IMG/VR virus record: IMGVR_UViG_2829814883_000001
Span: 1 to 54,164 of that record
Length of the DNA: 54,164 bases
DNA from: a virus
Direction: 5' to 3' (one strand)
The position numbers and the translations under genes were made by a program. The first letter of the stretch is position 1; each line of letters begins with the position of its first letter. The notes below the pieces were generated by a model that was not told the DNA's origin, made no database searches, and worked only from the letters and a program-made list of their open reading frames with translations. Below, piece by piece: positions 1 through 54,164 of the stretch.

Positions 1-54
1 TGAAAATAATGGCGACTCCGGTAGGGCTCGAACCTACGACCTGCCGCTTAGAAG
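1..54. repeat. attL core: left copy of the 54-nt direct repeat
   Basis: tgaaaataatggcgactccggtagggctcgaacctacgacctgccgcttagaag is identical to 54111-54164. The true extent may be longer, because both copies are cut by the window edges. Confidence 0.9.
10..54 (-). pseudogene. Displaced 3' fragment of tRNA-Arg(UCU), positions 32-76 only
   Basis: The reverse complement reads anticodon loop CTTCTAA, stem GCGGC, variable AGGTC, T-arm GTAGG-TTCGAGC-CCTAC, acceptor CGGAGTC, G, CCA. The bases after position 54 (tctct) cannot pair as the 5' anticodon stem (gcggc is needed), so this copy is not a whole gene. Confidence 0.8.
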
Positions 55-84
55 TCTCTTGGCTTATCAATATTTTCAATGTCT

Positions 85-146
85 ATTCAGACAATCACTC
101 TTTTCTGTAGCCTTGATATCGTTGATTTTTTCGGCCTTGTCTGAAT
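85..146. promoter_or_regulatory. Two inverted copies of the octamer TCAGACAA in the left att arm (candidate Int/Xis arm-type sites)
   Basis: tcagacaa at 87-94 (+) and ttgtctga at 137-144 (inverted). The same octamer occurs three times in the right arm. Confidence 0.45.
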
Positions 147-214
147 GGAGGCACCTGCTCTTCTCCGCTTCTCAGGCAGGCTGCAATCCTCCAATTTATG
201 TAGCACGAAAACGC

Positions 215-243
215 TTGACCTTCTCTATTTTTCGTACTACATA
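215..243 (+). promoter_or_regulatory. Candidate sigma70-type promoter of the brnTA cargo operon, possibly giving a leaderless mRNA
   Basis: TTGACC (215-220), 17-nt spacer, TACATA (238-243). The ATG at 251 is only 7 nt downstream and has no Shine-Dalgarno sequence. Confidence 0.3.
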
Positions 244-250
244 AATTCAC

Positions 251-514
251 ATGAAGATTGATTTCGACATCGCCAAGAGCCTTCGGAACGCCGTCAAGCG
301 CGGCCTCCCCTTCGATCTCGTCGAGGGCTTCGATTGGAACACGGCTCTTGTGGTCGAGGATCTTCGCAGCGACTATCCGGAGCGCCGCTTTCAGGCTCTC
401 GGCCTGATCGGCAACAAGCTCCACATGGTCGTGTTTACCCCCATCGAAGGCGGCGTGAGGGTCATCTCCCTCCGGGCCGCCAGCCGAAAGGAGCGCAGCC
501 GATGGCCAAGATAA
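251..514 (+). CDS. brnT: BrnT-family (DUF497) type II toxin
   Basis: 87-aa ORF. The sequence (KIDFD..KSLRN..KRGL.F..V..F.W...) is typical of BrnT. It overlaps the downstream BrnA-like ORF by 13 nt. Confidence 0.8.
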   Translation: MKIDFDIAKSLRNAVKRGLPFDLVEGFDWNTALVVEDLRSDYPERRFQALGLIGNKLHMVVFTPIEGGVRVISLRAASRKERSRWPR

Positions 515-795
515 AGCCGAACCCCTCCCTCATCTCGAAGGACAACCCGGAATGGACGGACGAGGACTTCGCCCGCGCCAAGCCCCTCGCCGAGGTGCTG
601 CCCGAGCTGGCTGAGGCTGCCAAGCGACCGGGCCGCCCCAAGAGTGAGAACCCGAAGGTGCCGGTCTCGCTGCGCCTGGAGCCGGACGTGCTCGCCGCCT
701 ATCAGAAGCTCGGTAAGGGCTGGCAGGTGCGAATCAATGAGGTGCTGCGCGCCGGCATGCCGAAGCCGCCGTCGCCGGAACGGAAGAGGGCCTGA
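502..795 (+). CDS. brnA: BrnA-family antitoxin (RHH-like C-terminus)
   Basis: The internal ATG at 502 of track ORF 334-795 is preceded by aaggag. GRPKSENPKVPVSLRLEPDVLAAYQKLGKGWQVRINEVLR is the classic BrnA pattern. Confidence 0.8.
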   Translation: MAKIKPNPSLISKDNPEWTDEDFARAKPLAEVLPELAEAAKRPGRPKSENPKVPVSLRLEPDVLAAYQKLGKGWQVRINEVLRAGMPKPPSPERKRA

Positions 796-797
796 CG

Positions 798-1097
798 ATG
801 ACTGAGAAACGCTATCTCTCGATGGCCGAGTTCATGGAAGACCGCTTCGGCCCCAAGGCGGTGCCGGTGGAGCGGATGGGCACGAAGCGGTGCAGGGAGC
901 TGCGCGATCGCGGTTGCACCCTCGTCCGCCACAGGGACTGGGAGAAGGCCAGGGCCGAGTATCATGCCCTGCAAGGTGACCCGGCCTATGCACCGATGAC
1001 GACACTCCAGCAGCTACGGGCCGCTGCCATGCGGCAAGGTGCCGAGATCGCGTTAGACGGCAAAGGCGGGCTGGTGCTTAAGGTGAGCGGCGCATGA
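798..1097 (+). CDS. Hypothetical protein (99 aa), coupled to brnA
   Basis: ATG lies 3 nt after the brnA stop. Good GC3. No family recognised. Confidence 0.55.
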   Translation: MTEKRYLSMAEFMEDRFGPKAVPVERMGTKRCRELRDRGCTLVRHRDWEKARAEYHALQGDPAYAPMTTLQQLRAAAMRQGAEIALDGKGGLVLKVSGA

Positions 1098-1432
1098 CCG
1101 TTAGTCCTCTGCAGAAGCTTGCTGAGGATGCCGCCGCTCTCGCGCGGGAGGCCAAGGATCTGCAGGCCGTGCACGAGCACGACCTCGCGGAGGCCAGGGA
1201 AGAGAACGCCCGACTGCGGGCCGAGCTGGAACAGGTCCGGGCGAGCAAGGCCGCCGCCTTACAGGCGGTCGTCGCCCGGATCGGCCGAACCCGGACACCA
1301 GCCGGGCGATGGAAGAGGCCTTCCAGGAGGGTCGGCTGGCTGGGCTTGCCGAGGCCGCCGATATGGCGGAGACCTATGCGTTCCGCAAAATCAACGGCGG
1401 CCCGGTGCAGCTCGGCATGGACCGCAGCATGA
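1094..1432 (+). CDS. Hypothetical coiled-coil protein; only the first ~65 codons look coding (frame break)
   Basis: ATGA overlap with the previous gene. The N-terminal heptad-like sequence has high GC3. After ~1290 the frame becomes R/W-rich junk, while the frame starting at 1309 becomes coding. Confidence 0.4.
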   Translation: MTVSPLQKLAEDAAALAREAKDLQAVHEHDLAEAREENARLRAELEQVRASKAAALQAVVARIGRTRTPAGRWKRPSRRVGWLGLPRPPIWRRPMRSAKSTAARCSSAWTAA

Positions 1433-1527
1433 TCATCGTGACCCAGTTCTGGCTGTCGGAGCACATCAGGGCGCGGGCCGAGGAGCGCCCCGAGCCAAAA
1501 CGGGAGCCGCTCGATCCCGCGCCCTAA
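1309..1527 (+). CDS. Hypothetical protein (72 aa), or the C-terminal part of a frameshifted 1094 gene
   Basis: About 87 percent GC3 by hand count and plausible globular sequence. It is the only start codon in this frame after the stop at 1123. Confidence 0.5.
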   Translation: MEEAFQEGRLAGLAEAADMAETYAFRKINGGPVQLGMDRSMIIVTQFWLSEHIRARAEERPEPKREPLDPAP

Positions 1528-1530
1528 GCC

Positions 1531-2376
1531 TCAGTCGAAGAGGCCAGGCGGCCGGACCTCCTGAGGCAGGCCCGGCGTCTTGATGATCAGCTCCTGCGCC
1601 TCGATCGGGTTCGTCTCGTTGACCGTGTAGGTCAGGCCGACCTCTTCCCAGTCGAACCCCTCAAAGGCCGCGCGGACCTCGGGCGCGTCGTTCAGCGAGA
1701 CGATGGCCATGCCCTTGATGCCCCGCAGCTGCGCCGCCAGGCGGTTGAAGTCTTCGCGGCCGAAGACGCCCTTCCCATAGTCATCCTCAGACCCGAAATA
1801 CGGCGGGTCCAGGTAGAACAAGGTCTCGGCGCCGTCGTAGCGCTCGATGAACTCGCCATAGGGCAGGCACTCGATCACGACCCCGGCGAGACGCTCGTGG
1901 ACCTCCTCGAGGAGGGGAGCCAGCTTCGTGACATCGAAGCGCGCCGGCATGCCGGCCGAAACCCCGAAGTTACGGCCGCGCACCTTCCCGCCATAGGCGG
2001 TTCGCTGGAGGTAAAGGAAACGCGCCGCGCGCTCCAGGTCGGTCAGGGTCGTCGGGTCCGTGGCGGCCAGCCGCTCGAACTCCTTCCGCGAGGCGAGCTG
2101 GTAGCGCAGCATCTCCATGAAGGGCACATAGTGCCGCTGGAGGATTCGGAAGAATGTCGTGACGTCGCCGGAGACGTCGTTGATCACCTCGGCCTTCGGG
2201 GCAAAGCCCCGGCGAAGAAAGACGCCGCCCATGCCCACGAAAGGCTCGGCATAGGTCTTGTGCGGCACCCGCTCGATCAGCTCGATCAGGCGCGCGGAGA
2301 GCTGCTTCTTGCCTCCGATATAGGCGGCCGCCGGGCGGGCCGGAGCGACCCGCCGAAACATAGTCTCATCGTTCAT
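1531..2376 (-). CDS. D12-class N6-adenine DNA methyltransferase (Dam-like), orphan
   Basis: FVGMGGV (SAM motif) and DPPY catalytic motif. I trimmed track ORF 1531-2709 to the ATG at 2376 (MNDETMF...), because the upstream 111 codons are P/R/G-rich junk. Confidence 0.8.
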   Translation of the reverse strand: MNDETMFRRVAPARPAAAYIGGKKQLSARLIELIERVPHKTYAEPFVGMGGVFLRRGFAPKAEVINDVSGDVTTFFRILQRHYVPFMEMLRYQLASRKEFERLAATDPTTLTDLERAARFLYLQRTAYGGKVRGRNFGVSAGMPARFDVTKLAPLLEEVHERLAGVVIECLPYGEFIERYDGAETLFYLDPPYFGSEDDYGKGVFGREDFNRLAAQLRGIKGMAIVSLNDAPEVRAAFEGFDWEEVGLTYTVNETNPIEAQELIIKTPGLPQEVRPPGLFD

Positions 2377-2659
2377 GGAATTTCTTAACCACGCAAAGGC
2401 TATCGTTCTGTCGCGCGCTTGCGCGCCAGACGGGAAACCTTGTCGTGAGAGATCGGGTTTGGCGGGGCTTCGTCCAGGATGAACCGCCGCAGGGAGTGTT
2501 GCTGCACTCCCGCCCCGCTGGCGGGGCCTGTCGGCACCCCAAAGAGCCGCCCCGGCGCGAGGTGTGACCGGAGCGGCAAGTTGGGGAGGAAACGCCCGAA
2601 GGCATTCCCCACCGGCGGCGTTCCCTACGCCGGCGGAGCTCGGGATTTCAGAAGGAAGG

Positions 2660-2977
2660 TCAGACCATGCGCCCGGCCCTGGCCTCGATCGCACGGTCGA
2701 GACGGTCACTGATCTTCTCCATCGACGCGACCATCCGCTCCTCGGTGGCGATCAGGCGGCTCTCAATCCGCGCGATCGCCTCGGTCGTAACGAAGGTTTT
2801 GGCCGCCTCGAGCTTGTAGGCAGCGATCTCGGTCCTGAGATCGTCGATCCGCCTGTGCGCGGCCTGGACACCGGCCCTGTTGTCGCGCCAGGTCCAGATG
2901 ATCGGCGTCGCCAGCCCGCCCATGATCGTGATCAGCAGGGTGACCTCCTGCCATTCAATCGTGCCCCCCAGCGCCAT
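2660..2977 (-). CDS. Lysis-cassette membrane protein (N-terminal TM segment plus coiled coil; possible i-spanin-like or holin partner)
   Basis: 105 aa with TM VTLLITIMGGLATPIIWTW followed by a long helical region. It abuts the holin stop. I found no lipobox partner. Confidence 0.45.
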   Translation of the reverse strand: MALGGTIEWQEVTLLITIMGGLATPIIWTWRDNRAGVQAAHRRIDDLRTEIAAYKLEAAKTFVTTEAIARIESRLIATEERMVASMEKISDRLDRAIEARAGRMV

Positions 2978-3454
2978 CTATCGCCCTCCCAAGATGCTCT
3001 TGAGTGTATGGCCGCCGCCATAGATCGCGAGCCACAGGCCGCTGAAGCCCAGAAGGTGCTCCCACGGGACGATGGGGACAGGGATGCCGGAAGCAACCTG
3101 GATCAGCCAGCTCGTCCACACGTTCCAGTTCCACATGAAGATCAGCTGCCAGGACAGTCCCGGGCGCCAGCCCGAATGCCAGAAGCTCTTGCCCACCTCG
3201 GCCAGGGCGAGGGCCGACTGCGCCTGGTTGGCCTGAAGCATGTAGGCGAGATCCTGCCGGGCCTTTTCGGCGAACGCCTCCGCCAGCTTAGGATCGGTGG
3301 CAATGGCCTCCTGCACGGCCGCCGGATCGTCCGTCCCGAAGACCGTTTTGGCTGCGCCGACGACCCGGCCGATCGCGGCGCTCGCTTTCTCACCCGCAAA
3401 CAGCCCGATCAGCTCAGGGGCATACTGCAACAGCAATCCTATGATGGGCGGCAT
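2978..3454 (-). CDS. Holin, 3-TM GTA-type holin family
   Basis: 158 aa. The C-terminal half (FWHSGWRPGLSWQLIFMWNW...LWLAIYGG) resembles the GTA_holin_3TM family. It is adjacent to the endolysin. Confidence 0.65.
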   Translation of the reverse strand: MPPIIGLLLQYAPELIGLFAGEKASAAIGRVVGAAKTVFGTDDPAAVQEAIATDPKLAEAFAEKARQDLAYMLQANQAQSALALAEVGKSFWHSGWRPGLSWQLIFMWNWNVWTSWLIQVASGIPVPIVPWEHLLGFSGLWLAIYGGGHTLKSILGGR

Positions 3455-3825
3455 CAGGAATCTCCAGAGTGAGAGGCTTCGTCGAAGGGCGGCAGCGGCA
3501 CCGTCTTCCCGGCGAGCGCATGGGTAGAGTCACCGAGGAACTGGATCTGACCGTTCGTCACGAAGGAGTGGCAGACGGTGCAGGAGAAAGAGGGCTTCCG
3601 GCCGGTTCGCGCCTCGAAGGTGCACCAGCAATCGCCCGTGTGGCCGGGGATATGGTGCCCGGATTGCACGAGCACCGAGGGCGTGAAGGTCGGTTTCTCA
3701 TAGTCCCCGTTGAAGCCCCAACAAGGGCCAGGACCTTCAACCTTGACGGCATGAGCCCCTTGGCAGCCCGGGCACCAGAACATGAGGCGACCGCCCTCGA
3801 CGGTACGAAGAATGCCTTTCTGCAT
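3454..3825 (-). CDS. Cys-rich hypothetical protein (DUF6527-like)
   Basis: 123 aa with CPGC...CWC...CTVCHSFVTNG motifs. It lies between endolysin and holin with 1-nt overlaps. Confidence 0.55.
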   Translation of the reverse strand: MQKGILRTVEGGRLMFWCPGCQGAHAVKVEGPGPCWGFNGDYEKPTFTPSVLVQSGHHIPGHTGDCWCTFEARTGRKPSFSCTVCHSFVTNGQIQFLGDSTHALAGKTVPLPPFDEASHSGDS

Positions 3826-3826
3826 A

Positions 3827-4633
3827 TCAGGCCGCCTCGTTCAGCAGCGCGCCGTATTCGGCGATGGCATTGAAGCAGGGGCAGACCTTCACCCATTCGT
3901 GCGGCTCGACGATGCCGTCGCCGTCCCGATCCGGAGAGAAGTCCCGATGCCCCATGACGGCCCGCAGCCGGTAGCGCGCGATGGTCTCGCGCGTCAGCCG
4001 GATCATGGCCTGCATCTGCTCCGCCGTCCGGGTGTCCTTCGGCCTGCCATTGGCATCGACGCCGCCGACATAGGCATAGCCGAGCGTCCCGGTATTGTGC
4101 CCCTCCACATGCGCCCCGGCGAGATGTTCCGGGCGTCCCTCGGACACAGTCCCGTCGAGGTGGACGAGCTTGTGATAGCCGATCTGCGCGAAGCCGCGGG
4201 CGCGGTGCATCGCATCGATCTGGGCCACGGGGAACTCCTTGCCCTCCGGCGTGGCAGTGCAGTGCCAGACGAGAGTATGGACCGGCCGCAGCACGGGGCG
4301 CGCCGGCAGGACCGGCGTTCCGCCTGCGACCCTCTTCGCCCAGGCTTCCCGGGCGATCCGGGTCAGGGCTCCCGCGATCCCGTCCACCGTGCCGGTCGGG
4401 ATCCCGGCCAGGCACAGGATGAGCTGCTCGGCCGCCACGATGAGGCGGCTGTCGCTCCAAGCCGAAGGCGCGGCGCCAGGAGCGAGATAGCCCGGGTGCC
4501 GGGCCAGCTCCGCCAGAACGGCGGCGCGGGTCTTTGGTCCGAACTCGCCATCGGCGCCGTCCCGTGCCTGGCCCGACTGCCCGAGGTCATAGCCGCGCGC
4601 CAGCAGCGCGCGCTGAATCTCAGCGACGTTCAT
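3827..4633 (-). CDS. Endolysin: N-terminal peptidoglycan-binding domain plus N-acetylmuramoyl-L-alanine amidase (Amidase_2/PGRP type)
   Basis: N-terminus IQRALLARGYDLG..DGEFGPKTRAAV is the PG_binding_1 pattern. The C-terminus (HCTAT...GYH..V..DG....GR.....GAH......NT.....YVGG) is Amidase_2-like. Confidence 0.8.
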   Translation of the reverse strand: MNVAEIQRALLARGYDLGQSGQARDGADGEFGPKTRAAVLAELARHPGYLAPGAAPSAWSDSRLIVAAEQLILCLAGIPTGTVDGIAGALTRIAREAWAKRVAGGTPVLPARPVLRPVHTLVWHCTATPEGKEFPVAQIDAMHRARGFAQIGYHKLVHLDGTVSEGRPEHLAGAHVEGHNTGTLGYAYVGGVDANGRPKDTRTAEQMQAMIRLTRETIARYRLRAVMGHRDFSPDRDGDGIVEPHEWVKVCPCFNAIAEYGALLNEAA

Positions 4634-4664
4634 GAAGTCCTCTTGGTGTGGTTGGAAGGATCGT

Positions 4665-6155
4665 CTAAGCCGCCAATACAGACTGAACGACCGGGGCCAG
4701 CACAGCCGCCATCCTGGTGTATCCGAGCGATGTCGGATGGATGGTGTCGAGATAGTATGTCGCGCTCGCCGGGTTCGCGAGATCGGCTACTGTGTCGTAA
4801 TCCGCCACCAGATAGCCGTAGGTCGCTGCGTTGTTGCGGATCAGGTCGTTGAGTGCGAGGCGCTCCGCCTCCCGCGCCGGAAGACTGGCGATGCTGGATC
4901 GCGGCAGGACCGTGCCGACGATGACCGTATATCCGAGTCCCTGACAATACTGGATGTAGGGCAGGATGCCCTTACCGGTCACTGTGTTATGCCAGGTGTT
5001 CGCGGCCGACGTGCCGGCGTTAATGTCGTTGGACCCGACCCCGAACACGAGGATGTTCTTGCCCGGTGCCGCGACACGGTCGATCCCGGAATGCTTGGCG
5101 GCACGGGCGTCGTAGATCACATCGCTCGTGGTGCCGAACACCGCCTGATTGTAGACGTCGATATCCGCCGTGCTGCCGAGAGCCCGCAGGGTCTGGCGCA
5201 TGTTGTTTTGCAGATCCGTCGCGCCGTAGCCTTCGGTGATGCTGTTTCCATCGAAGACGAGGCAATGGCTGAAGGTCTTCGGAGCCGCCTGCGGGAACGC
5301 CGTCGCCAGCGCGGTGCGCAAGACGGTGACATCCTGGTCGGCCAAGGTTCCGGGCCATACGGCGAAGACGTATTTCTCGCCGCGATAGTTGAAGTTGAGG
5401 CCCGCCCCAGAACCGCCGAGGCGCCCGCCCGAATACACCCCAGCCCCGCGCGCCGCGAAGGAGGAGGAAGCTCCCTTGTAGTAGACCTGGAAGGCCGTCG
5501 CCGAGAACCGATGGATGAGAATATTCGGCCTCGCCTGAATCGTCTTCGGGGTCTGCACCGCACCGTCGGCCCCGGACAGGAAGTTCAGGGTAGAGTTCGG
5601 GTTCGTGTAAACGGCGGCCCGGCTTCCCGCGACCGTGCCGATCTCGTAAAGGGCGTTCGAGTTCCACGTCGAGTTCGGCGCATCGATGGCGAGCACCGTG
5701 CCGTTCTGCCGGTCGAGGACGACACCCGCTGGAAGATTCAGATGCTTCGAAGGACCGGACCCGCCCGGCCCGCTGTCGAAGGTGATGCTGGCGAGTCCCT
5801 CCCAGGCGTTGGTCGGGATGAAGGTCGGACGGCTCGCCGCCGTCGTCTGGGTGGCGTGATTGCCATTGCCGCTCTGGTCGTACCAGATATCGACGAACAG
5901 CTTGGCGCTCGCCCCTCCCGCCGCCCGGAAAGTCTCGGCCGCCGCAACGTCGATGAAGCCGTTGGTGCCGAACCCGATATCGAGGGTCGCGTTATCGGAC
6001 GAGCGCACGGCCCGAAGGCATGGGCCGCCATAAGTTCCGACCTTGCGGACGGAATAGATGACGCTCGCGCCAGCCGGAAGAGTGAGAGCGGCCGATGCGC
6101 CGCCCCCTTGTGCCCGGCGGCGTGCGGCCCGGTAGCCATAGCCGAGCCGGTACAT
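4665..6155 (-). CDS. Two-domain protein: lectin/LamG-like N-domain plus C-terminal SGNH/GDSL esterase
   Basis: 496 aa. WYDQSGNGNHATQ is typical of LamG-like tail or sugar-binding modules. The C-terminal half has VFDGNSITEG (block I GDS-like), GSNDI (block III) and DTIHPT (block V DxxH). Confidence 0.65.
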   Translation of the reverse strand: MYRLGYGYRAARRRAQGGGASAALTLPAGASVIYSVRKVGTYGGPCLRAVRSSDNATLDIGFGTNGFIDVAAAETFRAAGGASAKLFVDIWYDQSGNGNHATQTTAASRPTFIPTNAWEGLASITFDSGPGGSGPSKHLNLPAGVVLDRQNGTVLAIDAPNSTWNSNALYEIGTVAGSRAAVYTNPNSTLNFLSGADGAVQTPKTIQARPNILIHRFSATAFQVYYKGASSSFAARGAGVYSGGRLGGSGAGLNFNYRGEKYVFAVWPGTLADQDVTVLRTALATAFPQAAPKTFSHCLVFDGNSITEGYGATDLQNNMRQTLRALGSTADIDVYNQAVFGTTSDVIYDARAAKHSGIDRVAAPGKNILVFGVGSNDINAGTSAANTWHNTVTGKGILPYIQYCQGLGYTVIVGTVLPRSSIASLPAREAERLALNDLIRNNAATYGYLVADYDTVADLANPASATYYLDTIHPTSLGYTRMAAVLAPVVQSVLAA

Positions 6156-6487
6156 CAGACCACCTCGATGAAGGAGAGCAATTCGCCGGACTTGAGCAGG
6201 ATCGGAACCTCCTCGCCGGATTTGATGAGCTTTCCGTTGAGCCGCTGCGCCGTCGGATCGGTGCCCCAGGCGACCACGAAGGTTCCCTCCAGCCCCCGGA
6301 CGAGCGCATAGCCCCTGCTATGCGTGCCGAACTCCGGCACGACCGGCCGCTGCCCCGCCGCGGTCGCCGTAGTGGAGATGTCGATCTCGACCGCCCCGTG
6401 GATCGAGCGGATGACGTTCTCCGCGACTCCGTCCATCTCCGGGCCGTAGCCCAGCCGAATCCATTCAATGCGCGCCTTTGCCGCCAT
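6155..6487 (-). CDS. Hypothetical protein (110 aa)
   Basis: Tightly packed between gpD and the SGNH gene. Good GC3. No family recognised. Confidence 0.5.
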   Translation of the reverse strand: MAAKARIEWIRLGYGPEMDGVAENVIRSIHGAVEIDISTTATAAGQRPVVPEFGTHSRGYALVRGLEGTFVVAWGTDPTAQRLNGKLIKSGEEVPILLKSGELLSFIEVV

Positions 6488-6515
6488 CGTCGTTCTCCTT
6501 GTGGTGGTTGGTGAA

Positions 6516-7592
6516 TTAAGAGGGTGCGCCGGAGGGTGCCGGAGCGTCGTCGAGGACGCCGCCCCCTCCGGACGGATCCCGGTCGTCCTTGCCGGTGCCC
6601 TTGCCCGGTCTCTTCAGCTCGAGCTGGCTGAGGAAGCCTTGCCCGCGCGTCCATTGATGCTCGACGTTGCCGATCAGGTAGGTGCCTGAGATGCCCGCGC
6701 GGATCGACACCTCGCACAGGGCTTCCGCCTGCGCTGCCGGATCCCCGTCGATAGTGAGCGTGCCGCCGCCCTTCTCGCGGTCGCGCTTGCGCTTCAAGCC
6801 CTCGGCGAAGCGCTGCGCGGTCTCCTGGTCCGGCGCGGAGAAGCGGGAGGTGCTGGCCGTTCCCTGCCCCATGACACGGACTCGGCCGTCCTGCATCTTC
6901 CACTTGGCATCGGCAGGATCGTAATAGGTCGCATCGAACTCCTCGTACTCGTGGCGTCCGTCATCGGGCCCGAGGTCCCAGTTGACGATGTTACCGGGCC
7001 GCGTGGCCTTGACGATCTGCAGCGGCTTGCCGGAAGCCGACTTGCCAGCATTCATCGGCACGAACACCGCTGTCTTTCCGACAACCTTGAAGGTGGCCCC
7101 GAGCTCGTCGGCGGTCCGCTGCGCCCAGTGCAGGTAGCTCTCCCGCCCGAGATACCAGTAATCGCGACGGATCTGCCCGAGATCGCCGTCGATGGCGATG
7201 GAGAAGCCATCAGGAGCGAAGGCGCGCGCAGCCTTCTCGAAGGTCGCATCGTCGAGGTGCTTCTCCTTGCGGACCTTCAGCCCGCCGCGCATGTCGGCGG
7301 CCTTAGCCGGCACGATCAAGTCCTGCCCGCCGCCGCGCGACCCGCGCGAGCGGGGATTGTCGATGACGCCCTCGAAGGTGACCGCGCCCGGAACCTCGTC
7401 GCGCCAGAGCGTGACCTCCAGGCTCTCGCCGCGGCGCGGAAAGGCGAACTGATCGTCCTGGTCGTTGAGCACAAGTTCGGCCGTGTCCGACTTCCGTCCC
7501 GGCGCGTCCTTGACCTTGATCGAGAGGACCTGGGAGAAGATCTCTGACGGGATGGGCTTGCCCCCGATCTTGACGATGGCATGTGAGGCCAT
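6516..7592 (-). CDS. P2 gpD-like tail protein (late control D family)
   Basis: 358 aa at the conserved position after U/X. The sequence pattern (KPIPSEI...SIKV.D..G..SD.AEL.L.D) is gpD-like. Confidence 0.75.
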   Translation of the reverse strand: MASHAIVKIGGKPIPSEIFSQVLSIKVKDAPGRKSDTAELVLNDQDDQFAFPRRGESLEVTLWRDEVPGAVTFEGVIDNPRSRGSRGGGQDLIVPAKAADMRGGLKVRKEKHLDDATFEKAARAFAPDGFSIAIDGDLGQIRRDYWYLGRESYLHWAQRTADELGATFKVVGKTAVFVPMNAGKSASGKPLQIVKATRPGNIVNWDLGPDDGRHEYEEFDATYYDPADAKWKMQDGRVRVMGQGTASTSRFSAPDQETAQRFAEGLKRKRDREKGGGTLTIDGDPAAQAEALCEVSIRAGISGTYLIGNVEHQWTRGQGFLSQLELKRPGKGTGKDDRDPSGGGGVLDDAPAPSGAPS

Positions 7593-7607
7593 GGGTGGGT
7601 CCCGTGC

Positions 7608-7835
7608 TTAGTCGGTGAGCCTGAGAAGGCGAACGGGCCGCACTGTGGCGGGCTCCGGGATTTCGACCGTCACCTGCGTGCCGATCGGCAGATAGGGGCC
7701 GTGATCCGCGAGGCCCGGATTCCGGTCGAGAGTTTTCTCGACGAGGCCCGGAACCTCGCGCCCGAAGCGCCGGTAGAGCAGCAGGTCGAGGGTCGTGAAG
7801 GCGCTCTCCACGGGAGGAAGGGTTTCTGTGCTCAT
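7608..7835 (-). CDS. P2 gpX-like tail protein
   Basis: Internal ATG (7835) of track ORF 7608-8081 gives 75 aa. ATGA overlap with the gpU stop. Its position between U and D matches P2. Confidence 0.65.
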   Translation of the reverse strand: MSTETLPPVESAFTTLDLLLYRRFGREVPGLVEKTLDRNPGLADHGPYLPIGTQVTVEIPEPATVRPVRLLRLTD

Positions 7836-8260
7836 CGGCCGATCAGCCTCATCAGGGTCATGACGTAGCCCAGCGGCGTGGCGGGCCGGGGCGACTTCTT
7901 CAGGACGATGTCGAATTCGATCTGCCGGCCGACGCCGCTGACGCCGAGATAGGAATGCTTCTCGCGGTAGCGTTCCACCACCCACCAGCCCATGTTGCGG
8001 CCGTCGCCGCGCACCACGATGTGCGGCTCGCCGGACAGGCGCATCTGCTCGAGCACGTCGAGGCTGGTGAGCCCGCCCCATTTGCGCGGGAAGAGACGCC
8101 CGCGCAGGGTCAGGACGCTCTCACCTTCCCCCACGAATTCGAGCGGGCGGAGGCTGCCGATCACGTCCTTGGCGGCGTAATCGGCCGAGGCCTCCAGCTC
8201 GACCTCATGGATGTTCGGCGCCGTGACCCGGAAGGTCAGCGCTCCAACCTGATAGAGCAT
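7832..8260 (-). CDS. P2 gpU-like tail protein
   Basis: 142 aa. MLYQVGALTF...RGRLFP is the gpU pattern. It follows the tape measure gene. Confidence 0.75.
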   Translation of the reverse strand: MLYQVGALTFRVTAPNIHEVELEASADYAAKDVIGSLRPLEFVGEGESVLTLRGRLFPRKWGGLTSLDVLEQMRLSGEPHIVVRGDGRNMGWWVVERYREKHSYLGVSGVGRQIEFDIVLKKSPRPATPLGYVMTLMRLIGR

Positions 8261-8290
8261 GGGGTGTTCCTTGTTCGGAGAGGCGCGGGC

Positions 8291-10330
8291 CTAATCGTAG
8301 TCGGCGTAGGAGCCGGAGCGGCGGTTCTGGAATTCCTGCCCGAAGCTCAGCGAGCCGGCGCTGTTCCCAGCATTCTGCATGGCCGGGCCGATCTGGGACA
8401 GATCGGACAGGAGCCCGCGCACGGCCGCCCGCGCCCTTTCGATGGACGAGATGTCGACGGTCGGGGCCACGGGGTTGGTGAGCGCCTGGAGGACCTGCGC
8501 CGCCTCCGCCGCCTTGCCGGTAATCCGGTCGAGGCCGGACTGGCTGCCTTCGGGCGCACCGCCAGGGCCGAAGCCGAAGGAGGCTCCGCCGCCGAGCGTG
8601 GGCGCGACGGTGTCCGGGGGTGGAGACCGCCCGAAGTTCATGACGCTCTCGCCCGACCGGACCTGCCGCTCCAGCTGCGCGACCGAACCCGCAAGTTCCG
8701 CAAGCTTCGCCCGGACAGCATCCGCGTCGCGCTGCGCGGCCCGAAGCTCGTCCTCCGCGCGACCGATCTCGAGGTCGATCCGCCGCTGCTCGGATGGCGT
8801 GAGGGGACCGGCAGCCCGGCGGCTGCGAGCATCATCGAGCGTCGCCTTGGCCTTTCGCTCACGCTCCATTTTCTCGGCGATGGCCGCCGTCTGCCCCTTG
8901 AGCCGCGCCTCCTCTCCGGTCGCTCCCGCCCAGGCATCGAGCGCTTTGTAACCGGCGATGGCTGGTGCAACGTAGGGCAGGTTCGGAATGACATGGCCGG
9001 TTACGGCGTCTTGGACCACTTCGAGCGTACCCTTACCAGCACCCTCGCTTCCGTTCTTCTCCTCTTCGTAGGCTTTCAGACGCTTCAGGATGCGCTGCAG
9101 GAGCGTATCGCCATTCTCCAGATCGTTGAGAAACCGACTCAGGTTCTCCGCCGCATCGCCCAGCCCCAGCTTGATCGGCCGACCTAATCTGGTCATCAGG
9201 GAATCCCAGGCCTTCTCGGCCCGTTCGATCTTGGCGAAGTCCTTCTCCTGCCAGAGCTCGAAACCCTTCTGGACCGAGCCGACATAGTTCTTCTTGTCAC
9301 CCATGGTCTGCAGCAGCGTATTCACGCGCGGCAACTGGTTGATCAGGCGGGAGATGTCGTCCTGGTATTCCTTGCCGAAGAGATTCGTCAGGATCTCGGC
9401 GCGCTTGAGAGGATCGGAGACCTTGCTGATTTTGGTCAACAGGCCGAGCGTCGCCTCCATGGGTTTCGCCGTGAACTCCCTGCGCATCTTGGTGGAGTTG
9501 ACGCCGAGGGCTTTGAGGCCCGCGCCCGCATCCTTGGAGAATCCCTCCCCGAGCTGCATCAGGGTGAGCAAAGCATTGTAGCCGGTCGCGGCGACCTCGG
9601 TGGTCACACCCACTTCCTTGAGCGCTGCCCCCACGGCGAGGGTCTGCTCGGCGGTGATGCCGACCTGCTTACCGGCCGCGCCCGTGCGGCGCAGGAATTC
9701 CAGAAGGTCCGATTCCTTCGAGGCCGAGGAATCGGCCGCCGTGTTGATGGCGTCGCCGATCTCCTCGATCCGGGTCTGGTTCGCGGCGTAGATGTTGCCG
9801 ATTTCGGCCAGGCCCTGCCCGACCTCATCGGCGCTCATCTCCCAGGCGCTGGTGGCCTTCGCCGCATATTCGGTGAACCGCGCCAGCTCCTTGACGGGAC
9901 GTCCGGCAAAGCCTGCCGACGCCATGATGTCGGCCACATCCTCCTTGGCCATGCCGGTCTGCTTCGAGATCCGCAGGATATCGTCCTCGAACTTCTTGGC
10001 CGCCGCCCCCGTCGTGTCGGTGGCCTTCTCCACACGGTACATGGACCGTTCGAAAGACAGCGCCTCCCGACCGGCCTTATGGAGAGCCGCACCGGCGGCG
10101 AAGGCGGCCACGCCGATTGCACCGCCGGCGGCGGAAAGCCCCAGGCCCGCTCCATCGAGGGCCGATCCGGCTACCGCGAGGGTCCTGGTCGAGGCCGCGA
10201 GCTGGCGAGTCCCGCCTCGGGCGTTGCGCGCCGTGCGGTCGAGATCCCGGATCGAACGCGCCGCCTTCCCGGCCGGACCCGAGACGCCGTCCTTGAGGCG
10301 GACGGTCAGCTGAGACGTGAGGTTAGCCAT
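8291..10330 (-). CDS. Tail tape measure protein
   Basis: 679 aa, Ala/Gly-rich helical protein with a TP901-type core. It lies immediately downstream of the E/E' chaperone pair. Confidence 0.85.
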   Translation of the reverse strand: MANLTSQLTVRLKDGVSGPAGKAARSIRDLDRTARNARGGTRQLAASTRTLAVAGSALDGAGLGLSAAGGAIGVAAFAAGAALHKAGREALSFERSMYRVEKATDTTGAAAKKFEDDILRISKQTGMAKEDVADIMASAGFAGRPVKELARFTEYAAKATSAWEMSADEVGQGLAEIGNIYAANQTRIEEIGDAINTAADSSASKESDLLEFLRRTGAAGKQVGITAEQTLAVGAALKEVGVTTEVAATGYNALLTLMQLGEGFSKDAGAGLKALGVNSTKMRREFTAKPMEATLGLLTKISKVSDPLKRAEILTNLFGKEYQDDISRLINQLPRVNTLLQTMGDKKNYVGSVQKGFELWQEKDFAKIERAEKAWDSLMTRLGRPIKLGLGDAAENLSRFLNDLENGDTLLQRILKRLKAYEEEKNGSEGAGKGTLEVVQDAVTGHVIPNLPYVAPAIAGYKALDAWAGATGEEARLKGQTAAIAEKMERERKAKATLDDARSRRAAGPLTPSEQRRIDLEIGRAEDELRAAQRDADAVRAKLAELAGSVAQLERQVRSGESVMNFGRSPPPDTVAPTLGGGASFGFGPGGAPEGSQSGLDRITGKAAEAAQVLQALTNPVAPTVDISSIERARAAVRGLLSDLSQIGPAMQNAGNSAGSLSFGQEFQNRRSGSYADYD

Positions 10331-10834
10331 GGACGGGCTCCGTTAAGCCGAGCGCGAGCGCCTCCTCGTACCAGCCGAGAAGATCGAGCCAGTCGTAGGT
10401 TTTCAGGTCGCGGATATTCTGGTTCAGTCCGCTTGCGACGGCGGCGACGTAGCGTCGCCAGAGAGCAGGGTTGACCCGAGCACCCGTCGCAAGCGTTGGG
10501 GCAAAAAACTTTGCACGACCTCGAAGACGCGCCGGTCGTCGTCGTCGTCCATCACCCCGGCGGCAAACAGACCGGGGGGCACCGGCTCGCCACCGGGCAG
10601 CGTCGTCATGGCCTCGCAGATGCTCACCTCGGCCCCGCTTTTCAGGGCCTCCATGACAGCCTCGACCTGGGACACGGTCAGGCGATGGACTTCGAAGCCG
10701 GTGATCTCGGCCCCGCCGTAGGTGAAAGGCCATTCGAGGGAAACGGCCTGCGTTCGGGCGCGCCCCTCGACGGGCAGAAACGCTGCTTTTACGTGGGGCT
10801 CAGGTGACGATGACATTGGTTCCTGCTCGGCCAT
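10323..10834 (-). CDS. Tail assembly chaperone gpE+E' (-1 frameshift fusion product)
   Basis: After a -1 slip at TTTTTTG, the reading continues as FFAPTLATGARVNPALWRRYVAAVASGLNQNIRDLKTYDWLDLLGWYEEAL. That is the C-terminal part of track ORF 10323-10733 and ends 8 nt inside the tape measure gene. Confidence 0.7.
10424..10834 (-). CDS. Tail assembly chaperone gpE (zero-frame product)
   Basis: ATG at 10834 is preceded by AAGGAA. 136 aa. It contains the slippery site near its 3' end. Confidence 0.75.
   Translation of the reverse strand: MAEQEPMSSSPEPHVKAAFLPVEGRARTQAVSLEWPFTYGGAEITGFEVHRLTVSQVEAVMEALKSGAEVSICEAMTTLPGGEPVPPGLFAAGVMDDDDDRRVFEVVQSFLPQRLRRVLGSTLLSGDATSPPSQAD
10502..10508 (-). promoter_or_regulatory. 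Programmed -1 ribosomal frameshift slippery heptamer T TTT TTG
   Basis: The minus strand reads AGT TTT TTG CCC. This is the same heptamer class as P2 E/E' and other tail chaperone frameshifts. Confidence 0.7.
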
Positions 10835-10845
10835 TCCGGCATTCC

Positions 10846-11700
10846 TTACTGCATGTTGACGATGGATTTCGGAATCATGACGGCGCGGGACTTCACGCCG
10901 CCGAAATCGAGCGGCGCGCGGCTGGCCCTGGCGCCGTCGAGAGACAGGAGGGGCAGATACCAATCCTCCGCCCAGGGGGTTTCCTCGAACAGTTTCTTCA
11001 GGGCCGGATGATGCTCGGCGACGGCGAGATAGTCCCGCCCCCGCCCCGGCACCGGCTTGAGACCGCGCGCCTGGAGCCAGCCGCGCACGGTCGGGTCGCT
11101 CCAGGCCCGCTGCACCTGGACGCGCACCGAGGAGCCCGTATCCAGGGCGAAGCGCAGCAGATGGCCGAGGCAGCCGGGGCCGTCTTCGTCGGGCAGGTCG
11201 TAGAGCGCGCCCTCCTCCCGCGTGTGAACCTGGGGCAGCGGCAGGCGTTCCCACAGGGCCTTGGCCTGGACGCGCCCATAGATGTGCCGCGCCTCGGCCA
11301 CCAGGCGGGAATAGGCGTTGAGGCGCTCGACCTCGACGAGGTCCACTGTCGCCGGCGCGGACGGCGGCTGGCCCACCGAGTAGGTGCCGGTGCGGCGCAG
11401 GGCCGGCAGCACCTCGTGCGCGAGCCAGCGCTTGAACCGCTCGGCCGCCGGGGTGCGGGAGGTGAAGATCAGCCGGTAGACGCCAGCTTCAGAGATGATG
11501 GTAGTCATCCGATCTCGACCGATTGCGTCCACAATCTGGACGCAATCCCTTTCGTCGTCATCAAGACGTGAAAGAACCTGTCGAGAATTCTTCAGGTCGA
11601 GCGCGGCGCAAACATCGGTCCCGACGAACCAGGGCTCCTCGTCCCTGACCACGGTGCGGACCTGCTTGGCTTCGAAGGTGTAGGCTTGAAGGGCGTTCAT
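10846..11700 (-). CDS. Bro-N domain protein (antirepressor-like) with an unknown C-terminal domain
   Basis: N-terminus F....VR.V..DEEPWFVG.DVC.AL......R.VL..LDDDE......D..GR...TIISEAGVYRLIF.SR.P.AERFKRWL..EVLP.LR matches Bro-N. Its stop lies 11 nt before the gpE start. Confidence 0.75.
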   Translation of the reverse strand: MNALQAYTFEAKQVRTVVRDEEPWFVGTDVCAALDLKNSRQVLSRLDDDERDCVQIVDAIGRDRMTTIISEAGVYRLIFTSRTPAAERFKRWLAHEVLPALRRTGTYSVGQPPSAPATVDLVEVERLNAYSRLVAEARHIYGRVQAKALWERLPLPQVHTREEGALYDLPDEDGPGCLGHLLRFALDTGSSVRVQVQRAWSDPTVRGWLQARGLKPVPGRGRDYLAVAEHHPALKKLFEETPWAEDWYLPLLSLDGARASRAPLDFGGVKSRAVMIPKSIVNMQ

Positions 11701-11831
11701 AGATCAGTCTCCATCGGCATCCGGCCCGCCAAGACCTGGAATGCGCACAGGTGGTCGCGAACGACCGCCGGAGCCGATGAAGCTCGCCGGTCGCATTCAT
11801 CCCCATGGCGGCGGGGAAATTCGGTGTGGTG

Positions 11832-12218
11832 TCAGGCGGTGGCCGCGAGGCGCAGCACGTCGTCGACGAGGGCGGTCAGCATCTCATCCAGGCTCGGCCC
11901 GTCATCGTCCCGCTCCGGCGCGTATTGCCTGGCGATGGCGGCCTTGACGGCGAGACCGCCGACGGTGCGGGCCGGAATGGCCTGGATCGCGAATTCGAGG
12001 CGGGCGGCCTCGGCGCACAGGGCCGCGTATGCGGCTTCACCGGTTCCGTCCGGGGCGGATTTGGCCCGGTCCTGGGCCGCTCTCCACTCCCTGCCGAGGC
12101 GCATAAGCTCCGCGTCGGGGTTGCGGCCCGGAGCGGCCTGCGCCAGGGAAGCGGACAAGGGGGCGGCGAGCGCCGCTGACAAAACGGCGCGGCGTGTGGT
12201 AGAAGCGGCATCAGCCAT
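11832..12218 (-). CDS. Hypothetical exported protein with a twin-arginine (Tat) type signal
   Basis: 128 aa. N-terminus TTRRAVLSAALAAPLSASLAQA. The + strand ORFs opposite it are R/S-rich junk. Confidence 0.6.
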   Translation of the reverse strand: MADAASTTRRAVLSAALAAPLSASLAQAAPGRNPDAELMRLGREWRAAQDRAKSAPDGTGEAAYAALCAEAARLEFAIQAIPARTVGGLAVKAAIARQYAPERDDDGPSLDEMLTALVDDVLRLAATA

Positions 12219-12248
12219 GGCATCCTCTAACTTAGGTTGCTTCGGTTA

Positions 12249-12290
12249 GAGCCGGGTGAGAGGTGCAAGCTCTTGCTCGGCTCGTTTTTT
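12249..12290 (+). terminator. Terminator-like hairpin (14-bp stem including 3 GU pairs, 7-nt loop) followed by TTTTTT
   Basis: 5' arm 12249-12262, loop 12263-12269, 3' arm 12270-12283, T-run 12285-12290. No + strand gene ends upstream of it, so its role is unclear. Confidence 0.4.
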
Positions 12291-12306
12291 GTGATATCTC
12301 TAATTC

Positions 12307-12519
12307 ATGACCAAGTCAATTACTGATATCACGAAAAAGCGGGGCAGGCCGAGATCGACTGGTCCGGGCACTCCTATCGGATTGCGGTTACTACCGGAGA
12401 TCCTAAGCGCTCTGGACGCTTGGATCGAGAAGCTACCAGATCCAAAACCTTCGCGCCCTGAGGCGATCCGGCAGATCCTGACCGACTGGCTGAAGGCCAA
12501 GGGCTACCTATCCCAATAG
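12307..12519 (+). CDS. Small RHH-like DNA-binding protein (70 aa)
   Basis: KKRGRPRSTGPGTPIGLRLLPEILSALDAWIEK resembles the GRP..P..LRL.P..L pattern of BrnA/CopG-type proteins. It sits on the strand opposite to the tail operon. Confidence 0.55.
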   Translation: MTKSITDITKKRGRPRSTGPGTPIGLRLLPEILSALDAWIEKLPDPKPSRPEAIRQILTDWLKAKGYLSQ

Positions 12520-12590
12520 CCGAGACAACCGGGGATTGACTCCTGCAACACAGTCACGCTCATTAAGCGAGGCTCAATACAGGGGGTCCC

Positions 12591-13025
12591 ATGCCATTCC
12601 GTCCACACGCTCTCGTCCTGCTCGCGGCTGCATTAGGCTGGTTTTCCGGCCCGGCAGTTGCTCAATCGACCGAATACAAGGTCGTCGATGCGGCAGACCT
12701 ATCCGTCAGCGCCCGCAAGTACGCAGATCGCGACATCGAGGTCCGCGACGTGCGGTGCTATTATGCTGACATCGGCGACTATCGCTGCGTGACAAGAGAA
12801 AGCGTAAGCATCTTCGCCGCCTCGATCGCGCCCCTTGAGGCCGAAACCGCCATCAAGGACAACTGCGACGCCATCAAGGTCGCCCTTACATCTCCAAAGT
12901 GCCGCGTCGCACTCAGATTTCGTTACTCCGCCGAGCAGGTAGGACACGACATCATCAGCGGATATCAGAAGCGCACTGTCATCAAAACTGGGATGGTAAG
13001 GGTCGGGTTCGCCCGCAAGCGCTGA
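12591..13025 (+). CDS. Secreted hypothetical protein (Sec signal, cleavage after AVA; 4 Cys in the mature part)
   Basis: 144 aa. MPFRPHALVLLAAALGWFSGPAVA-QS. Locally lower GC. SD-like aggggg lies upstream. Confidence 0.6.
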   Translation: MPFRPHALVLLAAALGWFSGPAVAQSTEYKVVDAADLSVSARKYADRDIEVRDVRCYYADIGDYRCVTRESVSIFAASIAPLEAETAIKDNCDAIKVALTSPKCRVALRFRYSAEQVGHDIISGYQKRTVIKTGMVRVGFARKR

Positions 13026-13033
13026 TCACCAAG

Positions 13034-13057
13034 GAAGCCCGCCAACCGGCGGGCTTC
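13034..13057. terminator. 10-bp perfect GC-rich hairpin between the convergent genes 12591-13025 (+) and tube (-)
   Basis: gaagcccgcc aacc ggcgggcttc. Only short T-runs flank it. Confidence 0.5.
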
Positions 13058-13069
13058 TTCATGTCAGGA

Positions 13070-13597
13070 TCAATACCGCAGGATCCGGCGCTCGTCGGCG
13101 TTCTGAGGAACGCCGTTGATCCGGCGCTCGCCCGTCTCGAAGTCGAAGTAGAACTTCTCCTTCTCGTCGAACCAGAGGCCGTAACGCATGATCTCCTGGA
13201 TCGTGTGGTCGTGGCCGAGAACGTCGCCGCCGCGGCTGAACTCGTCGCTCTCGATCCGGGTCAGGCGGCCCCAGGCGATGGCCTTGACCTCGATGGCCCG
13301 GTGGCTGATGTCCTTGCTCCGGACCAGGCCGTAGGTCGTGTAGGGCTGAATCCCCCCGTCGAGACCGAACTGCTCCATGGTCTGCGGATCGTAGCCGAAG
13401 ACCTTGAAGGTGATCTCGAGCGCATTCATGCCCAGTCCGCCGACATTGACGGCCATGTAGGACCCGCCCGGGTGAACGGTGGCGGAGACCTCCTCCATCG
13501 TCGGCAGCTTGATGGACTGGAGATTGTTGCGCTTGTTGGCGTTCGGCGAGTTGTCGCCGGCGTAGAGGTTGACGGCCTCCTGGATGAGCAAAGGCAT
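13070..13597 (-). CDS. Major tail tube protein (P2 FII-like)
   Basis: 175 aa. MPLLIQEAVNLYAGD...IKLP and the C-terminal pattern are typical of FII. It lies directly downstream of the sheath. Confidence 0.85.
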   Translation of the reverse strand: MPLLIQEAVNLYAGDNSPNANKRNNLQSIKLPTMEEVSATVHPGGSYMAVNVGGLGMNALEITFKVFGYDPQTMEQFGLDGGIQPYTTYGLVRSKDISHRAIEVKAIAWGRLTRIESDEFSRGGDVLGHDHTIQEIMRYGLWFDEKEKFYFDFETGERRINGVPQNADERRILRY

Positions 13598-13678
13598 GGT
13601 CCGTTTCCTTCGAGATGAATGACAGGTGAGGAGCGAAGGGCCGCACTCCCGTGAAGGTGCGCGGCCCTATCGGCCCGG

Positions 13679-15532
13679 TTACGCGGCGGTCCCGAGGAGT
13701 TGGTCGGTGTTGGAGACCAGATCCTGGATGAGGATGTTCAGGGACTCGCGGTTGCGGCGGCTGTCGAGCGTGACGTGCTTGAGGGTCGGCGGCTCCTCGG
13801 CGGCGTAGAAGGTCCGGATGCGGCCGAGCCGCAGGTTCTCCGGATTGTTCTTGTCCTCCTCGAACCCGACATTCCAACCGGGCAGGATCGCGCCTCTGGC
13901 CTGAAGATCGGACAGGAAGGCGATATGGTCGTTGAGGACCGCCTGGATGCCGTGCCGCGTGATATTGGTCCGGCCCAGCCGCCGCCGGGTGGCGCGAAGC
14001 AGAGCGAGGTGCTCGTAATCGCGCATGCGGCTCACGTTGATCATGCGCCACTTCGGATCCTCGGCGCAGGTATCGGTGCAGATCAGCACGAAGCCGGAAT
14101 CGGAAATCGCCGTCTCGAGCCCGAGCTCGCCGCGCTGGGTGATGCCGATCTGGTTGGCCAGGAGAGTCTGGCCGTCATTTGCGCCATCGGTGAGAGAGAA
14201 GGAATCGTAGCGCTTGAGGCCGATGATCCCCTGAACCGGGCGGTTGGCCGGCGCATACATGGGAATGCCCCCAGCCTCGAAATCGGCTGCGACCTGCTGG
14301 CCGATGGCCACCAGCGCACCATCCTCCTCCACGTCCGACGTGCCGACCCGGACGATGTCCCAGTTGTCGAGAGCGATCAGGTTTTCGCTGGTGATCGTCT
14401 CGCGCCAGTCGAGGGCGTCCCGCACCGTGGTGCCGGGCCCGCCGACATAGGCCTTGGCGAGCAGCGCATTCGTGATCTGAGGCAGCGCCGCGCAGATCGG
14501 GTTGGCCTGCGCCACGCCGCCGGTCACGCCGACCGTCACGTCGAAGCCGTCGCCGACCGCGAAATCGGTCGCGCCGTCGGCGATGGTGAACCGGATATGG
14601 GCGCCGGTATAGGCCTCGCCCACCGTGGCGTTGGCCAGCATCGCGCCATCGGGATCGCGGACGGAGAACACCCCGCCGTTTGCCGGAACGGAGGGCGCGA
14701 CCGTGATGGTGAACCGGTCGCCGATGGCGAAGTCGGTCGAGCCGTCCCCGATGGTGAACGTGACCGGGCCGTTATAGGCCTGTCCGACCTGAACGACGCC
14801 GATGGTCTGGCCGTTCGGGTTCTCGACCACGAAGGTGCCGCCGTTGGCCGCCGCGGCGAAACACGTCGCGGTATAGACGCCAGCCGCCGCGCCGACGCCG
14901 GTGCCGACGCCCGTGACCGCGCCGTTGCCGGTATTGCCCTCGGCCGCCGCAGCCGTGGCCGCGAAGGAGCCACCGATGCAGCGGACCTGATAGATGCCGG
15001 GCTTGACGCTGCCGCCGTAAGCCGGTGACGAGGCCAGGGTCAGGGTGCCGGTGCCGGCATTGCCGCCGCTCTTGACGGCACTGGAAACGTTCGTCGCACC
15101 CGCCGTGCGGCTGAACTTGCCCGTGAAGCCGGGCGAACCCAGCAGGCGCGGGATCACGCCGAGGCGCTGGCCTGATTGCAGCATGGCGTACCAGCCCGTG
15201 CCGGCCGCGGGATCGCCGACGATGTTGGCGATGGTCTCGTCGACGGTCGCACCCTGCGGGACGCGCACCGCCACGATCCGCGCGGCGATCTGGAAGCGCG
15301 CCAGCTGCGCATTGATCTTCACCACCGCCCGGTAGAGCGGGCCGGTGCCGAGCTTGCTCAGAGAGGCCAGGTCGCTCGAGTTGAAAGCCACCGCCACGTT
15401 GTAGGGGAAGGCGGCGGGGTCCGCGTCGGCGGAAGGCAGGACGAGGCCCACCACCGAGAGGTCGCTGGCGACAACCGAGGTCGGCTCGCTGTCGTCGCGG
15501 ATGAAGGTCATGCCGAAGGTCGGCTCGGTCAT
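13679..15532 (-). CDS. Contractile tail sheath protein (P2 FI-like) with a ~200-aa internal insertion
   Basis: 617 aa. The N- and C-terminal parts are sheath-like (the C-terminus RGAILPGWNV...RLGRIRTFY is conserved in FI proteins). The middle part carries Gly/Ala-rich tandem repeats. Confidence 0.85.
   Translation of the reverse strand: MTEPTFGMTFIRDDSEPTSVVASDLSVVGLVLPSADADPAAFPYNVAVAFNSSDLASLSKLGTGPLYRAVVKINAQLARFQIAARIVAVRVPQGATVDETIANIVGDPAAGTGWYAMLQSGQRLGVIPRLLGSPGFTGKFSRTAGATNVSSAVKSGGNAGTGTLTLASSPAYGGSVKPGIYQVRCIGGSFAATAAAAEGNTGNGAVTGVGTGVGAAAGVYTATCFAAAANGGTFVVENPNGQTIGVVQVGQAYNGPVTFTIGDGSTDFAIGDRFTITVAPSVPANGGVFSVRDPDGAMLANATVGEAYTGAHIRFTIADGATDFAVGDGFDVTVGVTGGVAQANPICAALPQITNALLAKAYVGGPGTTVRDALDWRETITSENLIALDNWDIVRVGTSDVEEDGALVAIGQQVAADFEAGGIPMYAPANRPVQGIIGLKRYDSFSLTDGANDGQTLLANQIGITQRGELGLETAISDSGFVLICTDTCAEDPKWRMINVSRMRDYEHLALLRATRRRLGRTNITRHGIQAVLNDHIAFLSDLQARGAILPGWNVGFEEDKNNPENLRLGRIRTFYAAEEPPTLKHVTLDSRRNRESLNILIQDLVSNTDQLLGTAA
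14531..14848 (-). repeat. Tandem ~50-aa repeat pair inside the sheath gene
   Basis: aa 229-278 NGGTFVVENPNGQTIGVVQVGQAYNGPVTFTIGDGSTDFAIGDRFTITV versus aa 285-334 NGGVFSVRDPDGAMLANATVGEAYTGAHIRFTIADGATDFAVGDGFDVTV. Confidence 0.8.
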
Positions 15533-15543
15533 CGTTCACTCCT

Positions 15544-15575
15544 GGAAAAGAAAAAGCCGCCCGAAAAGGGGCGGC
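15544..15575 (-). terminator. Rho-independent terminator on the minus strand, immediately upstream of the sheath RBS
   Basis: The minus strand reads GCCGCCCC TTTTC GGGCGGC TTTTTCTTTTCC, then CAGGAGTGAACG ATG. Two further hairpins lie at about 15585-15625. Confidence 0.65.
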
Positions 15576-15632
15576 GCGGTGGACCCGACGGGCGAGCCTG
15601 TCGGAGGAAAGGCCCCTGTCTGGGGCTTGGCT

Positions 15633-16151
15633 TCAATAGGCCCGCGGGATCGCCGCGAGCGCCGCATCGATGATCGCGGCCGTGATCGCCTCTCCGCCAT
15701 CGATCCGGGCCAGCAGCGCCCCCTCGACGTTGAAGCAGGCCTGCACATGCCCGAGCACGGCGAGGATGACGGTCTGCATGTCGTCATTCGACATCGCCCG
15801 GGACTTGTTGTCGGCGAACTTGAACATGTCGCCGTCCTGCCTCAGCCCGTCGCGGATGGCCGCATAGGTGCTGTCGAGGGCGGCCCTGTCATCGCCCCGC
15901 GCGGTCGAGACCGGGATAGCCTCGCCGCCGACCGTGACCGTGATCCCGCCCGTTTCCGCCTTCCAGCGTTCCTCGGCGAGATAGGCGGCCGGATCGAAGA
16001 CGGGGACCGGGAACGGCCTGATCTCGACCTGCTCCGCAACCAGCCTGCAGAAGTCGGCATTCGCGGTGTCGACAGGGATCGTCTTCTGGATACCGTCCTC
16101 AACGGCCCAGATTTCGGTATGAGCCGGGTTTGCGAAATCATACGTGTTCAT
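15633..16151 (-). CDS. DUF4376-like protein (tail fibre assembly/chaperone-like)
   Basis: Internal ATG 16151 of track ORF 15633-16421 gives 172 aa. ATGA overlap with the tail fibre stop. Confidence 0.55.
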   Translation of the reverse strand: MNTYDFANPAHTEIWAVEDGIQKTIPVDTANADFCRLVAEQVEIRPFPVPVFDPAAYLAEERWKAETGGITVTVGGEAIPVSTARGDDRAALDSTYAAIRDGLRQDGDMFKFADNKSRAMSNDDMQTVILAVLGHVQACFNVEGALLARIDGGEAITAAIIDAALAAIPRAY

Positions 16152-17557
16152 GTGAGAACGATCTCCGCGTCGGCGACGACGACATCGCCGCTGATGGATG
16201 AGACTCCCGCGAGCGACGACGTGAAGACGTGCCTGCACCCATCCTTTGAGGATGTGTCGAGATAGGCTGAGCTGACGCCTGTCCTGGACCCAGCCAACAG
16301 GGTCAGGGTTGGAGCCGCTCTCATTTCGACAGGCCAGTACACGTATAGGAAATGCGTCAATCCGGCTGTTGCCGGGCGGAAGATCGAGTGCACCTCCCGC
16401 CGGCAATAGTACCGCTGACACAGCGCCAGCTCGTCTCTCTGCAGCATGAGCGGGGGAGTCGAGCCAATGCCAATCCGTGGACGCTTGAACCTCACGGTGG
16501 TGGGGACGCCGGCAGCCCGTGCAATATTGACCCTCATCGCACCCGACAAGGCGGCGGGGATCATAAGGCTGACGGCACGCACCCCCGATCCGGGTGTCAG
16601 CGTGGCGCTCACCGCGCTTCCGGATGATGCATCGCCTGAGATGGTGACGGTGATGCTTCCCTCTCTGAGGTCATCGACCGCGAAGGTAACCTGACGATCC
16701 TCCCACCGGTCAGCGTGTAAAAACCAAGGCTCGATGATTTGCTCAATCGACCCTGCGCTCAGCTCCCACGTGCTCTCATATCTGAGCGTATTGGAGCTAA
16801 AGAACACGCCAATGTTTACAACTGCTCCGCCGGGTCCTGCTTGCCAGCGGTCCCTGAAATAGACGCCTGCCGCATGGGTGCTGCCGCTGATGCCACGCTG
16901 ATTGTACTGCCCTTCGGAGTTGATCAGTAGGTTCTGGCTCAGATTGCTGCCGTCGCTCTTGGCTGCACCGAGGTTGCCGATCGCGGCGTCCTTGTCGGCG
17001 AGATCGGCAAGGTTTTGTGACTTCGCCAGGGCATCCATGACCTGCAGCGGATTCCACGTCCCTCCGCGAAAATATTCGTAATAACCGAGGGTCGTGTTGT
17101 AACGCAGGGCATGCAGAGGCGAGTTCGCTGGCCTGGCGCTGGTCGGCCCATAGGGGATGGCCAGCGAATTCCCGAACAAGTCAGCCTTGTTCTGAAGCGT
17201 CGTGCCGAGGCTCGCGACATCGCTGATGGCGATGGTGGCCGAGGTCCAGGCCGTCCCCACCAGCTTCAGAAACTGTCCGTTGGCTGCGCCGGAGACATCG
17301 ACGCCGTTCAGATCGTTGAGCGAATGGATGTGGTCGGCGTCGGATTTACCCTGGAGCGCCAATGCCAGCCCATTGATTTGATCGATGCCATGCGAATGCA
17401 CGGCCGCCGCCTTCGTTCCCAACGTGGCGATGATGCTCGCCACGTCGAGATCGATCATCTGGAGCGCGGCGATGATCCGAAGGACATCCTCGTCGAGATC
17501 ATTCTGCTCGTGCGGGAGAGGATAGTCACGGTTATCCGTCGAGATCTCGATAGCCAT
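16148..17557 (-). CDS. Tail fibre protein
   Basis: ATG 17557 is preceded by AAGGAAG, giving 469 aa. The N-terminus (DYPLPHEQNDLDEDVLRII.AL..ID) is common in tail fibres of alphaproteobacterial phages. Hand-sampled GC is lower here than in neighbouring genes. Confidence 0.65.
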   Translation of the reverse strand: MAIEISTDNRDYPLPHEQNDLDEDVLRIIAALQMIDLDVASIIATLGTKAAAVHSHGIDQINGLALALQGKSDADHIHSLNDLNGVDVSGAANGQFLKLVGTAWTSATIAISDVASLGTTLQNKADLFGNSLAIPYGPTSARPANSPLHALRYNTTLGYYEYFRGGTWNPLQVMDALAKSQNLADLADKDAAIGNLGAAKSDGSNLSQNLLINSEGQYNQRGISGSTHAAGVYFRDRWQAGPGGAVVNIGVFFSSNTLRYESTWELSAGSIEQIIEPWFLHADRWEDRQVTFAVDDLREGSITVTISGDASSGSAVSATLTPGSGVRAVSLMIPAALSGAMRVNIARAAGVPTTVRFKRPRIGIGSTPPLMLQRDELALCQRYYCRREVHSIFRPATAGLTHFLYVYWPVEMRAAPTLTLLAGSRTGVSSAYLDTSSKDGCRHVFTSSLAGVSSISGDVVVADAEIVLT

Positions 17558-17567
17558 TCCAGCTTCC

Positions 17568-20500
17568 TTAGACAGAATAGGCGCGCAGCCGCGCGATGGC
17601 GATGCGGGCGCCGGGCCCGCCGGCCAGCGTGATGCGGACACGCCCCTGGGCCGCGGTGAAGGATGCCCGCTCGTATTTCGGCTCGATCCAGCCGCCGCCG
17701 AGGACATCGGAGCCGGCCGCCGTCAGGGCCTGCCAGCTGCCATTCCCGCCGTCGCACTCGACCGTGACGGTCGAGCCTGCCGGAAGGAACGCGGCGAACA
17801 GGGCCGCCACCTTCACCGCACTGCCCATGGGAAAAAGCCGCGTGATGTAGGTGCCGCTTTCCCGGATGCGTCCGCCGACCAGCAGCGTCCCCGGATAGAG
17901 CACCGGCGAGATCGTTTCCGAGCCCTCGAAGACGGCCCGGAGCGTCACCTGCTCGTTGACGTATTCGGCGAATTCCCAGGTCTGTCCCGGCGTCAGCGGG
18001 ATGACCTGGCCCGAGGTCCGCACGAGCTCGTAGCGGAACCGGGCGGCATCGGTCGGGATCTCCACCGCGCCGCGCACGAGCACGTCGCTGATGTCCTCGA
18101 ACTCGCCCGTCCACAGATCGACCGCGCGAGTGACCGGCGCGAACTTCGCCGCCACGACCTGGAAATGCAGATCCATGTCCTGGTGTGCCGTCCATGTCAG
18201 CCGGTTGGCCGAGGAGAGCAGCACGCCGACCGTGTAGGGCTGCGAGGCCACGCGGGTCTGGGTCGCGGTATCGATGTCTCCGAGCTTCGAGACTGCCACC
18301 GCATGGGTGGCGTCGGCGGTCAGGATCACGAAGCAGAACTCGCGATCCGCCGGGCAGAACACGGGCGCATCGAACCTCGCCTGCACCAGATCGCCGACCT
18401 GCGGGACCTGCATGTTGACGAAGGCCTCGGCCAGAACCTCGTTGGTCGGGAAGCCGTTGGCCACCCGCGCCAGCTGAACGCGCACGCCTTTCGAGCGGTC
18501 GCCGATCGCCGTGAAGCGGAAGTTCACGCCGAGGATGTGACGCGGCTCCGGCAGCGTGAAGGTCTGCGCCAACGGATCGCGACCCGGATCGCCGTCCCCC
18601 TGCTCCCGCGTCTCCACGACAGGGTTCGTGATCTGGTTGATGATCGCGACGTTCCGGCTGACCGGGGTCGAGGACTCCGGCTCCTTTTTCGTCGGCGCGG
18701 CCCGGGCCACGAGGGTCACGCGCCGCATCGTGGCGATGTCGATGGTGCCCTCGCCGACGAAGATCGCCTGCGCGAAGCTGCCCGCGGCGCCCGTGACCCT
18801 GACGAGCCGACGGCCGACCGGGATATTGGCCGGGATCGTGAAGGTGAACGTGATCCGACCCTGAGCATCGGCCGTCTGCGTCCCCGCCGGCTTGATGCTC
18901 ACGCCGTCGAAGGTGGCGGTGGCGAGGTTCTCGCCGGCCCCGAAGCCTTCGATGCTCAGCGTCACCGGGATCTGGCGCAGGTTCACCGCATTGACGCGGC
19001 GGATCTGCGTGACCTCGTTGATGGTCGTGCGCCCGGGCGGCTGCTTCGGCGCGGCCGTGAACTCGCGCGTGACCGGCGAGGTCCACTGCGTCTGCTCCTC
19101 CGTCCAGAAATCGACCGCCGGAGCAAGCTTCAGCCCCGCCGGCATTACGGTAAAATTGTCGTAGGGGTTGATCTTCATCGAGGAGGTGCGCTTGTCCTGC
19201 CGGACGACGATCTCCTCGGTGTAGCTCAGGGTCATGATCGACGTGCCGCAGAGCTGGGTCAGCACATCGTCGATGGCGAGCTGCAGCACGCCCTGATTGA
19301 TGGCCGCCGTCTGCGGCGCGCCCTGGTCGCGGTAGAAGTCGTCGACGAAGGTGTCGGTGAAGATGCCCTTCTTGCTGACGGGCTCGCGCGCCAGGATGTC
19401 GCGCTCCGATTCCGAGCGGTCGAACTGGTCGAGGATCGTGATCAGCCGGTCGAACAGGCGGCGCTGCTCGTCATAGGTGTAGTTGCGGGTTCCATTACTG
19501 ATGACGGTCGGCGTGCCGAGCCAGGTGTTGTGCACCTCGGCCAGTTTCAACAGGTTCGACGGCGCAATCGGCGGCAGGCCGCCGTTGCGCGCGCTGATGC
19601 CCTTCACGTAGGCGGGACGGCCCGTGATGTCCATGCACAGCAGGTCGATGCGCGGCAGCTTGGACGTGTAGGAGATCAGGACCGGCCGGTTGTTGACGCC
19701 CCCCGAAACGGTCACGGTCGTGTCGGTGGCCGCATCCGGCGTCACCGCCGCATTGTAGAGATAGGTGACCGAATAGGTGGAGTTCGCCGCAGGCTCCGTT
19801 CCGCCGGGCGCCCAGGACACGGCATCGCCCGCCAGGGCGTAGGCCGAGGCCGGAACGGTGGTGCCGCCATAGACGATGCTCTCGATCTCGACCACCGACG
19901 AGAACTGAAGATCGTCGCTGCCGCCTGCAATCGGGCCGCGTGTGACGGTTTCCGTGGTGCGCTTGACCACGATCACCGACGACACGTTGGCAATCGGCGG
20001 ACGCGACACGGCGATGGTCGCCGTCCCGTTATCGGGCCCGGTGAAGGTGTGCGGCTCGGCCGCGATGCTCTCGACGTCAGGCGCTTCCGTCTCTGCATGG
20101 CGGATGCTGGATTCGCGGATGCGCTTGAAGCCCTGGATGTTGGCCGTCCCCGCCCCGATGCTGAAGACCTGGGCCGGACCGCTCTTGCCGAGGGGCAGAA
20201 CCTCGCAGCCGTCCACGATGTAGTTGCCGTTGGCGTCCTTGTCGTAGACGGAAAGCACCGCAAGCACGCCCGAGAGCGCGGGCGGCGGCGTCTGATCGAT
20301 GACCGCGCCGTCCTTGATCAGGTAAACGGCAGCGAACTCTCCGGCCTGCGCATCGCCCTCGATGGCCCAGACCAGGTTCTTCGCGATGCGGGCCGCGCCT
20401 GGCTCGCCTTCCGATTCCGTGCCGGGATGAAGACCCAGCAGGGACGGGTCTTCGGCTTCGGTGATAACGGTCCGCTGCAGGCGCACGCCGATCCGGACCT

Positions 20501-20816
20501 CGCCCGTCATGGCAACGCCGGTAAAGGAGGCGGCGGCCACGGGCAGCACGTCTCCGGCAATGTAGATCTCGCCGGGCGCGAGCCCGACGGCTCCCGTCTC
20601 GGGATCGACCACGATGTCAGCTCCGCTGATCCGGTCACCGTCCCGGGCGATCAGGTTTCCGACACGCCGGTTGCGGCGGCGCTCGAGCGCCTGAAGCTCG
20701 TTGAGCTCGGCACCCTGCGCGATCTGGTCTTCCCGAAAGACCACCTCGGACCAGGTGGGCTTGGCAGGCGTGCGGTCATAGGCAGCCGGGAGACCGGATG
20801 AATGCTCGTGAGCCAT
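17568..20816 (-). CDS. Large baseplate/host-specificity protein (DUF4815-like), 1082 aa
   Basis: Longest coherent ORF with high GC3. It lies downstream of gpI. The N-terminal F.E..I.QG.ELNELQ pattern recalls DUF4815 proteins. Confidence 0.7.
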   Translation of the reverse strand: MAHEHSSGLPAAYDRTPAKPTWSEVVFREDQIAQGAELNELQALERRRNRRVGNLIARDGDRISGADIVVDPETGAVGLAPGEIYIAGDVLPVAAASFTGVAMTGEVRIGVRLQRTVITEAEDPSLLGLHPGTESEGEPGAARIAKNLVWAIEGDAQAGEFAAVYLIKDGAVIDQTPPPALSGVLAVLSVYDKDANGNYIVDGCEVLPLGKSGPAQVFSIGAGTANIQGFKRIRESSIRHAETEAPDVESIAAEPHTFTGPDNGTATIAVSRPPIANVSSVIVVKRTTETVTRGPIAGGSDDLQFSSVVEIESIVYGGTTVPASAYALAGDAVSWAPGGTEPAANSTYSVTYLYNAAVTPDAATDTTVTVSGGVNNRPVLISYTSKLPRIDLLCMDITGRPAYVKGISARNGGLPPIAPSNLLKLAEVHNTWLGTPTVISNGTRNYTYDEQRRLFDRLITILDQFDRSESERDILAREPVSKKGIFTDTFVDDFYRDQGAPQTAAINQGVLQLAIDDVLTQLCGTSIMTLSYTEEIVVRQDKRTSSMKINPYDNFTVMPAGLKLAPAVDFWTEEQTQWTSPVTREFTAAPKQPPGRTTINEVTQIRRVNAVNLRQIPVTLSIEGFGAGENLATATFDGVSIKPAGTQTADAQGRITFTFTIPANIPVGRRLVRVTGAAGSFAQAIFVGEGTIDIATMRRVTLVARAAPTKKEPESSTPVSRNVAIINQITNPVVETREQGDGDPGRDPLAQTFTLPEPRHILGVNFRFTAIGDRSKGVRVQLARVANGFPTNEVLAEAFVNMQVPQVGDLVQARFDAPVFCPADREFCFVILTADATHAVAVSKLGDIDTATQTRVASQPYTVGVLLSSANRLTWTAHQDMDLHFQVVAAKFAPVTRAVDLWTGEFEDISDVLVRGAVEIPTDAARFRYELVRTSGQVIPLTPGQTWEFAEYVNEQVTLRAVFEGSETISPVLYPGTLLVGGRIRESGTYITRLFPMGSAVKVAALFAAFLPAGSTVTVECDGGNGSWQALTAAGSDVLGGGWIEPKYERASFTAAQGRVRITLAGGPGARIAIARLRAYSV

Positions 20817-20825
20817 GATGGATCC

Positions 20826-21944
20826 TTAAAAGCGCAGGACGGCGCAGATGCGCTCCCGCACGGTCCTCTGGAAGGGAATGGTGATGGAACGCCGCGCCAC
20901 GATGGGACCGGGCTCGGCAAGCCCGCCCGGCGGCAGCCAGAGCGCACCGGCCGGAGAACCTGCGGCGGGTTGCGAGCCGAGGATGAAGCCCACCTCCGTC
21001 GCCGTGGTGCCGAATCCGTCGCCGAAGCCGGTCATGGCTTCGAGATAGAGTATCGTCGCGGCCTCGGGCTTGATGGCGTACCGGGTGGAATTGACCCGGT
21101 AGATGCCGTTGATGGCCTGGGCCACGGGCCACCGCGCCCGGGCCCGCCGATAGCCGATGACCTCGCCCGCCGCGTTGAGGAACACCGCCCAGGCCGGTTT
21201 TCCGGCGATGAGCGCCATCGTGGCTTCGAGCATTGCGACGGATCGCGCCAGAGCCCCCGATGCCGTCCATGGAACGCTCGTCCAGGGAAATGCGCCCCAT
21301 GTGAGCGCGGCCCCGGCAGGCGCGATCCAGACGCCGAGCGCCTGGAGTTCGGATGGCTGCATGGCGTGGGCGATATCGGTGCGCCGCCCGAACGACCACT
21401 TGGCCTGCCCTGGTGCGACACGCCGGCCGGAATAGGAGCCCCAGAGCTTCGAGCCCCAGCGCCCGCGCCCGTATTCCATCGCGCGCACGTCGTAGCCCGC
21501 GAAGGCGCGCCAGAACACGGACCGCAGCGGCACGGAGAGCCCCGTCACGCCTTCGATCCGGTGCAGGTTCGCGTCACCCTCGACAATGGAGGTGAGAGCA
21601 AGCTGAAAATAGTTCCAATGCTGGCGGGATACGGAGAACTCTTCGATCCCCGCCGCATAGCCGAGCCAGCCCAGCGCCTTGGCGACAGCCGCGCGTGTAC
21701 CGCGCACCCGCTGCCAATCAATTCCCTCCTCGATCAGTTCGTAGAGGTTCGGGACATAAGGCGTGAGCTCGCCGAGCCCGTATTCATAGACCAGGAAGGG
21801 CAGGAAGGACGGTGGCGGGTTGACGATCTTGATGCCGCGCATCGCCGTGACGTTGGGATCGACAGTGGTGTAACTGTCGGAGCCCAGCGAGAGCCCCTTC
21901 TCCAACGGGACATATGTGGTCGGCAGCAGATCGTGGCGCGCCAT
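20826..21944 (-). CDS. P2 gpI-like baseplate/tail protein
   Basis: 372 aa. The N-terminus (LLPTTYVPLEKGLS) fits the tail protein I family. ATGA overlap with the gpJ stop. Confidence 0.7.
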   Translation of the reverse strand: MARHDLLPTTYVPLEKGLSLGSDSYTTVDPNVTAMRGIKIVNPPPSFLPFLVYEYGLGELTPYVPNLYELIEEGIDWQRVRGTRAAVAKALGWLGYAAGIEEFSVSRQHWNYFQLALTSIVEGDANLHRIEGVTGLSVPLRSVFWRAFAGYDVRAMEYGRGRWGSKLWGSYSGRRVAPGQAKWSFGRRTDIAHAMQPSELQALGVWIAPAGAALTWGAFPWTSVPWTASGALARSVAMLEATMALIAGKPAWAVFLNAAGEVIGYRRARARWPVAQAINGIYRVNSTRYAIKPEAATILYLEAMTGFGDGFGTTATEVGFILGSQPAAGSPAGALWLPPGGLAEPGPIVARRSITIPFQRTVRERICAVLRF

Positions 21945-22837
21945 CAGTAGGCCCTACCCATATTGTTGAGCGTGATCGTGCCAATGGAGATCGCGCGCTC
22001 AGGCGATGCGATCCGGTCGGAGGTCGGCAGGACCGGCTCAACCTTCTTGATGCCTGGGCGCATCAGGCGGGCCGTGATCCAGGCTCGATCGAGATCAAAG
22101 CCGAGACCGGTCTCTGCATCCCATGCCATACGCAGCAGTGCAGCGAGCGGAGAATCCGCTCCAGGCGATGGCGGCGCGATCATCGTGTCCGGCGCCTCGG
22201 GAAGGAGCCAGACGTTATATTCGATGTTGACCGTCTCGAAGATCGCCGACTGAACCTCGATGCTGTCGTTGACCATGAGCACGTCCGGCGCGTTGAGCGC
22301 CGCCCTGACCTCGCTCAGCAGACCCTCGTCGGCTATGCCGCCGGCATCGGTTGAATAGACTGCGACGCGCACGAGAGGGCTTGTGCCGACGCGATAGACC
22401 ACGGCATCGGCAACGCGGGTGCTGACGCCAAGCGAGATGGCACGATAGCGCGCCGCCGTGCCACCCGGCGAACGGCCCTGGATATTGAGAATGACGCGGC
22501 GGCGCAGCGCCTCGTCTGTCTCGCCCGCCATGCGAAGCACGTCATAGAACACGGCGAGGTGGTCGAGGTCCGATCCAGTGGCATATGCAAGCAGGTTCGC
22601 CCGCACTGCATCGTTGACGCGTGCCCGGATCAAGGTCTCGCGGTAGGCGAAGACCTGGGCCAGATAGTGCATCGGCTCGGTTTCGAGATCGATGATGCCG
22701 CGAATATCGACGCCGATCTCGTCGCAGCGGGCGATCGTGTCGGCCTTGATCGCCGAGAGGATGGCCTCAAAGCTTGGTTCCTCGATGACCTGCGGCGGCG
22801 GGAAGGCGGAGAGGTCGTAAAGGGTGCTGTCAGCCAT
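21944..22837 (-). CDS. Baseplate protein J (P2 gpJ-like)
   Basis: Internal ATG 22837 (MADSTLYDLS...) of track ORF 21944-23455 gives 297 aa. Position and pattern fit the Baseplate_J family. Confidence 0.75.
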   Translation of the reverse strand: MADSTLYDLSAFPPPQVIEEPSFEAILSAIKADTIARCDEIGVDIRGIIDLETEPMHYLAQVFAYRETLIRARVNDAVRANLLAYATGSDLDHLAVFYDVLRMAGETDEALRRRVILNIQGRSPGGTAARYRAISLGVSTRVADAVVYRVGTSPLVRVAVYSTDAGGIADEGLLSEVRAALNAPDVLMVNDSIEVQSAIFETVNIEYNVWLLPEAPDTMIAPPSPGADSPLAALLRMAWDAETGLGFDLDRAWITARLMRPGIKKVEPVLPTSDRIASPERAISIGTITLNNMGRAY

Positions 22838-22866
22838 GAAAGACCTCGTGGCGCGCGAGGGGCGCC

Positions 22867-23241
22867 TCAGAAGTTGATGGTGCGCTCCCCCCCTTCGGGG
22901 GTCGGATCGCCGAGGTGGGCGCGGGGGCGATACTCGCCGACGAGGGACATGGTGAGCTGACCGAGCCTGAGCTTCTCGGGGCTGTTGCGGGACTTCTCGA
23001 AAGAAATCTGCTTGATCCTGAAGCGCGGCTCCCACAGCTCCACGGCCACGATGACGGCGGTTGCGAACCGCAGCACGGTGGACTGGTTGATCGGGCGCCC
23101 CAGGAGCGCCGGAACCACCGAGCCGAAGCTGCGCCGCATGACACGGGTTCCGACCATGGTGCTGAAGAGAACCTCCAACGATTGCAGGAGGTGATCCCAG
23201 CCCGAGAGCCACCGGCCGGTGCGCCGGTTCATGCCTGCCAT
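22867..23241 (-). CDS. Baseplate wedge protein W (GPW/gp25-like)
   Basis: 124 aa. G.G...P......G......D...I..SL..LL.T..GER-like pattern (RTGRWLSGWDHLLQSLEVLFSTMVGTRVMRRSFG). Confidence 0.7.
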   Translation of the reverse strand: MAGMNRRTGRWLSGWDHLLQSLEVLFSTMVGTRVMRRSFGSVVPALLGRPINQSTVLRFATAVIVAVELWEPRFRIKQISFEKSRNSPEKLRLGQLTMSLVGEYRPRAHLGDPTPEGGERTINF

Positions 23242-23243
23242 GG

Positions 23244-23477
23244 TCAGCCCCTTGCCCGGCGCTTGGCCTTCGGCAGAGAGCCGCCTTTCTGGCCGTTTCC
23301 GTCATGGTCGAGCGGGTCGCGCTCGATCCGGGGTAAAGCGATCTGGCCGAGTTCGAGCGGCGTGGTAGCCTCTCCTGCAGTGAGCCAGAGTTCCTGCCCT
23401 GGCCGAACGCGACGGCCGAGCACCTTCTCGCCGGGGGCAAGAGTGTCCGCGACAAGATAGCGGATACGGTCAGACAT
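23244..23477 (-). CDS. Hypothetical baseplate-module protein (77 aa)
   Basis: Compact ORF between PAAR and W with good GC3. No family recognised. Confidence 0.5.
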   Translation of the reverse strand: MSDRIRYLVADTLAPGEKVLGRRVRPGQELWLTAGEATTPLELGQIALPRIERDPLDHDGNGQKGGSLPKAKRRARG

Positions 23478-23492
23478 CGGGGTTCCTTCCGG

Positions 23493-23750
23493 TTAGTCGC
23501 ATTGCCAGCGCTGGGCGCCTGATATCAGGACAGCACCGCAAGCGGTGACGTCTCCGTGGCGCGCGATGGGAGCGCCCTCGCACCGCCATTTGGTGGAGCC
23601 GGTCTCGATGGGGTTGGGGCCATGCTCTGGGCACAAGTAGATGTCGCCGACCCGCGCGATGGGAGCGCCCTCGCACCTCCACCGGCTCGCGCCGGTTCCG
23701 ACCTGACCGCCATGTGTGCCGGTGTCGCCCTTGCGAACGATAAGAGGCAT
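23493..23750 (-). CDS. PAAR-domain spike-tip protein
   Basis: ATG 23750 (MPLIVRKGD...) gives 85 aa. It has repeated G.PIAR.GD and H.GP motifs and lies 4 nt after the gpV stop. Confidence 0.7.
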   Translation of the reverse strand: MPLIVRKGDTGTHGGQVGTGASRWRCEGAPIARVGDIYLCPEHGPNPIETGSTKWRCEGAPIARHGDVTACGAVLISGAQRWQCD

Positions 23751-23754
23751 GTTG

Positions 23755-24219
23755 CTATCCCAGGTGGCCGCCACCGTTTTCAAAGAAGATGAAGGTGTTT
23801 CCAGCCTCCAAGCGCTGCCTGCGCGACTTCTTCACGTAGCCGTCCTTGCGGATCTCCTCACGAAAATCCCCGAACTCCGTCACATGCTCGTCGCCCTTGT
23901 CGGAGGGCGACGGGTTCTGCTTCGAGAACGTGAACGGCAGCGCCATGCCCTGCCGGAAATCACCGTCAGGGCAGATGAGTATCATCTGCTGCCCGATGCT
24001 CGGAGGAGAGTGGATCTTGAGATCGCCAGCGACCTGGGCGTAGGGCACCCACGGGGTCAGGAACGGCTCTCCATCGGTTCCGCCTACCTGCAGCCTGACC
24101 CTGCCCTTTGCCGGATCGACCTCCTTGACGACGCCCACGCGCTGGCTGTTCTCGAACCGCCGCTTCAATTCGGCGACCTCCGCATCGAGGCGAAGCAGGA
24201 TCTCGATCATGTCCGGCAT
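23755..24219 (-). CDS. Baseplate spike/hub protein V (P2 gpV-like, short form)
   Basis: 154 aa. RVGVVKEVDPAKGRVRLQ...PW is the typical gpV OB-fold N-terminus. Confidence 0.7.
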   Translation of the reverse strand: MPDMIEILLRLDAEVAELKRRFENSQRVGVVKEVDPAKGRVRLQVGGTDGEPFLTPWVPYAQVAGDLKIHSPPSIGQQMILICPDGDFRQGMALPFTFSKQNPSPSDKGDEHVTEFGDFREEIRKDGYVKKSRRQRLEAGNTFIFFENGGGHLG

Positions 24220-24222
24220 CGC

Positions 24223-25041
24223 TTAGTCCTCCGGCGGAAGCGGATTGTCGCTGTCCTCATCGATCACGGTCACCATGGCGCCTCGCTCGAGCACGCCTTC
24301 TGTCATCACCTTGGCTTCCCCGGTTTCCGTCCTGTCGGCCGGCGCGAAGGCGGCGTTGCGGACCCTGGCCTCGGTCCACCCGCGGGAGGCCTGGAAGCGC
24401 CGCCAGGACGGCAGATCGTCGCCGTTCTCGATCTCCTCCCTCAGCACTTGGGCATAGATCACGAGGTTCGGGTCCGCCTCCATCAGGGCGATCAGGCGGC
24501 CCCAAGGACTGTCGGGCGGGATCTTCTCGCCGAAGTCCGGTTCCGGTATCGGATCGCAGACCAGGACAAGCTGTTTGGCCGCGAAGCGCACGCCCTGCTC
24601 GCTGCTGGCGCCGCGACGGCCCATGGTGCGGATGACCCGGCCGGTGAACTCCTTGAAGAGTTCGGCCCACGGATCGAGCGGGTCCATCAGCGCCCGCATC
24701 ACCTGGCGCTGCATGAAGCCCAGCGACGCCTCCATGCCGGAATCCGTGTGCGGGATCTTGATCTCGATCTCCTGCTCTCCGTTCTTGCCCTTGGCCAGAA
24801 CGAAGGTCGCCAGCACCATCTCGAACACGACTTCGAGTTCGCGGCTGCCGCGCAACAGATCCCACTCCCGAACATCGCTTTTGTCGTCATCCGTCGAGAG
24901 GATGATCATCGGCTCGCTTTCCGTCGGGACGGTCTGATCGACCGGAACGATCTGCGAGTCGTAGACGCGATCCTCGGCATAGGTCTTGCCGACGAGCGCC
25001 CGCTCGCCGCAGATCCGGATCGCAAAGCTCACGAGGCTCAC
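24223..25041 (-). CDS. Hypothetical head-tail connector region protein (272 aa, GTG start)
   Basis: GTGA overlap with the upstream gene. Coherent GC3. No family recognised. Confidence 0.55.
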   Translation of the reverse strand: MSLVSFAIRICGERALVGKTYAEDRVYDSQIVPVDQTVPTESEPMIILSTDDDKSDVREWDLLRGSRELEVVFEMVLATFVLAKGKNGEQEIEIKIPHTDSGMEASLGFMQRQVMRALMDPLDPWAELFKEFTGRVIRTMGRRGASSEQGVRFAAKQLVLVCDPIPEPDFGEKIPPDSPWGRLIALMEADPNLVIYAQVLREEIENGDDLPSWRRFQASRGWTEARVRNAAFAPADRTETGEAKVMTEGVLERGAMVTVIDEDSDNPLPPED

Positions 25042-25448
25042 GGCTGGCTCTCCACGATAAGGTCCAGGGTGTGGTCGCCCAGATGGGAAGGCGGATCCTT
25101 GGCGAGGCTGTAGCGCCCGGCCCCATGGCCCGAGGCGATCACCACATGATCGCCGCGGCGCAGCCTGTAACCGATGGCGGCGTAAACGGCGGCGCGGATC
25201 GCGAGGGTGGCCTGGGCCACCTGCCGGGAGCCGAAACCCTCCATTTCCGAGCCCTTACGGTTGCCCTGGAAGCTATCGGTGCCGGGCTTGAGCGTGAACT
25301 TCGCCTGGATGGTTCGCGGCGCCCGGGCCGGATCCGGCTGGGCGCCGAGGCGCTGGTTTTCGATCATCGGGACGATCTGGACCGATCTGCCGAAGATCGT
25401 GTCCAGCTTCTCCCGCGCCGACGGCCAGGCCTGCGCGAAGGTCGGCAC
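25038..25448 (-). CDS. Hypothetical head-tail connector region protein (136 aa, GTG start)
   Basis: Compact ORF between the capsid and baseplate modules. No family recognised. Confidence 0.5.
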   Translation of the reverse strand: MPTFAQAWPSAREKLDTIFGRSVQIVPMIENQRLGAQPDPARAPRTIQAKFTLKPGTDSFQGNRKGSEMEGFGSRQVAQATLAIRAAVYAAIGYRLRRGDHVVIASGHGAGRYSLAKDPPSHLGDHTLDLIVESQP

Positions 25449-25452
25449 CGTC

Positions 25453-25860
25453 TTACGACTGCGGCTGCAGCATGGCGATGATGGCGGCCTCGTCCATATC
25501 GAGGGTCACCTGGATATTCTTCTCGGCGGCCAGGGCGGCGAGCTCCTCGCGGGAGAGATTCGTGAGATCCACTGGCGCCTCACCGGGGTTCTGGCCCGAG
25601 CCTGCGGGCCTGTTCCCGCTCTTGCCGCCCTTGCCGCCCTTGGCCTTCTTGCCCTCCGGCGCGCCATCAGTCTCAGCCTCAGGCTCGACCTCATAGGCGA
25701 ACTTATCGTCAATCAGGTGGCGGCCATAGGCCTCCGGCACGGCGATGGCCTCGTGCGGCGGCACCTCCTTATCCGGCGCATGGAGGGCAGCAGCCCCGAA
25801 GACGGCGGCCGGAATGCGCAGGCCGCGCGGACCCGCGATGAGAATCGTCTTATCTGACAT
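25453..25860 (-). CDS. Hypothetical protein with a Lys/Gly-rich linker and a C-terminal HeH/SAP-like motif
   Basis: I prefer ATG 25860, because the alternative GTG at 25905 lies inside a 10-bp hairpin. C-terminus LSREELAALAAEKNIQV. Confidence 0.5.
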   Translation of the reverse strand: MSDKTILIAGPRGLRIPAAVFGAAALHAPDKEVPPHEAIAVPEAYGRHLIDDKFAYEVEPEAETDGAPEGKKAKGGKGGKSGNRPAGSGQNPGEAPVDLTNLSREELAALAAEKNIQVTLDMDEAAIIAMLQPQS

Positions 25861-25891
25861 CGGTCTGTCTTTCAGGCTGGAAACCGGGCGA

Positions 25892-25915
25892 GCCGGGGCG
25901 GTCACCCGCCCCGGC
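25892..25915 (-). terminator. 10-bp perfect GC hairpin just downstream of the major capsid gene (attenuator or terminator)
   Basis: + strand gccggggcgg tcac ccgccccggc. The following T-run is weak. Confidence 0.45.
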
Positions 25916-25932
25916 GGTTCATCGCTTCAGGT

Positions 25933-26943
25933 TCAGGTCAGGGTCAGCTTGCGCAGAACCTTCGGGTTGGTGCAGAGCGAGATCGCGTTCATCTGCACCT
26001 GCAGATGCCGGCCCTTGCCGTCGGCGCGCGGCCATTGCTTGGCGTAGTACGGCAAGCCCAGGGTGTTGACGGTCTCCTCGTAATCCGCCGGGGCGAACCG
26101 GGTGAGGAAGAGGTCGGGAACGCCGAGCGGCACCACGCGCGCCTCGTCGGCGGCGATGTAGGGAGCCCCGAGATTGGCGGTGGCCTTCGCGCCCGTGCGG
26201 TAGCGCTCCCAGGTCGCCCCGCCGAACTCGAACTTGTCCGGCACGTCCTGGCGCAGGATTCCGGCGCCGGAGCCGTAGAGGAAGGTCTCGCGCACGGCCT
26301 TGTGCTGCCACAGGGCCTTGTGAAAGTCGCGCCCGGTGAAGACATGCAGGCCGCTGTAGGGCTCGTCGAGAGCGTCCTCGATCGAATAGACCACGTCCTG
26401 AAAGATATTGCCGACCTTGGTCGCCTCGTCATCGAGTTCGAGCGAGACGGCCGGCGGAACGGCGATGCCGAAGCGCGAATAGAGGTCGTGCAACACCGTG
26501 CCGGATTTCGAGGTCACGATGCCCTTGATCGCGCCCACACGCTGATGCTCCAGCGTCATGGTCAGATCGGCCGCGTGACGCTGCGCCTTGCGCTCGACGC
26601 GCTCGATCAGGGTCTCAAGGCGATCTTCCGAGCCGAAGGCGCGCACGTTCTGAACCTCGTCGGCCAGAACCGAGTCGTCGCGCTGGTAGTGATCGACCTC
26701 GAACGGGATCCGGTTGCGCTTCTCGTCGTCGGCGGTCTCGCCGGGGCCGCCGCGCTCGGTCGGCTCGACGAGGGCCAGCTTGCCCTCGCGCAGCTCGATC
26801 GACACGATCGTGGTGGTCACGCCGTCCTCGTCGAAGATGCCGGTCGCGGACACCTGACCGGGACGATACGGCTCCCGGTTGACCGCCGCCGTCAGGCTCT
26901 CGAGAGAGAAGCCATCGGCGCTCCAAATATCTGCTCCTGCCAT
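25933..26943 (-). CDS. Major capsid protein, lambda gpE family
   Basis: 336 aa following a gpD-like decoration gene and a protease, i.e. lambda head gene order. The sequence resembles the Phage_cap_E family. Confidence 0.8.
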   Translation of the reverse strand: MAGADIWSADGFSLESLTAAVNREPYRPGQVSATGIFDEDGVTTTIVSIELREGKLALVEPTERGGPGETADDEKRNRIPFEVDHYQRDDSVLADEVQNVRAFGSEDRLETLIERVERKAQRHAADLTMTLEHQRVGAIKGIVTSKSGTVLHDLYSRFGIAVPPAVSLELDDEATKVGNIFQDVVYSIEDALDEPYSGLHVFTGRDFHKALWQHKAVRETFLYGSGAGILRQDVPDKFEFGGATWERYRTGAKATANLGAPYIAADEARVVPLGVPDLFLTRFAPADYEETVNTLGLPYYAKQWPRADGKGRHLQVQMNAISLCTNPKVLRKLTLT

Positions 26944-26956
26944 GGGATGGCTCTCC

Positions 26957-27349
26957 TTATCGGGCTTTGATGCCGACCGCGCGCAGCTGGGTCAGCTTCG
27001 TGTTGCGTTTCGTCGCGTTATCGACGGACGAGTGGACGACCAGCATCGAGGCCTTCACCTCGACGCCGCCGACCCCATCGACGATGACGCCCTTGGCATC
27101 CGCGCTGGTGGCGTCGACCTGGTAGCCGAGGATGGCGACGGCAGTTTCCGCGCCCTCCTTGCCGCTGACCTGCGCATGCGGCGAGGCGACGTATTTGCCG
27201 GACGCAGTGACCTTGCCGAGCACCGTGCCGGCCTCGAGGACGCCCTCGCCAGACGCGATGGTAACCACGTCGCGGGACACGGTGCCGTTCGGCTCGCTGA
27301 GAACGAAGGCGAGGTTCCGCGCCTTCTCGGTTTTCATATCCATTGCCAT
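26957..27349 (-). CDS. Head decoration protein (lambda gpD-like)
   Basis: 130 aa located between the protease and the capsid gene. G.VLG pattern (LEAGTVLGKVTASGKY). Confidence 0.65.
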   Translation of the reverse strand: MAMDMKTEKARNLAFVLSEPNGTVSRDVVTIASGEGVLEAGTVLGKVTASGKYVASPHAQVSGKEGAETAVAILGYQVDATSADAKGVIVDGVGGVEVKASMLVVHSSVDNATKRNTKLTQLRAVGIKAR

Positions 27350-27353
27350 GAAA

Positions 27354-28421
27354 TTAGGCTCCCTGCTTCACGGCCTTGCGGCGGTTGGCATAGACGTCGC
27401 TGGCGCTGAGTTTCGCCTGCGGCTTGCCCGACGCCGCGCCGCCCGGCGCGGCGAGGCCGGCCGAAGCGGTGCGCCGAGCCGCGTAGGCTTCCGGCGAGTC
27501 GCTAGGGCGTTGCGGCTCCTGCTCTTCGGAAGGAGCTGCGGCTGCGGTGGGCGCCACAGCGAGGGCGGCGATGGCAGCCTCGGCGGTCATCTCCGTCTCG
27601 TAAGCGAAATGCTCGGCGAGCTTCTCGCGACCTTTGGCGGCATCCGCCGTCATGATCGCCTTGATCCGGGCTTGGGCGGCTTTTGCGCCTTCGGCCTTGG
27701 CACCTTCAATTTCAGCGGAAGGTGCGGCCGCTGTCGTCTTGTCCGTCATCAAAGGTTCCCTTGGTTGACGTGGTTGGCGAGCGGTCGCGGCCGCCCGGGC
27801 GCTGGCCTCGGCAAGAGACCAGTTCTTGCGCTTCGACATCGCCGTGAGGCGCTGCGGAGCATTGGCGAAAACTCGGAAGTCGAAGGCGGCCACAGCCTTG
27901 GCCTTCGCGCTCTGGCTCTCGTCGGCATAGCCCTGCTCGACGGCCTCGTCGGCGGTAAGCCAGAGTTCGTCCTTCATGGCCTGGCGCACGTCCTCGACCG
28001 GGTTTCCAGAGCGCTCGGCGTAGATGGAAGCCATATTGGAGGCCATCTTCTCCAGGATCGAGCCGGTCTTTTCGTGGTCGTCAGCGGTTCCGTAAGTGAT
28101 CCCCGACGGGTCGTGGATCATCATCAGTGATCCGTCGAGCATGATGATCGTGTCGCCAGCCATGGCGATCAGCGAAGCCGACGAGGCGGCAATCGAATCC
28201 ACCTGCACGGTCACCTTACCCTTGTGGGCCGCCAGGGCGTTGTAGATGGCAACCCCGTCATCGACATAGCCGCCGCCTGAGTTGATGCGGACGGTGATGT
28301 CGTTGTCGCGACCGTGCTCGGCCAGGGCCTCCACAACCTCCTTGGCGGTGAAGCCCACGTCCCAGAAGTTTTCGCCGACGAACCCGTAGAGCACGAGCTC
28401 GCCGTTCTGCAGAACGGACAT
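27354..28421 (-). CDS. ClpP-type head maturation protease with a C-terminal scaffold-like Ala-rich tail
   Basis: ATG 28421 (MSVLQNGELVLYG...). INSGGGYVDDGVAIYNAL...IAASSASLIAMAGD is the ClpP/S14-like pattern. Confidence 0.8.
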   Translation of the reverse strand: MSVLQNGELVLYGFVGENFWDVGFTAKEVVEALAEHGRDNDITVRINSGGGYVDDGVAIYNALAAHKGKVTVQVDSIAASSASLIAMAGDTIIMLDGSLMMIHDPSGITYGTADDHEKTGSILEKMASNMASIYAERSGNPVEDVRQAMKDELWLTADEAVEQGYADESQSAKAKAVAAFDFRVFANAPQRLTAMSKRKNWSLAEASARAAATARQPRQPREPLMTDKTTAAAPSAEIEGAKAEGAKAAQARIKAIMTADAAKGREKLAEHFAYETEMTAEAAIAALAVAPTAAAAPSEEQEPQRPSDSPEAYAARRTASAGLAAPGGAASGKPQAKLSASDVYANRRKAVKQGA

Positions 28422-28432
28422 GGTTGGATTCC

Positions 28433-28684
28433 TCAGTAGGGCCGGAAGGCCATGCGTTTCGCAAAGCGTTTGCGCTTGGGCGTTGCGCCGGTTGAGACGG
28501 CACACTCCCGATCGTAGTGCTCGATCAAACGTTCGAGGCGGGCCGTATCCGCCTTATGGTAACGGATCTCCTCATCGCCGAAGCGCGCGGAGGCGACGCT
28601 ATCCCCCGTGGCAATCGCTGTGAGGATCTCGCGCAAGCGGCGGGCCTCGACGCAGGGATCGATGGGAACAGGTCCACCACTCAT
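28433..28684 (-). CDS. Head-tail joining protein gpW family
   Basis: 83 aa between portal and protease, as in lambda. The pattern (A.....L..A...L..G..V......G...V.Y...D...L) is gpW-like. Confidence 0.65.
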   Translation of the reverse strand: MSGGPVPIDPCVEARRLREILTAIATGDSVASARFGDEEIRYHKADTARLERLIEHYDRECAVSTGATPKRKRFAKRMAFRPY

Positions 28685-30357
28685 TTCTTCCTCGCTTTCG
28701 CCTTGGGCTCGGGCTCGGTCGAGCTGCCACCACCCCCACCGCGCACCCGCTCGAAGACGTTGGGCAGGTTCTTGGCCCTCAGCTTCTCGGCTTCACGGGC
28801 GCGCTGCTCGATCACGTCGTCGACGTCGAGACCATTCTCGGCACACTCGATCTCAAGCGTGGATGTGCCGTTGACCAAGCGCTCGCTCTGGGCCTCCGCC
28901 GACTTCTTGTCATCGGCCGTCGGCTTCGGCGGCCCCTGCCATTCCGCCCAGGTGAGTGCGTGGCGGTTGGCCAGGAAGGCGCGGTAGCCGCCCTTGAGTG
29001 GAATGCGCCCTTCCCCGATCTCCTCGTCGAGCCAACTCTCATAGACGGCTTGGTAGAACGGCGCCGCGATCCGTTTGCGCCGGCGCAGCACGATCGGCCA
29101 GATCGTCGCCCCCTCCATGCGAGTGCTCGAATAGGTCGCACCGTCATGGTCCATCGCGTAGGATGAATACGTGACGCCGATCGCGCGGGCAGTCTCCCGC
29201 TTCAAGTCGTTCGAGAAGGGCAGATAATCTGGCCCTGGAGCACCAGGTGTCAGCAGCTTCAATTCCTCGCCTGGAGCCAGGTGAGAGACTTGCGCCGCGC
29301 TGTCCAGAGACACTCGGCTTTCCTTGGCCTTGTCCAGTCGGGCCCCGAAGTAGTCCAGGAAATCGTTGGTGAGGTCCTCGTCCTCCAGCGCCGCAAGGGC
29401 CTCGAAGGCGTCGGCGCTCGGCTCCGGTGAAGTCAGGGTTGCGGCAAACACCGTCTGGAGGATGGCAGTTGCAACCGTCGCCTCGCGCAGCTGATGGTAG
29501 TTCGCCTGGGTGCGCAGGGCCGAAGCGATCACCGAGATGCCGCGCACATCCTCGGCATCCCAGGGATCGAAGGCATGCACCACCAGGGTGCGACCATCGG
29601 CATCGCGCGCACGGTAATCGCGCTTCACCTCGATCCCACTCTGCTTCTCCTTGAAGCGGTAGGCGATCGGGCGACCGTTGACGTCATGAATGACGCCAGA
29701 GTGCAGGCCAACGAACTCATCGGTGTCACGCACAAGACGGTGCGGAGAGGTCAGACACAGCTTCGTTCCGGACTGAATGCCGTAAGGGCGGCGCTGCTCC
29801 GGCGTGAAGAACGAAATCACGCCGACCGCCTCACCGAATCCGATCGAGTGGCGCAGCGCCACATCGACGAGCTGATCGAGCGTGAACTTGCCGCGCGCAT
29901 CGACCTCGTCAGGATTCTCCGCGTAGCGGCGCCACCGGTTCTTCACCAGCTTGATCCACTCGGCAGACTCTTCCTCCGAGTAACCCAGTTTCTTGAGATC
30001 CGGCGCCGGGCGCAGCTTGAGACCGTCGCCGACGGTGTCGGCCAGAACCTGATCGACAGCGCCTTTGAGGTGACCCGAGTTCTGAATGAAGTCCAGCGCG
30101 AGGGCGGAGATCCGCTCCCACATGCGCCGATTTTCGTCGCGGCTGTCGACAAGGCTCGCCTGTCGCATGGCCAAAACGCCGGTCGAGCTGTCGCGCAGCC
30201 ACCGGGCCGTCGCGCGGCGCGAAGGAGCGCCAGCGACGGGTGCCTTGACGACTTCCTTCGAAGGCCCCGCGGCTTGACCAACCCGCGTCGACGCAGACGC
30301 AGCTCGAGCGGCGGCTTTGGATCCGCTTTTCGCTCTGGTCTTGGTCGCCACGGTCAT
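28681..30357 (-). CDS. Portal protein, lambda family
   Basis: Downstream of terL. ATG 30357 forms an ATGA overlap with the terL stop. An alternative ATG lies at 30369. Confidence 0.85.
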   Translation of the reverse strand: MTVATKTRAKSGSKAAARAASASTRVGQAAGPSKEVVKAPVAGAPSRRATARWLRDSSTGVLAMRQASLVDSRDENRRMWERISALALDFIQNSGHLKGAVDQVLADTVGDGLKLRPAPDLKKLGYSEEESAEWIKLVKNRWRRYAENPDEVDARGKFTLDQLVDVALRHSIGFGEAVGVISFFTPEQRRPYGIQSGTKLCLTSPHRLVRDTDEFVGLHSGVIHDVNGRPIAYRFKEKQSGIEVKRDYRARDADGRTLVVHAFDPWDAEDVRGISVIASALRTQANYHQLREATVATAILQTVFAATLTSPEPSADAFEALAALEDEDLTNDFLDYFGARLDKAKESRVSLDSAAQVSHLAPGEELKLLTPGAPGPDYLPFSNDLKRETARAIGVTYSSYAMDHDGATYSSTRMEGATIWPIVLRRRKRIAAPFYQAVYESWLDEEIGEGRIPLKGGYRAFLANRHALTWAEWQGPPKPTADDKKSAEAQSERLVNGTSTLEIECAENGLDVDDVIEQRAREAEKLRAKNLPNVFERVRGGGGGSSTEPEPKAKARKK

Positions 30358-32465
30358 CGGTTCTTCCATGCGTTCCGGCGGGAAGTCCGATCTTCACGGG
30401 ACTTCCTCACCTTTGCGGGTTTCTCGAATGGGTCCTTAGTTGCCTTTGTCTCGCCCGCCTCGAACAGATCCGGCTCGGCGCACTGGCCATGCACCTGAAC
30501 AAGCAGGTCAGCCCAGCGGTCCGCGTTGAGCCGCCGCTTGTGCTCGAGGTGCCAGGCGAGCGCGTCGGCGTAAACGGTGGCGTCAAACCAGTCGTTCTTG
30601 CGCCCGACGATCTTCTTCCATTCCCGCTTCGCGTTGGCCTTGATCAGGCGCTTGCGCTGGTTGGAAGACTGGGCATCCTCGTCGGCATCGACCAGCCGTT
30701 CCGCCGTGAGCTCCTTGGCGAAGTCCTCGTCGACCAGATCCGCCGTCAGGTGGATCGTATTGCGGGGCCATGCTCCGGCGGCATCTGGCCCATCGACGAA
30801 ATTCGCCAGTCCGCCCGTGACCTCTGTTTTGACGTCGTAGAGACCGACCGGATAGAGCATGACCTTGGCGACCACGCGCTTGCGGGAATCCCTGATGTCC
30901 TTCTTCGTCGGCGTGCCGAGACGCGGCAGGCCGTGAGCATGGCGCCCGTCGAGGGCATAGACGTTCGGGCGGCTGGCGCAGAACCGATAGACACGGTCCG
31001 TGGCGAAGCCCGAGTCGACGCCGCCGAGATCGAACCCTTTCTCGTCAGCGCCGGCTGTCTGGTAGGTGCGCCCGATGGCGTCGGCGAGCTTGATCCAGGG
31101 CTCGTCGCTTTGATCCGGTGCCCCCTCGAAGATCTCGGCATCGATGAGCCAACGCTGACCCCGTGGGCCGATTGCATAAGCGAGCCATTTGATGCCGTAG
31201 CCCTGCACGTCGGCGGCCCAGACCAGCAATCCTGCCTCGGCCGGGATTCGCCCACGTGGATAGTGATGCTGGCGCGAGGCCTCGACGAGCTTTTCCCACT
31301 CGATGATGGCACCGCCAGGATCGTATGGCTCAGCCAGATCCTGCTGATAGAAAGTCCGCAGCTTCGTGGTGTCGCCCTGCGCGTCTTCCCATCGGTTCCA
31401 GATATCGACCCACTTCTCGCGCGGCGCATAAGCCGCCCAGAGGTGATAGCTCGGCTGCCAGTCGCGGCAGCGCCCTTCACAGGGAGGACAGATCCAGAGC
31501 CCGATCTCGGCCGCCGGAATGGTCTCCGGCACCGGTTCGGATCCCTCAGGAACGCGGGTGGCGATCCACTCCGCGCGGGCCATCATCTCGGGCTTGTGGC
31601 CGTCCCGGATGATACCGTCGCAGGACAGGCAGCGCATATGCACCGGCAATCCCTGCTCCGGATCGGCGGGCCGCAGCTGCTCGAACTTGAGCGGCTGAAA
31701 CACCGCGCAATGGGGACACGGCGCGTAGAGGTAGCGCCGGTCGCCGGCCTCGAAATCGGCTGTGATGACGCACTCGCCAGCAATGCCCGGGGTCGATCCC
31801 TGCCATTCCTTGGCCATATCGCCGTACATCTTCTGGCGCGCACGGGCCTGATCGCGCGGGCTGCCGCGGCCGTCGACATCCTTCGGGTAGCCGGTCACCT
31901 CGTCCATGGCGAGGTACTTGATCGACACCATCTGCAGACCCTTCGAGGAGCCCGCATTGACGATCTGGCAGAAGCCACCGGCATAACGTTTGAACGCCGA
32001 GGTCGAACCCTGCTCGTCACGGCTGTTGACCGGCAGAACCTTGTGGGCAATGCGCGGGCTGGCCTCGATGGTCGGCTGCAGCTTGACCCGGTTGAACTTG
32101 GTCGCCTCTTCCAGGGTCGGGAGCACAATCATCATCGAGCCGGGCGCCTGGTCGACGATGAAGCCGAACCAATTCTCGATCGCGGTCGACTTGCCGAGCT
32201 GCGCCGCCCAGCGGGCCGTGATCCTCCGGGCCGGATGGTCAGGGTGGAGGCAGTCCTGCGGCTCGCGCAGATAGGGAACGCGAGACGTGAGGAACGGGCC
32301 TGGCCACGGCGATCCCGATTCAGCCGACACCACGCGATAGCGGTCGGCCCATTCGCTGATGGTCAGGTCCTCGATCGGACGACTGGCCGCTTCAAGGCCA
32401 CGAAACAACACCTCCACGCCATCGGGCAGCAGCGGGAACTGCGTGCGCGCGTCGTGATAGGTCAT
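30354..32465 (-). CDS. terL: Terminase large subunit, lambda gpA family
   Basis: 703 aa. The N-terminus (ISEWA...R......S.......W......PYL.EP.D) and overall size are typical of the GpA family. Confidence 0.85.
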   Translation of the reverse strand: MTYHDARTQFPLLPDGVEVLFRGLEAASRPIEDLTISEWADRYRVVSAESGSPWPGPFLTSRVPYLREPQDCLHPDHPARRITARWAAQLGKSTAIENWFGFIVDQAPGSMMIVLPTLEEATKFNRVKLQPTIEASPRIAHKVLPVNSRDEQGSTSAFKRYAGGFCQIVNAGSSKGLQMVSIKYLAMDEVTGYPKDVDGRGSPRDQARARQKMYGDMAKEWQGSTPGIAGECVITADFEAGDRRYLYAPCPHCAVFQPLKFEQLRPADPEQGLPVHMRCLSCDGIIRDGHKPEMMARAEWIATRVPEGSEPVPETIPAAEIGLWICPPCEGRCRDWQPSYHLWAAYAPREKWVDIWNRWEDAQGDTTKLRTFYQQDLAEPYDPGGAIIEWEKLVEASRQHHYPRGRIPAEAGLLVWAADVQGYGIKWLAYAIGPRGQRWLIDAEIFEGAPDQSDEPWIKLADAIGRTYQTAGADEKGFDLGGVDSGFATDRVYRFCASRPNVYALDGRHAHGLPRLGTPTKKDIRDSRKRVVAKVMLYPVGLYDVKTEVTGGLANFVDGPDAAGAWPRNTIHLTADLVDEDFAKELTAERLVDADEDAQSSNQRKRLIKANAKREWKKIVGRKNDWFDATVYADALAWHLEHKRRLNADRWADLLVQVHGQCAEPDLFEAGETKATKDPFEKPAKVRKSREDRTSRRNAWKNR

Positions 32466-33094
32466 TGCAAGGGGCTCGCTTCTGACCGGTTAAGGGGTTC
32501 TCCCGCAGCTTCGGCCGCGTCACGATCACGCCGGATCGCATCGAGACGATCCAGGATCTCCCGGTTGAAGACCTCGAGTCCGCGCCGGGTAAAAGTCTTG
32601 AGGGCCAAACGAACCGTGCGCTCGTCCCAGCCGTATTTCATCGCGAGCGCCGCCGCCTCGGTCTCGACCGCACGCTCGAAGGCGCTCTGCATCAGGGCGA
32701 CCGCATCGCGCCCCGCCTGATCGACCTCGGCGACAACCGTCAGCTGCTTACGCCGCAGCGCCAGATCCATCTCGCGCAGCTCGGCGTCGGCATTCGCCTT
32801 ACGCGCCGCGCCGTTCGTCTGGGAGCCTGTGAACCGGGACGATCCGACATCCGCATATGCTCTCGCAGCCGCCGGCATTCGCGGCGCTGCCGGTCCAGTC
32901 CTGAGACGGATGTTCTCGGCGCGATGGGCGACGAGCCTCTCGAAGTCCACAAGGTTCGACTTGCCCTCTGCCCGCGTTGGCAGGGCTTCGGCATGTTGCT
33001 TGAGGTAGCGCGAGAGCGTCGAACGATCGACCGGATCACCGGCAGCGGTCAGCCTCGCCGCCGCCTCCGTGATCGAGATCCAATCCTCCGCCAT
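32462..33094 (-). CDS. terS: Terminase small subunit (HTH-containing)
   Basis: ATG 33094 (MAEDWISITEAAARL...) gives 210 aa. ATGA overlap with terL. The assignment rests on position and the N-terminal HTH. Confidence 0.55.
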   Translation of the reverse strand: MAEDWISITEAAARLTAAGDPVDRSTLSRYLKQHAEALPTRAEGKSNLVDFERLVAHRAENIRLRTGPAAPRMPAAARAYADVGSSRFTGSQTNGAARKANADAELREMDLALRRKQLTVVAEVDQAGRDAVALMQSAFERAVETEAAALAMKYGWDERTVRLALKTFTRRGLEVFNREILDRLDAIRRDRDAAEAAGEPLNRSEASPLQ

Positions 33095-33113
33095 CGTGCA
33101 ATGTCCCGTGCAA

Positions 33114-33144
33114 ATACACGTGCAATTCACGTGTATGCGTGTAT
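33114..33144. promoter_or_regulatory. 9-bp perfect inverted repeat ATACACGTG-N5-CACGTGTAT plus an adjacent GCGTGTAT, upstream of terS
   Basis: Read directly at 33114-33122, 33128-33136 and 33137-33144. It lies 20-50 nt upstream of the terS start. It may be an operator, a late promoter element or a cos-associated site. Confidence 0.4.
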
Positions 33145-33240
33145 CGGTTGCGCGCCGACCTACTGGCGAAACCCCGGGAGCTAATTGCCCGTGGGCTGGC
33201 CTGCGCTGGGATACGGTCCCTAGACCGGGGGGGGTGTGGG

Positions 33241-33822
33241 TCAGCGGGGCAGAAGCCTGCTGATCTCGTGCTGCACCCTGGGGAAGAGGTCGGTTTTGAT
33301 GACCGTCTCCCAGGCCGCCGCCGTCTCGTCCTTGAGCAGCTCTTCCGGGATGAAGAGGCCCGAGCGCTGCTTCTCGAAGCGATCCATTCCAGTCCCGGTC
33401 GTGCTGCCCGTGCGCAAGAAGACCTGCCCGTTCCAGTTCGGCTTATCGACGCGCTTCGGCCACCAACCGGCACGCATGAAGCTACCAGCCCAGACCTGAC
33501 GCTTGCCCCATGGGGCCGCGCTGACGCCCGCGCGGGTCTCCCGCGCCCTGAAATACTTGAGCGAGACGTTGCCGCCCCGCGTCTGGAGGGTGAAGTTCAG
33601 CGTTCCCCATTTCGGAGAGATGTCCTTCACCGCGCGGTCGATGGTCTTGCGCGGCAGGCCGGTCTGCTTCGTGAGCGCCCGGACGACCCGCGTCCGCGCC
33701 TTGCCCAGGGTGTGCTTACCGGCGCGGTAGAGCGCCCGTTCGGCCTTACCCTCGCCGAGGGCTTCCAGCTGATGGCCGAAGCGTCCCATGATCTGGTCAT
33801 GAGCCTTGAGCTCGATCCGCAT
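33241..33822 (-). CDS. Lambda gpZ-like minor tail/tail completion protein
   Basis: 193 aa with GGGAGG RBS. Overall resemblance to lambda Z: a central basic region, and a C-terminus with P.EL........L matched here by IPEELLKDE...VQHEISRLL. Confidence 0.45.
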   Translation of the reverse strand: MRIELKAHDQIMGRFGHQLEALGEGKAERALYRAGKHTLGKARTRVVRALTKQTGLPRKTIDRAVKDISPKWGTLNFTLQTRGGNVSLKYFRARETRAGVSAAPWGKRQVWAGSFMRAGWWPKRVDKPNWNGQVFLRTGSTTGTGMDRFEKQRSGLFIPEELLKDETAAAWETVIKTDLFPRVQHEISRLLPR

Positions 33823-33933
33823 CGAGACCTCCCCGCCGGAATGGAAGGCGGCGCCGGGAGCGCGGGCGAGAAGCGCCGCCGATGTCTCGCCGGTCGCTCA
33901 CATGGCCGCCTCCTGGGTGTGAGGGCATCAGGG

Positions 33934-33968
33934 CAAACAAAAACCCCGGCGCGCTTGTCGAGCCGGGG
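33934..33968 (-). terminator. Rho-independent terminator after the 34026-34946 gene
   Basis: The minus strand reads CCCCGGC TCGACAAGCGC GCCGGGG TTTTTGTTTG. Confidence 0.65.
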
Positions 33969-34025
33969 TTTGAAATCTTCACCTGATTTACCGTGAGTGA
34001 AACTGCCGCAAATTCCACCCGCGTG

Positions 34026-34946
34026 TCAAGCGGGTTTTGCGTCGATCCAGCGGCCGTTCAACAGGGTAAGCCAGGCGGCGGGCCGCGCCCCGCTCTTCAA
34101 AACCTTGCGCGCCAAGGCCCCGCCGTTCTCCCAGGGCCGCGCCGGGCGGGCGCTCGGCACGATCTCATGGGCCTCCAGAACGCCCTCCAGATCGATCGTG
34201 AGCAGGTCGAGGGCGTCGCACCAGACCTCGTATTCGGCCCGGGAGAGAATCGTCTCGGCCGGATCCGGGTCGAGATAGGTCTTGCGGTAGGCGTCCGGAT
34301 AGGGCCGCTGGCGCTTGGCGTTGTAGCCGTCGACCTCGACTTCCGTATAGGTCGGCATGATGCCCAGCTCCGGATCGCCCGGATCCGCCACCGCCCGCAC
34401 CCGGCGGAACCAGCGCGGCTTGCCGTTCGCCCCGGTCACGATCTTGATTTCGGGCTTCTCCCCTTCCCAGACGGGCGCGTCGTTCATCAGGGCATGGCGC
34501 ATGACGAGGCGGCTGATCGCGGTCTTGAAGCGGCGGTCGCCGTTCCCGTCGATATAGGTTTCGCGCTCCACCGCGCGCCGCACCGCCGCCTCCCCTTCCG
34601 CGCCGAGGTCTGGCCAGTCCGCAATCGGGTTCCAGTCGTCCGGCAGGTTGAGCGGAAAGCCGTCGAGGGCCTTGACCGCCTCGCCGACGCGGATCGCGTC
34701 CGGGTGAGGATCGCTCGCGGCGGTGAAATCGACCGCCAGGCCCCAGCGGTTCTCTCGCCCGTCATCGACCACGGCCAGGGTCTCACCGTAGCGCTCCACC
34801 CCGCCCCAGGCCCCGCCGAAGCCCGCAGGCAGGAAGCGCCCCGCCCCGGCCCGCTCCTTCGGCAGCTCGTCGCGATAGGCCCAGCGCAGCAGCTCCTCAA
34901 TGGCGATCTTCTTTTTGGTCGCTGGAGATTTGATGGCTGTGATCAT
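34026..34946 (-). CDS. Hypothetical protein (306 aa) between the replication and packaging modules
   Basis: Coherent ORF with high GC3. No family recognised. Its position is the one late regulators occupy in lambdoid phages. Confidence 0.6.
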   Translation of the reverse strand: MITAIKSPATKKKIAIEELLRWAYRDELPKERAGAGRFLPAGFGGAWGGVERYGETLAVVDDGRENRWGLAVDFTAASDPHPDAIRVGEAVKALDGFPLNLPDDWNPIADWPDLGAEGEAAVRRAVERETYIDGNGDRRFKTAISRLVMRHALMNDAPVWEGEKPEIKIVTGANGKPRWFRRVRAVADPGDPELGIMPTYTEVEVDGYNAKRQRPYPDAYRKTYLDPDPAETILSRAEYEVWCDALDLLTIDLEGVLEAHEIVPSARPARPWENGGALARKVLKSGARPAAWLTLLNGRWIDAKPA

Positions 34947-34962
34947 GATCTACCCCTCAAAA

Positions 34963-35255
34963 GATAGTTGGCGGTGGTTGGCGGTAGTTAGAAAAGAACT
35001 GTCGAATAGAAATAACGTTTATTCTTTCGTTGGTTAGAGAGTTATGGCGGCAGTGGCGGGGGTCTTCCCACGCACAGCAAGGAAAAAACATCGCCCCATT
35101 CTTCCCCCGCAACCCCGTTGATAATCACACGCGCCGCGAGAACCCCCGCCAACCGCCGCCTGTCTGCGCAACTCCTTGGTCCTGTTGCGCAATTCACCAG
35201 CGATAGTTCGCGGTGCACCACCGCCAAAGTGCCGCTACCACCGCCAGACTGGCGG
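34963..35255. repeat. Iteron-like GGCGG-containing repeats flanking a ~60-bp AT-rich block (putative replication origin)
   Basis: Tandem GTTGGCGGT at 34967-34975 and 34977-34985. GATAGTTGGCGGTG (34963-34976) is matched by GATAGTTCGCGGTG (35202-35215). Palindrome CCGCCAGACTGGCGG at 35241-35255. AT-rich stretch at about 34986-35045. Confidence 0.45.
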
Positions 35256-35276
35256 CGGTCAAAGGGTGGCTTTTCG

Positions 35277-37109
35277 TTAATCATGGGGGTTCCGGGGCGC
35301 GTCGTGGCGCGTGTCGGGTCGGTCGGGAACGCTATGGAGAGCAACATCCAGATAGAAGTTGCGCCCGCCGATCTCCTGCTTTCGGAATCGCTGTGCGAGG
35401 GTCTTGCCGAACTTCGTCTGTGTCCTGGCCCGCTTGGCATTGGCCATCGACCAGGAAACGTAACCCTCGTACAGGGCGCTAGCGGACTCCCGGTTGCCTT
35501 CGGCCTCCTTGACACAGGCCTTGATGAACTCGCCGACCGGGTCCATCTCCTCCCGGTATTCGGCTGTGTCGTTGCGCACGGCATCGGCGATCACCAGTCC
35601 ATGCTCGAGATAGTCGAGCGCGCCTTCGATCAGCCACCACAGGATGCCAGGGCCCTCCTCGCGGATGAATTCCCCCACGACCTCCTCGAAGTCGCGCCGC
35701 TCCTCCTCCGGGATGGTCTGGTCCCAATGCACGACCAACAGGCGGCGCCAGATGCCGTTGTCGGTACCGTCGATGGAGGGGAAGCCGTTGCCGCTCATAT
35801 GAGCCTTGGCGTAGTTCTGAAACTCGAAATACCCCTTGAAGAGCGTTCGCACCGGCACGGACTCGCCGCCCGTGAGGCGCTTGATCAAGTCCTCCTGCAG
35901 CGGGGCGTCACCCTTGACCTCAAGGATGCGGACCATCTTCTTGCCGTAGAGCCGCACGAGATCCGGCGATGCCGAACCGGCCGCGCGCTCCGACGCTCCG
36001 ACGATCGATTCACGGGGAAGGCCAACTGCAAGCCCCGGTCCGAGCAGTCGGGTGATCGTTTCCAGAAAAACCGATTTGCCGTTGGCCCCCAGGCCGTAGT
36101 GAAACATCAGGTACTGGGCGGGTATGCCGAGTAGCGCGAGAGCCGTGAATTGCTGAACCGTGCGCCGCTTGGCTGCATCCGGTAGCATCCGCTCAAGAAA
36201 GGCGCGCCACCGCTTCGCCTTGGCGTCCTTTTCGTATGCCACCGGAATGACGGCGGTGATCCAATCCTCGCGGCTATGCCCCTCGACCGCCACGCAACGC
36301 ACGTTCGTGAACCGCTCGACTTTCGGATCCGGGCATTCCTCGTCCCTCTCGCGCTCAAACTTCAGCGTGTGGGTGAGGGTCGCGACTTTGTAGCGATCCG
36401 GATTGAAGCTGTCCGGCGGCCGCCGCAGACGCGGGGCCAGGCATTCGAGGGCAGACTTCATCCGGCTGGCGTTCTTGGACGAAACGGCGAATTTACGCCG
36501 CGCCACCTTGCGCTTGTTCAGCTCGGCGCGTGCGTCCTCGGCAGCATCGACCAGCCGTTGCAGCCGTGCGGCGTCGGCCTTTTCGGCTTCGCCCCACGCG
36601 TCCTTATTCTTCTCGAGCCGGTGAAGGTCGGCCTTGGCATGATCGCCAACCTCTATCGCGCGCAGCTCGGCGGGCGTCGATTTCAGATGATCCGCTTCGA
36701 GGAGGATGCGGCTCCCGAGCTTTTGGACCGTCATCATGGCCCGCGCCGCGCCGCCAGCGATATCCCAATGGGTCCCTGCCCAGGCCATCCATGTTCCGGC
36801 AGCAACCTCGTCCTGGGCAAGGACCGCGAGGTCTTGGCCGAAATAGCGGATCATGCGGACCGCATTGTCCGTATCGGAATGATCGAGAGCCGCGCATTCC
36901 GCCACAATCTCCGCAAGCCTCGGCTCGCCAGATAGTTCAGCATCACCCGCCTCGTCGAAAGGTGGTTCCGGAGGATCGAAGTCGCTGTCCTCACCTCCGT
37001 CATCGTCCAGGCCAAAGGAACCGTCCTCCGGTCCAAGATCCTGACCGATATCAATCGGCGGAGCCGCGCCGACGGCATCGGCGATCTGCTGCAAAGGGCC
37101 GTTGCTCAC
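35277..37109 (-). CDS. D5/P4-family primase-helicase (SF3 NTPase, phage/plasmid primase C-terminal domain)
   Basis: Walker A GLGANGKS plus a C-terminal D5-type region. I prefer the GTG at 37109, preceded by GGAGG. The track start ATG 37148 lies inside the hicAB operator-like repeat. Confidence 0.8.
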   Translation of the reverse strand: MSNGPLQQIADAVGAAPPIDIGQDLGPEDGSFGLDDDGGEDSDFDPPEPPFDEAGDAELSGEPRLAEIVAECAALDHSDTDNAVRMIRYFGQDLAVLAQDEVAAGTWMAWAGTHWDIAGGAARAMMTVQKLGSRILLEADHLKSTPAELRAIEVGDHAKADLHRLEKNKDAWGEAEKADAARLQRLVDAAEDARAELNKRKVARRKFAVSSKNASRMKSALECLAPRLRRPPDSFNPDRYKVATLTHTLKFERERDEECPDPKVERFTNVRCVAVEGHSREDWITAVIPVAYEKDAKAKRWRAFLERMLPDAAKRRTVQQFTALALLGIPAQYLMFHYGLGANGKSVFLETITRLLGPGLAVGLPRESIVGASERAAGSASPDLVRLYGKKMVRILEVKGDAPLQEDLIKRLTGGESVPVRTLFKGYFEFQNYAKAHMSGNGFPSIDGTDNGIWRRLLVVHWDQTIPEEERRDFEEVVGEFIREEGPGILWWLIEGALDYLEHGLVIADAVRNDTAEYREEMDPVGEFIKACVKEAEGNRESASALYEGYVSWSMANAKRARTQTKFGKTLAQRFRKQEIGGRNFYLDVALHSVPDRPDTRHDAPRNPHD

Positions 37110-37129
37110 TGAAGCCTCCGCGAATTTTT

Positions 37130-37191
37130 TGCGCACATATAGGCGCATTTATGCTTGACAGGGGAACGGCTATGCGCATAAATAGGCGCAT
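37130..37191 (+). promoter_or_regulatory. hicAB promoter with a duplicated 19-bp palindromic operator
   Basis: TTGACA (37155-37160), 17-nt spacer, ATAAAT (37178-37183). TGCGCACATATAGGCGCAT at 37130-37148 and TGCGCATAAATAGGCGCAT at 37173-37191; the second copy covers the -10 element. Confidence 0.6.
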
Positions 37192-37207
37192 AGAGAGGAA
37201 CGAAGCG

Positions 37208-37402
37208 ATGCCGACCGTTGAAACCAACCGCGCCAAGATCATCCGCCGCCTGGAGCAAGACGGCTGGACCCTGGCCCGCCACGGCAGCGAGCACGACCTC
37301 TACAAGAACCCCGGCAAGCCTGGGGTGATCACGGTGCCCCGGCACCGCACCGTGTCGCCGGGCGTTGCCCGGTCCATCGCCAAGGCAGCGGGCTGGATCT
37401 GA
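37208..37402 (+). CDS. hicA: HicA-family mRNA interferase toxin
   Basis: 64 aa. KIIRRLEQDGW.L.R..GSH......PG....ITVP.H is the classic HicA/YcfA pattern. RBS GAGAGGAA. Confidence 0.85.
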   Translation: MPTVETNRAKIIRRLEQDGWTLARHGSEHDLYKNPGKPGVITVPRHRTVSPGVARSIAKAAGWI

Positions 37403-37450
37403 ACCAGCCCGAAGCCGCCCAACCCCGTCACCTGAAGAAAGAGAACGACA

Positions 37451-37861
37451 ATGGCCCGCTACGCAGCTCTCATCGACGGCACCACCGGCGCCTACGGTGT
37501 CATCGTTCCCGATATGCCCGGCTGCACCGCCATGGGCAAAACCATCGAGGAGGCCCTCTTCAATGCGGCCGCCGCCATGCGCGACTGGGCAGAGGAGATG
37601 GAAGCCATGGGCGAGACCGTGCCTGCCCCCCGCCGCTTCGAGGACATCCGCCTCGTCGACGACATCCGCCAGGCCCTCGCCGAAGGCGCGCAGCTCGCCA
37701 GCATCGCCCTGATCCGGGCGACCGGCCGCCCGGCCAAGGCGAACCTCTCCATCGACGCCGGAATCCTCGCCGCCATCGACGAGGAGGCCAAGCGCCAGGG
37801 CCTGACCCGCTCCGCCTTCATCGAGCTGATCGCAAAGCGCCACATCTCCGAGGCGGCCTGA
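37451..37861 (+). CDS. hicB: HicB-family antitoxin with a C-terminal RHH domain
   Basis: 136 aa. YA.LI......YGV.VPD.PGC.AMG.T.EEAL is the HicB fold pattern. The C-terminus (NLSIDAGILAAIDEEAKRQGLTRSAFIELI) is RHH. Confidence 0.85.
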   Translation: MARYAALIDGTTGAYGVIVPDMPGCTAMGKTIEEALFNAAAAMRDWAEEMEAMGETVPAPRRFEDIRLVDDIRQALAEGAQLASIALIRATGRPAKANLSIDAGILAAIDEEAKRQGLTRSAFIELIAKRHISEAA

Positions 37862-37869
37862 CGCACGGC

Positions 37870-39129
37870 TCATGACGCGGCTCCTGCGAAGAGCGGCAGT
37901 GGCTCGCGCGCCTGCGGACGAAGCGCCGCGCGCGAATCCGGCCCCATGCGCAAAGCCGCAATGCGACGCTCGGCCATGGCGGCATAATCCGGATTGAGCT
38001 CGATCAGGGTGCAATCGAGTCCGAGCGCCTCGGCCACGACTCCAACCGTGCCAGCTCCACCGAAGGGATCGAGCACCGCGCCGCCCGGCGGGCATCCCGC
38101 TTTGAGGCATCGCTCTGCAAGCTCCGGCGGGAAGGTGGCGAAGTGAGCCTCCGGGAACGGCCGCGTCGCCATCTCCCACACGCCGATGGGCGCCGGCTCG
38201 TAATTGCGCAGGTGCCGCCCGTCATATTGCCTGCCGTGCCTCGCCTCGAAATCGGAAAGAGAATGCGGCCGCGCGTTCGGCGGGATCGCCCCGCCCTTCT
38301 CGTCCCGCGCGCGGCGGACGTTGCCCGTCGTTTTGCGCGGGCCCGGCGCGCCGCCCACGTATGATCCGCCGCGAAAACCGTTGGCATCCTCGTCCGAGCT
38401 GCGCCGCTGCCGCACGGCCTGCGGGTCGTAGAAATACCGCTCGCTCTTGGTGAGCATGAAAATTTTTTCATGCGCGCCTGCCGGCCGGTCGCGAACCGAT
38501 TCCGGCATCGGATTGATCTTGCCCCAGATGTTCTCCGCGCGGACCCACCAGCCATCCTCCTGCAAGGCAATGGCGAGCCGGTTCGGGATCATGCAGAGAT
38601 CCTTTGGCTTCAGCACGCCGCCGATGGTCGACATCGGCTTGTCGCGGAAAGTGCGGTCGTCGCTGCCGGTCGCCTTTTGCGCCGAAGCCGGGCGACCGTT
38701 CGGCGTCGTCGCATAGCAGTCGCCGTAATTGAGCCAGAGCGTTCCGCTGGGCTTGAGGACACGCCTCACCTCGCGAAACACATCCACCATCACGGCCAAG
38801 TGCTCAGCGAGGGTCGGTTCCATCCCAATCTGATGATCGGTCCAAACAGCGTCACACTTAGCGCAACAACCGCCCGTGAATTTCGTCATGTTGGCGTAGG
38901 ATGAGCCATTCTTGCCAGGGTTTCCCGGCCCCTTGACCGAGTTCGCCCAAGCCGTCCGAGTAGTATTGACGCGGACATGTGCGCAGTTTGGGTCACCTCC
39001 CTCCCAGCCCCCAGTGCCGTAGTCCCGCAGCCCCCAATAGGGCGGGCTGGTCACGACCGCGTCGAAGCTGTCAGCAGGAAGTTCGCGCAGCTTATCGCGC
39101 ACATCCCCAACCAGAATTTGCACGGTCAT
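37870..39129 (-). CDS. Beta-class N4/N6 DNA methyltransferase (SPPY motif), orphan
   Basis: ATG 39129 (MTVQILVGDVRDKLRELPADSFDAVVTSPPYW...). The C-terminal motif I is VLDPFGGAGTVG. There is a Cys-containing insertion (CAH...GGCCAKCD). Confidence 0.8.
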   Translation of the reverse strand: MTVQILVGDVRDKLRELPADSFDAVVTSPPYWGLRDYGTGGWEGGDPNCAHVRVNTTRTAWANSVKGPGNPGKNGSSYANMTKFTGGCCAKCDAVWTDHQIGMEPTLAEHLAVMVDVFREVRRVLKPSGTLWLNYGDCYATTPNGRPASAQKATGSDDRTFRDKPMSTIGGVLKPKDLCMIPNRLAIALQEDGWWVRAENIWGKINPMPESVRDRPAGAHEKIFMLTKSERYFYDPQAVRQRRSSDEDANGFRGGSYVGGAPGPRKTTGNVRRARDEKGGAIPPNARPHSLSDFEARHGRQYDGRHLRNYEPAPIGVWEMATRPFPEAHFATFPPELAERCLKAGCPPGGAVLDPFGGAGTVGVVAEALGLDCTLIELNPDYAAMAERRIAALRMGPDSRAALRPQAREPLPLFAGAAS

Positions 39130-40028
39130 GCCGCCGCTCCCGTCCGCCGCACCTTGGTCATGAACTTGTTGACCTCGACCAGATCGACGCCGATCCGCGC
39201 CAGCTTCGGCCGCATGATGCGGAAGTGCTCCTTCATGGCGCCCTCGCTCGGCCATCCGCCGAGGGCCTGAAGGCTCTTGTTGTCGTAGACACCGCCGTCC
39301 TGCAGCCGCTCCATCGTCAGGGCGAAGGGCGGCGACACCGGCAGCTCGCCGAGTGGCCCGTCGATGCGCTGCGCCTCGACATGCACGAGCATGATGATGT
39401 CCGGGTCCCAATCGGCGGGAGGCTCCGGCGGCGGGCTCACGGAAGGCGCGGGAGCCGCCTTCGGCAGGACACGCGGTGGTGGCGGCGCGCTGGGGAGGCG
39501 CAGGCGCGCAGGCGGCTCGGCAGGCACGGGCGCGGGCTTGCGTTCGGCGCGGGGCGCGGGGCGCTCCAGGGTGGCGGCCACGGCCGTGGCGAAATCCTCG
39601 TCCCGGTCATCCTTCGGAGCAGGCGGCGCTCCGGCCTGCCGCGCCACCGCGCGAGCAGCATCGCCCTCGACGACGCGCCGGTCCTTGGCCTTTCTGCCCA
39701 TGCTGAGATACGCGCCGACCGAAGAGGGCTTGATCCCCGTCTCTCGCGCGATCCCGGCCGGGTTCAGAAGGGTGGAAGCGTAGAGGCCGAGAACCCGGTC
39801 CTTCTGCGTCGGCTGTGCCGGGGAGGCCGGAACGCGCGGGTTTTCTTCTTCAGCGCCGATGACCACAGAGTCCATCGACAGGTTCCGCGCGAAGCGGGCG
39901 ATCCGGGCCTGCAACCCGGCAAGATCGGCCATGATGCCCGCCAGCTCGGACACCGCCCCGATGCTCACCGGAGGAGCTGCCGGCATCGCATTGCGCTGCT
40001 CAAGAATATGCTGATCGATGCTCTTCAT
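39126..40028 (-). CDS. Hypothetical protein with Pro/Ala-rich linker and a possible HTH
   Basis: 300 aa with ATGA overlaps on both sides. NPAGIARETGIKPSSVGAYL is HTH-like. Confidence 0.55.
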   Translation of the reverse strand: MKSIDQHILEQRNAMPAAPPVSIGAVSELAGIMADLAGLQARIARFARNLSMDSVVIGAEEENPRVPASPAQPTQKDRVLGLYASTLLNPAGIARETGIKPSSVGAYLSMGRKAKDRRVVEGDAARAVARQAGAPPAPKDDRDEDFATAVAATLERPAPRAERKPAPVPAEPPARLRLPSAPPPPRVLPKAAPAPSVSPPPEPPADWDPDIIMLVHVEAQRIDGPLGELPVSPPFALTMERLQDGGVYDNKSLQALGGWPSEGAMKEHFRIMRPKLARIGVDLVEVNKFMTKVRRTGAAA

Positions 40029-41209
40029 GCTGCAGCCCTCAGAAGCTTATTCCAGTCGCCACCGGCTGGCGACCAGACGACGCGCACGATGCGGCCCTTG
40101 CGTGCGTAGCGGCGCGCGGCCCGGCGCATGGCGAGGTCGGTGGTGAAGTGGTCGGAATCGCCGTCGCCGAGGAGGAAGAGCTCCTCCACGCTGTCCGGGA
40201 CCGGGATGGCGGGCTGCGTCAGGTCCGGCACGTCGCCAGGCACCTTCTGGGGCCCGAGGTCGCGCCCGTCCCGGCTCATGCGCCGATGGGTCGGATGCTC
40301 GACGGTGCCCCGATGCGGCCCACCCAGGTTGCCGAGGTTGAGCGCGGTCCAGAAGGCCGTGCGCGACAGATCCCAGCCGGCCGCCGTCAGCGCCCGGTGG
40401 ACGGTGAGAACCTCCTCGATTCCCTCCCCCAGCACGAGGACGCGCGGGTTCTCGCAGCGCACCAGCTCGATGCGCCCGCCCAGGGTGGAGCCGCGCATCT
40501 TCTTCGCCGCCTCGACCTCGCCGGTCTTAGGATCGACGACGCGGGCCTTGCCCTCCGGATCGGTGAGGTCGATCCAGGTCAGATGCAGCCCGACGAAGCG
40601 CTCCTCCGGCCCGACGATCGCCGCCATCATGGCAGGACCCGTATGGATGACGGTCGCCTCCTCGGCATGCGAGGCGTAGAGCTTCGCCTCCATCAGGCAG
40701 CGCACGGCTGCGCGCGGCGGCAGCACCACCTGGCGCATGGCGAGATAGGCCTCGACCGGCGTTCCCTCGACCGGCACCCCGGCCTTCCACATGTCATAGA
40801 GCCGCTTGCGCTCCTGCTCGCGGAACCAGCGCGACCGGCGCTCCTGCTTCTCGGCATCCGCGCGCCGCTCCTCGGCCTTGCGGGCGAGTTCAGCATGATC
40901 GATGGTCGATTCCCCCTGCGGCGGCGGACGCCCGGTCAGCCGCTCGCAGGCTCCGAGAAAATCGACCCCGTCGAGATATTGCACGAGGGCGATCACATCC
41001 CCGCCCTGCCCCGAGCCCCTGCAATGGAAGATGGCCTTGACGGTGTTGACGCTGAAGCGGTCGCGCCCGCCGCAGGCCGGGCATGGCCCGACCTTCTCGC
41101 GCCCGCCCTTCAGCCGCGCGCCGCGCTCGAGCGCGGCTTGCAGGATCGGCACGGACTTGGCGTCGTGCACCCAATCCTCGAAGGCCAGATCGCGCTTCCC
41201 CCGGGGCAT
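40025..41209 (-). CDS. DNA primase (CHC2/P4-alpha-type zinc finger plus Toprim-like domain)
   Basis: ATG 41209. CPACGGRDRFSV...FHCRGSGQGGDVI is the zinc-ribbon pattern. The C-terminal region (LVLGEGIEEVLT...LLGDGDSD) is Toprim-like. Confidence 0.75.
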   Translation of the reverse strand: MPRGKRDLAFEDWVHDAKSVPILQAALERGARLKGGREKVGPCPACGGRDRFSVNTVKAIFHCRGSGQGGDVIALVQYLDGVDFLGACERLTGRPPPQGESTIDHAELARKAEERRADAEKQERRSRWFREQERKRLYDMWKAGVPVEGTPVEAYLAMRQVVLPPRAAVRCLMEAKLYASHAEEATVIHTGPAMMAAIVGPEERFVGLHLTWIDLTDPEGKARVVDPKTGEVEAAKKMRGSTLGGRIELVRCENPRVLVLGEGIEEVLTVHRALTAAGWDLSRTAFWTALNLGNLGGPHRGTVEHPTHRRMSRDGRDLGPQKVPGDVPDLTQPAIPVPDSVEELFLLGDGDSDHFTTDLAMRRAARRYARKGRIVRVVWSPAGGDWNKLLRAAA

Positions 41210-41213
41210 GGTT

Positions 41214-41714
41214 CTAGTCCTTACCTGCGATGATCTCGGACGCGAGCGCCCGGACCTCGCCGGCCACCCGCTCCACATCGGCGAATTCCACGTCGAGCTG
41301 CTTGGCCTCGTTGCGGCTGATCTCGCCGTCGAGAGCCACGTCGATCAGGGTCGCCAGCGCCTCGCCCTGCTCGCGGGCCGCATGGGCGGCCAGCTCGCCC
41401 AGCTTCGCCCGCCGTTTGGATTGCCCCTCCGTCAGAACGCTCAGGCCGTTCATGGCCGCCAGCGCGCGGGTAACGGGAGCCTGCCCGAGTTCGAGTTCCC
41501 ACGGCAGGTAGACATGCGGCGGGATCAGGTCCGGCGCTTCGAGCGATTCATAGTTCTGCCATTGCGATTTCGACACCGGAGACCGCGCCGCAATGTCCTC
41601 CAGCGTCAGGCCGGTGAGCCGCCGCAGCTCGCGGGCGGCGAGCTTCAGGCGGTTGCGCGCGGCATGGGTCAGGAGCAGCCGACCGGCTTCGTCAGGGGCG
41701 TAATAATCGGGCAC
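41214..41714 (-). CDS. HTH DNA-binding regulator (CII-like position), GTG start
   Basis: 166 aa. LTLEDIAARSPVSKSQWQNYE is an XRE-type HTH. It lies downstream of the cro-like gene. Confidence 0.55.
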   Translation of the reverse strand: MPDYYAPDEAGRLLLTHAARNRLKLAARELRRLTGLTLEDIAARSPVSKSQWQNYESLEAPDLIPPHVYLPWELELGQAPVTRALAAMNGLSVLTEGQSKRRAKLGELAAHAAREQGEALATLIDVALDGEISRNEAKQLDVEFADVERVAGEVRALASEIIAGKD

Positions 41715-41893
41715 TGGAAAAGACTCCTGTTTTTCCAGATGACGGGAAGATCGGGCTGGGAGAGGCTCGGGCGTCTCAGATCACGGAGGATCGACGCCAT
41801 GACGGACAGCACCCTCACGAAGCCTCGCGAGCAGCGCCGCATCGAAGCGCAGGCACGCTTGCGAAAGGCGTTGGTGGAATTGGCGGTCGTCCA

Positions 41894-42160
41894 TCATGAC
41901 GCGACCTCGGAAGAAGAAGCCCCGCCGCCAGAGGCGGACGGGGAAGGTGCGCCGGTCGCGGGGGCATTTGCGTCCGGCAGGGCTGACAGGTCACGGGCGA
42001 GCGCGGCGGACTCGTCCGACGAGAGGCGCAGCCAATGATCGGCGCTGCCCAAGGTGATCACGAGAAGCCGGTCCTCGCCGACAGGCGTCACGGAAATGCG
42101 GAAGGGCAAGCCGGGCCCGCCTCCCTGTGCACCGAGATTGGCAATCGTTTCGCCGCTCAC
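41894..42160 (-). CDS. Hypothetical protein (88 aa, GTG start coupled to the cro-like stop)
   Basis: GTGA overlap with the stop of 42157-42438. GAGG lies 10 nt upstream. It competes with an antisense ORF at 41799-42038 that shares the same wobble positions. Confidence 0.4.
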   Translation of the reverse strand: MSGETIANLGAQGGGPGLPFRISVTPVGEDRLLVITLGSADHWLRLSSDESAALARDLSALPDANAPATGAPSPSASGGGASSSEVAS

Positions 42161-42438
42161 GATGACACCGCCTCTGCTTCGATCCCCCCGGCCTGGGGGG
42201 ACGGTCTCGGGCTTGGTGAAGAGTCCTCGGAAGGAGCGACCATACCCCACAGCCGCAAAGGGGCCAGTTTCCCAATCGAGCGCAGCGCCTCCATCAACAC
42301 GACGAAGGTCTCAGGTGGAAACTTACCGCTCTTTCGCCAGTTCGAGACCGCCTGCAAAGAGCGTCGCGTTAAGCGGGCAACCTTGGAGGTGCCCCCCAAG
42401 GCGTTGATGACGTCATCTGTCGTAAGAAGCGTGTCCAT
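42157..42438 (-). CDS. Cro-like / YdaS-family HTH regulator
   Basis: 93 aa. DDVINALGGTSKVARLTRRSLQAVSNWRKSGKFP is the typical Cro/YdaS HTH. It is divergent from the repressor-like gene. Confidence 0.7.
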   Translation of the reverse strand: MDTLLTTDDVINALGGTSKVARLTRRSLQAVSNWRKSGKFPPETFVVLMEALRSIGKLAPLRLWGMVAPSEDSSPSPRPSPQAGGIEAEAVSS

Positions 42439-42526
42439 ATGGAGCTAAATATACATGCTCCGTGTATTTGTCAAACCAGAGTACACGTTGATGGAACAAA
42501 TCCACACTCTCTGGAAAAATCGGGCC
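42439..42526. promoter_or_regulatory. Divergent immunity control region with operator-like sites
   Basis: Imperfect inverted repeat AAATATACATG-CTC-CGTGTATTT (42447-42469) and GTACACG (42481-42487). It is AT-richer than its surroundings. Confidence 0.5.
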
Positions 42527-42823
42527 ATGGCTAAACAACCCATTCGACCCGACAGCAAAGAGGCTATCGCGGAGCGGCTGACGCTCACACGCGAGGCCAT
42601 GGGAATGAAACAGGCCGACTTTTGTCGCCTTGTCGGGATAACGCCGCAGGCATGGAACAACTACGAGGAGGCTGTGAACCGCATCTCTATCGATGCGGCC
42701 CTTAAAGTTGTTCAAGCAACAGGCATATCCCTCGATTGGATATATCGAGGCTACGAAGCACTGCTGCCGCAGCACATAGCCCAAGAAATACGACGCATCA
42801 GAGACTTGCGCTCTGAGCAATAG
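42527..42823 (+). CDS. XRE-family repressor (CI-like), HTH domain only, no S24 peptidase domain
   Basis: LTLTREAMGMKQADFCRLVGITPQAWNNYE is an XRE HTH. I prefer the start at 42527, which leaves an 88-bp control region. The track ORF starts at 42455 and another ATG lies at 42491. Confidence 0.7.
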   Translation: MAKQPIRPDSKEAIAERLTLTREAMGMKQADFCRLVGITPQAWNNYEEAVNRISIDAALKVVQATGISLDWIYRGYEALLPQHIAQEIRRIRDLRSEQ

Positions 42824-43013
42824 GCTGAGCCTGGCCCGCACGATCCACCGCTGCCGAAGGCAAGCCCCGCAGAAATTTCGTCGCAAGCTCCCGCGAGTAA
42901 TCGAGAACCTTGATCGCATCCAGCTCACTCTCAGGGAGCTGGATTGCGATTTGCAACGCCTGCCTTCTTAGCCACAAATCCTTATCCAAGTCCTCGTCAC
43001 GCTTACGTTCCAT
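42798..43013 (-). CDS. Small hypothetical protein (71 aa) downstream of a LexA-box promoter; candidate SOS-induced antirepressor
   Basis: ATG 43013 is preceded by GGGAG. It converges on and overlaps the repressor 3' end by 26 nt. Lower-GC codon usage. Confidence 0.5.
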   Translation of the reverse strand: MERKRDEDLDKDLWLRRQALQIAIQLPESELDAIKVLDYSRELATKFLRGLPSAAVDRAGQAQPIAQSASL

Positions 43014-43060
43014 TGCATCTGCTCCCTACTTATGTCCGCCCATTTGACGGCATTAAATGA

Positions 43061-43075
43061 GAACATATAGAGAAC
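43061..43075. promoter_or_regulatory. Alphaproteobacterial-type LexA (SOS) box GAAC-N7-GAAC
   Basis: gaacatatagagaac read directly (minus strand GTTCTCTATATGTTC). It lies 48-62 nt upstream of the 42798-43013 start, next to a minus-strand TTTAAT -10 candidate (43052-43057). It also overlaps a + strand TTGACG-N16-TATAGA candidate (43044-43071). Confidence 0.5.
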
Positions 43076-43143
43076 TTACGCACAAGCCGAGTCTTAAAGA
43101 TTCGTTTCCGCGTATATCCGTCCAGTGGATTAGTGTGGATATC

Positions 43144-43197
43144 AATATACACGCCGCATGAATTTTTCTCTTGCATTATAAATGTAGCGTGTATATT
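43144..43197. promoter_or_regulatory. Perfect 11-bp inverted repeat AATATACACGC ... GCGTGTATATT bracketing a promoter-like AT-rich spacer
   Basis: Arms at 43144-43154 and 43187-43197 with a 32-bp spacer containing TTGCAT (43171-43176). TATATT (43192-43197) lies within the right arm. Confidence 0.5.
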
Positions 43198-43226
43198 CCT
43201 TCTCATCCAATCACGGATGAGCCGTC

Positions 43227-43352
43227 ATGCCCTTCCATCCCTTCCGCTTCCCGCGACGCTTCGACCGAACCTGTTACGCCCTCGCATGGGGCAGCCCATG
43301 CCTCGGCCTCGGCATTGTCCTTCTGCCCATGCTCGCGCGAGGCCTGTCATGA
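43227..43352 (+). CDS. Possible 41-aa membrane peptide, first gene of the + strand operon
   Basis: Not in the track (under 60 aa). About 76 percent GC3 by hand count. Hydrophobic C-terminus ALAWGSPCLGLGIVLLPMLARGL. Its stop forms an ATGA overlap with the ATG at 43349. Confidence 0.3.
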   Translation: MPFHPFRFPRRFDRTCYALAWGSPCLGLGIVLLPMLARGLS

Positions 43353-43903
43353 GCCCCGCGCTTTCCGGAATCGCTTCATCCGGCGCTTCGACCGTGCCGG
43401 ACTTCAGCAGGCTTCACGGAGCCGGGTTCGTCCGCCTTATCGGCGACGACTTCGTGACCTGCCGCGCCGAGTTGGAGAGGCAGGTCGCGGCTCAACTCAA
43501 CGCCGCGCCCGATCTCGACATTCTGATCCGCCCTGCGGGGAGCGAGTTCCTAGTGGTGAGCCTTCGCACCCTGTTGCGCTTTCTCACGCTTGCGGACCTC
43601 CGCCAGTGTCTCGCCAAGCATCCGGTGCAGGCTTTCGAGTTCATCGCCGGTCATCTGGATCTGAACCGGCCAGGAATCCTTCTTGGTCTGGACCATCAGG
43701 GCTCCCGCCGCCTTGTCTTCGAGGACGGCGCTCCAGACGATTTTGTGAATGTCCATTGTGGTCTCCAATCGGTTGCTTCGGTTGGCGATTGCAAAGTGCG
43801 TGCGGGGTCCGAACCCGCACGCACCACTATAACCACCCCGGAGAGGGAGTCCCTCCAGGCCCCGGCAGCATCCACAGATGCCATGAAGGGAGACTCCCAA
43901 TGA
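43349..43903 (+). CDS. Hypothetical protein (184 aa); the 3' half is uncertain
   Basis: GAGG RBS and about 80 percent GC3 over 43349-43560. The first in-frame stop forms an ATGA overlap with the next gene start (43900). GC3 drops to about 60 percent after 43560, where an antisense 68-codon ORF also exists. Confidence 0.45.
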   Translation: MSPALSGIASSGASTVPDFSRLHGAGFVRLIGDDFVTCRAELERQVAAQLNAAPDLDILIRPAGSEFLVVSLRTLLRFLTLADLRQCLAKHPVQAFEFIAGHLDLNRPGILLGLDHQGSRRLVFEDGAPDDFVNVHCGLQSVASVGDCKVRAGSEPARTTITTPERESLQAPAASTDAMKGDSQ

Positions 43904-44328
43904 CCCCGCGCGACACCCACCGCGCCATCATCGCAGCCATGACCGGTCTCGACCCCGTTCTCGACGAACGGGTGCGCACCGCCGTCATCGAGAAGCTCGG
44001 CGACGATGCCTTCACCCTGAGCGATGCGGCTCTCGAGTTGATGGCGAACGAGTACCGTCGCTTGCTGGAGCAGCCCGCCCTGCCCTCCGAGAAACCAGTG
44101 TTCAAGGTCGGCGACATCGTCGTCATGACCAAGAACCGCACGGTCCGCCGCCGGATCGAGGCCATCAACACGGAAACATGGCTTTGGTCCTACCCCCACC
44201 TTGGCGAGTTCACGGCCGCCGGCGGGCCCAACCTCTTCAACAGCGATATCGAGACACTCGTCGATTTTGAGGTCGAGGCCCCAAACCACACCCCTCCCGC
44301 ATGCTTCTCCCCGTCCGCGAGGCACTGA
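43900..44328 (+). CDS. Hypothetical protein (142 aa)
   Basis: Internal ATG of track ORF 43171-44328 preceded by GGGAG. Plausible globular sequence. Confidence 0.6.
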   Translation: MTPRDTHRAIIAAMTGLDPVLDERVRTAVIEKLGDDAFTLSDAALELMANEYRRLLEQPALPSEKPVFKVGDIVVMTKNRTVRRRIEAINTETWLWSYPHLGEFTAAGGPNLFNSDIETLVDFEVEAPNHTPPACFSPSARH

Positions 44329-44573
44329 TGGCAAAGATCGCATTCATTCCGGAACTCGCGTTCGGCGTTCTCTCCCTGCGTGAGAAGGATGGCTCGATAG
44401 GTGAGGATATTCCCGCTTGGCTCATCGACGAGCCCGAGCTGCTCAAGGCGCTTCTTCTGCTTGCCGAACAAGGCGGAACGAAGGGGTCCGCGTTCAACCG
44501 TGCCGGCTTCTATGACGTCATCGTCGACACCGAAGCCCGCACCATCACCCAAGACGAGAGCCCCTACGCATGA
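44328..44573 (+). CDS. Hypothetical protein (81 aa)
   Basis: ATG overlaps the previous stop (TGATG). The track ORF begins at 44301. Confidence 0.5.
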   Translation: MAKIAFIPELAFGVLSLREKDGSIGEDIPAWLIDEPELLKALLLLAEQGGTKGSAFNRAGFYDVIVDTEARTITQDESPYA

Positions 44574-45181
44574 CCTGGATGGCTTCCGTTTCCGGTGCTT
44601 CGGTGGAGCTGCTCCACCCTAAGGCGGACGAGGTGAATTTCCGCGACATGGCCACCGCCCTGTCGCAGATCAACCGCTATAACGGCCGCACCGCCAAGAT
44701 CGTCAGCGTCGCGCAGCACCTGATCATCGGCTGCGAGATCGCCCCGCCGGAGCTGCGCCCCTGGTGGCTCTTGCATGACGCTCACGAGGAGCGGACCGGG
44801 GACATGACCACCCCGGCCAAGGAAACCTACGCCGCCCTGGCCATCGAAATGTTCGGCCCTCCGGCGGCGCAGATGGTCGAGAGGCTGCGCCAGGAATTCG
44901 AGCGCCGCCACGACGCCGTGATCCATCAGGCCGCGGGCCTGCCCCTGCCGACCAAGGCCCAGAAAATCGAGATCAAGCGGGTCGACTGGATCGCGCTCGC
45001 CACCGAGCGCCGCGACTTCTGCGCGATCCAGCAACGGCCATGGTGGCTCGATCAATACCAGATCCAGCCGCATTCGCGCTCCTACCAGCCGATGAAGCCC
45101 GACAAGGCCGCCCAGCAGCTCTACGACCTCTTCTGCATCTATCTGCCGGCCCTGTCCGGCGCCAACGGCCGCGCGGCCTAA
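44570..45181 (+). CDS. HD-domain-like metal-dependent phosphohydrolase
   Basis: 203 aa with ATGA coupling. H...HD signature: VAQHLIIG...LLHDAHEERTGD. Confidence 0.5.
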   Translation: MTWMASVSGASVELLHPKADEVNFRDMATALSQINRYNGRTAKIVSVAQHLIIGCEIAPPELRPWWLLHDAHEERTGDMTTPAKETYAALAIEMFGPPAAQMVERLRQEFERRHDAVIHQAAGLPLPTKAQKIEIKRVDWIALATERRDFCAIQQRPWWLDQYQIQPHSRSYQPMKPDKAAQQLYDLFCIYLPALSGANGRAA

Positions 45182-45199
45182 CCTCCCTGGAGTGCCTCC

Positions 45200-45556
45200 A
45201 TGTCTACCCGCCCCATCCGTAAGTTCGACACGCTTCTCGGCACGGTCAATCGCGGCCGCTTCGCCGAGAAATGCGACGAGCACCTGACCACCGCGCTCGA
45301 GACCCTGGAGGCCCTGCCCAACGAGAAGGGCACCGCCACCATTACGGTCACCGTGACCCTCACCTACGATTCCGGCCGCATCGACGTGAAGCCCGCCGTG
45401 AAGTCGAAGCTGCCCGAGGAGAAGGCTTTCTCCCCCACCCCGTTCTGGGCCTTCGAGGGCGGGCTCTCGGTGCAGCACCCGAGCCAGATGGACATGTTCG
45501 GCGGGCCGCGCGTCGCCGCCGACCAGGACCGCGATCGCGACCGCGATTTCGCCTGA
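45200..45556 (+). CDS. Hypothetical protein (118 aa) with a C-terminal DRDRDRD tail
   Basis: Coherent ORF. No family recognised. Confidence 0.55.
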   Translation: MSTRPIRKFDTLLGTVNRGRFAEKCDEHLTTALETLEALPNEKGTATITVTVTLTYDSGRIDVKPAVKSKLPEEKAFSPTPFWAFEGGLSVQHPSQMDMFGGPRVAADQDRDRDRDFA

Positions 45557-45587
45557 TCCCACCCTCGACACGCAAGGAAACCTCAAC

Positions 45588-46574
45588 ATGGAAGAACCGA
45601 AGAACGAAGGGCTGCGCGGCGAGAGCATCAAGGCCCTCGAAGTCGCAGGATCGCCCGCCAACCTCATCCCCAGCCACGGTGAAGGCATCCAGGCCATCAT
45701 CGACCTCGCCGACAATGCCGCGGGCTACGAGCTGCTCGTGATGCCGACGAAGGGCCTGGGCGATGGCCTTCCGGAGAACGTGCCGCTCCTCGTCGACCGC
45801 CGCCCCGGCGGCAAGGTGGAGAGCATCAAGAAGCAGATCGAGGACTATCGCCTCACGCCGGAGCGGCGCAAGGGCACGGCGACCGTCACGACGCTCCAGT
45901 CCTTCATCGCTCTGACGAACCGCCACAAAGACGAAGGCTCCGCGATCTTCGGCAAGACATCCTGGCCCGAGCCCAAGCTCACCGCCGTAATCGACTATCA
46001 CGATGAAGCCAACGCCCCGCGCCGCTGCGAGCACCGCATCGTCTATTCGTTCCCGCTCACGGACGAAATCAAGACCTGGATCGATCTCAACGGGAAGATG
46101 ATGGAGCAATCCGACTTCGCGGCCTTCCTGGAAGAGCATGCCGCCGAACTCGCCTCCCCCTTCGACGGAGAGACATCGGAATACGAGCGCCTGTTCAAGG
46201 AGCGCTTCTCGAACCCGATCGAGCTCATCAACCTCTCGCGGCATCTGGAGGTCCACGTCGGCGCCAAGGTGAAGCGCGCAGAACGCCTGCAGACCGGCGA
46301 GCGCACCGTCGAGTTCGTCGAGGAGCACCTGAACGGAGCTGGCGAGAAGGTCGATATCCCCGGCATCTTCATGGTGTCCGTGCGTGCCTTCATGGATGGC
46401 GAGCCGGTCCGCATCCCGGCGCGCCTGCGCTACCGGCTCAGCGGCGGCACGATCAAGTGGTTCTACCAGCTCTACCGCTGGGAGTTCTTCCTGCGCGAGC
46501 GCGTGCAAGCCGATCTCGAAGAGGCCGGCAAGGAAACCGGACTGCCTGTCTTCGAGGGCCAGCCCGAACAATAA
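45588..46574 (+). CDS. DUF2303 (YfdQ-like) family protein
   Basis: 328 aa. The overall pattern (…TLQSFIALTNRHKD…IVYSFPLTDE…W…F…FLEE) recalls the YfdQ/DUF2303 prophage proteins. Confidence 0.6.
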   Translation: MEEPKNEGLRGESIKALEVAGSPANLIPSHGEGIQAIIDLADNAAGYELLVMPTKGLGDGLPENVPLLVDRRPGGKVESIKKQIEDYRLTPERRKGTATVTTLQSFIALTNRHKDEGSAIFGKTSWPEPKLTAVIDYHDEANAPRRCEHRIVYSFPLTDEIKTWIDLNGKMMEQSDFAAFLEEHAAELASPFDGETSEYERLFKERFSNPIELINLSRHLEVHVGAKVKRAERLQTGERTVEFVEEHLNGAGEKVDIPGIFMVSVRAFMDGEPVRIPARLRYRLSGGTIKWFYQLYRWEFFLRERVQADLEEAGKETGLPVFEGQPEQ

Positions 46575-46581
46575 GCCATGC

Positions 46582-46610
46582 GGGCGGGCCTCCCGGCCCG
46601 CTCCCCTTTT
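46582..46610 (+). terminator. Hairpin plus short T-run between the DUF2303 gene and dnaN (attenuator candidate)
   Basis: gggcgggcc tccc ggcccgctc followed by ccctttt. Confidence 0.35.
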
Positions 46611-46626
46611 CGAGAACAGGTCTCCC

Positions 46627-47745
46627 ATGAAGCTCACCGCGACCCGCGCCGCCCTGCTCAAGCAGCTCGGCAACATCACCCGCATCGTCGAGAAGCGGAA
46701 CACGATTCCGATCCTCTCCAACGTGAAGCTGACGGCCGAGGGCGCGCGTCTCGGCATCGAAGGCACGGATCTAGACCGCACCGCCATCGGCGATTGCGCG
46801 GCGCAGATCGCGACACCAGGCACGCTCACCGCGCCCGCCGCCATGCTGCACGACATCGTGCGCAAGCTGCCCGAAGGCGAGATCAGCCTGGAGGCGAGCG
46901 ACGCCACGCTCACCGTCAAGGCGGGCCGCTCGCGCTTCCAGCTGCAGATTCTTCCCTCCGAGGATTATCCGGACCTTGCCATAGGCCCGATGAGCCACCG
47001 ATTCGAGATCGCGGGCCCGGCCCTGCTGCGCCTGATCGACGATGCGCAGTTCGCCATCTCCACCGAGGAGACGCGCTTCTACCTCAACGGCATTTACCTC
47101 CACACCGTCGACGCCGAGCGCACGCTCCTGCGCGCCGTCGCGACGGACGGCCACCGGCTGGCGCGGATCGAGATGGAGGCTCCGGAGGGTGCACAGGGCA
47201 TGCCGGGCGTGATCGTGCCCCGCAAGACCGTCGCCGAAGTCGTGCGGCTCCTGAAGGATCACGCGGACGAGGAGCACGGCCGGGTGACGGTCGAGCTGTC
47301 GCCGCAGAAGATCCGCTTCTCCATCGCCGGGATCGTGCTGATCTCGAAGCTGATCGACGGCACCTTCCCGGATTATCAGCGCGTCATCCCGCAGGCGAAC
47401 GACAAGCGCCTCACCGTCGAGACGCCCGCCCTGGTGGCGGCGGTGGACCGCGTCTCCACGGTCTCGGGCGAATCCCGCCGCGCGCTCAGGATGGCGATCG
47501 ACGAGGGCCGGATCACGCTCACCGTGCGGGATCCCGATCACGGCGAGGCCACCGAGGAGGTCGAGGCCGATTACGACGGCCCCTCCGTCGAGATCGGCTT
47601 CAACGCCCGCTACCTCGCCGAGATCCTCTCGCATGCGGGCGGCGACACCGTCCTGATCAAGATCGACAACGCCGGCGCGCCGGCCGTGTTCACGAGCCGC
47701 GAGGGTGCGCCCGCGCTGTTCGTCCTGATGCCCATGCGCGTCTGA
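46627..47745 (+). CDS. dnaN: DNA polymerase III beta subunit (sliding clamp), phage-encoded
   Basis: Internal ATG 46627 of track ORF 46384-47745 gives 372 aa. Full-length DnaN pattern: NTIPILSNVKL...ATDGHRLA...PRK...LIDGTFPDYQRVIP...LMPMRV. Confidence 0.9.
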   Translation: MKLTATRAALLKQLGNITRIVEKRNTIPILSNVKLTAEGARLGIEGTDLDRTAIGDCAAQIATPGTLTAPAAMLHDIVRKLPEGEISLEASDATLTVKAGRSRFQLQILPSEDYPDLAIGPMSHRFEIAGPALLRLIDDAQFAISTEETRFYLNGIYLHTVDAERTLLRAVATDGHRLARIEMEAPEGAQGMPGVIVPRKTVAEVVRLLKDHADEEHGRVTVELSPQKIRFSIAGIVLISKLIDGTFPDYQRVIPQANDKRLTVETPALVAAVDRVSTVSGESRRALRMAIDEGRITLTVRDPDHGEATEEVEADYDGPSVEIGFNARYLAEILSHAGGDTVLIKIDNAGAPAVFTSREGAPALFVLMPMRV

Positions 47746-47771
47746 CGCGCCTTTGAACCAGGAGACGAGCG

Positions 47772-48020
47772 ATGACCTCCAAGCACTCCCTTCTCAGCAG
47801 CAAGCGGCAGCAGAGCCTCGATACTCTCCGCAAGGCGGTGAAGCACCACCGCGGCGTAGGTCAGGCCCGGAGCGCCGCCGTCAGAGCCACGTCCCGCCTG
47901 CTCGCCCTCGAAGTCGCCGCAGCGAGCGAGGCCAAGGCCCGCGCCAGGCGCGCGGAGACGGCCCGGCAGCGCCGCGCGGTGCAGGACTCGGCCGATCTGT
48001 TCCAGGGACTCCACGCATGA
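47772..48020 (+). CDS. Hypothetical basic helical protein (82 aa)
   Basis: GGAG RBS and a coherent frame. Confidence 0.5.
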   Translation: MTSKHSLLSSKRQQSLDTLRKAVKHHRGVGQARSAAVRATSRLLALEVAAASEAKARARRAETARQRRAVQDSADLFQGLHA

Positions 48021-48130
48021 AGACCCTTGTCTCCTTCATCATCATCGGCCTGATCGCGACCCTGTGCCTTGCGGGCCTGACGTCGTGGCTCTGGCCGGTC
48101 AAAACCGGAAAGGACCGCACCGATGGTTAG
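48017..48130 (+). CDS. Small single-TM peptide (37 aa)
   Basis: ATGA overlap with the previous stop. MKTLVSFIIIGLIATLCLAGLTSWLW. It is under the 60-aa track threshold as a separate ORF. Confidence 0.4.
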   Translation: MKTLVSFIIIGLIATLCLAGLTSWLWPVKTGKDRTDG

Positions 48131-48434
48131 CCCCTCCGCCCTCTCCGCCGCCCGCACCGCGCCGGACCGCCGCGAGCGCATCCGGCTCATGGCGGAAACC
48201 ATGCGCGAGCGCGCCGCCACCGACGGCGCCTGCGACCGCAACGCCTTACGCGCCGAAGGCTTCACCGAGGCCGAGATCGTCTCTTACGCCGACGACGCCC
48301 GCGCGCTCCTCTCGGATCGCCAACACGCCCTCCGCGTGCGCCTCTCCCCCGGCAAGCGGGAAGGACTCGCCCTCGTGAAGCTCGCCCGCCGCATCAGGCG
48401 GTGCCAGCAAAGCAAGGAGGTGGCCCGTGGATAA
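48123..48434 (+). CDS. Hypothetical protein (103 aa)
   Basis: Track ORF that overlaps the neighbouring genes by a few nt at each end. Confidence 0.5.
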   Translation: MVSPSALSAARTAPDRRERIRLMAETMRERAATDGACDRNALRAEGFTEAEIVSYADDARALLSDRQHALRVRLSPGKREGLALVKLARRIRRCQQSKEVARG

Positions 48435-48600
48435 TCATGTGCTCGACTTCGAAGACTGCCCTGATGACGATTGCTGGAATTGCGGTGGGAGCGGCATCGT
48501 GTGCTCCTGCATCGACCAAATCGGCTGCGTTGATCCAGAGGGTGGGTGTGAGTATTGCAAGCGCCCCTGCGATATTTGCAGCGGAGGCTCCAATGGCTGA
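48427..48600 (+). CDS. Cys-rich mini-protein (57 aa, 10 Cys) with a CxxCxGxG zinc-finger-like motif, GTG start
   Basis: Not in the track. AAGGAGG lies 6 nt upstream of GTG 48427. It reads VDNHVLDFEDCPDDDCWNCGGSGIVCSCIDQIGCVDPEGGCEYCKRPCDICSGGSNG. Its GC3 is higher than that of the overlapping track frame. Confidence 0.5.
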   Translation: MDNHVLDFEDCPDDDCWNCGGSGIVCSCIDQIGCVDPEGGCEYCKRPCDICSGGSNG

Positions 48601-48922
48601 CCGCAGCACACGTGAGCGCCTGCCGAACCGCCGCCCCTCGGAGTCCTTCGACTTCGAGCACGGCGGCATCATCTACCGGGCAGAGTACTCCCGCTATCCC
48701 GACGGTCGCGTGGCCGAGATCTTCGTGAACGGCGAGAAGGTCGATTCCGCGACTGATATCGCCATGCGCGATTGCGCCATCATTCTCTCCTTCGCCCTGC
48801 AGCACGGCGCCACCATCGACCAGATCCTGCCTGCGCTGACCCGCGGTCACGACGAGCGCCCGCTGGGTCCCATGGGCAAGCTGCTTGAGCAGATCCAGGA
48901 GATGGAGAGGACCGGCGCATGA
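48593..48922 (+). CDS. Hypothetical protein (109 aa) resembling the stand-alone TSCPD / class II RNR C-terminal segment but lacking its Cys motifs
   Basis: Internal ATG 48593 after GGAGG. RERLPNRRPSESFDFEHGGIIYRAEY...DGRVAEIFVNGEKVDS...AIILSFALQHG. Confidence 0.5.
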   Translation: MADRSTRERLPNRRPSESFDFEHGGIIYRAEYSRYPDGRVAEIFVNGEKVDSATDIAMRDCAIILSFALQHGATIDQILPALTRGHDERPLGPMGKLLEQIQEMERTGA

Positions 48923-49182
48923 GGACCTCCGGCTGCACCGTCGACCGCGCCATCTATGAACGCCGCATCGCGCAACTCGCGGGGCAATGCGGCGCTCTGG
49001 TCGCGATCCTGGAGCAGCTCAGCGACGACATGAAGGCCTACCACCCGGACATGCACCCGGTGGTGCGCGCCAACCTCGACCTCTTCACCGTCTACAAGGA
49101 CACCCTCGTCGCGCAGCCCGCCAATCAGGCGCGCGCGAGGGCAATCATCGCCGAGATCGACAGCCAAGGAGCCGATGCATGA
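48919..49182 (+). CDS. Hypothetical protein (87 aa)
   Basis: ATGA coupling at both ends. Confidence 0.5.
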   Translation: MRTSGCTVDRAIYERRIAQLAGQCGALVAILEQLSDDMKAYHPDMHPVVRANLDLFTVYKDTLVAQPANQARARAIIAEIDSQGADA

Positions 49183-49409
49183 TTGCCGCTCTCCCTGCTC
49201 CCTATGCCTTCCCGATCGGCGCAGCGGTCCGCGCCGGATCGCATCGCGGCGTGGTGGTGGCGCAGCCGGGCCCCTACTCCGTCCGGATCCGAGAGACAGA
49301 CGGACGCATGCTCACGGCCAGCACGACCGATCTGGAGTTCGATTCCGAACCGGCCCGCGCGGAAGCCCTCGCTCCCGCCGAAGCGCCCGACTTGTTCTCC
49401 CTGCTTTGA
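49179..49409 (+). CDS. Hypothetical protein (76 aa)
   Basis: Internal ATG of track ORF 48987-49409, with ATGA coupling. Confidence 0.45.
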   Translation: MIAALPAPYAFPIGAAVRAGSHRGVVVAQPGPYSVRIRETDGRMLTASTTDLEFDSEPARAEALAPAEAPDLFSLL

Positions 49410-49420
49410 GAGGATGTCCC

Positions 49421-49741
49421 ATGGCTGTCTATGTCGACGACGTGAAGATTCCTTACCGGGGCATGATCATGTGCCACATGTTCGCGGATACCCGCGAGGA
49501 GCTGCACGCCATGGCCGATAAGATCGGCGTGCGCCGCAAGTGGTTTCAGTGCCCGCCGAAGGCGCGGTGGGAGCATTACGACATCTGCCGCACGAAACGC
49601 GCCGCCGCGATCCGCCACGGCGCCATCGCCACCGACCGCTACGGTGCATCCGAATTCCTCTCCAGGAAGAAACGCGACCAAAAGATGCTCGACCGCCTCG
49701 CGCATGTCCGCGCCCCAAAAGCAGAGCCGCTGCTGCTCTGA
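49421..49741 (+). CDS. DUF4031 family protein
   Basis: MAVYVDD....Y.GM.MCHM.AD...ELH.MA..IG....W.Q......HYD is the DUF4031 signature. Confidence 0.7.
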   Translation: MAVYVDDVKIPYRGMIMCHMFADTREELHAMADKIGVRRKWFQCPPKARWEHYDICRTKRAAAIRHGAIATDRYGASEFLSRKKRDQKMLDRLAHVRAPKAEPLLL

Positions 49742-49752
49742 AAGGAAAGACC

Positions 49753-50580
49753 ATGACCGAGACACAGACAGAGGTGAAACTGCGTACGACGCAGGAATTG
49801 CGTGAAAGGCTGCGCGAGCTTTCCGATGTGCGAGGGAGCGACGATTACGACCGAGCGGTGGTTATGCTGCTCGATGACTTCGAGCGCATGTCTGCCGTCA
49901 TCGCCTCACAGTCCGCAGAGATAGAGCGGTTGAACGTGGAACGACAGACGTTGCGCGATAACGGCATTGCCTCGCACACCGACGCGGTTGCGGAAATTCT
50001 AACCCTTCGCCACCGCGCCCTCGCGGCCGAGGCAAAGCTAGAGGAAGCCAAGAAGGAGTTTGAGTCGTATCTTTCCGGTTTGACGCGTCAATCACGACGG
50101 GTTCGTAATTTTTCCAATCAAGACGAAGTGTTTGAAGCCGTCCCCCTCGCCCTCCTGTCTCCAGAGATAGAGCGGCGGTCGTATGACGCTCACCTTGAGT
50201 TAGGGGAAGCCAGGAAGGCGCTGGGGAGTAAGGCCGCCCAAGATGTTCTTGCCGAGCGCCGTCGTCAGATCGAAGTTGAGGGGTGGACGGCGGAACATGA
50301 CGACCAATACCGAAACGGCGAACTTGCTAAAGCGGCCGTTTGTTATGCGCTGGCCGCCATTTGGCCGGATACTGCGGCCAGGGCTGATATGGAACAGGAT
50401 GGCTGGCTCGGAACGCCGTTTACGATCCTGCAACTTTGGCCTTGGGACCGGAAGTGGTGGAAGCCTAAGACCCGCCGCGCGGACCTCGTGAAGAGTGCAG
50501 CCCTCGCTCTTGCGGCGATTGAACGTCTCGACCGCGCCGCCCTCCTGTCTCCAGAGGCAAAGGAGACGAGCCATGGGTGA
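49753..50580 (+). CDS. Hypothetical protein (275 aa): coiled-coil N-terminal half plus a conserved phage C-domain (EGWT.EHDD...WPW..KWWKP)
   Basis: Internal ATG 49753. Lower-GC segment. The C-domain is flanked by a 19-bp direct repeat. Confidence 0.55.
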   Translation: MTETQTEVKLRTTQELRERLRELSDVRGSDDYDRAVVMLLDDFERMSAVIASQSAEIERLNVERQTLRDNGIASHTDAVAEILTLRHRALAAEAKLEEAKKEFESYLSGLTRQSRRVRNFSNQDEVFEAVPLALLSPEIERRSYDAHLELGEARKALGSKAAQDVLAERRRQIEVEGWTAEHDDQYRNGELAKAAVCYALAAIWPDTAARADMEQDGWLGTPFTILQLWPWDRKWWKPKTRRADLVKSAALALAAIERLDRAALLSPEAKETSHG

Positions 50581-51724
50581 CAACACCGCAATCGAATGGA
50601 CGAACGCGACCTGGAATCCGACGGTTGGCTGCACCATCGTGTCGCCGGGCTGCACGAACTGCTACGCCATGGGACAGGCGGCGCGGCTTCTCGATGGAAA
50701 CCCCGCGACGCCGCATTACAAAGACACCACGCGCCGGGTGAACGGCAACGCGGTCTGGACCGGCAAGCTGGCGCTCGCTCCCGACGACATCCTGCTGCAG
50801 CCGCTGAAGTGGAAGCGGCCGCGCATGATCTTCGTAAACTCCATGTCCGACCTCTTCCACGAGAGCGTCCCTGACGAGTGGATCGACGAGGTCTTCGCCG
50901 TCATGGCGCTCGCTCCGCAGCATACCTTCCAGGTGCTGACGAAGCGTGCTGACCGGATGCAGAGCTACTTCCAGGGCATGAGAGAATCCGGGTTTGGAGC
51001 CAAGCGAGACCCACGACCCGAGATCCTCAATGAAATGGACAAGCTCTGGCCGGGAAGCTGGAAGAATTTCGATCTGGGGGCCTTCCCGCTCGACAATGTC
51101 TGGTTAGGCGTATCGGTCGAGGATCAAGCGCGCGCTAACGAACGGATTCCGGCCCTCCTCGACACACCCGCCGCGATCCGCTTCGTTTCGGTCGAGCCAC
51201 TGCTGGGGCCGATTGATTTCAGATCCATCGACGCGGATGGCGAAAGCGTGATGGACGTTCTCTATCCCCGCACATGGGAGGAGGAATGGGAGGATTGGAG
51301 GGACACGGAACCGACTGAGGAGCAAGCCCGCGAATCCTTTTTTGACTGGTTCAGCCTGGGGACGATGCCGACCGGGAGAATGCACCACAGGCTTGATTGG
51401 GTGATCGTCGGCGGAGAGAGCGGACCCGGCGCACGGCCGATGCACCCGGATTGGGCCCGCTCGATCCGCGACCAATGCACGGCCGCCGGAGTCCCGTTCT
51501 TCTTCAAGCAATGGGGTGCATGGAATCCCGTCAAGGTTGTCGACCATGGCGACGGTCCGTTCGGGGTCGGCGCCGGCGGCGATCCACTGCTGACCTACCC
51601 GAACATTCCAGCCTACCCGTCCATCCGCCTCGGAGAGCAGGAGATGTGGCGCGTCGGCAAGAAGCGCGCGGGCCGCCTGCTCGACGGGATCGAGCACAAC
51701 GCCATGCCGGGAGACACCGCATGA
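50573..51724 (+). CDS. Phage Gp37/Gp68 family protein (DUF5131) with an acidic insertion
   Basis: AIEWTNATWNPTVGCTIVSPGCTNCYA is the family N-terminal signature. C-terminus WVIVGGESGPGARPMHPDWARSIRDQC...PFFFKQWG. Confidence 0.8.
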   Translation: MGDNTAIEWTNATWNPTVGCTIVSPGCTNCYAMGQAARLLDGNPATPHYKDTTRRVNGNAVWTGKLALAPDDILLQPLKWKRPRMIFVNSMSDLFHESVPDEWIDEVFAVMALAPQHTFQVLTKRADRMQSYFQGMRESGFGAKRDPRPEILNEMDKLWPGSWKNFDLGAFPLDNVWLGVSVEDQARANERIPALLDTPAAIRFVSVEPLLGPIDFRSIDADGESVMDVLYPRTWEEEWEDWRDTEPTEEQARESFFDWFSLGTMPTGRMHHRLDWVIVGGESGPGARPMHPDWARSIRDQCTAAGVPFFFKQWGAWNPVKVVDHGDGPFGVGAGGDPLLTYPNIPAYPSIRLGEQEMWRVGKKRAGRLLDGIEHNAMPGDTA

Positions 51725-51954
51725 AGCGCCAGGACACCATCACCCTGCCCGGACGCCGCCGCGGCAAGACCGCAGTTACCGTCGAGGTTCTCCGACGCGT
51801 CCGCGAGGCCGTCCGCCAGGGCTTCACGGTCGAGGCCATCCACGTGGAGCAGGACTCGGTCGCCGTCGTCGTCAAGGACGTCTTCGACCGGCCGAGTAAA
51901 GCCCATGTGCCAATGACGCCCGAGAATCCCACCACTGGCGAGGAGGCGGCATAG
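51721..51954 (+). CDS. Hypothetical protein (77 aa)
   Basis: ATGA coupling to the previous gene. Confidence 0.45.
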   Translation: MKRQDTITLPGRRRGKTAVTVEVLRRVREAVRQGFTVEAIHVEQDSVAVVVKDVFDRPSKAHVPMTPENPTTGEEAA

Positions 51955-51956
51955 CC

Positions 51957-52235
51957 ATGTCCCGCGGCGGTCTCCCTGCTCGGTTTCCTCCTCATGGCGC
52001 CTGGCCCGGCATCATGCGGGCCGACGTGGCAGCCGCGTTCTTCGACTGCGCCAACACGGGCGAGCTGCGGCGCGCCATCACCCGGGGCGAGGCCCCTCCC
52101 CCGTCCGATCTGCGCGGGACCGGCCGGTCCAAGGAGCCTGTCTGGACATTGGAACAATGTCGCGCTTTCATTACGAGACGCTTCGGGTCCGGCGAGCGCC
52201 AGGCCGCGAGGGAGGACGTTTCGGATCTGATCTGA
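51957..52235 (+). CDS. Putative excisionase / small DNA-binding protein
   Basis: 92 aa immediately upstream of and coupled to int. MRADVAAAFFDC...ELRRAITRGEAPPP....W resembles HTH_17/AlpA-type excisionases. Confidence 0.4.
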   Translation: MSRGGLPARFPPHGAWPGIMRADVAAAFFDCANTGELRRAITRGEAPPPSDLRGTGRSKEPVWTLEQCRAFITRRFGSGERQAAREDVSDLI

Positions 52236-53518
52236 TGGCAAAATCGCTCCGCCGAAAGCCGCGCTACGTGGTCCGAATCCGGCTCGCCTCTGGCGAGAAC
52301 GGCTGGTATTTCCAGCTTCCCAGCTGGGCCAAGAAGGCAGGATGCCCTCTCAAGAACCAGCCTCTCGGCACCGACGTGGACGCAGCATGGGACCATGCCG
52401 AGCACGTCCTCCTGCCGCAATTCGATTCCTGGCGCACGGGAGGGCTTTCGGATCTCGTGCCCAGGCGGGCGGCCCCCGGAACCTTCGACTGGATGGTCAC
52501 GGTCTTCAAGACCGGACACCAATGGACCAAGCTGTCGAGGAAGATGCAGGGCACCCACGAACTCGGCTTCGACATGGTGGGGAACTATATCCTGAAGGAC
52601 GGGCGCCGCCTGGGAGCGCTGCCGCTTGAGGCCCTGACGACCAAGGTGGTCGACAAGCTTTATGAGGCCATCGCCTTCGTCGAAGAGCCCCTGCTCGACG
52701 AGGATGGCAAGCCTAAACTCGATGCCAGGGGCGTTCCCCTGATCGAAAAGCGCGAGCGGCGCACCACCGCCAACCATGCCATGAAGTCCTGCCGGCGGGC
52801 CTGGAACGTGGCGCAGAGGGCCGAGCCGGAGCTCGTGCCCCACCGCAACCCCTTCTCCAAGATGGGCCTGGTCAACAAGTCGAAGCCGACACCGACCGCC
52901 ACCTATGAGGAGCTGCTCGCCTTCGTCAAAACCTGCGACGAGAACGGCCGCGCCTCGCTCGGCACAGCAGCCCTCGTGCTCTGGGAGTGGCTGCAGCGGG
53001 TCGAGCACGTGTTCACCGCCCTCGAGGTGGCGCATTACCGCCCGAAGGATCGGCCGGACAACGTCCTCGTCGTCCATCCCAAAACCGGCGAGGAGGTGTG
53101 GCTGCCTCTCTTCGACGAGACTGGCGTAGCCCTCTATCCGGAGCTCATGGGCCGCCTGGACGAGGTCCGGCGCAACAGGATCTCGGGACTGGTGATGATG
53201 CGCGACTGGATCGACGAGTCCGAGGGCATTCCCCTGCCCTGGGCGACCCGCAAGGGCGACCTGTCCTACATGACGCACGAGGCCAAGCGGATGATCCGCC
53301 TCGCCGGCCTGCGGGACGAGCTCAGCCTTACCTCCTTCCGCCATGGCGGACTGACGGAGATGGGCGATGCGGACCTGACCGATTCCCAGATGCGTGCGAT
53401 CTCCCGCCACAAGTCGGCGAAGATCCTGCCGACCTACGTGAAGCGGACCCAGAAGCAGATCATGGAAGCGCAGAAGAAGCGGCGGGCCGTTCGTTCCGGA
53501 GGCAATGATGCCAACTAA
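52235..53518 (+). CDS. int: Tyrosine-type site-specific integrase
   Basis: ATG 52235 of track ORF 52157-53518. C-terminal catalytic pattern SFRHGGLTE...RAISRHKS...LPTYV (HxxR, H, Y). It lies adjacent to attR and the tRNA. Confidence 0.85.
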   Translation: MAKSLRRKPRYVVRIRLASGENGWYFQLPSWAKKAGCPLKNQPLGTDVDAAWDHAEHVLLPQFDSWRTGGLSDLVPRRAAPGTFDWMVTVFKTGHQWTKLSRKMQGTHELGFDMVGNYILKDGRRLGALPLEALTTKVVDKLYEAIAFVEEPLLDEDGKPKLDARGVPLIEKRERRTTANHAMKSCRRAWNVAQRAEPELVPHRNPFSKMGLVNKSKPTPTATYEELLAFVKTCDENGRASLGTAALVLWEWLQRVEHVFTALEVAHYRPKDRPDNVLVVHPKTGEEVWLPLFDETGVALYPELMGRLDEVRRNRISGLVMMRDWIDESEGIPLPWATRKGDLSYMTHEAKRMIRLAGLRDELSLTSFRHGGLTEMGDADLTDSQMRAISRHKSAKILPTYVKRTQKQIMEAQKKRRAVRSGGNDAN

Positions 53519-54113
53519 GAACCCTCAAAAGATCCCATACTACGTCGTCATCCGTGGCAACGGCTTTTGGCAGCCGACCGCACGAATGAAAGCGCTCGGG
53601 TTTCATAACGTGCCGTGCGGTCCGGACGGGCCCGAAGCCAGGAAAGTCGCTGAAGAGTGGAATGATCGTTGGCAGGAGGAGCGATCCGGAGGGCAGGCCG
53701 CTGCGAAGCTGAGAATGATGCAGCAGGAGCCCAATCATTCACGCCGAGGTGGATATGTCTACTTTTTCCAAGTCGGAAACCGCATCAAGATAGGCTTCTC
53801 GAAAGATCCAATTCACCGTCTGGCAGATCTTAAAACCGGCTTTTCAGCACTTCCAAGTCTCATAGCCGCCGTTCCCGGGACGAAGGCGGACGAAACTAAG
53901 CTCCATGCACAATTGCGCGCATACCGACAAGCTGGCGAATGGTTCGTTGCGGCAGCGCCAGTAAAGCGCATCATCCTGCGATCAGTGGCGCTTGGGATCC
54001 CCGCGCACAGTGATGAAACTAAGAACGAAAAGAGCCTAAAAACAGCTGATTTGTCTGAAGACATTCAGACAAAGCCGGCTAAACGAAGTCAGACAATCGG
54101 CCTAAGTCATTGA
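53505..54113 (+). CDS. Fusion of an integrase-N-terminal-like arm domain and a T5orf172/MUG113 (GIY-YIG-like) domain
   Basis: 202 aa. aa 10-60 (IPYYVVIRGNGFWQPTARMKALGF..VPCGPDGPEARKVAEEWNDRW) parallels the Int N-terminus (PRYVVRIR...NGWYFQLPSWAKKAGC...LGTDVDAAW). GYVYFFQVGNRIKIGFS.DP..RL..L is the T5orf172 pattern. The stop TGA (54111-54113) is the first 3 nt of the att repeat. Confidence 0.65.
   Translation: MMPTKNPQKIPYYVVIRGNGFWQPTARMKALGFHNVPCGPDGPEARKVAEEWNDRWQEERSGGQAAAKLRMMQQEPNHSRRGGYVYFFQVGNRIKIGFSKDPIHRLADLKTGFSALPSLIAAVPGTKADETKLHAQLRAYRQAGEWFVAAAPVKRIILRSVALGIPAHSDETKNEKSLKTADLSEDIQTKPAKRSQTIGLSH
54051..54096. promoter_or_regulatory. Three copies of TCAGACAA in the right att arm (candidate Int/Xis arm-type sites)
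   Basis: ttgtctga at 54051-54058 (inverted), tcagacaa at 54065-54072 and at 54089-54096. The first two form the palindrome TTGTCTGAA-gaca-TTCAGACAA. Confidence 0.45.
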
Positions 54114-54164
54114 AAATAATGGCGACTCCGGTAGGGCTCGAACCTACGACCTGCCGCTTAGAAG
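54111..54164. repeat. attR core: right copy of the 54-nt direct repeat
   Basis: Identical to 1-54. Confidence 0.9.
54120..54164 (-). tRNA. tRNA-Arg(UCU), 3' part only (positions 32-76); the 5' part would lie beyond the window end
   Basis: Same fold elements as the left copy. Whether it is intact cannot be seen, but the integrase-proximal position fits the usual int-tRNA arrangement. Confidence 0.6.

Follow-up and report, generated by a model that had tools for sequence, protein, structure and literature searches.

A composite accessory island between the tail tube and tail chaperone genes of a P2-like Microvirga prophage

Organization of the region between the tube and gpE genes

The DNA studied here (the window, meaning the whole 54,164-nt stretch analysed) belongs to a Microvirga prophage in which 2,235 bp (10835-13069) separate the stop codon of the tail tube gene from the start codon of gpE. 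A preliminary description of this DNA had given this separation as about 2.2 kb and had listed four open reading frames within it. All four were found at their positions (Table 1). They encode a Bro-N protein and a 128-aa protein on the minus strand, and a 70-aa ribbon-helix-helix-like (RHH) protein and a 144-aa protein on the plus strand. As had also been described, the Bro-N gene (TAA at 10848-10846) ends 11 nt before the ATG of gpE; there is no terminator between the two.

The gene downstream of the island was assigned as gpE/E' from its organization. Two overlapping reading frames, related by a -1 frameshift at a TTTTTTG sequence, lie directly upstream of the tape-measure gene (T), and the end of the -1 frame overlaps the T start codon at 10330. 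The match of gpE to Pfam Phage_TAC_7 is weak (E=0.013) and its N-terminus is 59% identical to that of gpE in L006, the closest relative.

In the 12 distant relatives in which both genes are visible, tube, chaperone and tape-measure genes are contiguous. The tube-to-tape-measure spacing is 540-830 nt in all of them, corresponding to the chaperone only, as compared to 2,740 nt in the window. Moreover, none of the four island proteins matches a tail family. The region is thus accessory and non-structural, as first proposed. Rfam covariance models gave no match at E<=1 over 10300-13700.

Table 1. Features of the island and of its borders (rc, reverse complement; SD, Shine-Dalgarno sequence)
Feature	Position	Strand	Remarks
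Tail tube gene, upstream island border	13070-13597	-	Pfam Phage_tube PF04985, E=1.6e-11
GC-rich hairpin where the tube and 144-aa genes converge	13032-13059	both	candidate bidirectional terminator or attenuator
144-aa protein gene (unit A)	12591-13025	+	N-terminal signal peptide read from sequence
Promoter-like element of the 144-aa gene	12536-12564	+	TTGACT (12536-12541), 17 nt, CTCATT (12559-12564)
70-aa RHH-like regulator gene	12307-12519	+	candidate RHH; uncalled in source genome
Palindromic operator candidates O1, O2	12285-12338	both	GATATC core 12293-12298 (O1); core 12325-12330 (O2)
Leftward promoter-like element P_L	12291-12319	-	-35 TTGACT (rc 12314-12319), 17 nt, -10 TATCAC (rc 12291-12296)
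Candidate ~80-nt RNA	12213-12294	+	antisense to SD and start codon of 128-aa gene
SL1, stem-loop of this RNA	about 12215-12245	+	folds in homologues
SL2, terminator hairpin of this RNA	12249-12283	+	covariation; U-run 12285-12290
Promoter-like element for this RNA	12176-12205	+	CTGACA (12176-12181), 18 nt, TG-G-TAGAAG (12197-12205)
128-aa protein gene, first of leftward operon	11832-12218	-	Tat-like N-terminus (TRRAVL...AQA), then four-helix domain
284-aa Bro-N protein gene, second of leftward operon	10846-11700	-	antirepressor-like
gpE, downstream island border	10424-10834	-	ATG at 10834
E' frameshift extension of gpE	ends 10323	-	slippery TTTTTTG 10509-10503 (P2-type)

The island is made of two units

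The four genes had been regarded as a single envelope-acting module in which a small DNA binder accompanies two exported proteins. Comparison with L006 (sheath 76%, tube 64% and 144-aa protein 79% identical) does not bear this out. In L006, a single close relative whose scaffold has a gap of 10 N precisely at this junction, the 144-aa homologue is the sole gene between tube and gpE, and the DNA becomes homologous to the window again at 12525, directly after the RHH stop codon. The RHH, 128-aa and Bro-N genes form a separate recurring cassette with divergent promoter-like elements. Overall, the data show an island of composite origin, in which unit A (the 144-aa gene) and unit B (10846-12519) are two independent accessory units placed side by side. 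The initial interpretation was therefore right only in part. Its moron-like, lysogen-expressed reading applies to the 144-aa gene and not to the four genes as one module. As for the RHH protein, a role in repressing the leftward 128-aa/Bro-N operon fits it better than a partnership with the two exported proteins.

The 144-aa gene and the hairpin facing the tube gene

Just three homologues of the 144-aa protein were found among 5.8 billion clusters; their alignment shows four invariant cysteines (C56, C66, C92 and C104). A homologue is convergent with the tube gene both in the P2-like L006 and in L007, whose tail module is unrelated and Mu-like (PF10618 tube); the gene thus occupies the same junction, after the tube gene, in two different tail modules. 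It is absent from the 12 other relatives. No match was obtained in Pfam, PHROG, NCBIfam or PADLOC, the sole NCBIfam alignment at E<=1 being to the unrelated MftG (E=0.012, 14.7 bits against a cut-off of 400). The protein is labelled hypothetical in RefSeq. The UniProt name, UrcA family, was rejected, as the NCBIfam UrcA model did not match. The AF2 model is poor (pLDDT 55).

The gene is transcribed against the tail operon and is preceded by a promoter-like box. A 25-nt block around this box is invariant between the window and L006, as compared to an overall DNA identity of about 74%. The box was read from the sequence and was not called by a generic sigma-70 scan. On the other side of the gene, the GC hairpin previously noticed after the tube gene was confirmed, with a 12-bp stem (13032-13043 paired with 13048-13059). 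Its free energy is -23.3 kcal/mol on the plus strand and -24.9 kcal/mol on the minus strand (z about -4.7), and none of 200 shuffled sequences was equally stable. A related hairpin with an identical GAAGCCCGC/GCGGGCUUC stem core is found in the corresponding gap of L006. The U-tracts of the window hairpin are weak on both strands.

With its predicted transcription signals, the 144-aa gene is a classic moron, one that the prophage could express. It would use its own promoter-like box and would share the hairpin terminator with the convergent tube gene. The product would be a small Cys-containing Sec-exported protein, most likely made by the prophage and acting at the envelope, for instance in superinfection exclusion. 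We infer this function from the position of the gene and its signal peptide only.

A family of RHH-like proteins with co-varying operator candidates

The 70-aa protein aligns with RHH_1 (PF01402) at E=0.0029, with 17.9 bits against a Pfam cut-off of 20.5. The same model matches 10 of 33 members of its family at E<0.01, and no other family, Arc and Mnt included, was matched. A weak alignment to the RHH domain of NikR was also observed (E=0.36). Searches gave 492 homologues at E<=0.01, and 101 relatives were found in IMG/VR; the family displays the conserved pattern KKRGRP...IGVRL...LDAWI...SRPEAIR. Gene calls reveal an annotation gap: GGR34_003689 and GGR34_003690 run consecutively in the source genome, leaving out the RHH gene, which is likewise missing from a RefSeq Rhodoplanes replicon. 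The gene carries neither an SD sequence nor a convincing -35 element of its own.

An AT-rich patch had been noticed around the start of this gene. It was confirmed (GC 0.54) and contains a 21-nt imperfect inverted repeat (12285-12305 / 12318-12338) whose arms are 86% complementary. The two palindromic elements, O1 and O2, are 32 bp apart, on either side of the RHH ATG, and the half-site has no other copy within the 54-kb window. This layout, centred at about +4.5 from the RHH ATG, is found in most related loci, with differing core sequences. O1 and O2 co-vary: similarity is higher between the two elements of one locus than between those of different loci (9.69 versus 8.31 of 12; p=1e-16). The RHH protein is the proposed ligand of both elements.

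The leftward promoter-like element P_L overlaps this region. Its -35 element lies within RHH codons 3-5 and its -10 element within O1. Of 63 RHH genes, 48 retain a GTCAA/TCAA motif, in different reading frames, although TCA makes up just 2.7% of the Ser codons in the window. P_L is thus a putative promoter. The proposed -10 hexamers end in G or C, not T, and a generic sigma-70 scan called none of them.

The leftward operon

The preliminary description could assign none of the three small proteins to a family. This still holds for the 144-aa protein; on the contrary, a full HMMER scan gave 105 relatives of the 128-aa protein at E<=1e-3. The twin arginine (at least 90%), D35, G88 and K92 are conserved in this family. 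In the window protein the twin-arginine stretch is TRRAVLSAALAAPLSASLAQA, a signal read from the sequence. The Pfam TAT_signal model matches 3 of 30 relatives, the window protein not being among them, and there is no NCBIfam match. The AF2 model (pLDDT 86) shows helices over residues 34-127 following a disordered N-terminus; compared with the PDB, it gave no fold match below E=1. Like the 144-aa protein, the 128-aa protein is predicted to be exported.

The second gene encodes a protein with a clear Bro-N domain (PF02498, E=8.5e-25, 87.7 bits against a gathering cut-off of 25.6). It matches the PHROG 'anti-repressor Ant' (E=1e-47), the C-terminal half matching only the uncharacterised phrog_30955. 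The ANT/KilAC domain of characterised antirepressor-type regulators was not found. The protein is a putative antirepressor. As to its target, no repressor was identified in the window, where the 41-44.5 kb region is without Pfam matches.

PADLOC detected no defined defence system in the island and no match for the three small proteins; the Bro-N protein weakly matches the candidate PDC-S13 (E=1.9e-7). This match and the common occurrence of RHH proteins as antitoxins would fit a role of unit B in anti-phage defence, or as a toxin-antitoxin-like system in which the RHH protein is antitoxin or regulator. We consider this very improbable. The genes are divergent rather than a co-transcribed pair, no toxin-like domain was found, and the partner gene is variable.

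A structured RNA opposite the start of the leftward operon

The plus strand of the interval between the two divergent genes carries a candidate RNA of about 80 nt. In its terminator hairpin SL2, 92.3% of the alignment cells are paired, as compared to 71.3% in shuffles. Compensatory changes occur at all 12 scorable pairs, a result matched by none of 500 shuffles, slid controls reaching at most 52%. RNAalifold gave compensatory changes at 13 of 13 pairs. G.U was counted 96 times against 7 for A.C, showing that the RNA is on the plus strand. All 52 homologues fold SL1 (mean z -2.1), and the MFE is -35.4 (z -3.9). A covariance model of the RNA has a single match in the window, and its held-out matches adjoin RHH genes, including that of L105. 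Overall, both the structure and the strand of this candidate RNA are established.

The promoter-like element proposed for it sits inside codons 5-15 of the 128-aa gene, with a predicted start at the A in position 12213. When the loci are aligned on an invariant AGCC, T and A at -13/-12 each occur in 51 of the 61 loci, with G-T-G before them at -17 to -15, despite unrelated encoded proteins. The 3' half of the -10 element is non-canonical.

An RNA starting at about 12213 and ending at the covarying hairpin would be fully complementary to the 5' untranslated region, the SD sequence and the start codon of the leftward mRNA. However, the hairpin and its U-run are also on the strand of the RHH gene, whose ATG follows them at 17-58 nt, and the RHH gene lacks an SD sequence and a convincing -35. 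The RHH mRNA may then begin with this RNA as an attenuated 5' leader, or the RNA may be a plain insulator terminator. We hold this to be rather unlikely: in some 60 loci the RNA covers, at a constant distance, the SD sequence and the start codon of the gene divergent from RHH, and its two-stem-loop fold is typical of antisense RNAs. Antisense and leader roles could also operate together.

The cassette recurs with variable cargo and a preferred orientation

The intergenic region between the RHH gene and its divergent neighbour, about 88 nt, is conserved. In most loci, 84-93 nt lie between the RHH ATG and the divergent ATG upstream of it. In contrast, the slot of the first divergent gene is highly variable. 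The 128-aa family HMM matches the gene divergent from the RHH gene in 16 other loci. Relatives of the Bro-N protein adjoin an RHH homologue in 6 other loci, and those of L026 and L027 align over their full length (34-36% identical). Pfam searches with 147 leftward proteins identified Bro-N in 5 (window included), pRha in 4, ANT in 2, P22_AR_N in 2 and KilA-N in 1. An antirepressor-like gene accompanies the RHH gene in only about one sixth of the loci; therefore, the cassette is a general regulator-plus-cargo unit.

On its other side, the RHH gene is often followed, on the same strand, by a gene for a small membrane or signal-peptide protein (L008, L039, L046, L050, L052, L075 and L102). Together with the signal-like N-termini of both small proteins in the window and the presence of sieA in the immI neighbourhood of phage P22 (PMC2629481), this would fit one lysogen-expressed envelope module made of all four genes, with two exported proteins, a small DNA binder in control and a role in exclusion, defence or host conversion. 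Yet L006 and L007 carry the 144-aa gene but none of the other three, and this gene retains its own, conserved promoter-like box. The 128-aa gene, for its part, shares the strand of the late genes, would be transcribed together with Bro-N and diverges from the RHH gene. With, in addition, no PADLOC system and so few Tat HMM matches in the 128-aa family, such a module appears distinctly unlikely.

Both flanking genes are antiparallel to the RHH gene in 35 of 53 loci, and both are parallel in one. TerL is found on one side in 16 loci, and 15 loci have a capsid gene on the other side. The RHH gene of L092 and L094 is located between gpX and gpD, that of L105 between head-tail and tail-terminator genes. 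Recurrence and orientation are thus clear, and positions across loci include TerL/capsid, X/D, tube/E and the neighbourhood of an integrase gene.

P_L aims into downstream structural genes, in the window as in the loci with TerL or capsid neighbours, and the Bro-N gene nearly abuts gpE. Together with the 35-to-1 bias, these facts are consistent with unit B being an internal control point of the late operon rather than a control of accessory cargo: the RHH protein would repress P_L chiefly so as to silence the structural genes in the lysogen (E, T, U, X and D here; protease and capsid elsewhere), the first leftward genes being passengers. Nevertheless, L006 and the 12 distant relatives have working tail operons without the cassette, its position varies, and its operator specificities diversify like immunity determinants. 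We regard such a control point as unlikely.

A proposed working of the island

On balance, and with moderate confidence, we favour the view that the island occupies a permissive gap in the late (tail) operon and consists of a moron, unit A, and a self-regulating unit B that is an analogue, not a homologue, of the 'ant moron' immI of P22. The RHH protein would bind O1 and O2, thereby covering the RHH start and the back-to-back -10 elements, repressing P_L and autoregulating its own gene. The RNA would add antisense control, like the sar RNA in P22. P_L would drive the 128-aa gene, then the Bro-N gene; because no terminator intervenes, transcription would run on into gpE/E', T, U, X and D. How these tail genes are fed may accordingly involve read-through of the tube-side hairpin, the outward-facing P_L, or both. 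Relief of RHH repression would allow synthesis of the Bro-N protein, whose target would be a repressor or other regulator of its own phage or of a co-resident one.

More tentatively, RHH protein, co-evolving operators, antisense RNA and outward promoter may together make up an undescribed portable late-operon cassette of alphaproteobacterial temperate phages. Such a cassette would insert antiparallel, place variable cargo under heteroimmune-type control and re-supply transcription to the structural genes that it cuts off; its RHH gene and RNA would be systematically missed by annotation. As part of this same tentative reading, the cargo would include proteins resembling antirepressors as well as Tat-exported helical and small membrane proteins.

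Should the cassette operate in this way, alphaproteobacterial elements of P2-like, HK97-like and siphovirus type would have arrived at the solution of P22 immI with unrelated components. The combination of repressor, antisense RNA and antirepressor inside a late operon would then be a general architecture and not a peculiarity of P22. Cross-talk or heteroimmunity among co-resident prophages could be predicted with two of the parts described here: a putative repressor family that is unannotated and whose operator specificities can be read, and an RNA supported by covariation. Finally, the tube/chaperone junction appears as an insertion hot spot, the same secreted-protein moron being found there in two unrelated myovirus tail modules.

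Comparison with known systems

The immI region of P22 lies in the late operon, comprises mnt, arc, sar, ant and sieA and affects read-through into the tailspike gene (PMC2629481). Like immI, unit B is inside a late operon, directly upstream of and co-oriented with a tail gene: the island is located between tube and gpE, is absent from 12 of 12 distant relatives and is represented by one gene in L006. In both cases, a small RHH repressor (here a candidate) is divergent from an operon ending in an antirepressor gene (antirepressor-like here), and the antisense RNA acting on the P22 operon has the candidate RNA as its counterpart. A membrane or exported protein, expressed from the prophage in P22 and predicted to be so here, is encoded beyond the repressor gene. 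Both regions are highly variable among otherwise syntenic phages and can, in our case putatively, modulate read-through into the downstream tail gene. However, unit B and immI have no sequence homology, the RHH protein matching generic RHH_1 and neither Arc nor Mnt. The antirepressor(-like) protein is of Bro-N type in the window and of P22_AR_N/C type in P22. The first operon gene of the window encodes a Tat-like four-helix protein and not a second RHH protein such as Arc. The candidate RNA would target the ribosome site of this first gene, whereas sar targets that of the antirepressor gene. Unlike P22, the window derives from a P2-like myovirus with an alphaproteobacterial host.

Unit A resembles morons of the type of Tab, which is encoded between the terminase genes of the P. 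aeruginosa phage JBD26 (PMC10884400). Like these, it is one extra late-operon gene, present or absent among relatives, with promoter-like and terminator signals of its own and plausible expression from the prophage. It differs by its signal peptide, by a lack of homology to Tab or any named family, and by its transcription against the operon.

The Bro-N, pRha and AntA N-terminal domains interchange in characterised phage regulators of the AriS-like and Ant types (PMC9043618). The window protein has the Bro-N N-terminal domain in common with them, without ANT/KilAC, and the cassette slot, filled across loci with Bro-N, pRha+ANT or P22_AR_N, shows a similar interchange. Trans-acting Gifsy antirepressors are encoded outside the immunity region (PMC3121763), and the Bro-N gene of the window is likewise away from the main switch region. 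Its control appears to be exerted by a dedicated RHH protein and not by LexA.

Finally, the order of the P2 tail operon, FI-FII-E-E'-T-U-D, is retained here with sheath, tube, E/E' (TTTTTTG frameshift), T, U and D, the differences being the 2.2-kb insert between FII and E and the presence of gpX between U and D.

Structure of the tail operon and size of the insert

All results are computational. The window represents a P2-type myovirus prophage, with the late genes encoded on the minus strand; baseplate, head, terminase and replication genes are found further along. The preliminary description had claimed four ORFs between the tube gene and gpE. All four were found at the coordinates it gave, and the distance of 11 nt that it reported from the Bro-N stop codon to the gpE ATG was confirmed. 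Within gpE, the P2 slippery heptamer TTTTTTG is present at 10503-10509, and the -1 ORF, ending at 10323, overlaps the tape-measure ATG at 10330. The hairpin described after the tube gene was also recovered, with a 12-bp stem (13032-13059) of -23 to -25 kcal/mol on either strand; none of 200 shuffled sequences was equally stable.

Coordinates of the tail genes, island genes and control elements
Feature	Position	Strand	Remark
Sheath	13679-15532	-	
Tube	13070-13597	-	
144-aa protein	12591-13025	+	unit A
RHH	12307-12519	+	unit B
128-aa protein	11832-12218	-	unit B
Bro-N	10846-11700	-	unit B
gpE/E'	10323-10834	-	
Tape measure	8291-10330	-	
gpU	7832-8260	-	
gpX	between gpU and gpD	-	
gpD	6516-7592	-	
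O1 (candidate operator)	GATATC core 12293-12298		palindrome
O2 (candidate operator)	core 12325-12330		palindrome within RHH codons 7-8
GC hairpin + T-run (SL2)	12249-12290	+	covariation, G.U excess

Synteny bore out the view that tube and gpE have been separated by an insertion. In 12/12 distantly related tail modules showing both genes, tube and tape measure are uninterrupted and lie 540-830 nt apart, which leaves room for the chaperone alone; the 2,235-bp stretch seen here is therefore an insertion. The negative synteny controls were tube-protein relatives, none of them close: one at 43% in genome contigs, 10 at 25-42% in viral contigs and four in metagenome contigs. Identical island proteins are encoded in Microvirga flocculans (GGR34_003689, 003690 and a "prophage antirepressor-like protein").

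The island is made of two units

The comparison included one close relative of the prophage, the metagenome contig L006, which is the closest found. Its sheath, tube and 144-aa homologue are 76%, 64% and 79% identical to those of the window, and its gene order is tube (-), 144-aa homologue (+), gpE start (-). Nucleotide homology between the two starts at 12525, six bases past the RHH stop codon. At the same junction of a second locus, L007, a 46%-identical 144-aa homologue is convergent with tube and ahead of the chaperone and tape measure; this tail module is Mu-like, with a tube protein from another Pfam family (PF10618). The presence of the 144-aa homologue without the other island genes in L006, and its occurrence in L007, argue that unit A (12520-13069) is a moron travelling alone and that unit B (10846-12519) is a separate, second insertion. 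L006 has a 10-N scaffold gap exactly at this junction, but it is unlikely that 1.7 kb is concealed in such a short-insert gap. Confidence is high in both the two-unit structure and the recurrence of the cassette. When the island DNA was compared with plasmids, a single match of 98 nt was obtained.

The 144-aa protein of unit A

The 144-aa protein begins with a typical signal peptide (...LLAAALGWFSGPAVA/QS) and has four invariant cysteines. Three homologues in all were found among 5.8 billion clusters, and with so few sequences AF2 produced a poor model (pLDDT 55). Pfam, PHROGs, NCBIfam and PADLOC gave no family, apart from one unrelated sub-threshold NCBIfam match. The UniProt label "UrcA family" was discarded: NCBIfam does not reproduce it, and RefSeq calls the protein hypothetical. 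The promoter-like TTGACT-N17-CTCATT lies in a stretch of 25 nt that does not differ between the window and L006, at an overall DNA identity of ~74%. The gene terminates at the hairpin that it has in common with the tube gene. Its signal peptide, orientation and position among tail genes suggest an envelope function, for example in exclusion; a defence moron lodged in a late operon has a precedent in Tab of JBD26 (PMC10884400).

The RHH-like gene of unit B and its large family

At E<=0.01, a search with the 70-aa ORF finds 492 homologues; most are Methylobacterium-like and metagenomic, and some are named CopG/RHH. There are 101 relatives in IMG/VR, three matches in plasmids and zero in INPHARED phages. 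Their conserved pattern, KKRGRP-x-TG-x-G-x-IGVRL-x-P-x-LA-x-LDAWI-x-QPDPKPSRPEAIR, is compatible with a strand-helix-helix fold preceded by a basic N-terminal arm. Pfam RHH_1 scores slightly under threshold with the window protein and matches 10/33 of its relatives, which hit no other Pfam family; PHROGs, NCBIfam and PADLOC gave no match to the window protein. The ORF is a real gene and a member of this large family. It is un-annotated in the source genome, where 003689 and 003690 are consecutive tags, and so is the homologue in the RefSeq Rhodoplanes serenus replicon NZ_LR026982.1 (L105, 6001-6183). Under-annotation of short genes seems systematic in the family. In another locus, L087, a P2-like module has tandem RHH paralogues (4523-4837 and 5001-5183, +) and then a small membrane protein between its baseplate J and gpX genes.

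Operators and promoter between the divergent genes

In ~60 non-redundant loci, the start of the divergent gene and the RHH ATG are 84-93 nt apart, and the intervening sequence is conserved. Two candidate palindromic operators, O1 and O2, are spaced by 32 bp, or about three helical turns, and their half-site has no other copy in 54 kb. The same geometry recurs at other loci with other cores (GGTACC, GTTAAC, CTATATAG and more). O1 and O2 resemble each other more within a locus than between loci (9.69 vs 8.31 of 12, p=1e-16), which is the behaviour of diversifying operator specificities. With moderate confidence, we propose that RHH probably represses through O1/O2. We also considered whether RHH has a third operator, within the 128-aa gene, and rejected this by eye: the motif there shows no apparent co-variation with O1/O2 and fits better as an extended -10.

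A (G)TCAA(T) motif occupies RHH codons 3-5 in 48/63 genes, in differing reading frames, even though TCA makes up just 2.7% of the Ser codons. On the opposite strand the motif becomes TTGAC, 17 nt from a TATCAC inside O1, and the two elements would form a leftward promoter, P_L. Promoters were read by eye against comparative conservation; a generic promoter scan called none.

A candidate structured plus-strand RNA

Pairing in SL2, the downstream stem-loop, is preserved in 92.3% of cells as compared to 71.3% in shuffles, with compensatory changes in 12/12 scorable pairs. These values were reached by 0/500 shuffles, slid controls did not exceed 52%, and RNAalifold concurred on the hairpin. G.U pairs outnumber A.C pairs by 96 to 7, showing that the structure is selected in the plus-strand RNA; the same excess led us to reject a stem-loop at the 5' end of the leftward mRNA. 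SL2 reads as an intrinsic terminator. Upstream, SL1 (CCAUGAUCG... paired with ...GGUUGCGG) folds in 52/52 homologues. A conserved extended -10-like motif, TG-n-TA, stands 7 nt ahead of an invariant AGCC; T and A of this motif are each kept in 51/61 loci although it falls within the first codons of divergent genes that are otherwise unrelated. Together, SL1, the hairpin with its T-run and the AGCC/-10-like motif delimit a candidate RNA of ~80 nt (12213-12294).

This RNA would be complementary to the leftward gene across its 5' UTR, SD and start codon. A covariance model found one copy in the window and copies adjoining RHH genes in held-out loci, including the Rhodoplanes replicon, and none in 15 tube-only loci; no Rfam family matched. 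Structure and strand are assigned with high confidence, and the balance tips slightly towards the RNA working as an antisense regulator. A weak match to the model (25 bits, E=0.0013) was seen at 242-326 (-) of contig L104, where it opposes the start of P0125 (315-746), a homologue of the 128-aa protein with 50% identity, in antisense orientation; no RHH gene was detected in the remaining 241 nt of the contig. The RNA element may also travel with the leftward gene.

Proteins of the leftward operon

A word-indexed search with the 128-aa protein returned only itself, but 105 relatives emerged from a full HMMER scan, ruling out an orphan. Its members share an (S/T)RR motif, a variable stretch rich in Ala/Leu and a PDAELLRLG...PA.T..GL.VKAR...LDD...D.LRL domain, and in 16 other loci the family HMM matches the gene that diverges from RHH. 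AF2 gave a confident four-helix domain (pLDDT 86) after 33 disordered N-terminal residues. A fold search with this model returned no PDB match below E=1, and Pfam, PHROGs, NCBIfam and PADLOC contained no family for the protein. Tat export is plausible from its sequence, with weak backing from HMMs.

The N-terminus of the Bro-N protein strongly matches PHROG "Ant" families and its C-terminal half nothing characterised; a kinship of the latter with the D5 helicase of the prophage was dismissed at E=0.08. Relatives lie beside an RHH gene in six other loci. Two of these related loci, L026 and L027, have full-length homologues with a Tat-like small gene ahead. In loci outside this set, such as L092, L094, L069 and L088, the Bro-N slot is taken by Rha+KilAC or P22_AR_N proteins. 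Bro-N and Rha-type N-domains interchange in characterised phage regulators (PMC9043618). We advance an antirepressor function for the Bro-N protein only tentatively, the odds being somewhat against it. No terminator lies between Bro-N and gpE. Transcription of E, T, U and D may come from read-through past the 13032-13059 hairpin, from P_L, or from both.

Position of the cassette in other loci

Using our own GC3-based gene calls, we took the RHH loci in which each side has a gene of at least 200 aa no further than 3 kb away (n=53). Both neighbours are antiparallel to RHH in 35/53 and both parallel in 1/53, counts that overstate independent events since the IMG/VR loci are not phylogenetically independent. 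Neighbours are mostly structural: in 16 loci one flank carries TerL and in 15 the opposite flank carries major capsid, and genes for baseplate, sheath, tape measure and other tail parts are seen as well. In L092 and L094 the cassette separates gpX from gpD in a P2-like tail; elsewhere it lies between head-tail and tail-terminator genes of the 53.7-kb circular Rhodoplanes replicon L105, and next to an integrase in L008. A small membrane or signal-peptide protein often comes next after RHH.

A TerL-sized gene (~530-550 aa) stands to the right of the cassette in L029, L030, L033, L037, L045, L052, L053, L064, L066, L090, L095 and others. To the left of the cassette, loci of this type have ~120-aa, ~200-aa and capsid-sized ~400-aa genes, and several have AAA_25/KaiC-like, D5_N or Prim-Pol genes further right. 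Such loci may represent reduced prophages or small satellite-like elements whose capsid operon is headed by the cassette.

Other genes in the window

The 617-aa sheath protein contains tandem units of ~60 aa at residues ~220-340 (...FTIGDGSTDFAIGDRFTITV... and ...FTIADGATDFAVGDGFDVTV...), with a weak FlgD Ig-like match (E=0.006); the units are also present in the 76% identical L006 sheath. It looks like a sheath decorated with Ig-like insertions. Past gpD and a 110-aa ORF, and ahead of an amidase, 4665-6155 (-) encodes a 496-aa protein resembling GDSL lipases/esterases; precomputed gene calls give it a weak arabinofuranosidase-like match, and it may be a tail- or lysis-associated polysaccharide/lipid esterase. 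At 46384-47745 (+), amid what are probably phage replication and early genes, lies a complete gene for DNA polymerase III beta (sliding clamp), in which each of the three Pfam domains is present. A HicB-like antitoxin with a C-terminal RHH domain (37451-37861, +) has a D5-type primase-helicase (35277-37148) on one side and another primase gene (40025-41278) on the other. Near the left end are a BrnT ribonuclease toxin gene (251-514, +; PF04365, E=2.8e-19), a 99-aa ORF with no Pfam match (798-1097) and, at the left edge of the prophage-like region, a D12-class N6-adenine DNA methyltransferase (1531-2709, -). No integrase was present among the ~30 window ORFs searched with Pfam.

Comparison with the P22 immunity-I region

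As read from the sequence, an RHH gene followed by an exported protein would face a small first gene that leads into an antirepressor-like protein and then a tail gene, with an antisense RNA, the whole being set in a late operon. The "ant moron" of the P22 immunity-I region has this layout: sieA and mnt face arc and ant, which lead to gene 9, with the sar RNA. The P22 region, too, is hypervariable, and a role in modulating read-through into the tailspike gene has been suggested for it (PMC2629481). However, the parts in the window are not homologous to those of P22, and Arc, one of the defining parts of immunity-I, is replaced. For these two reasons, the cassette is best regarded as a putative analogue of the P22 "ant moron" rather than as a member of the same group.
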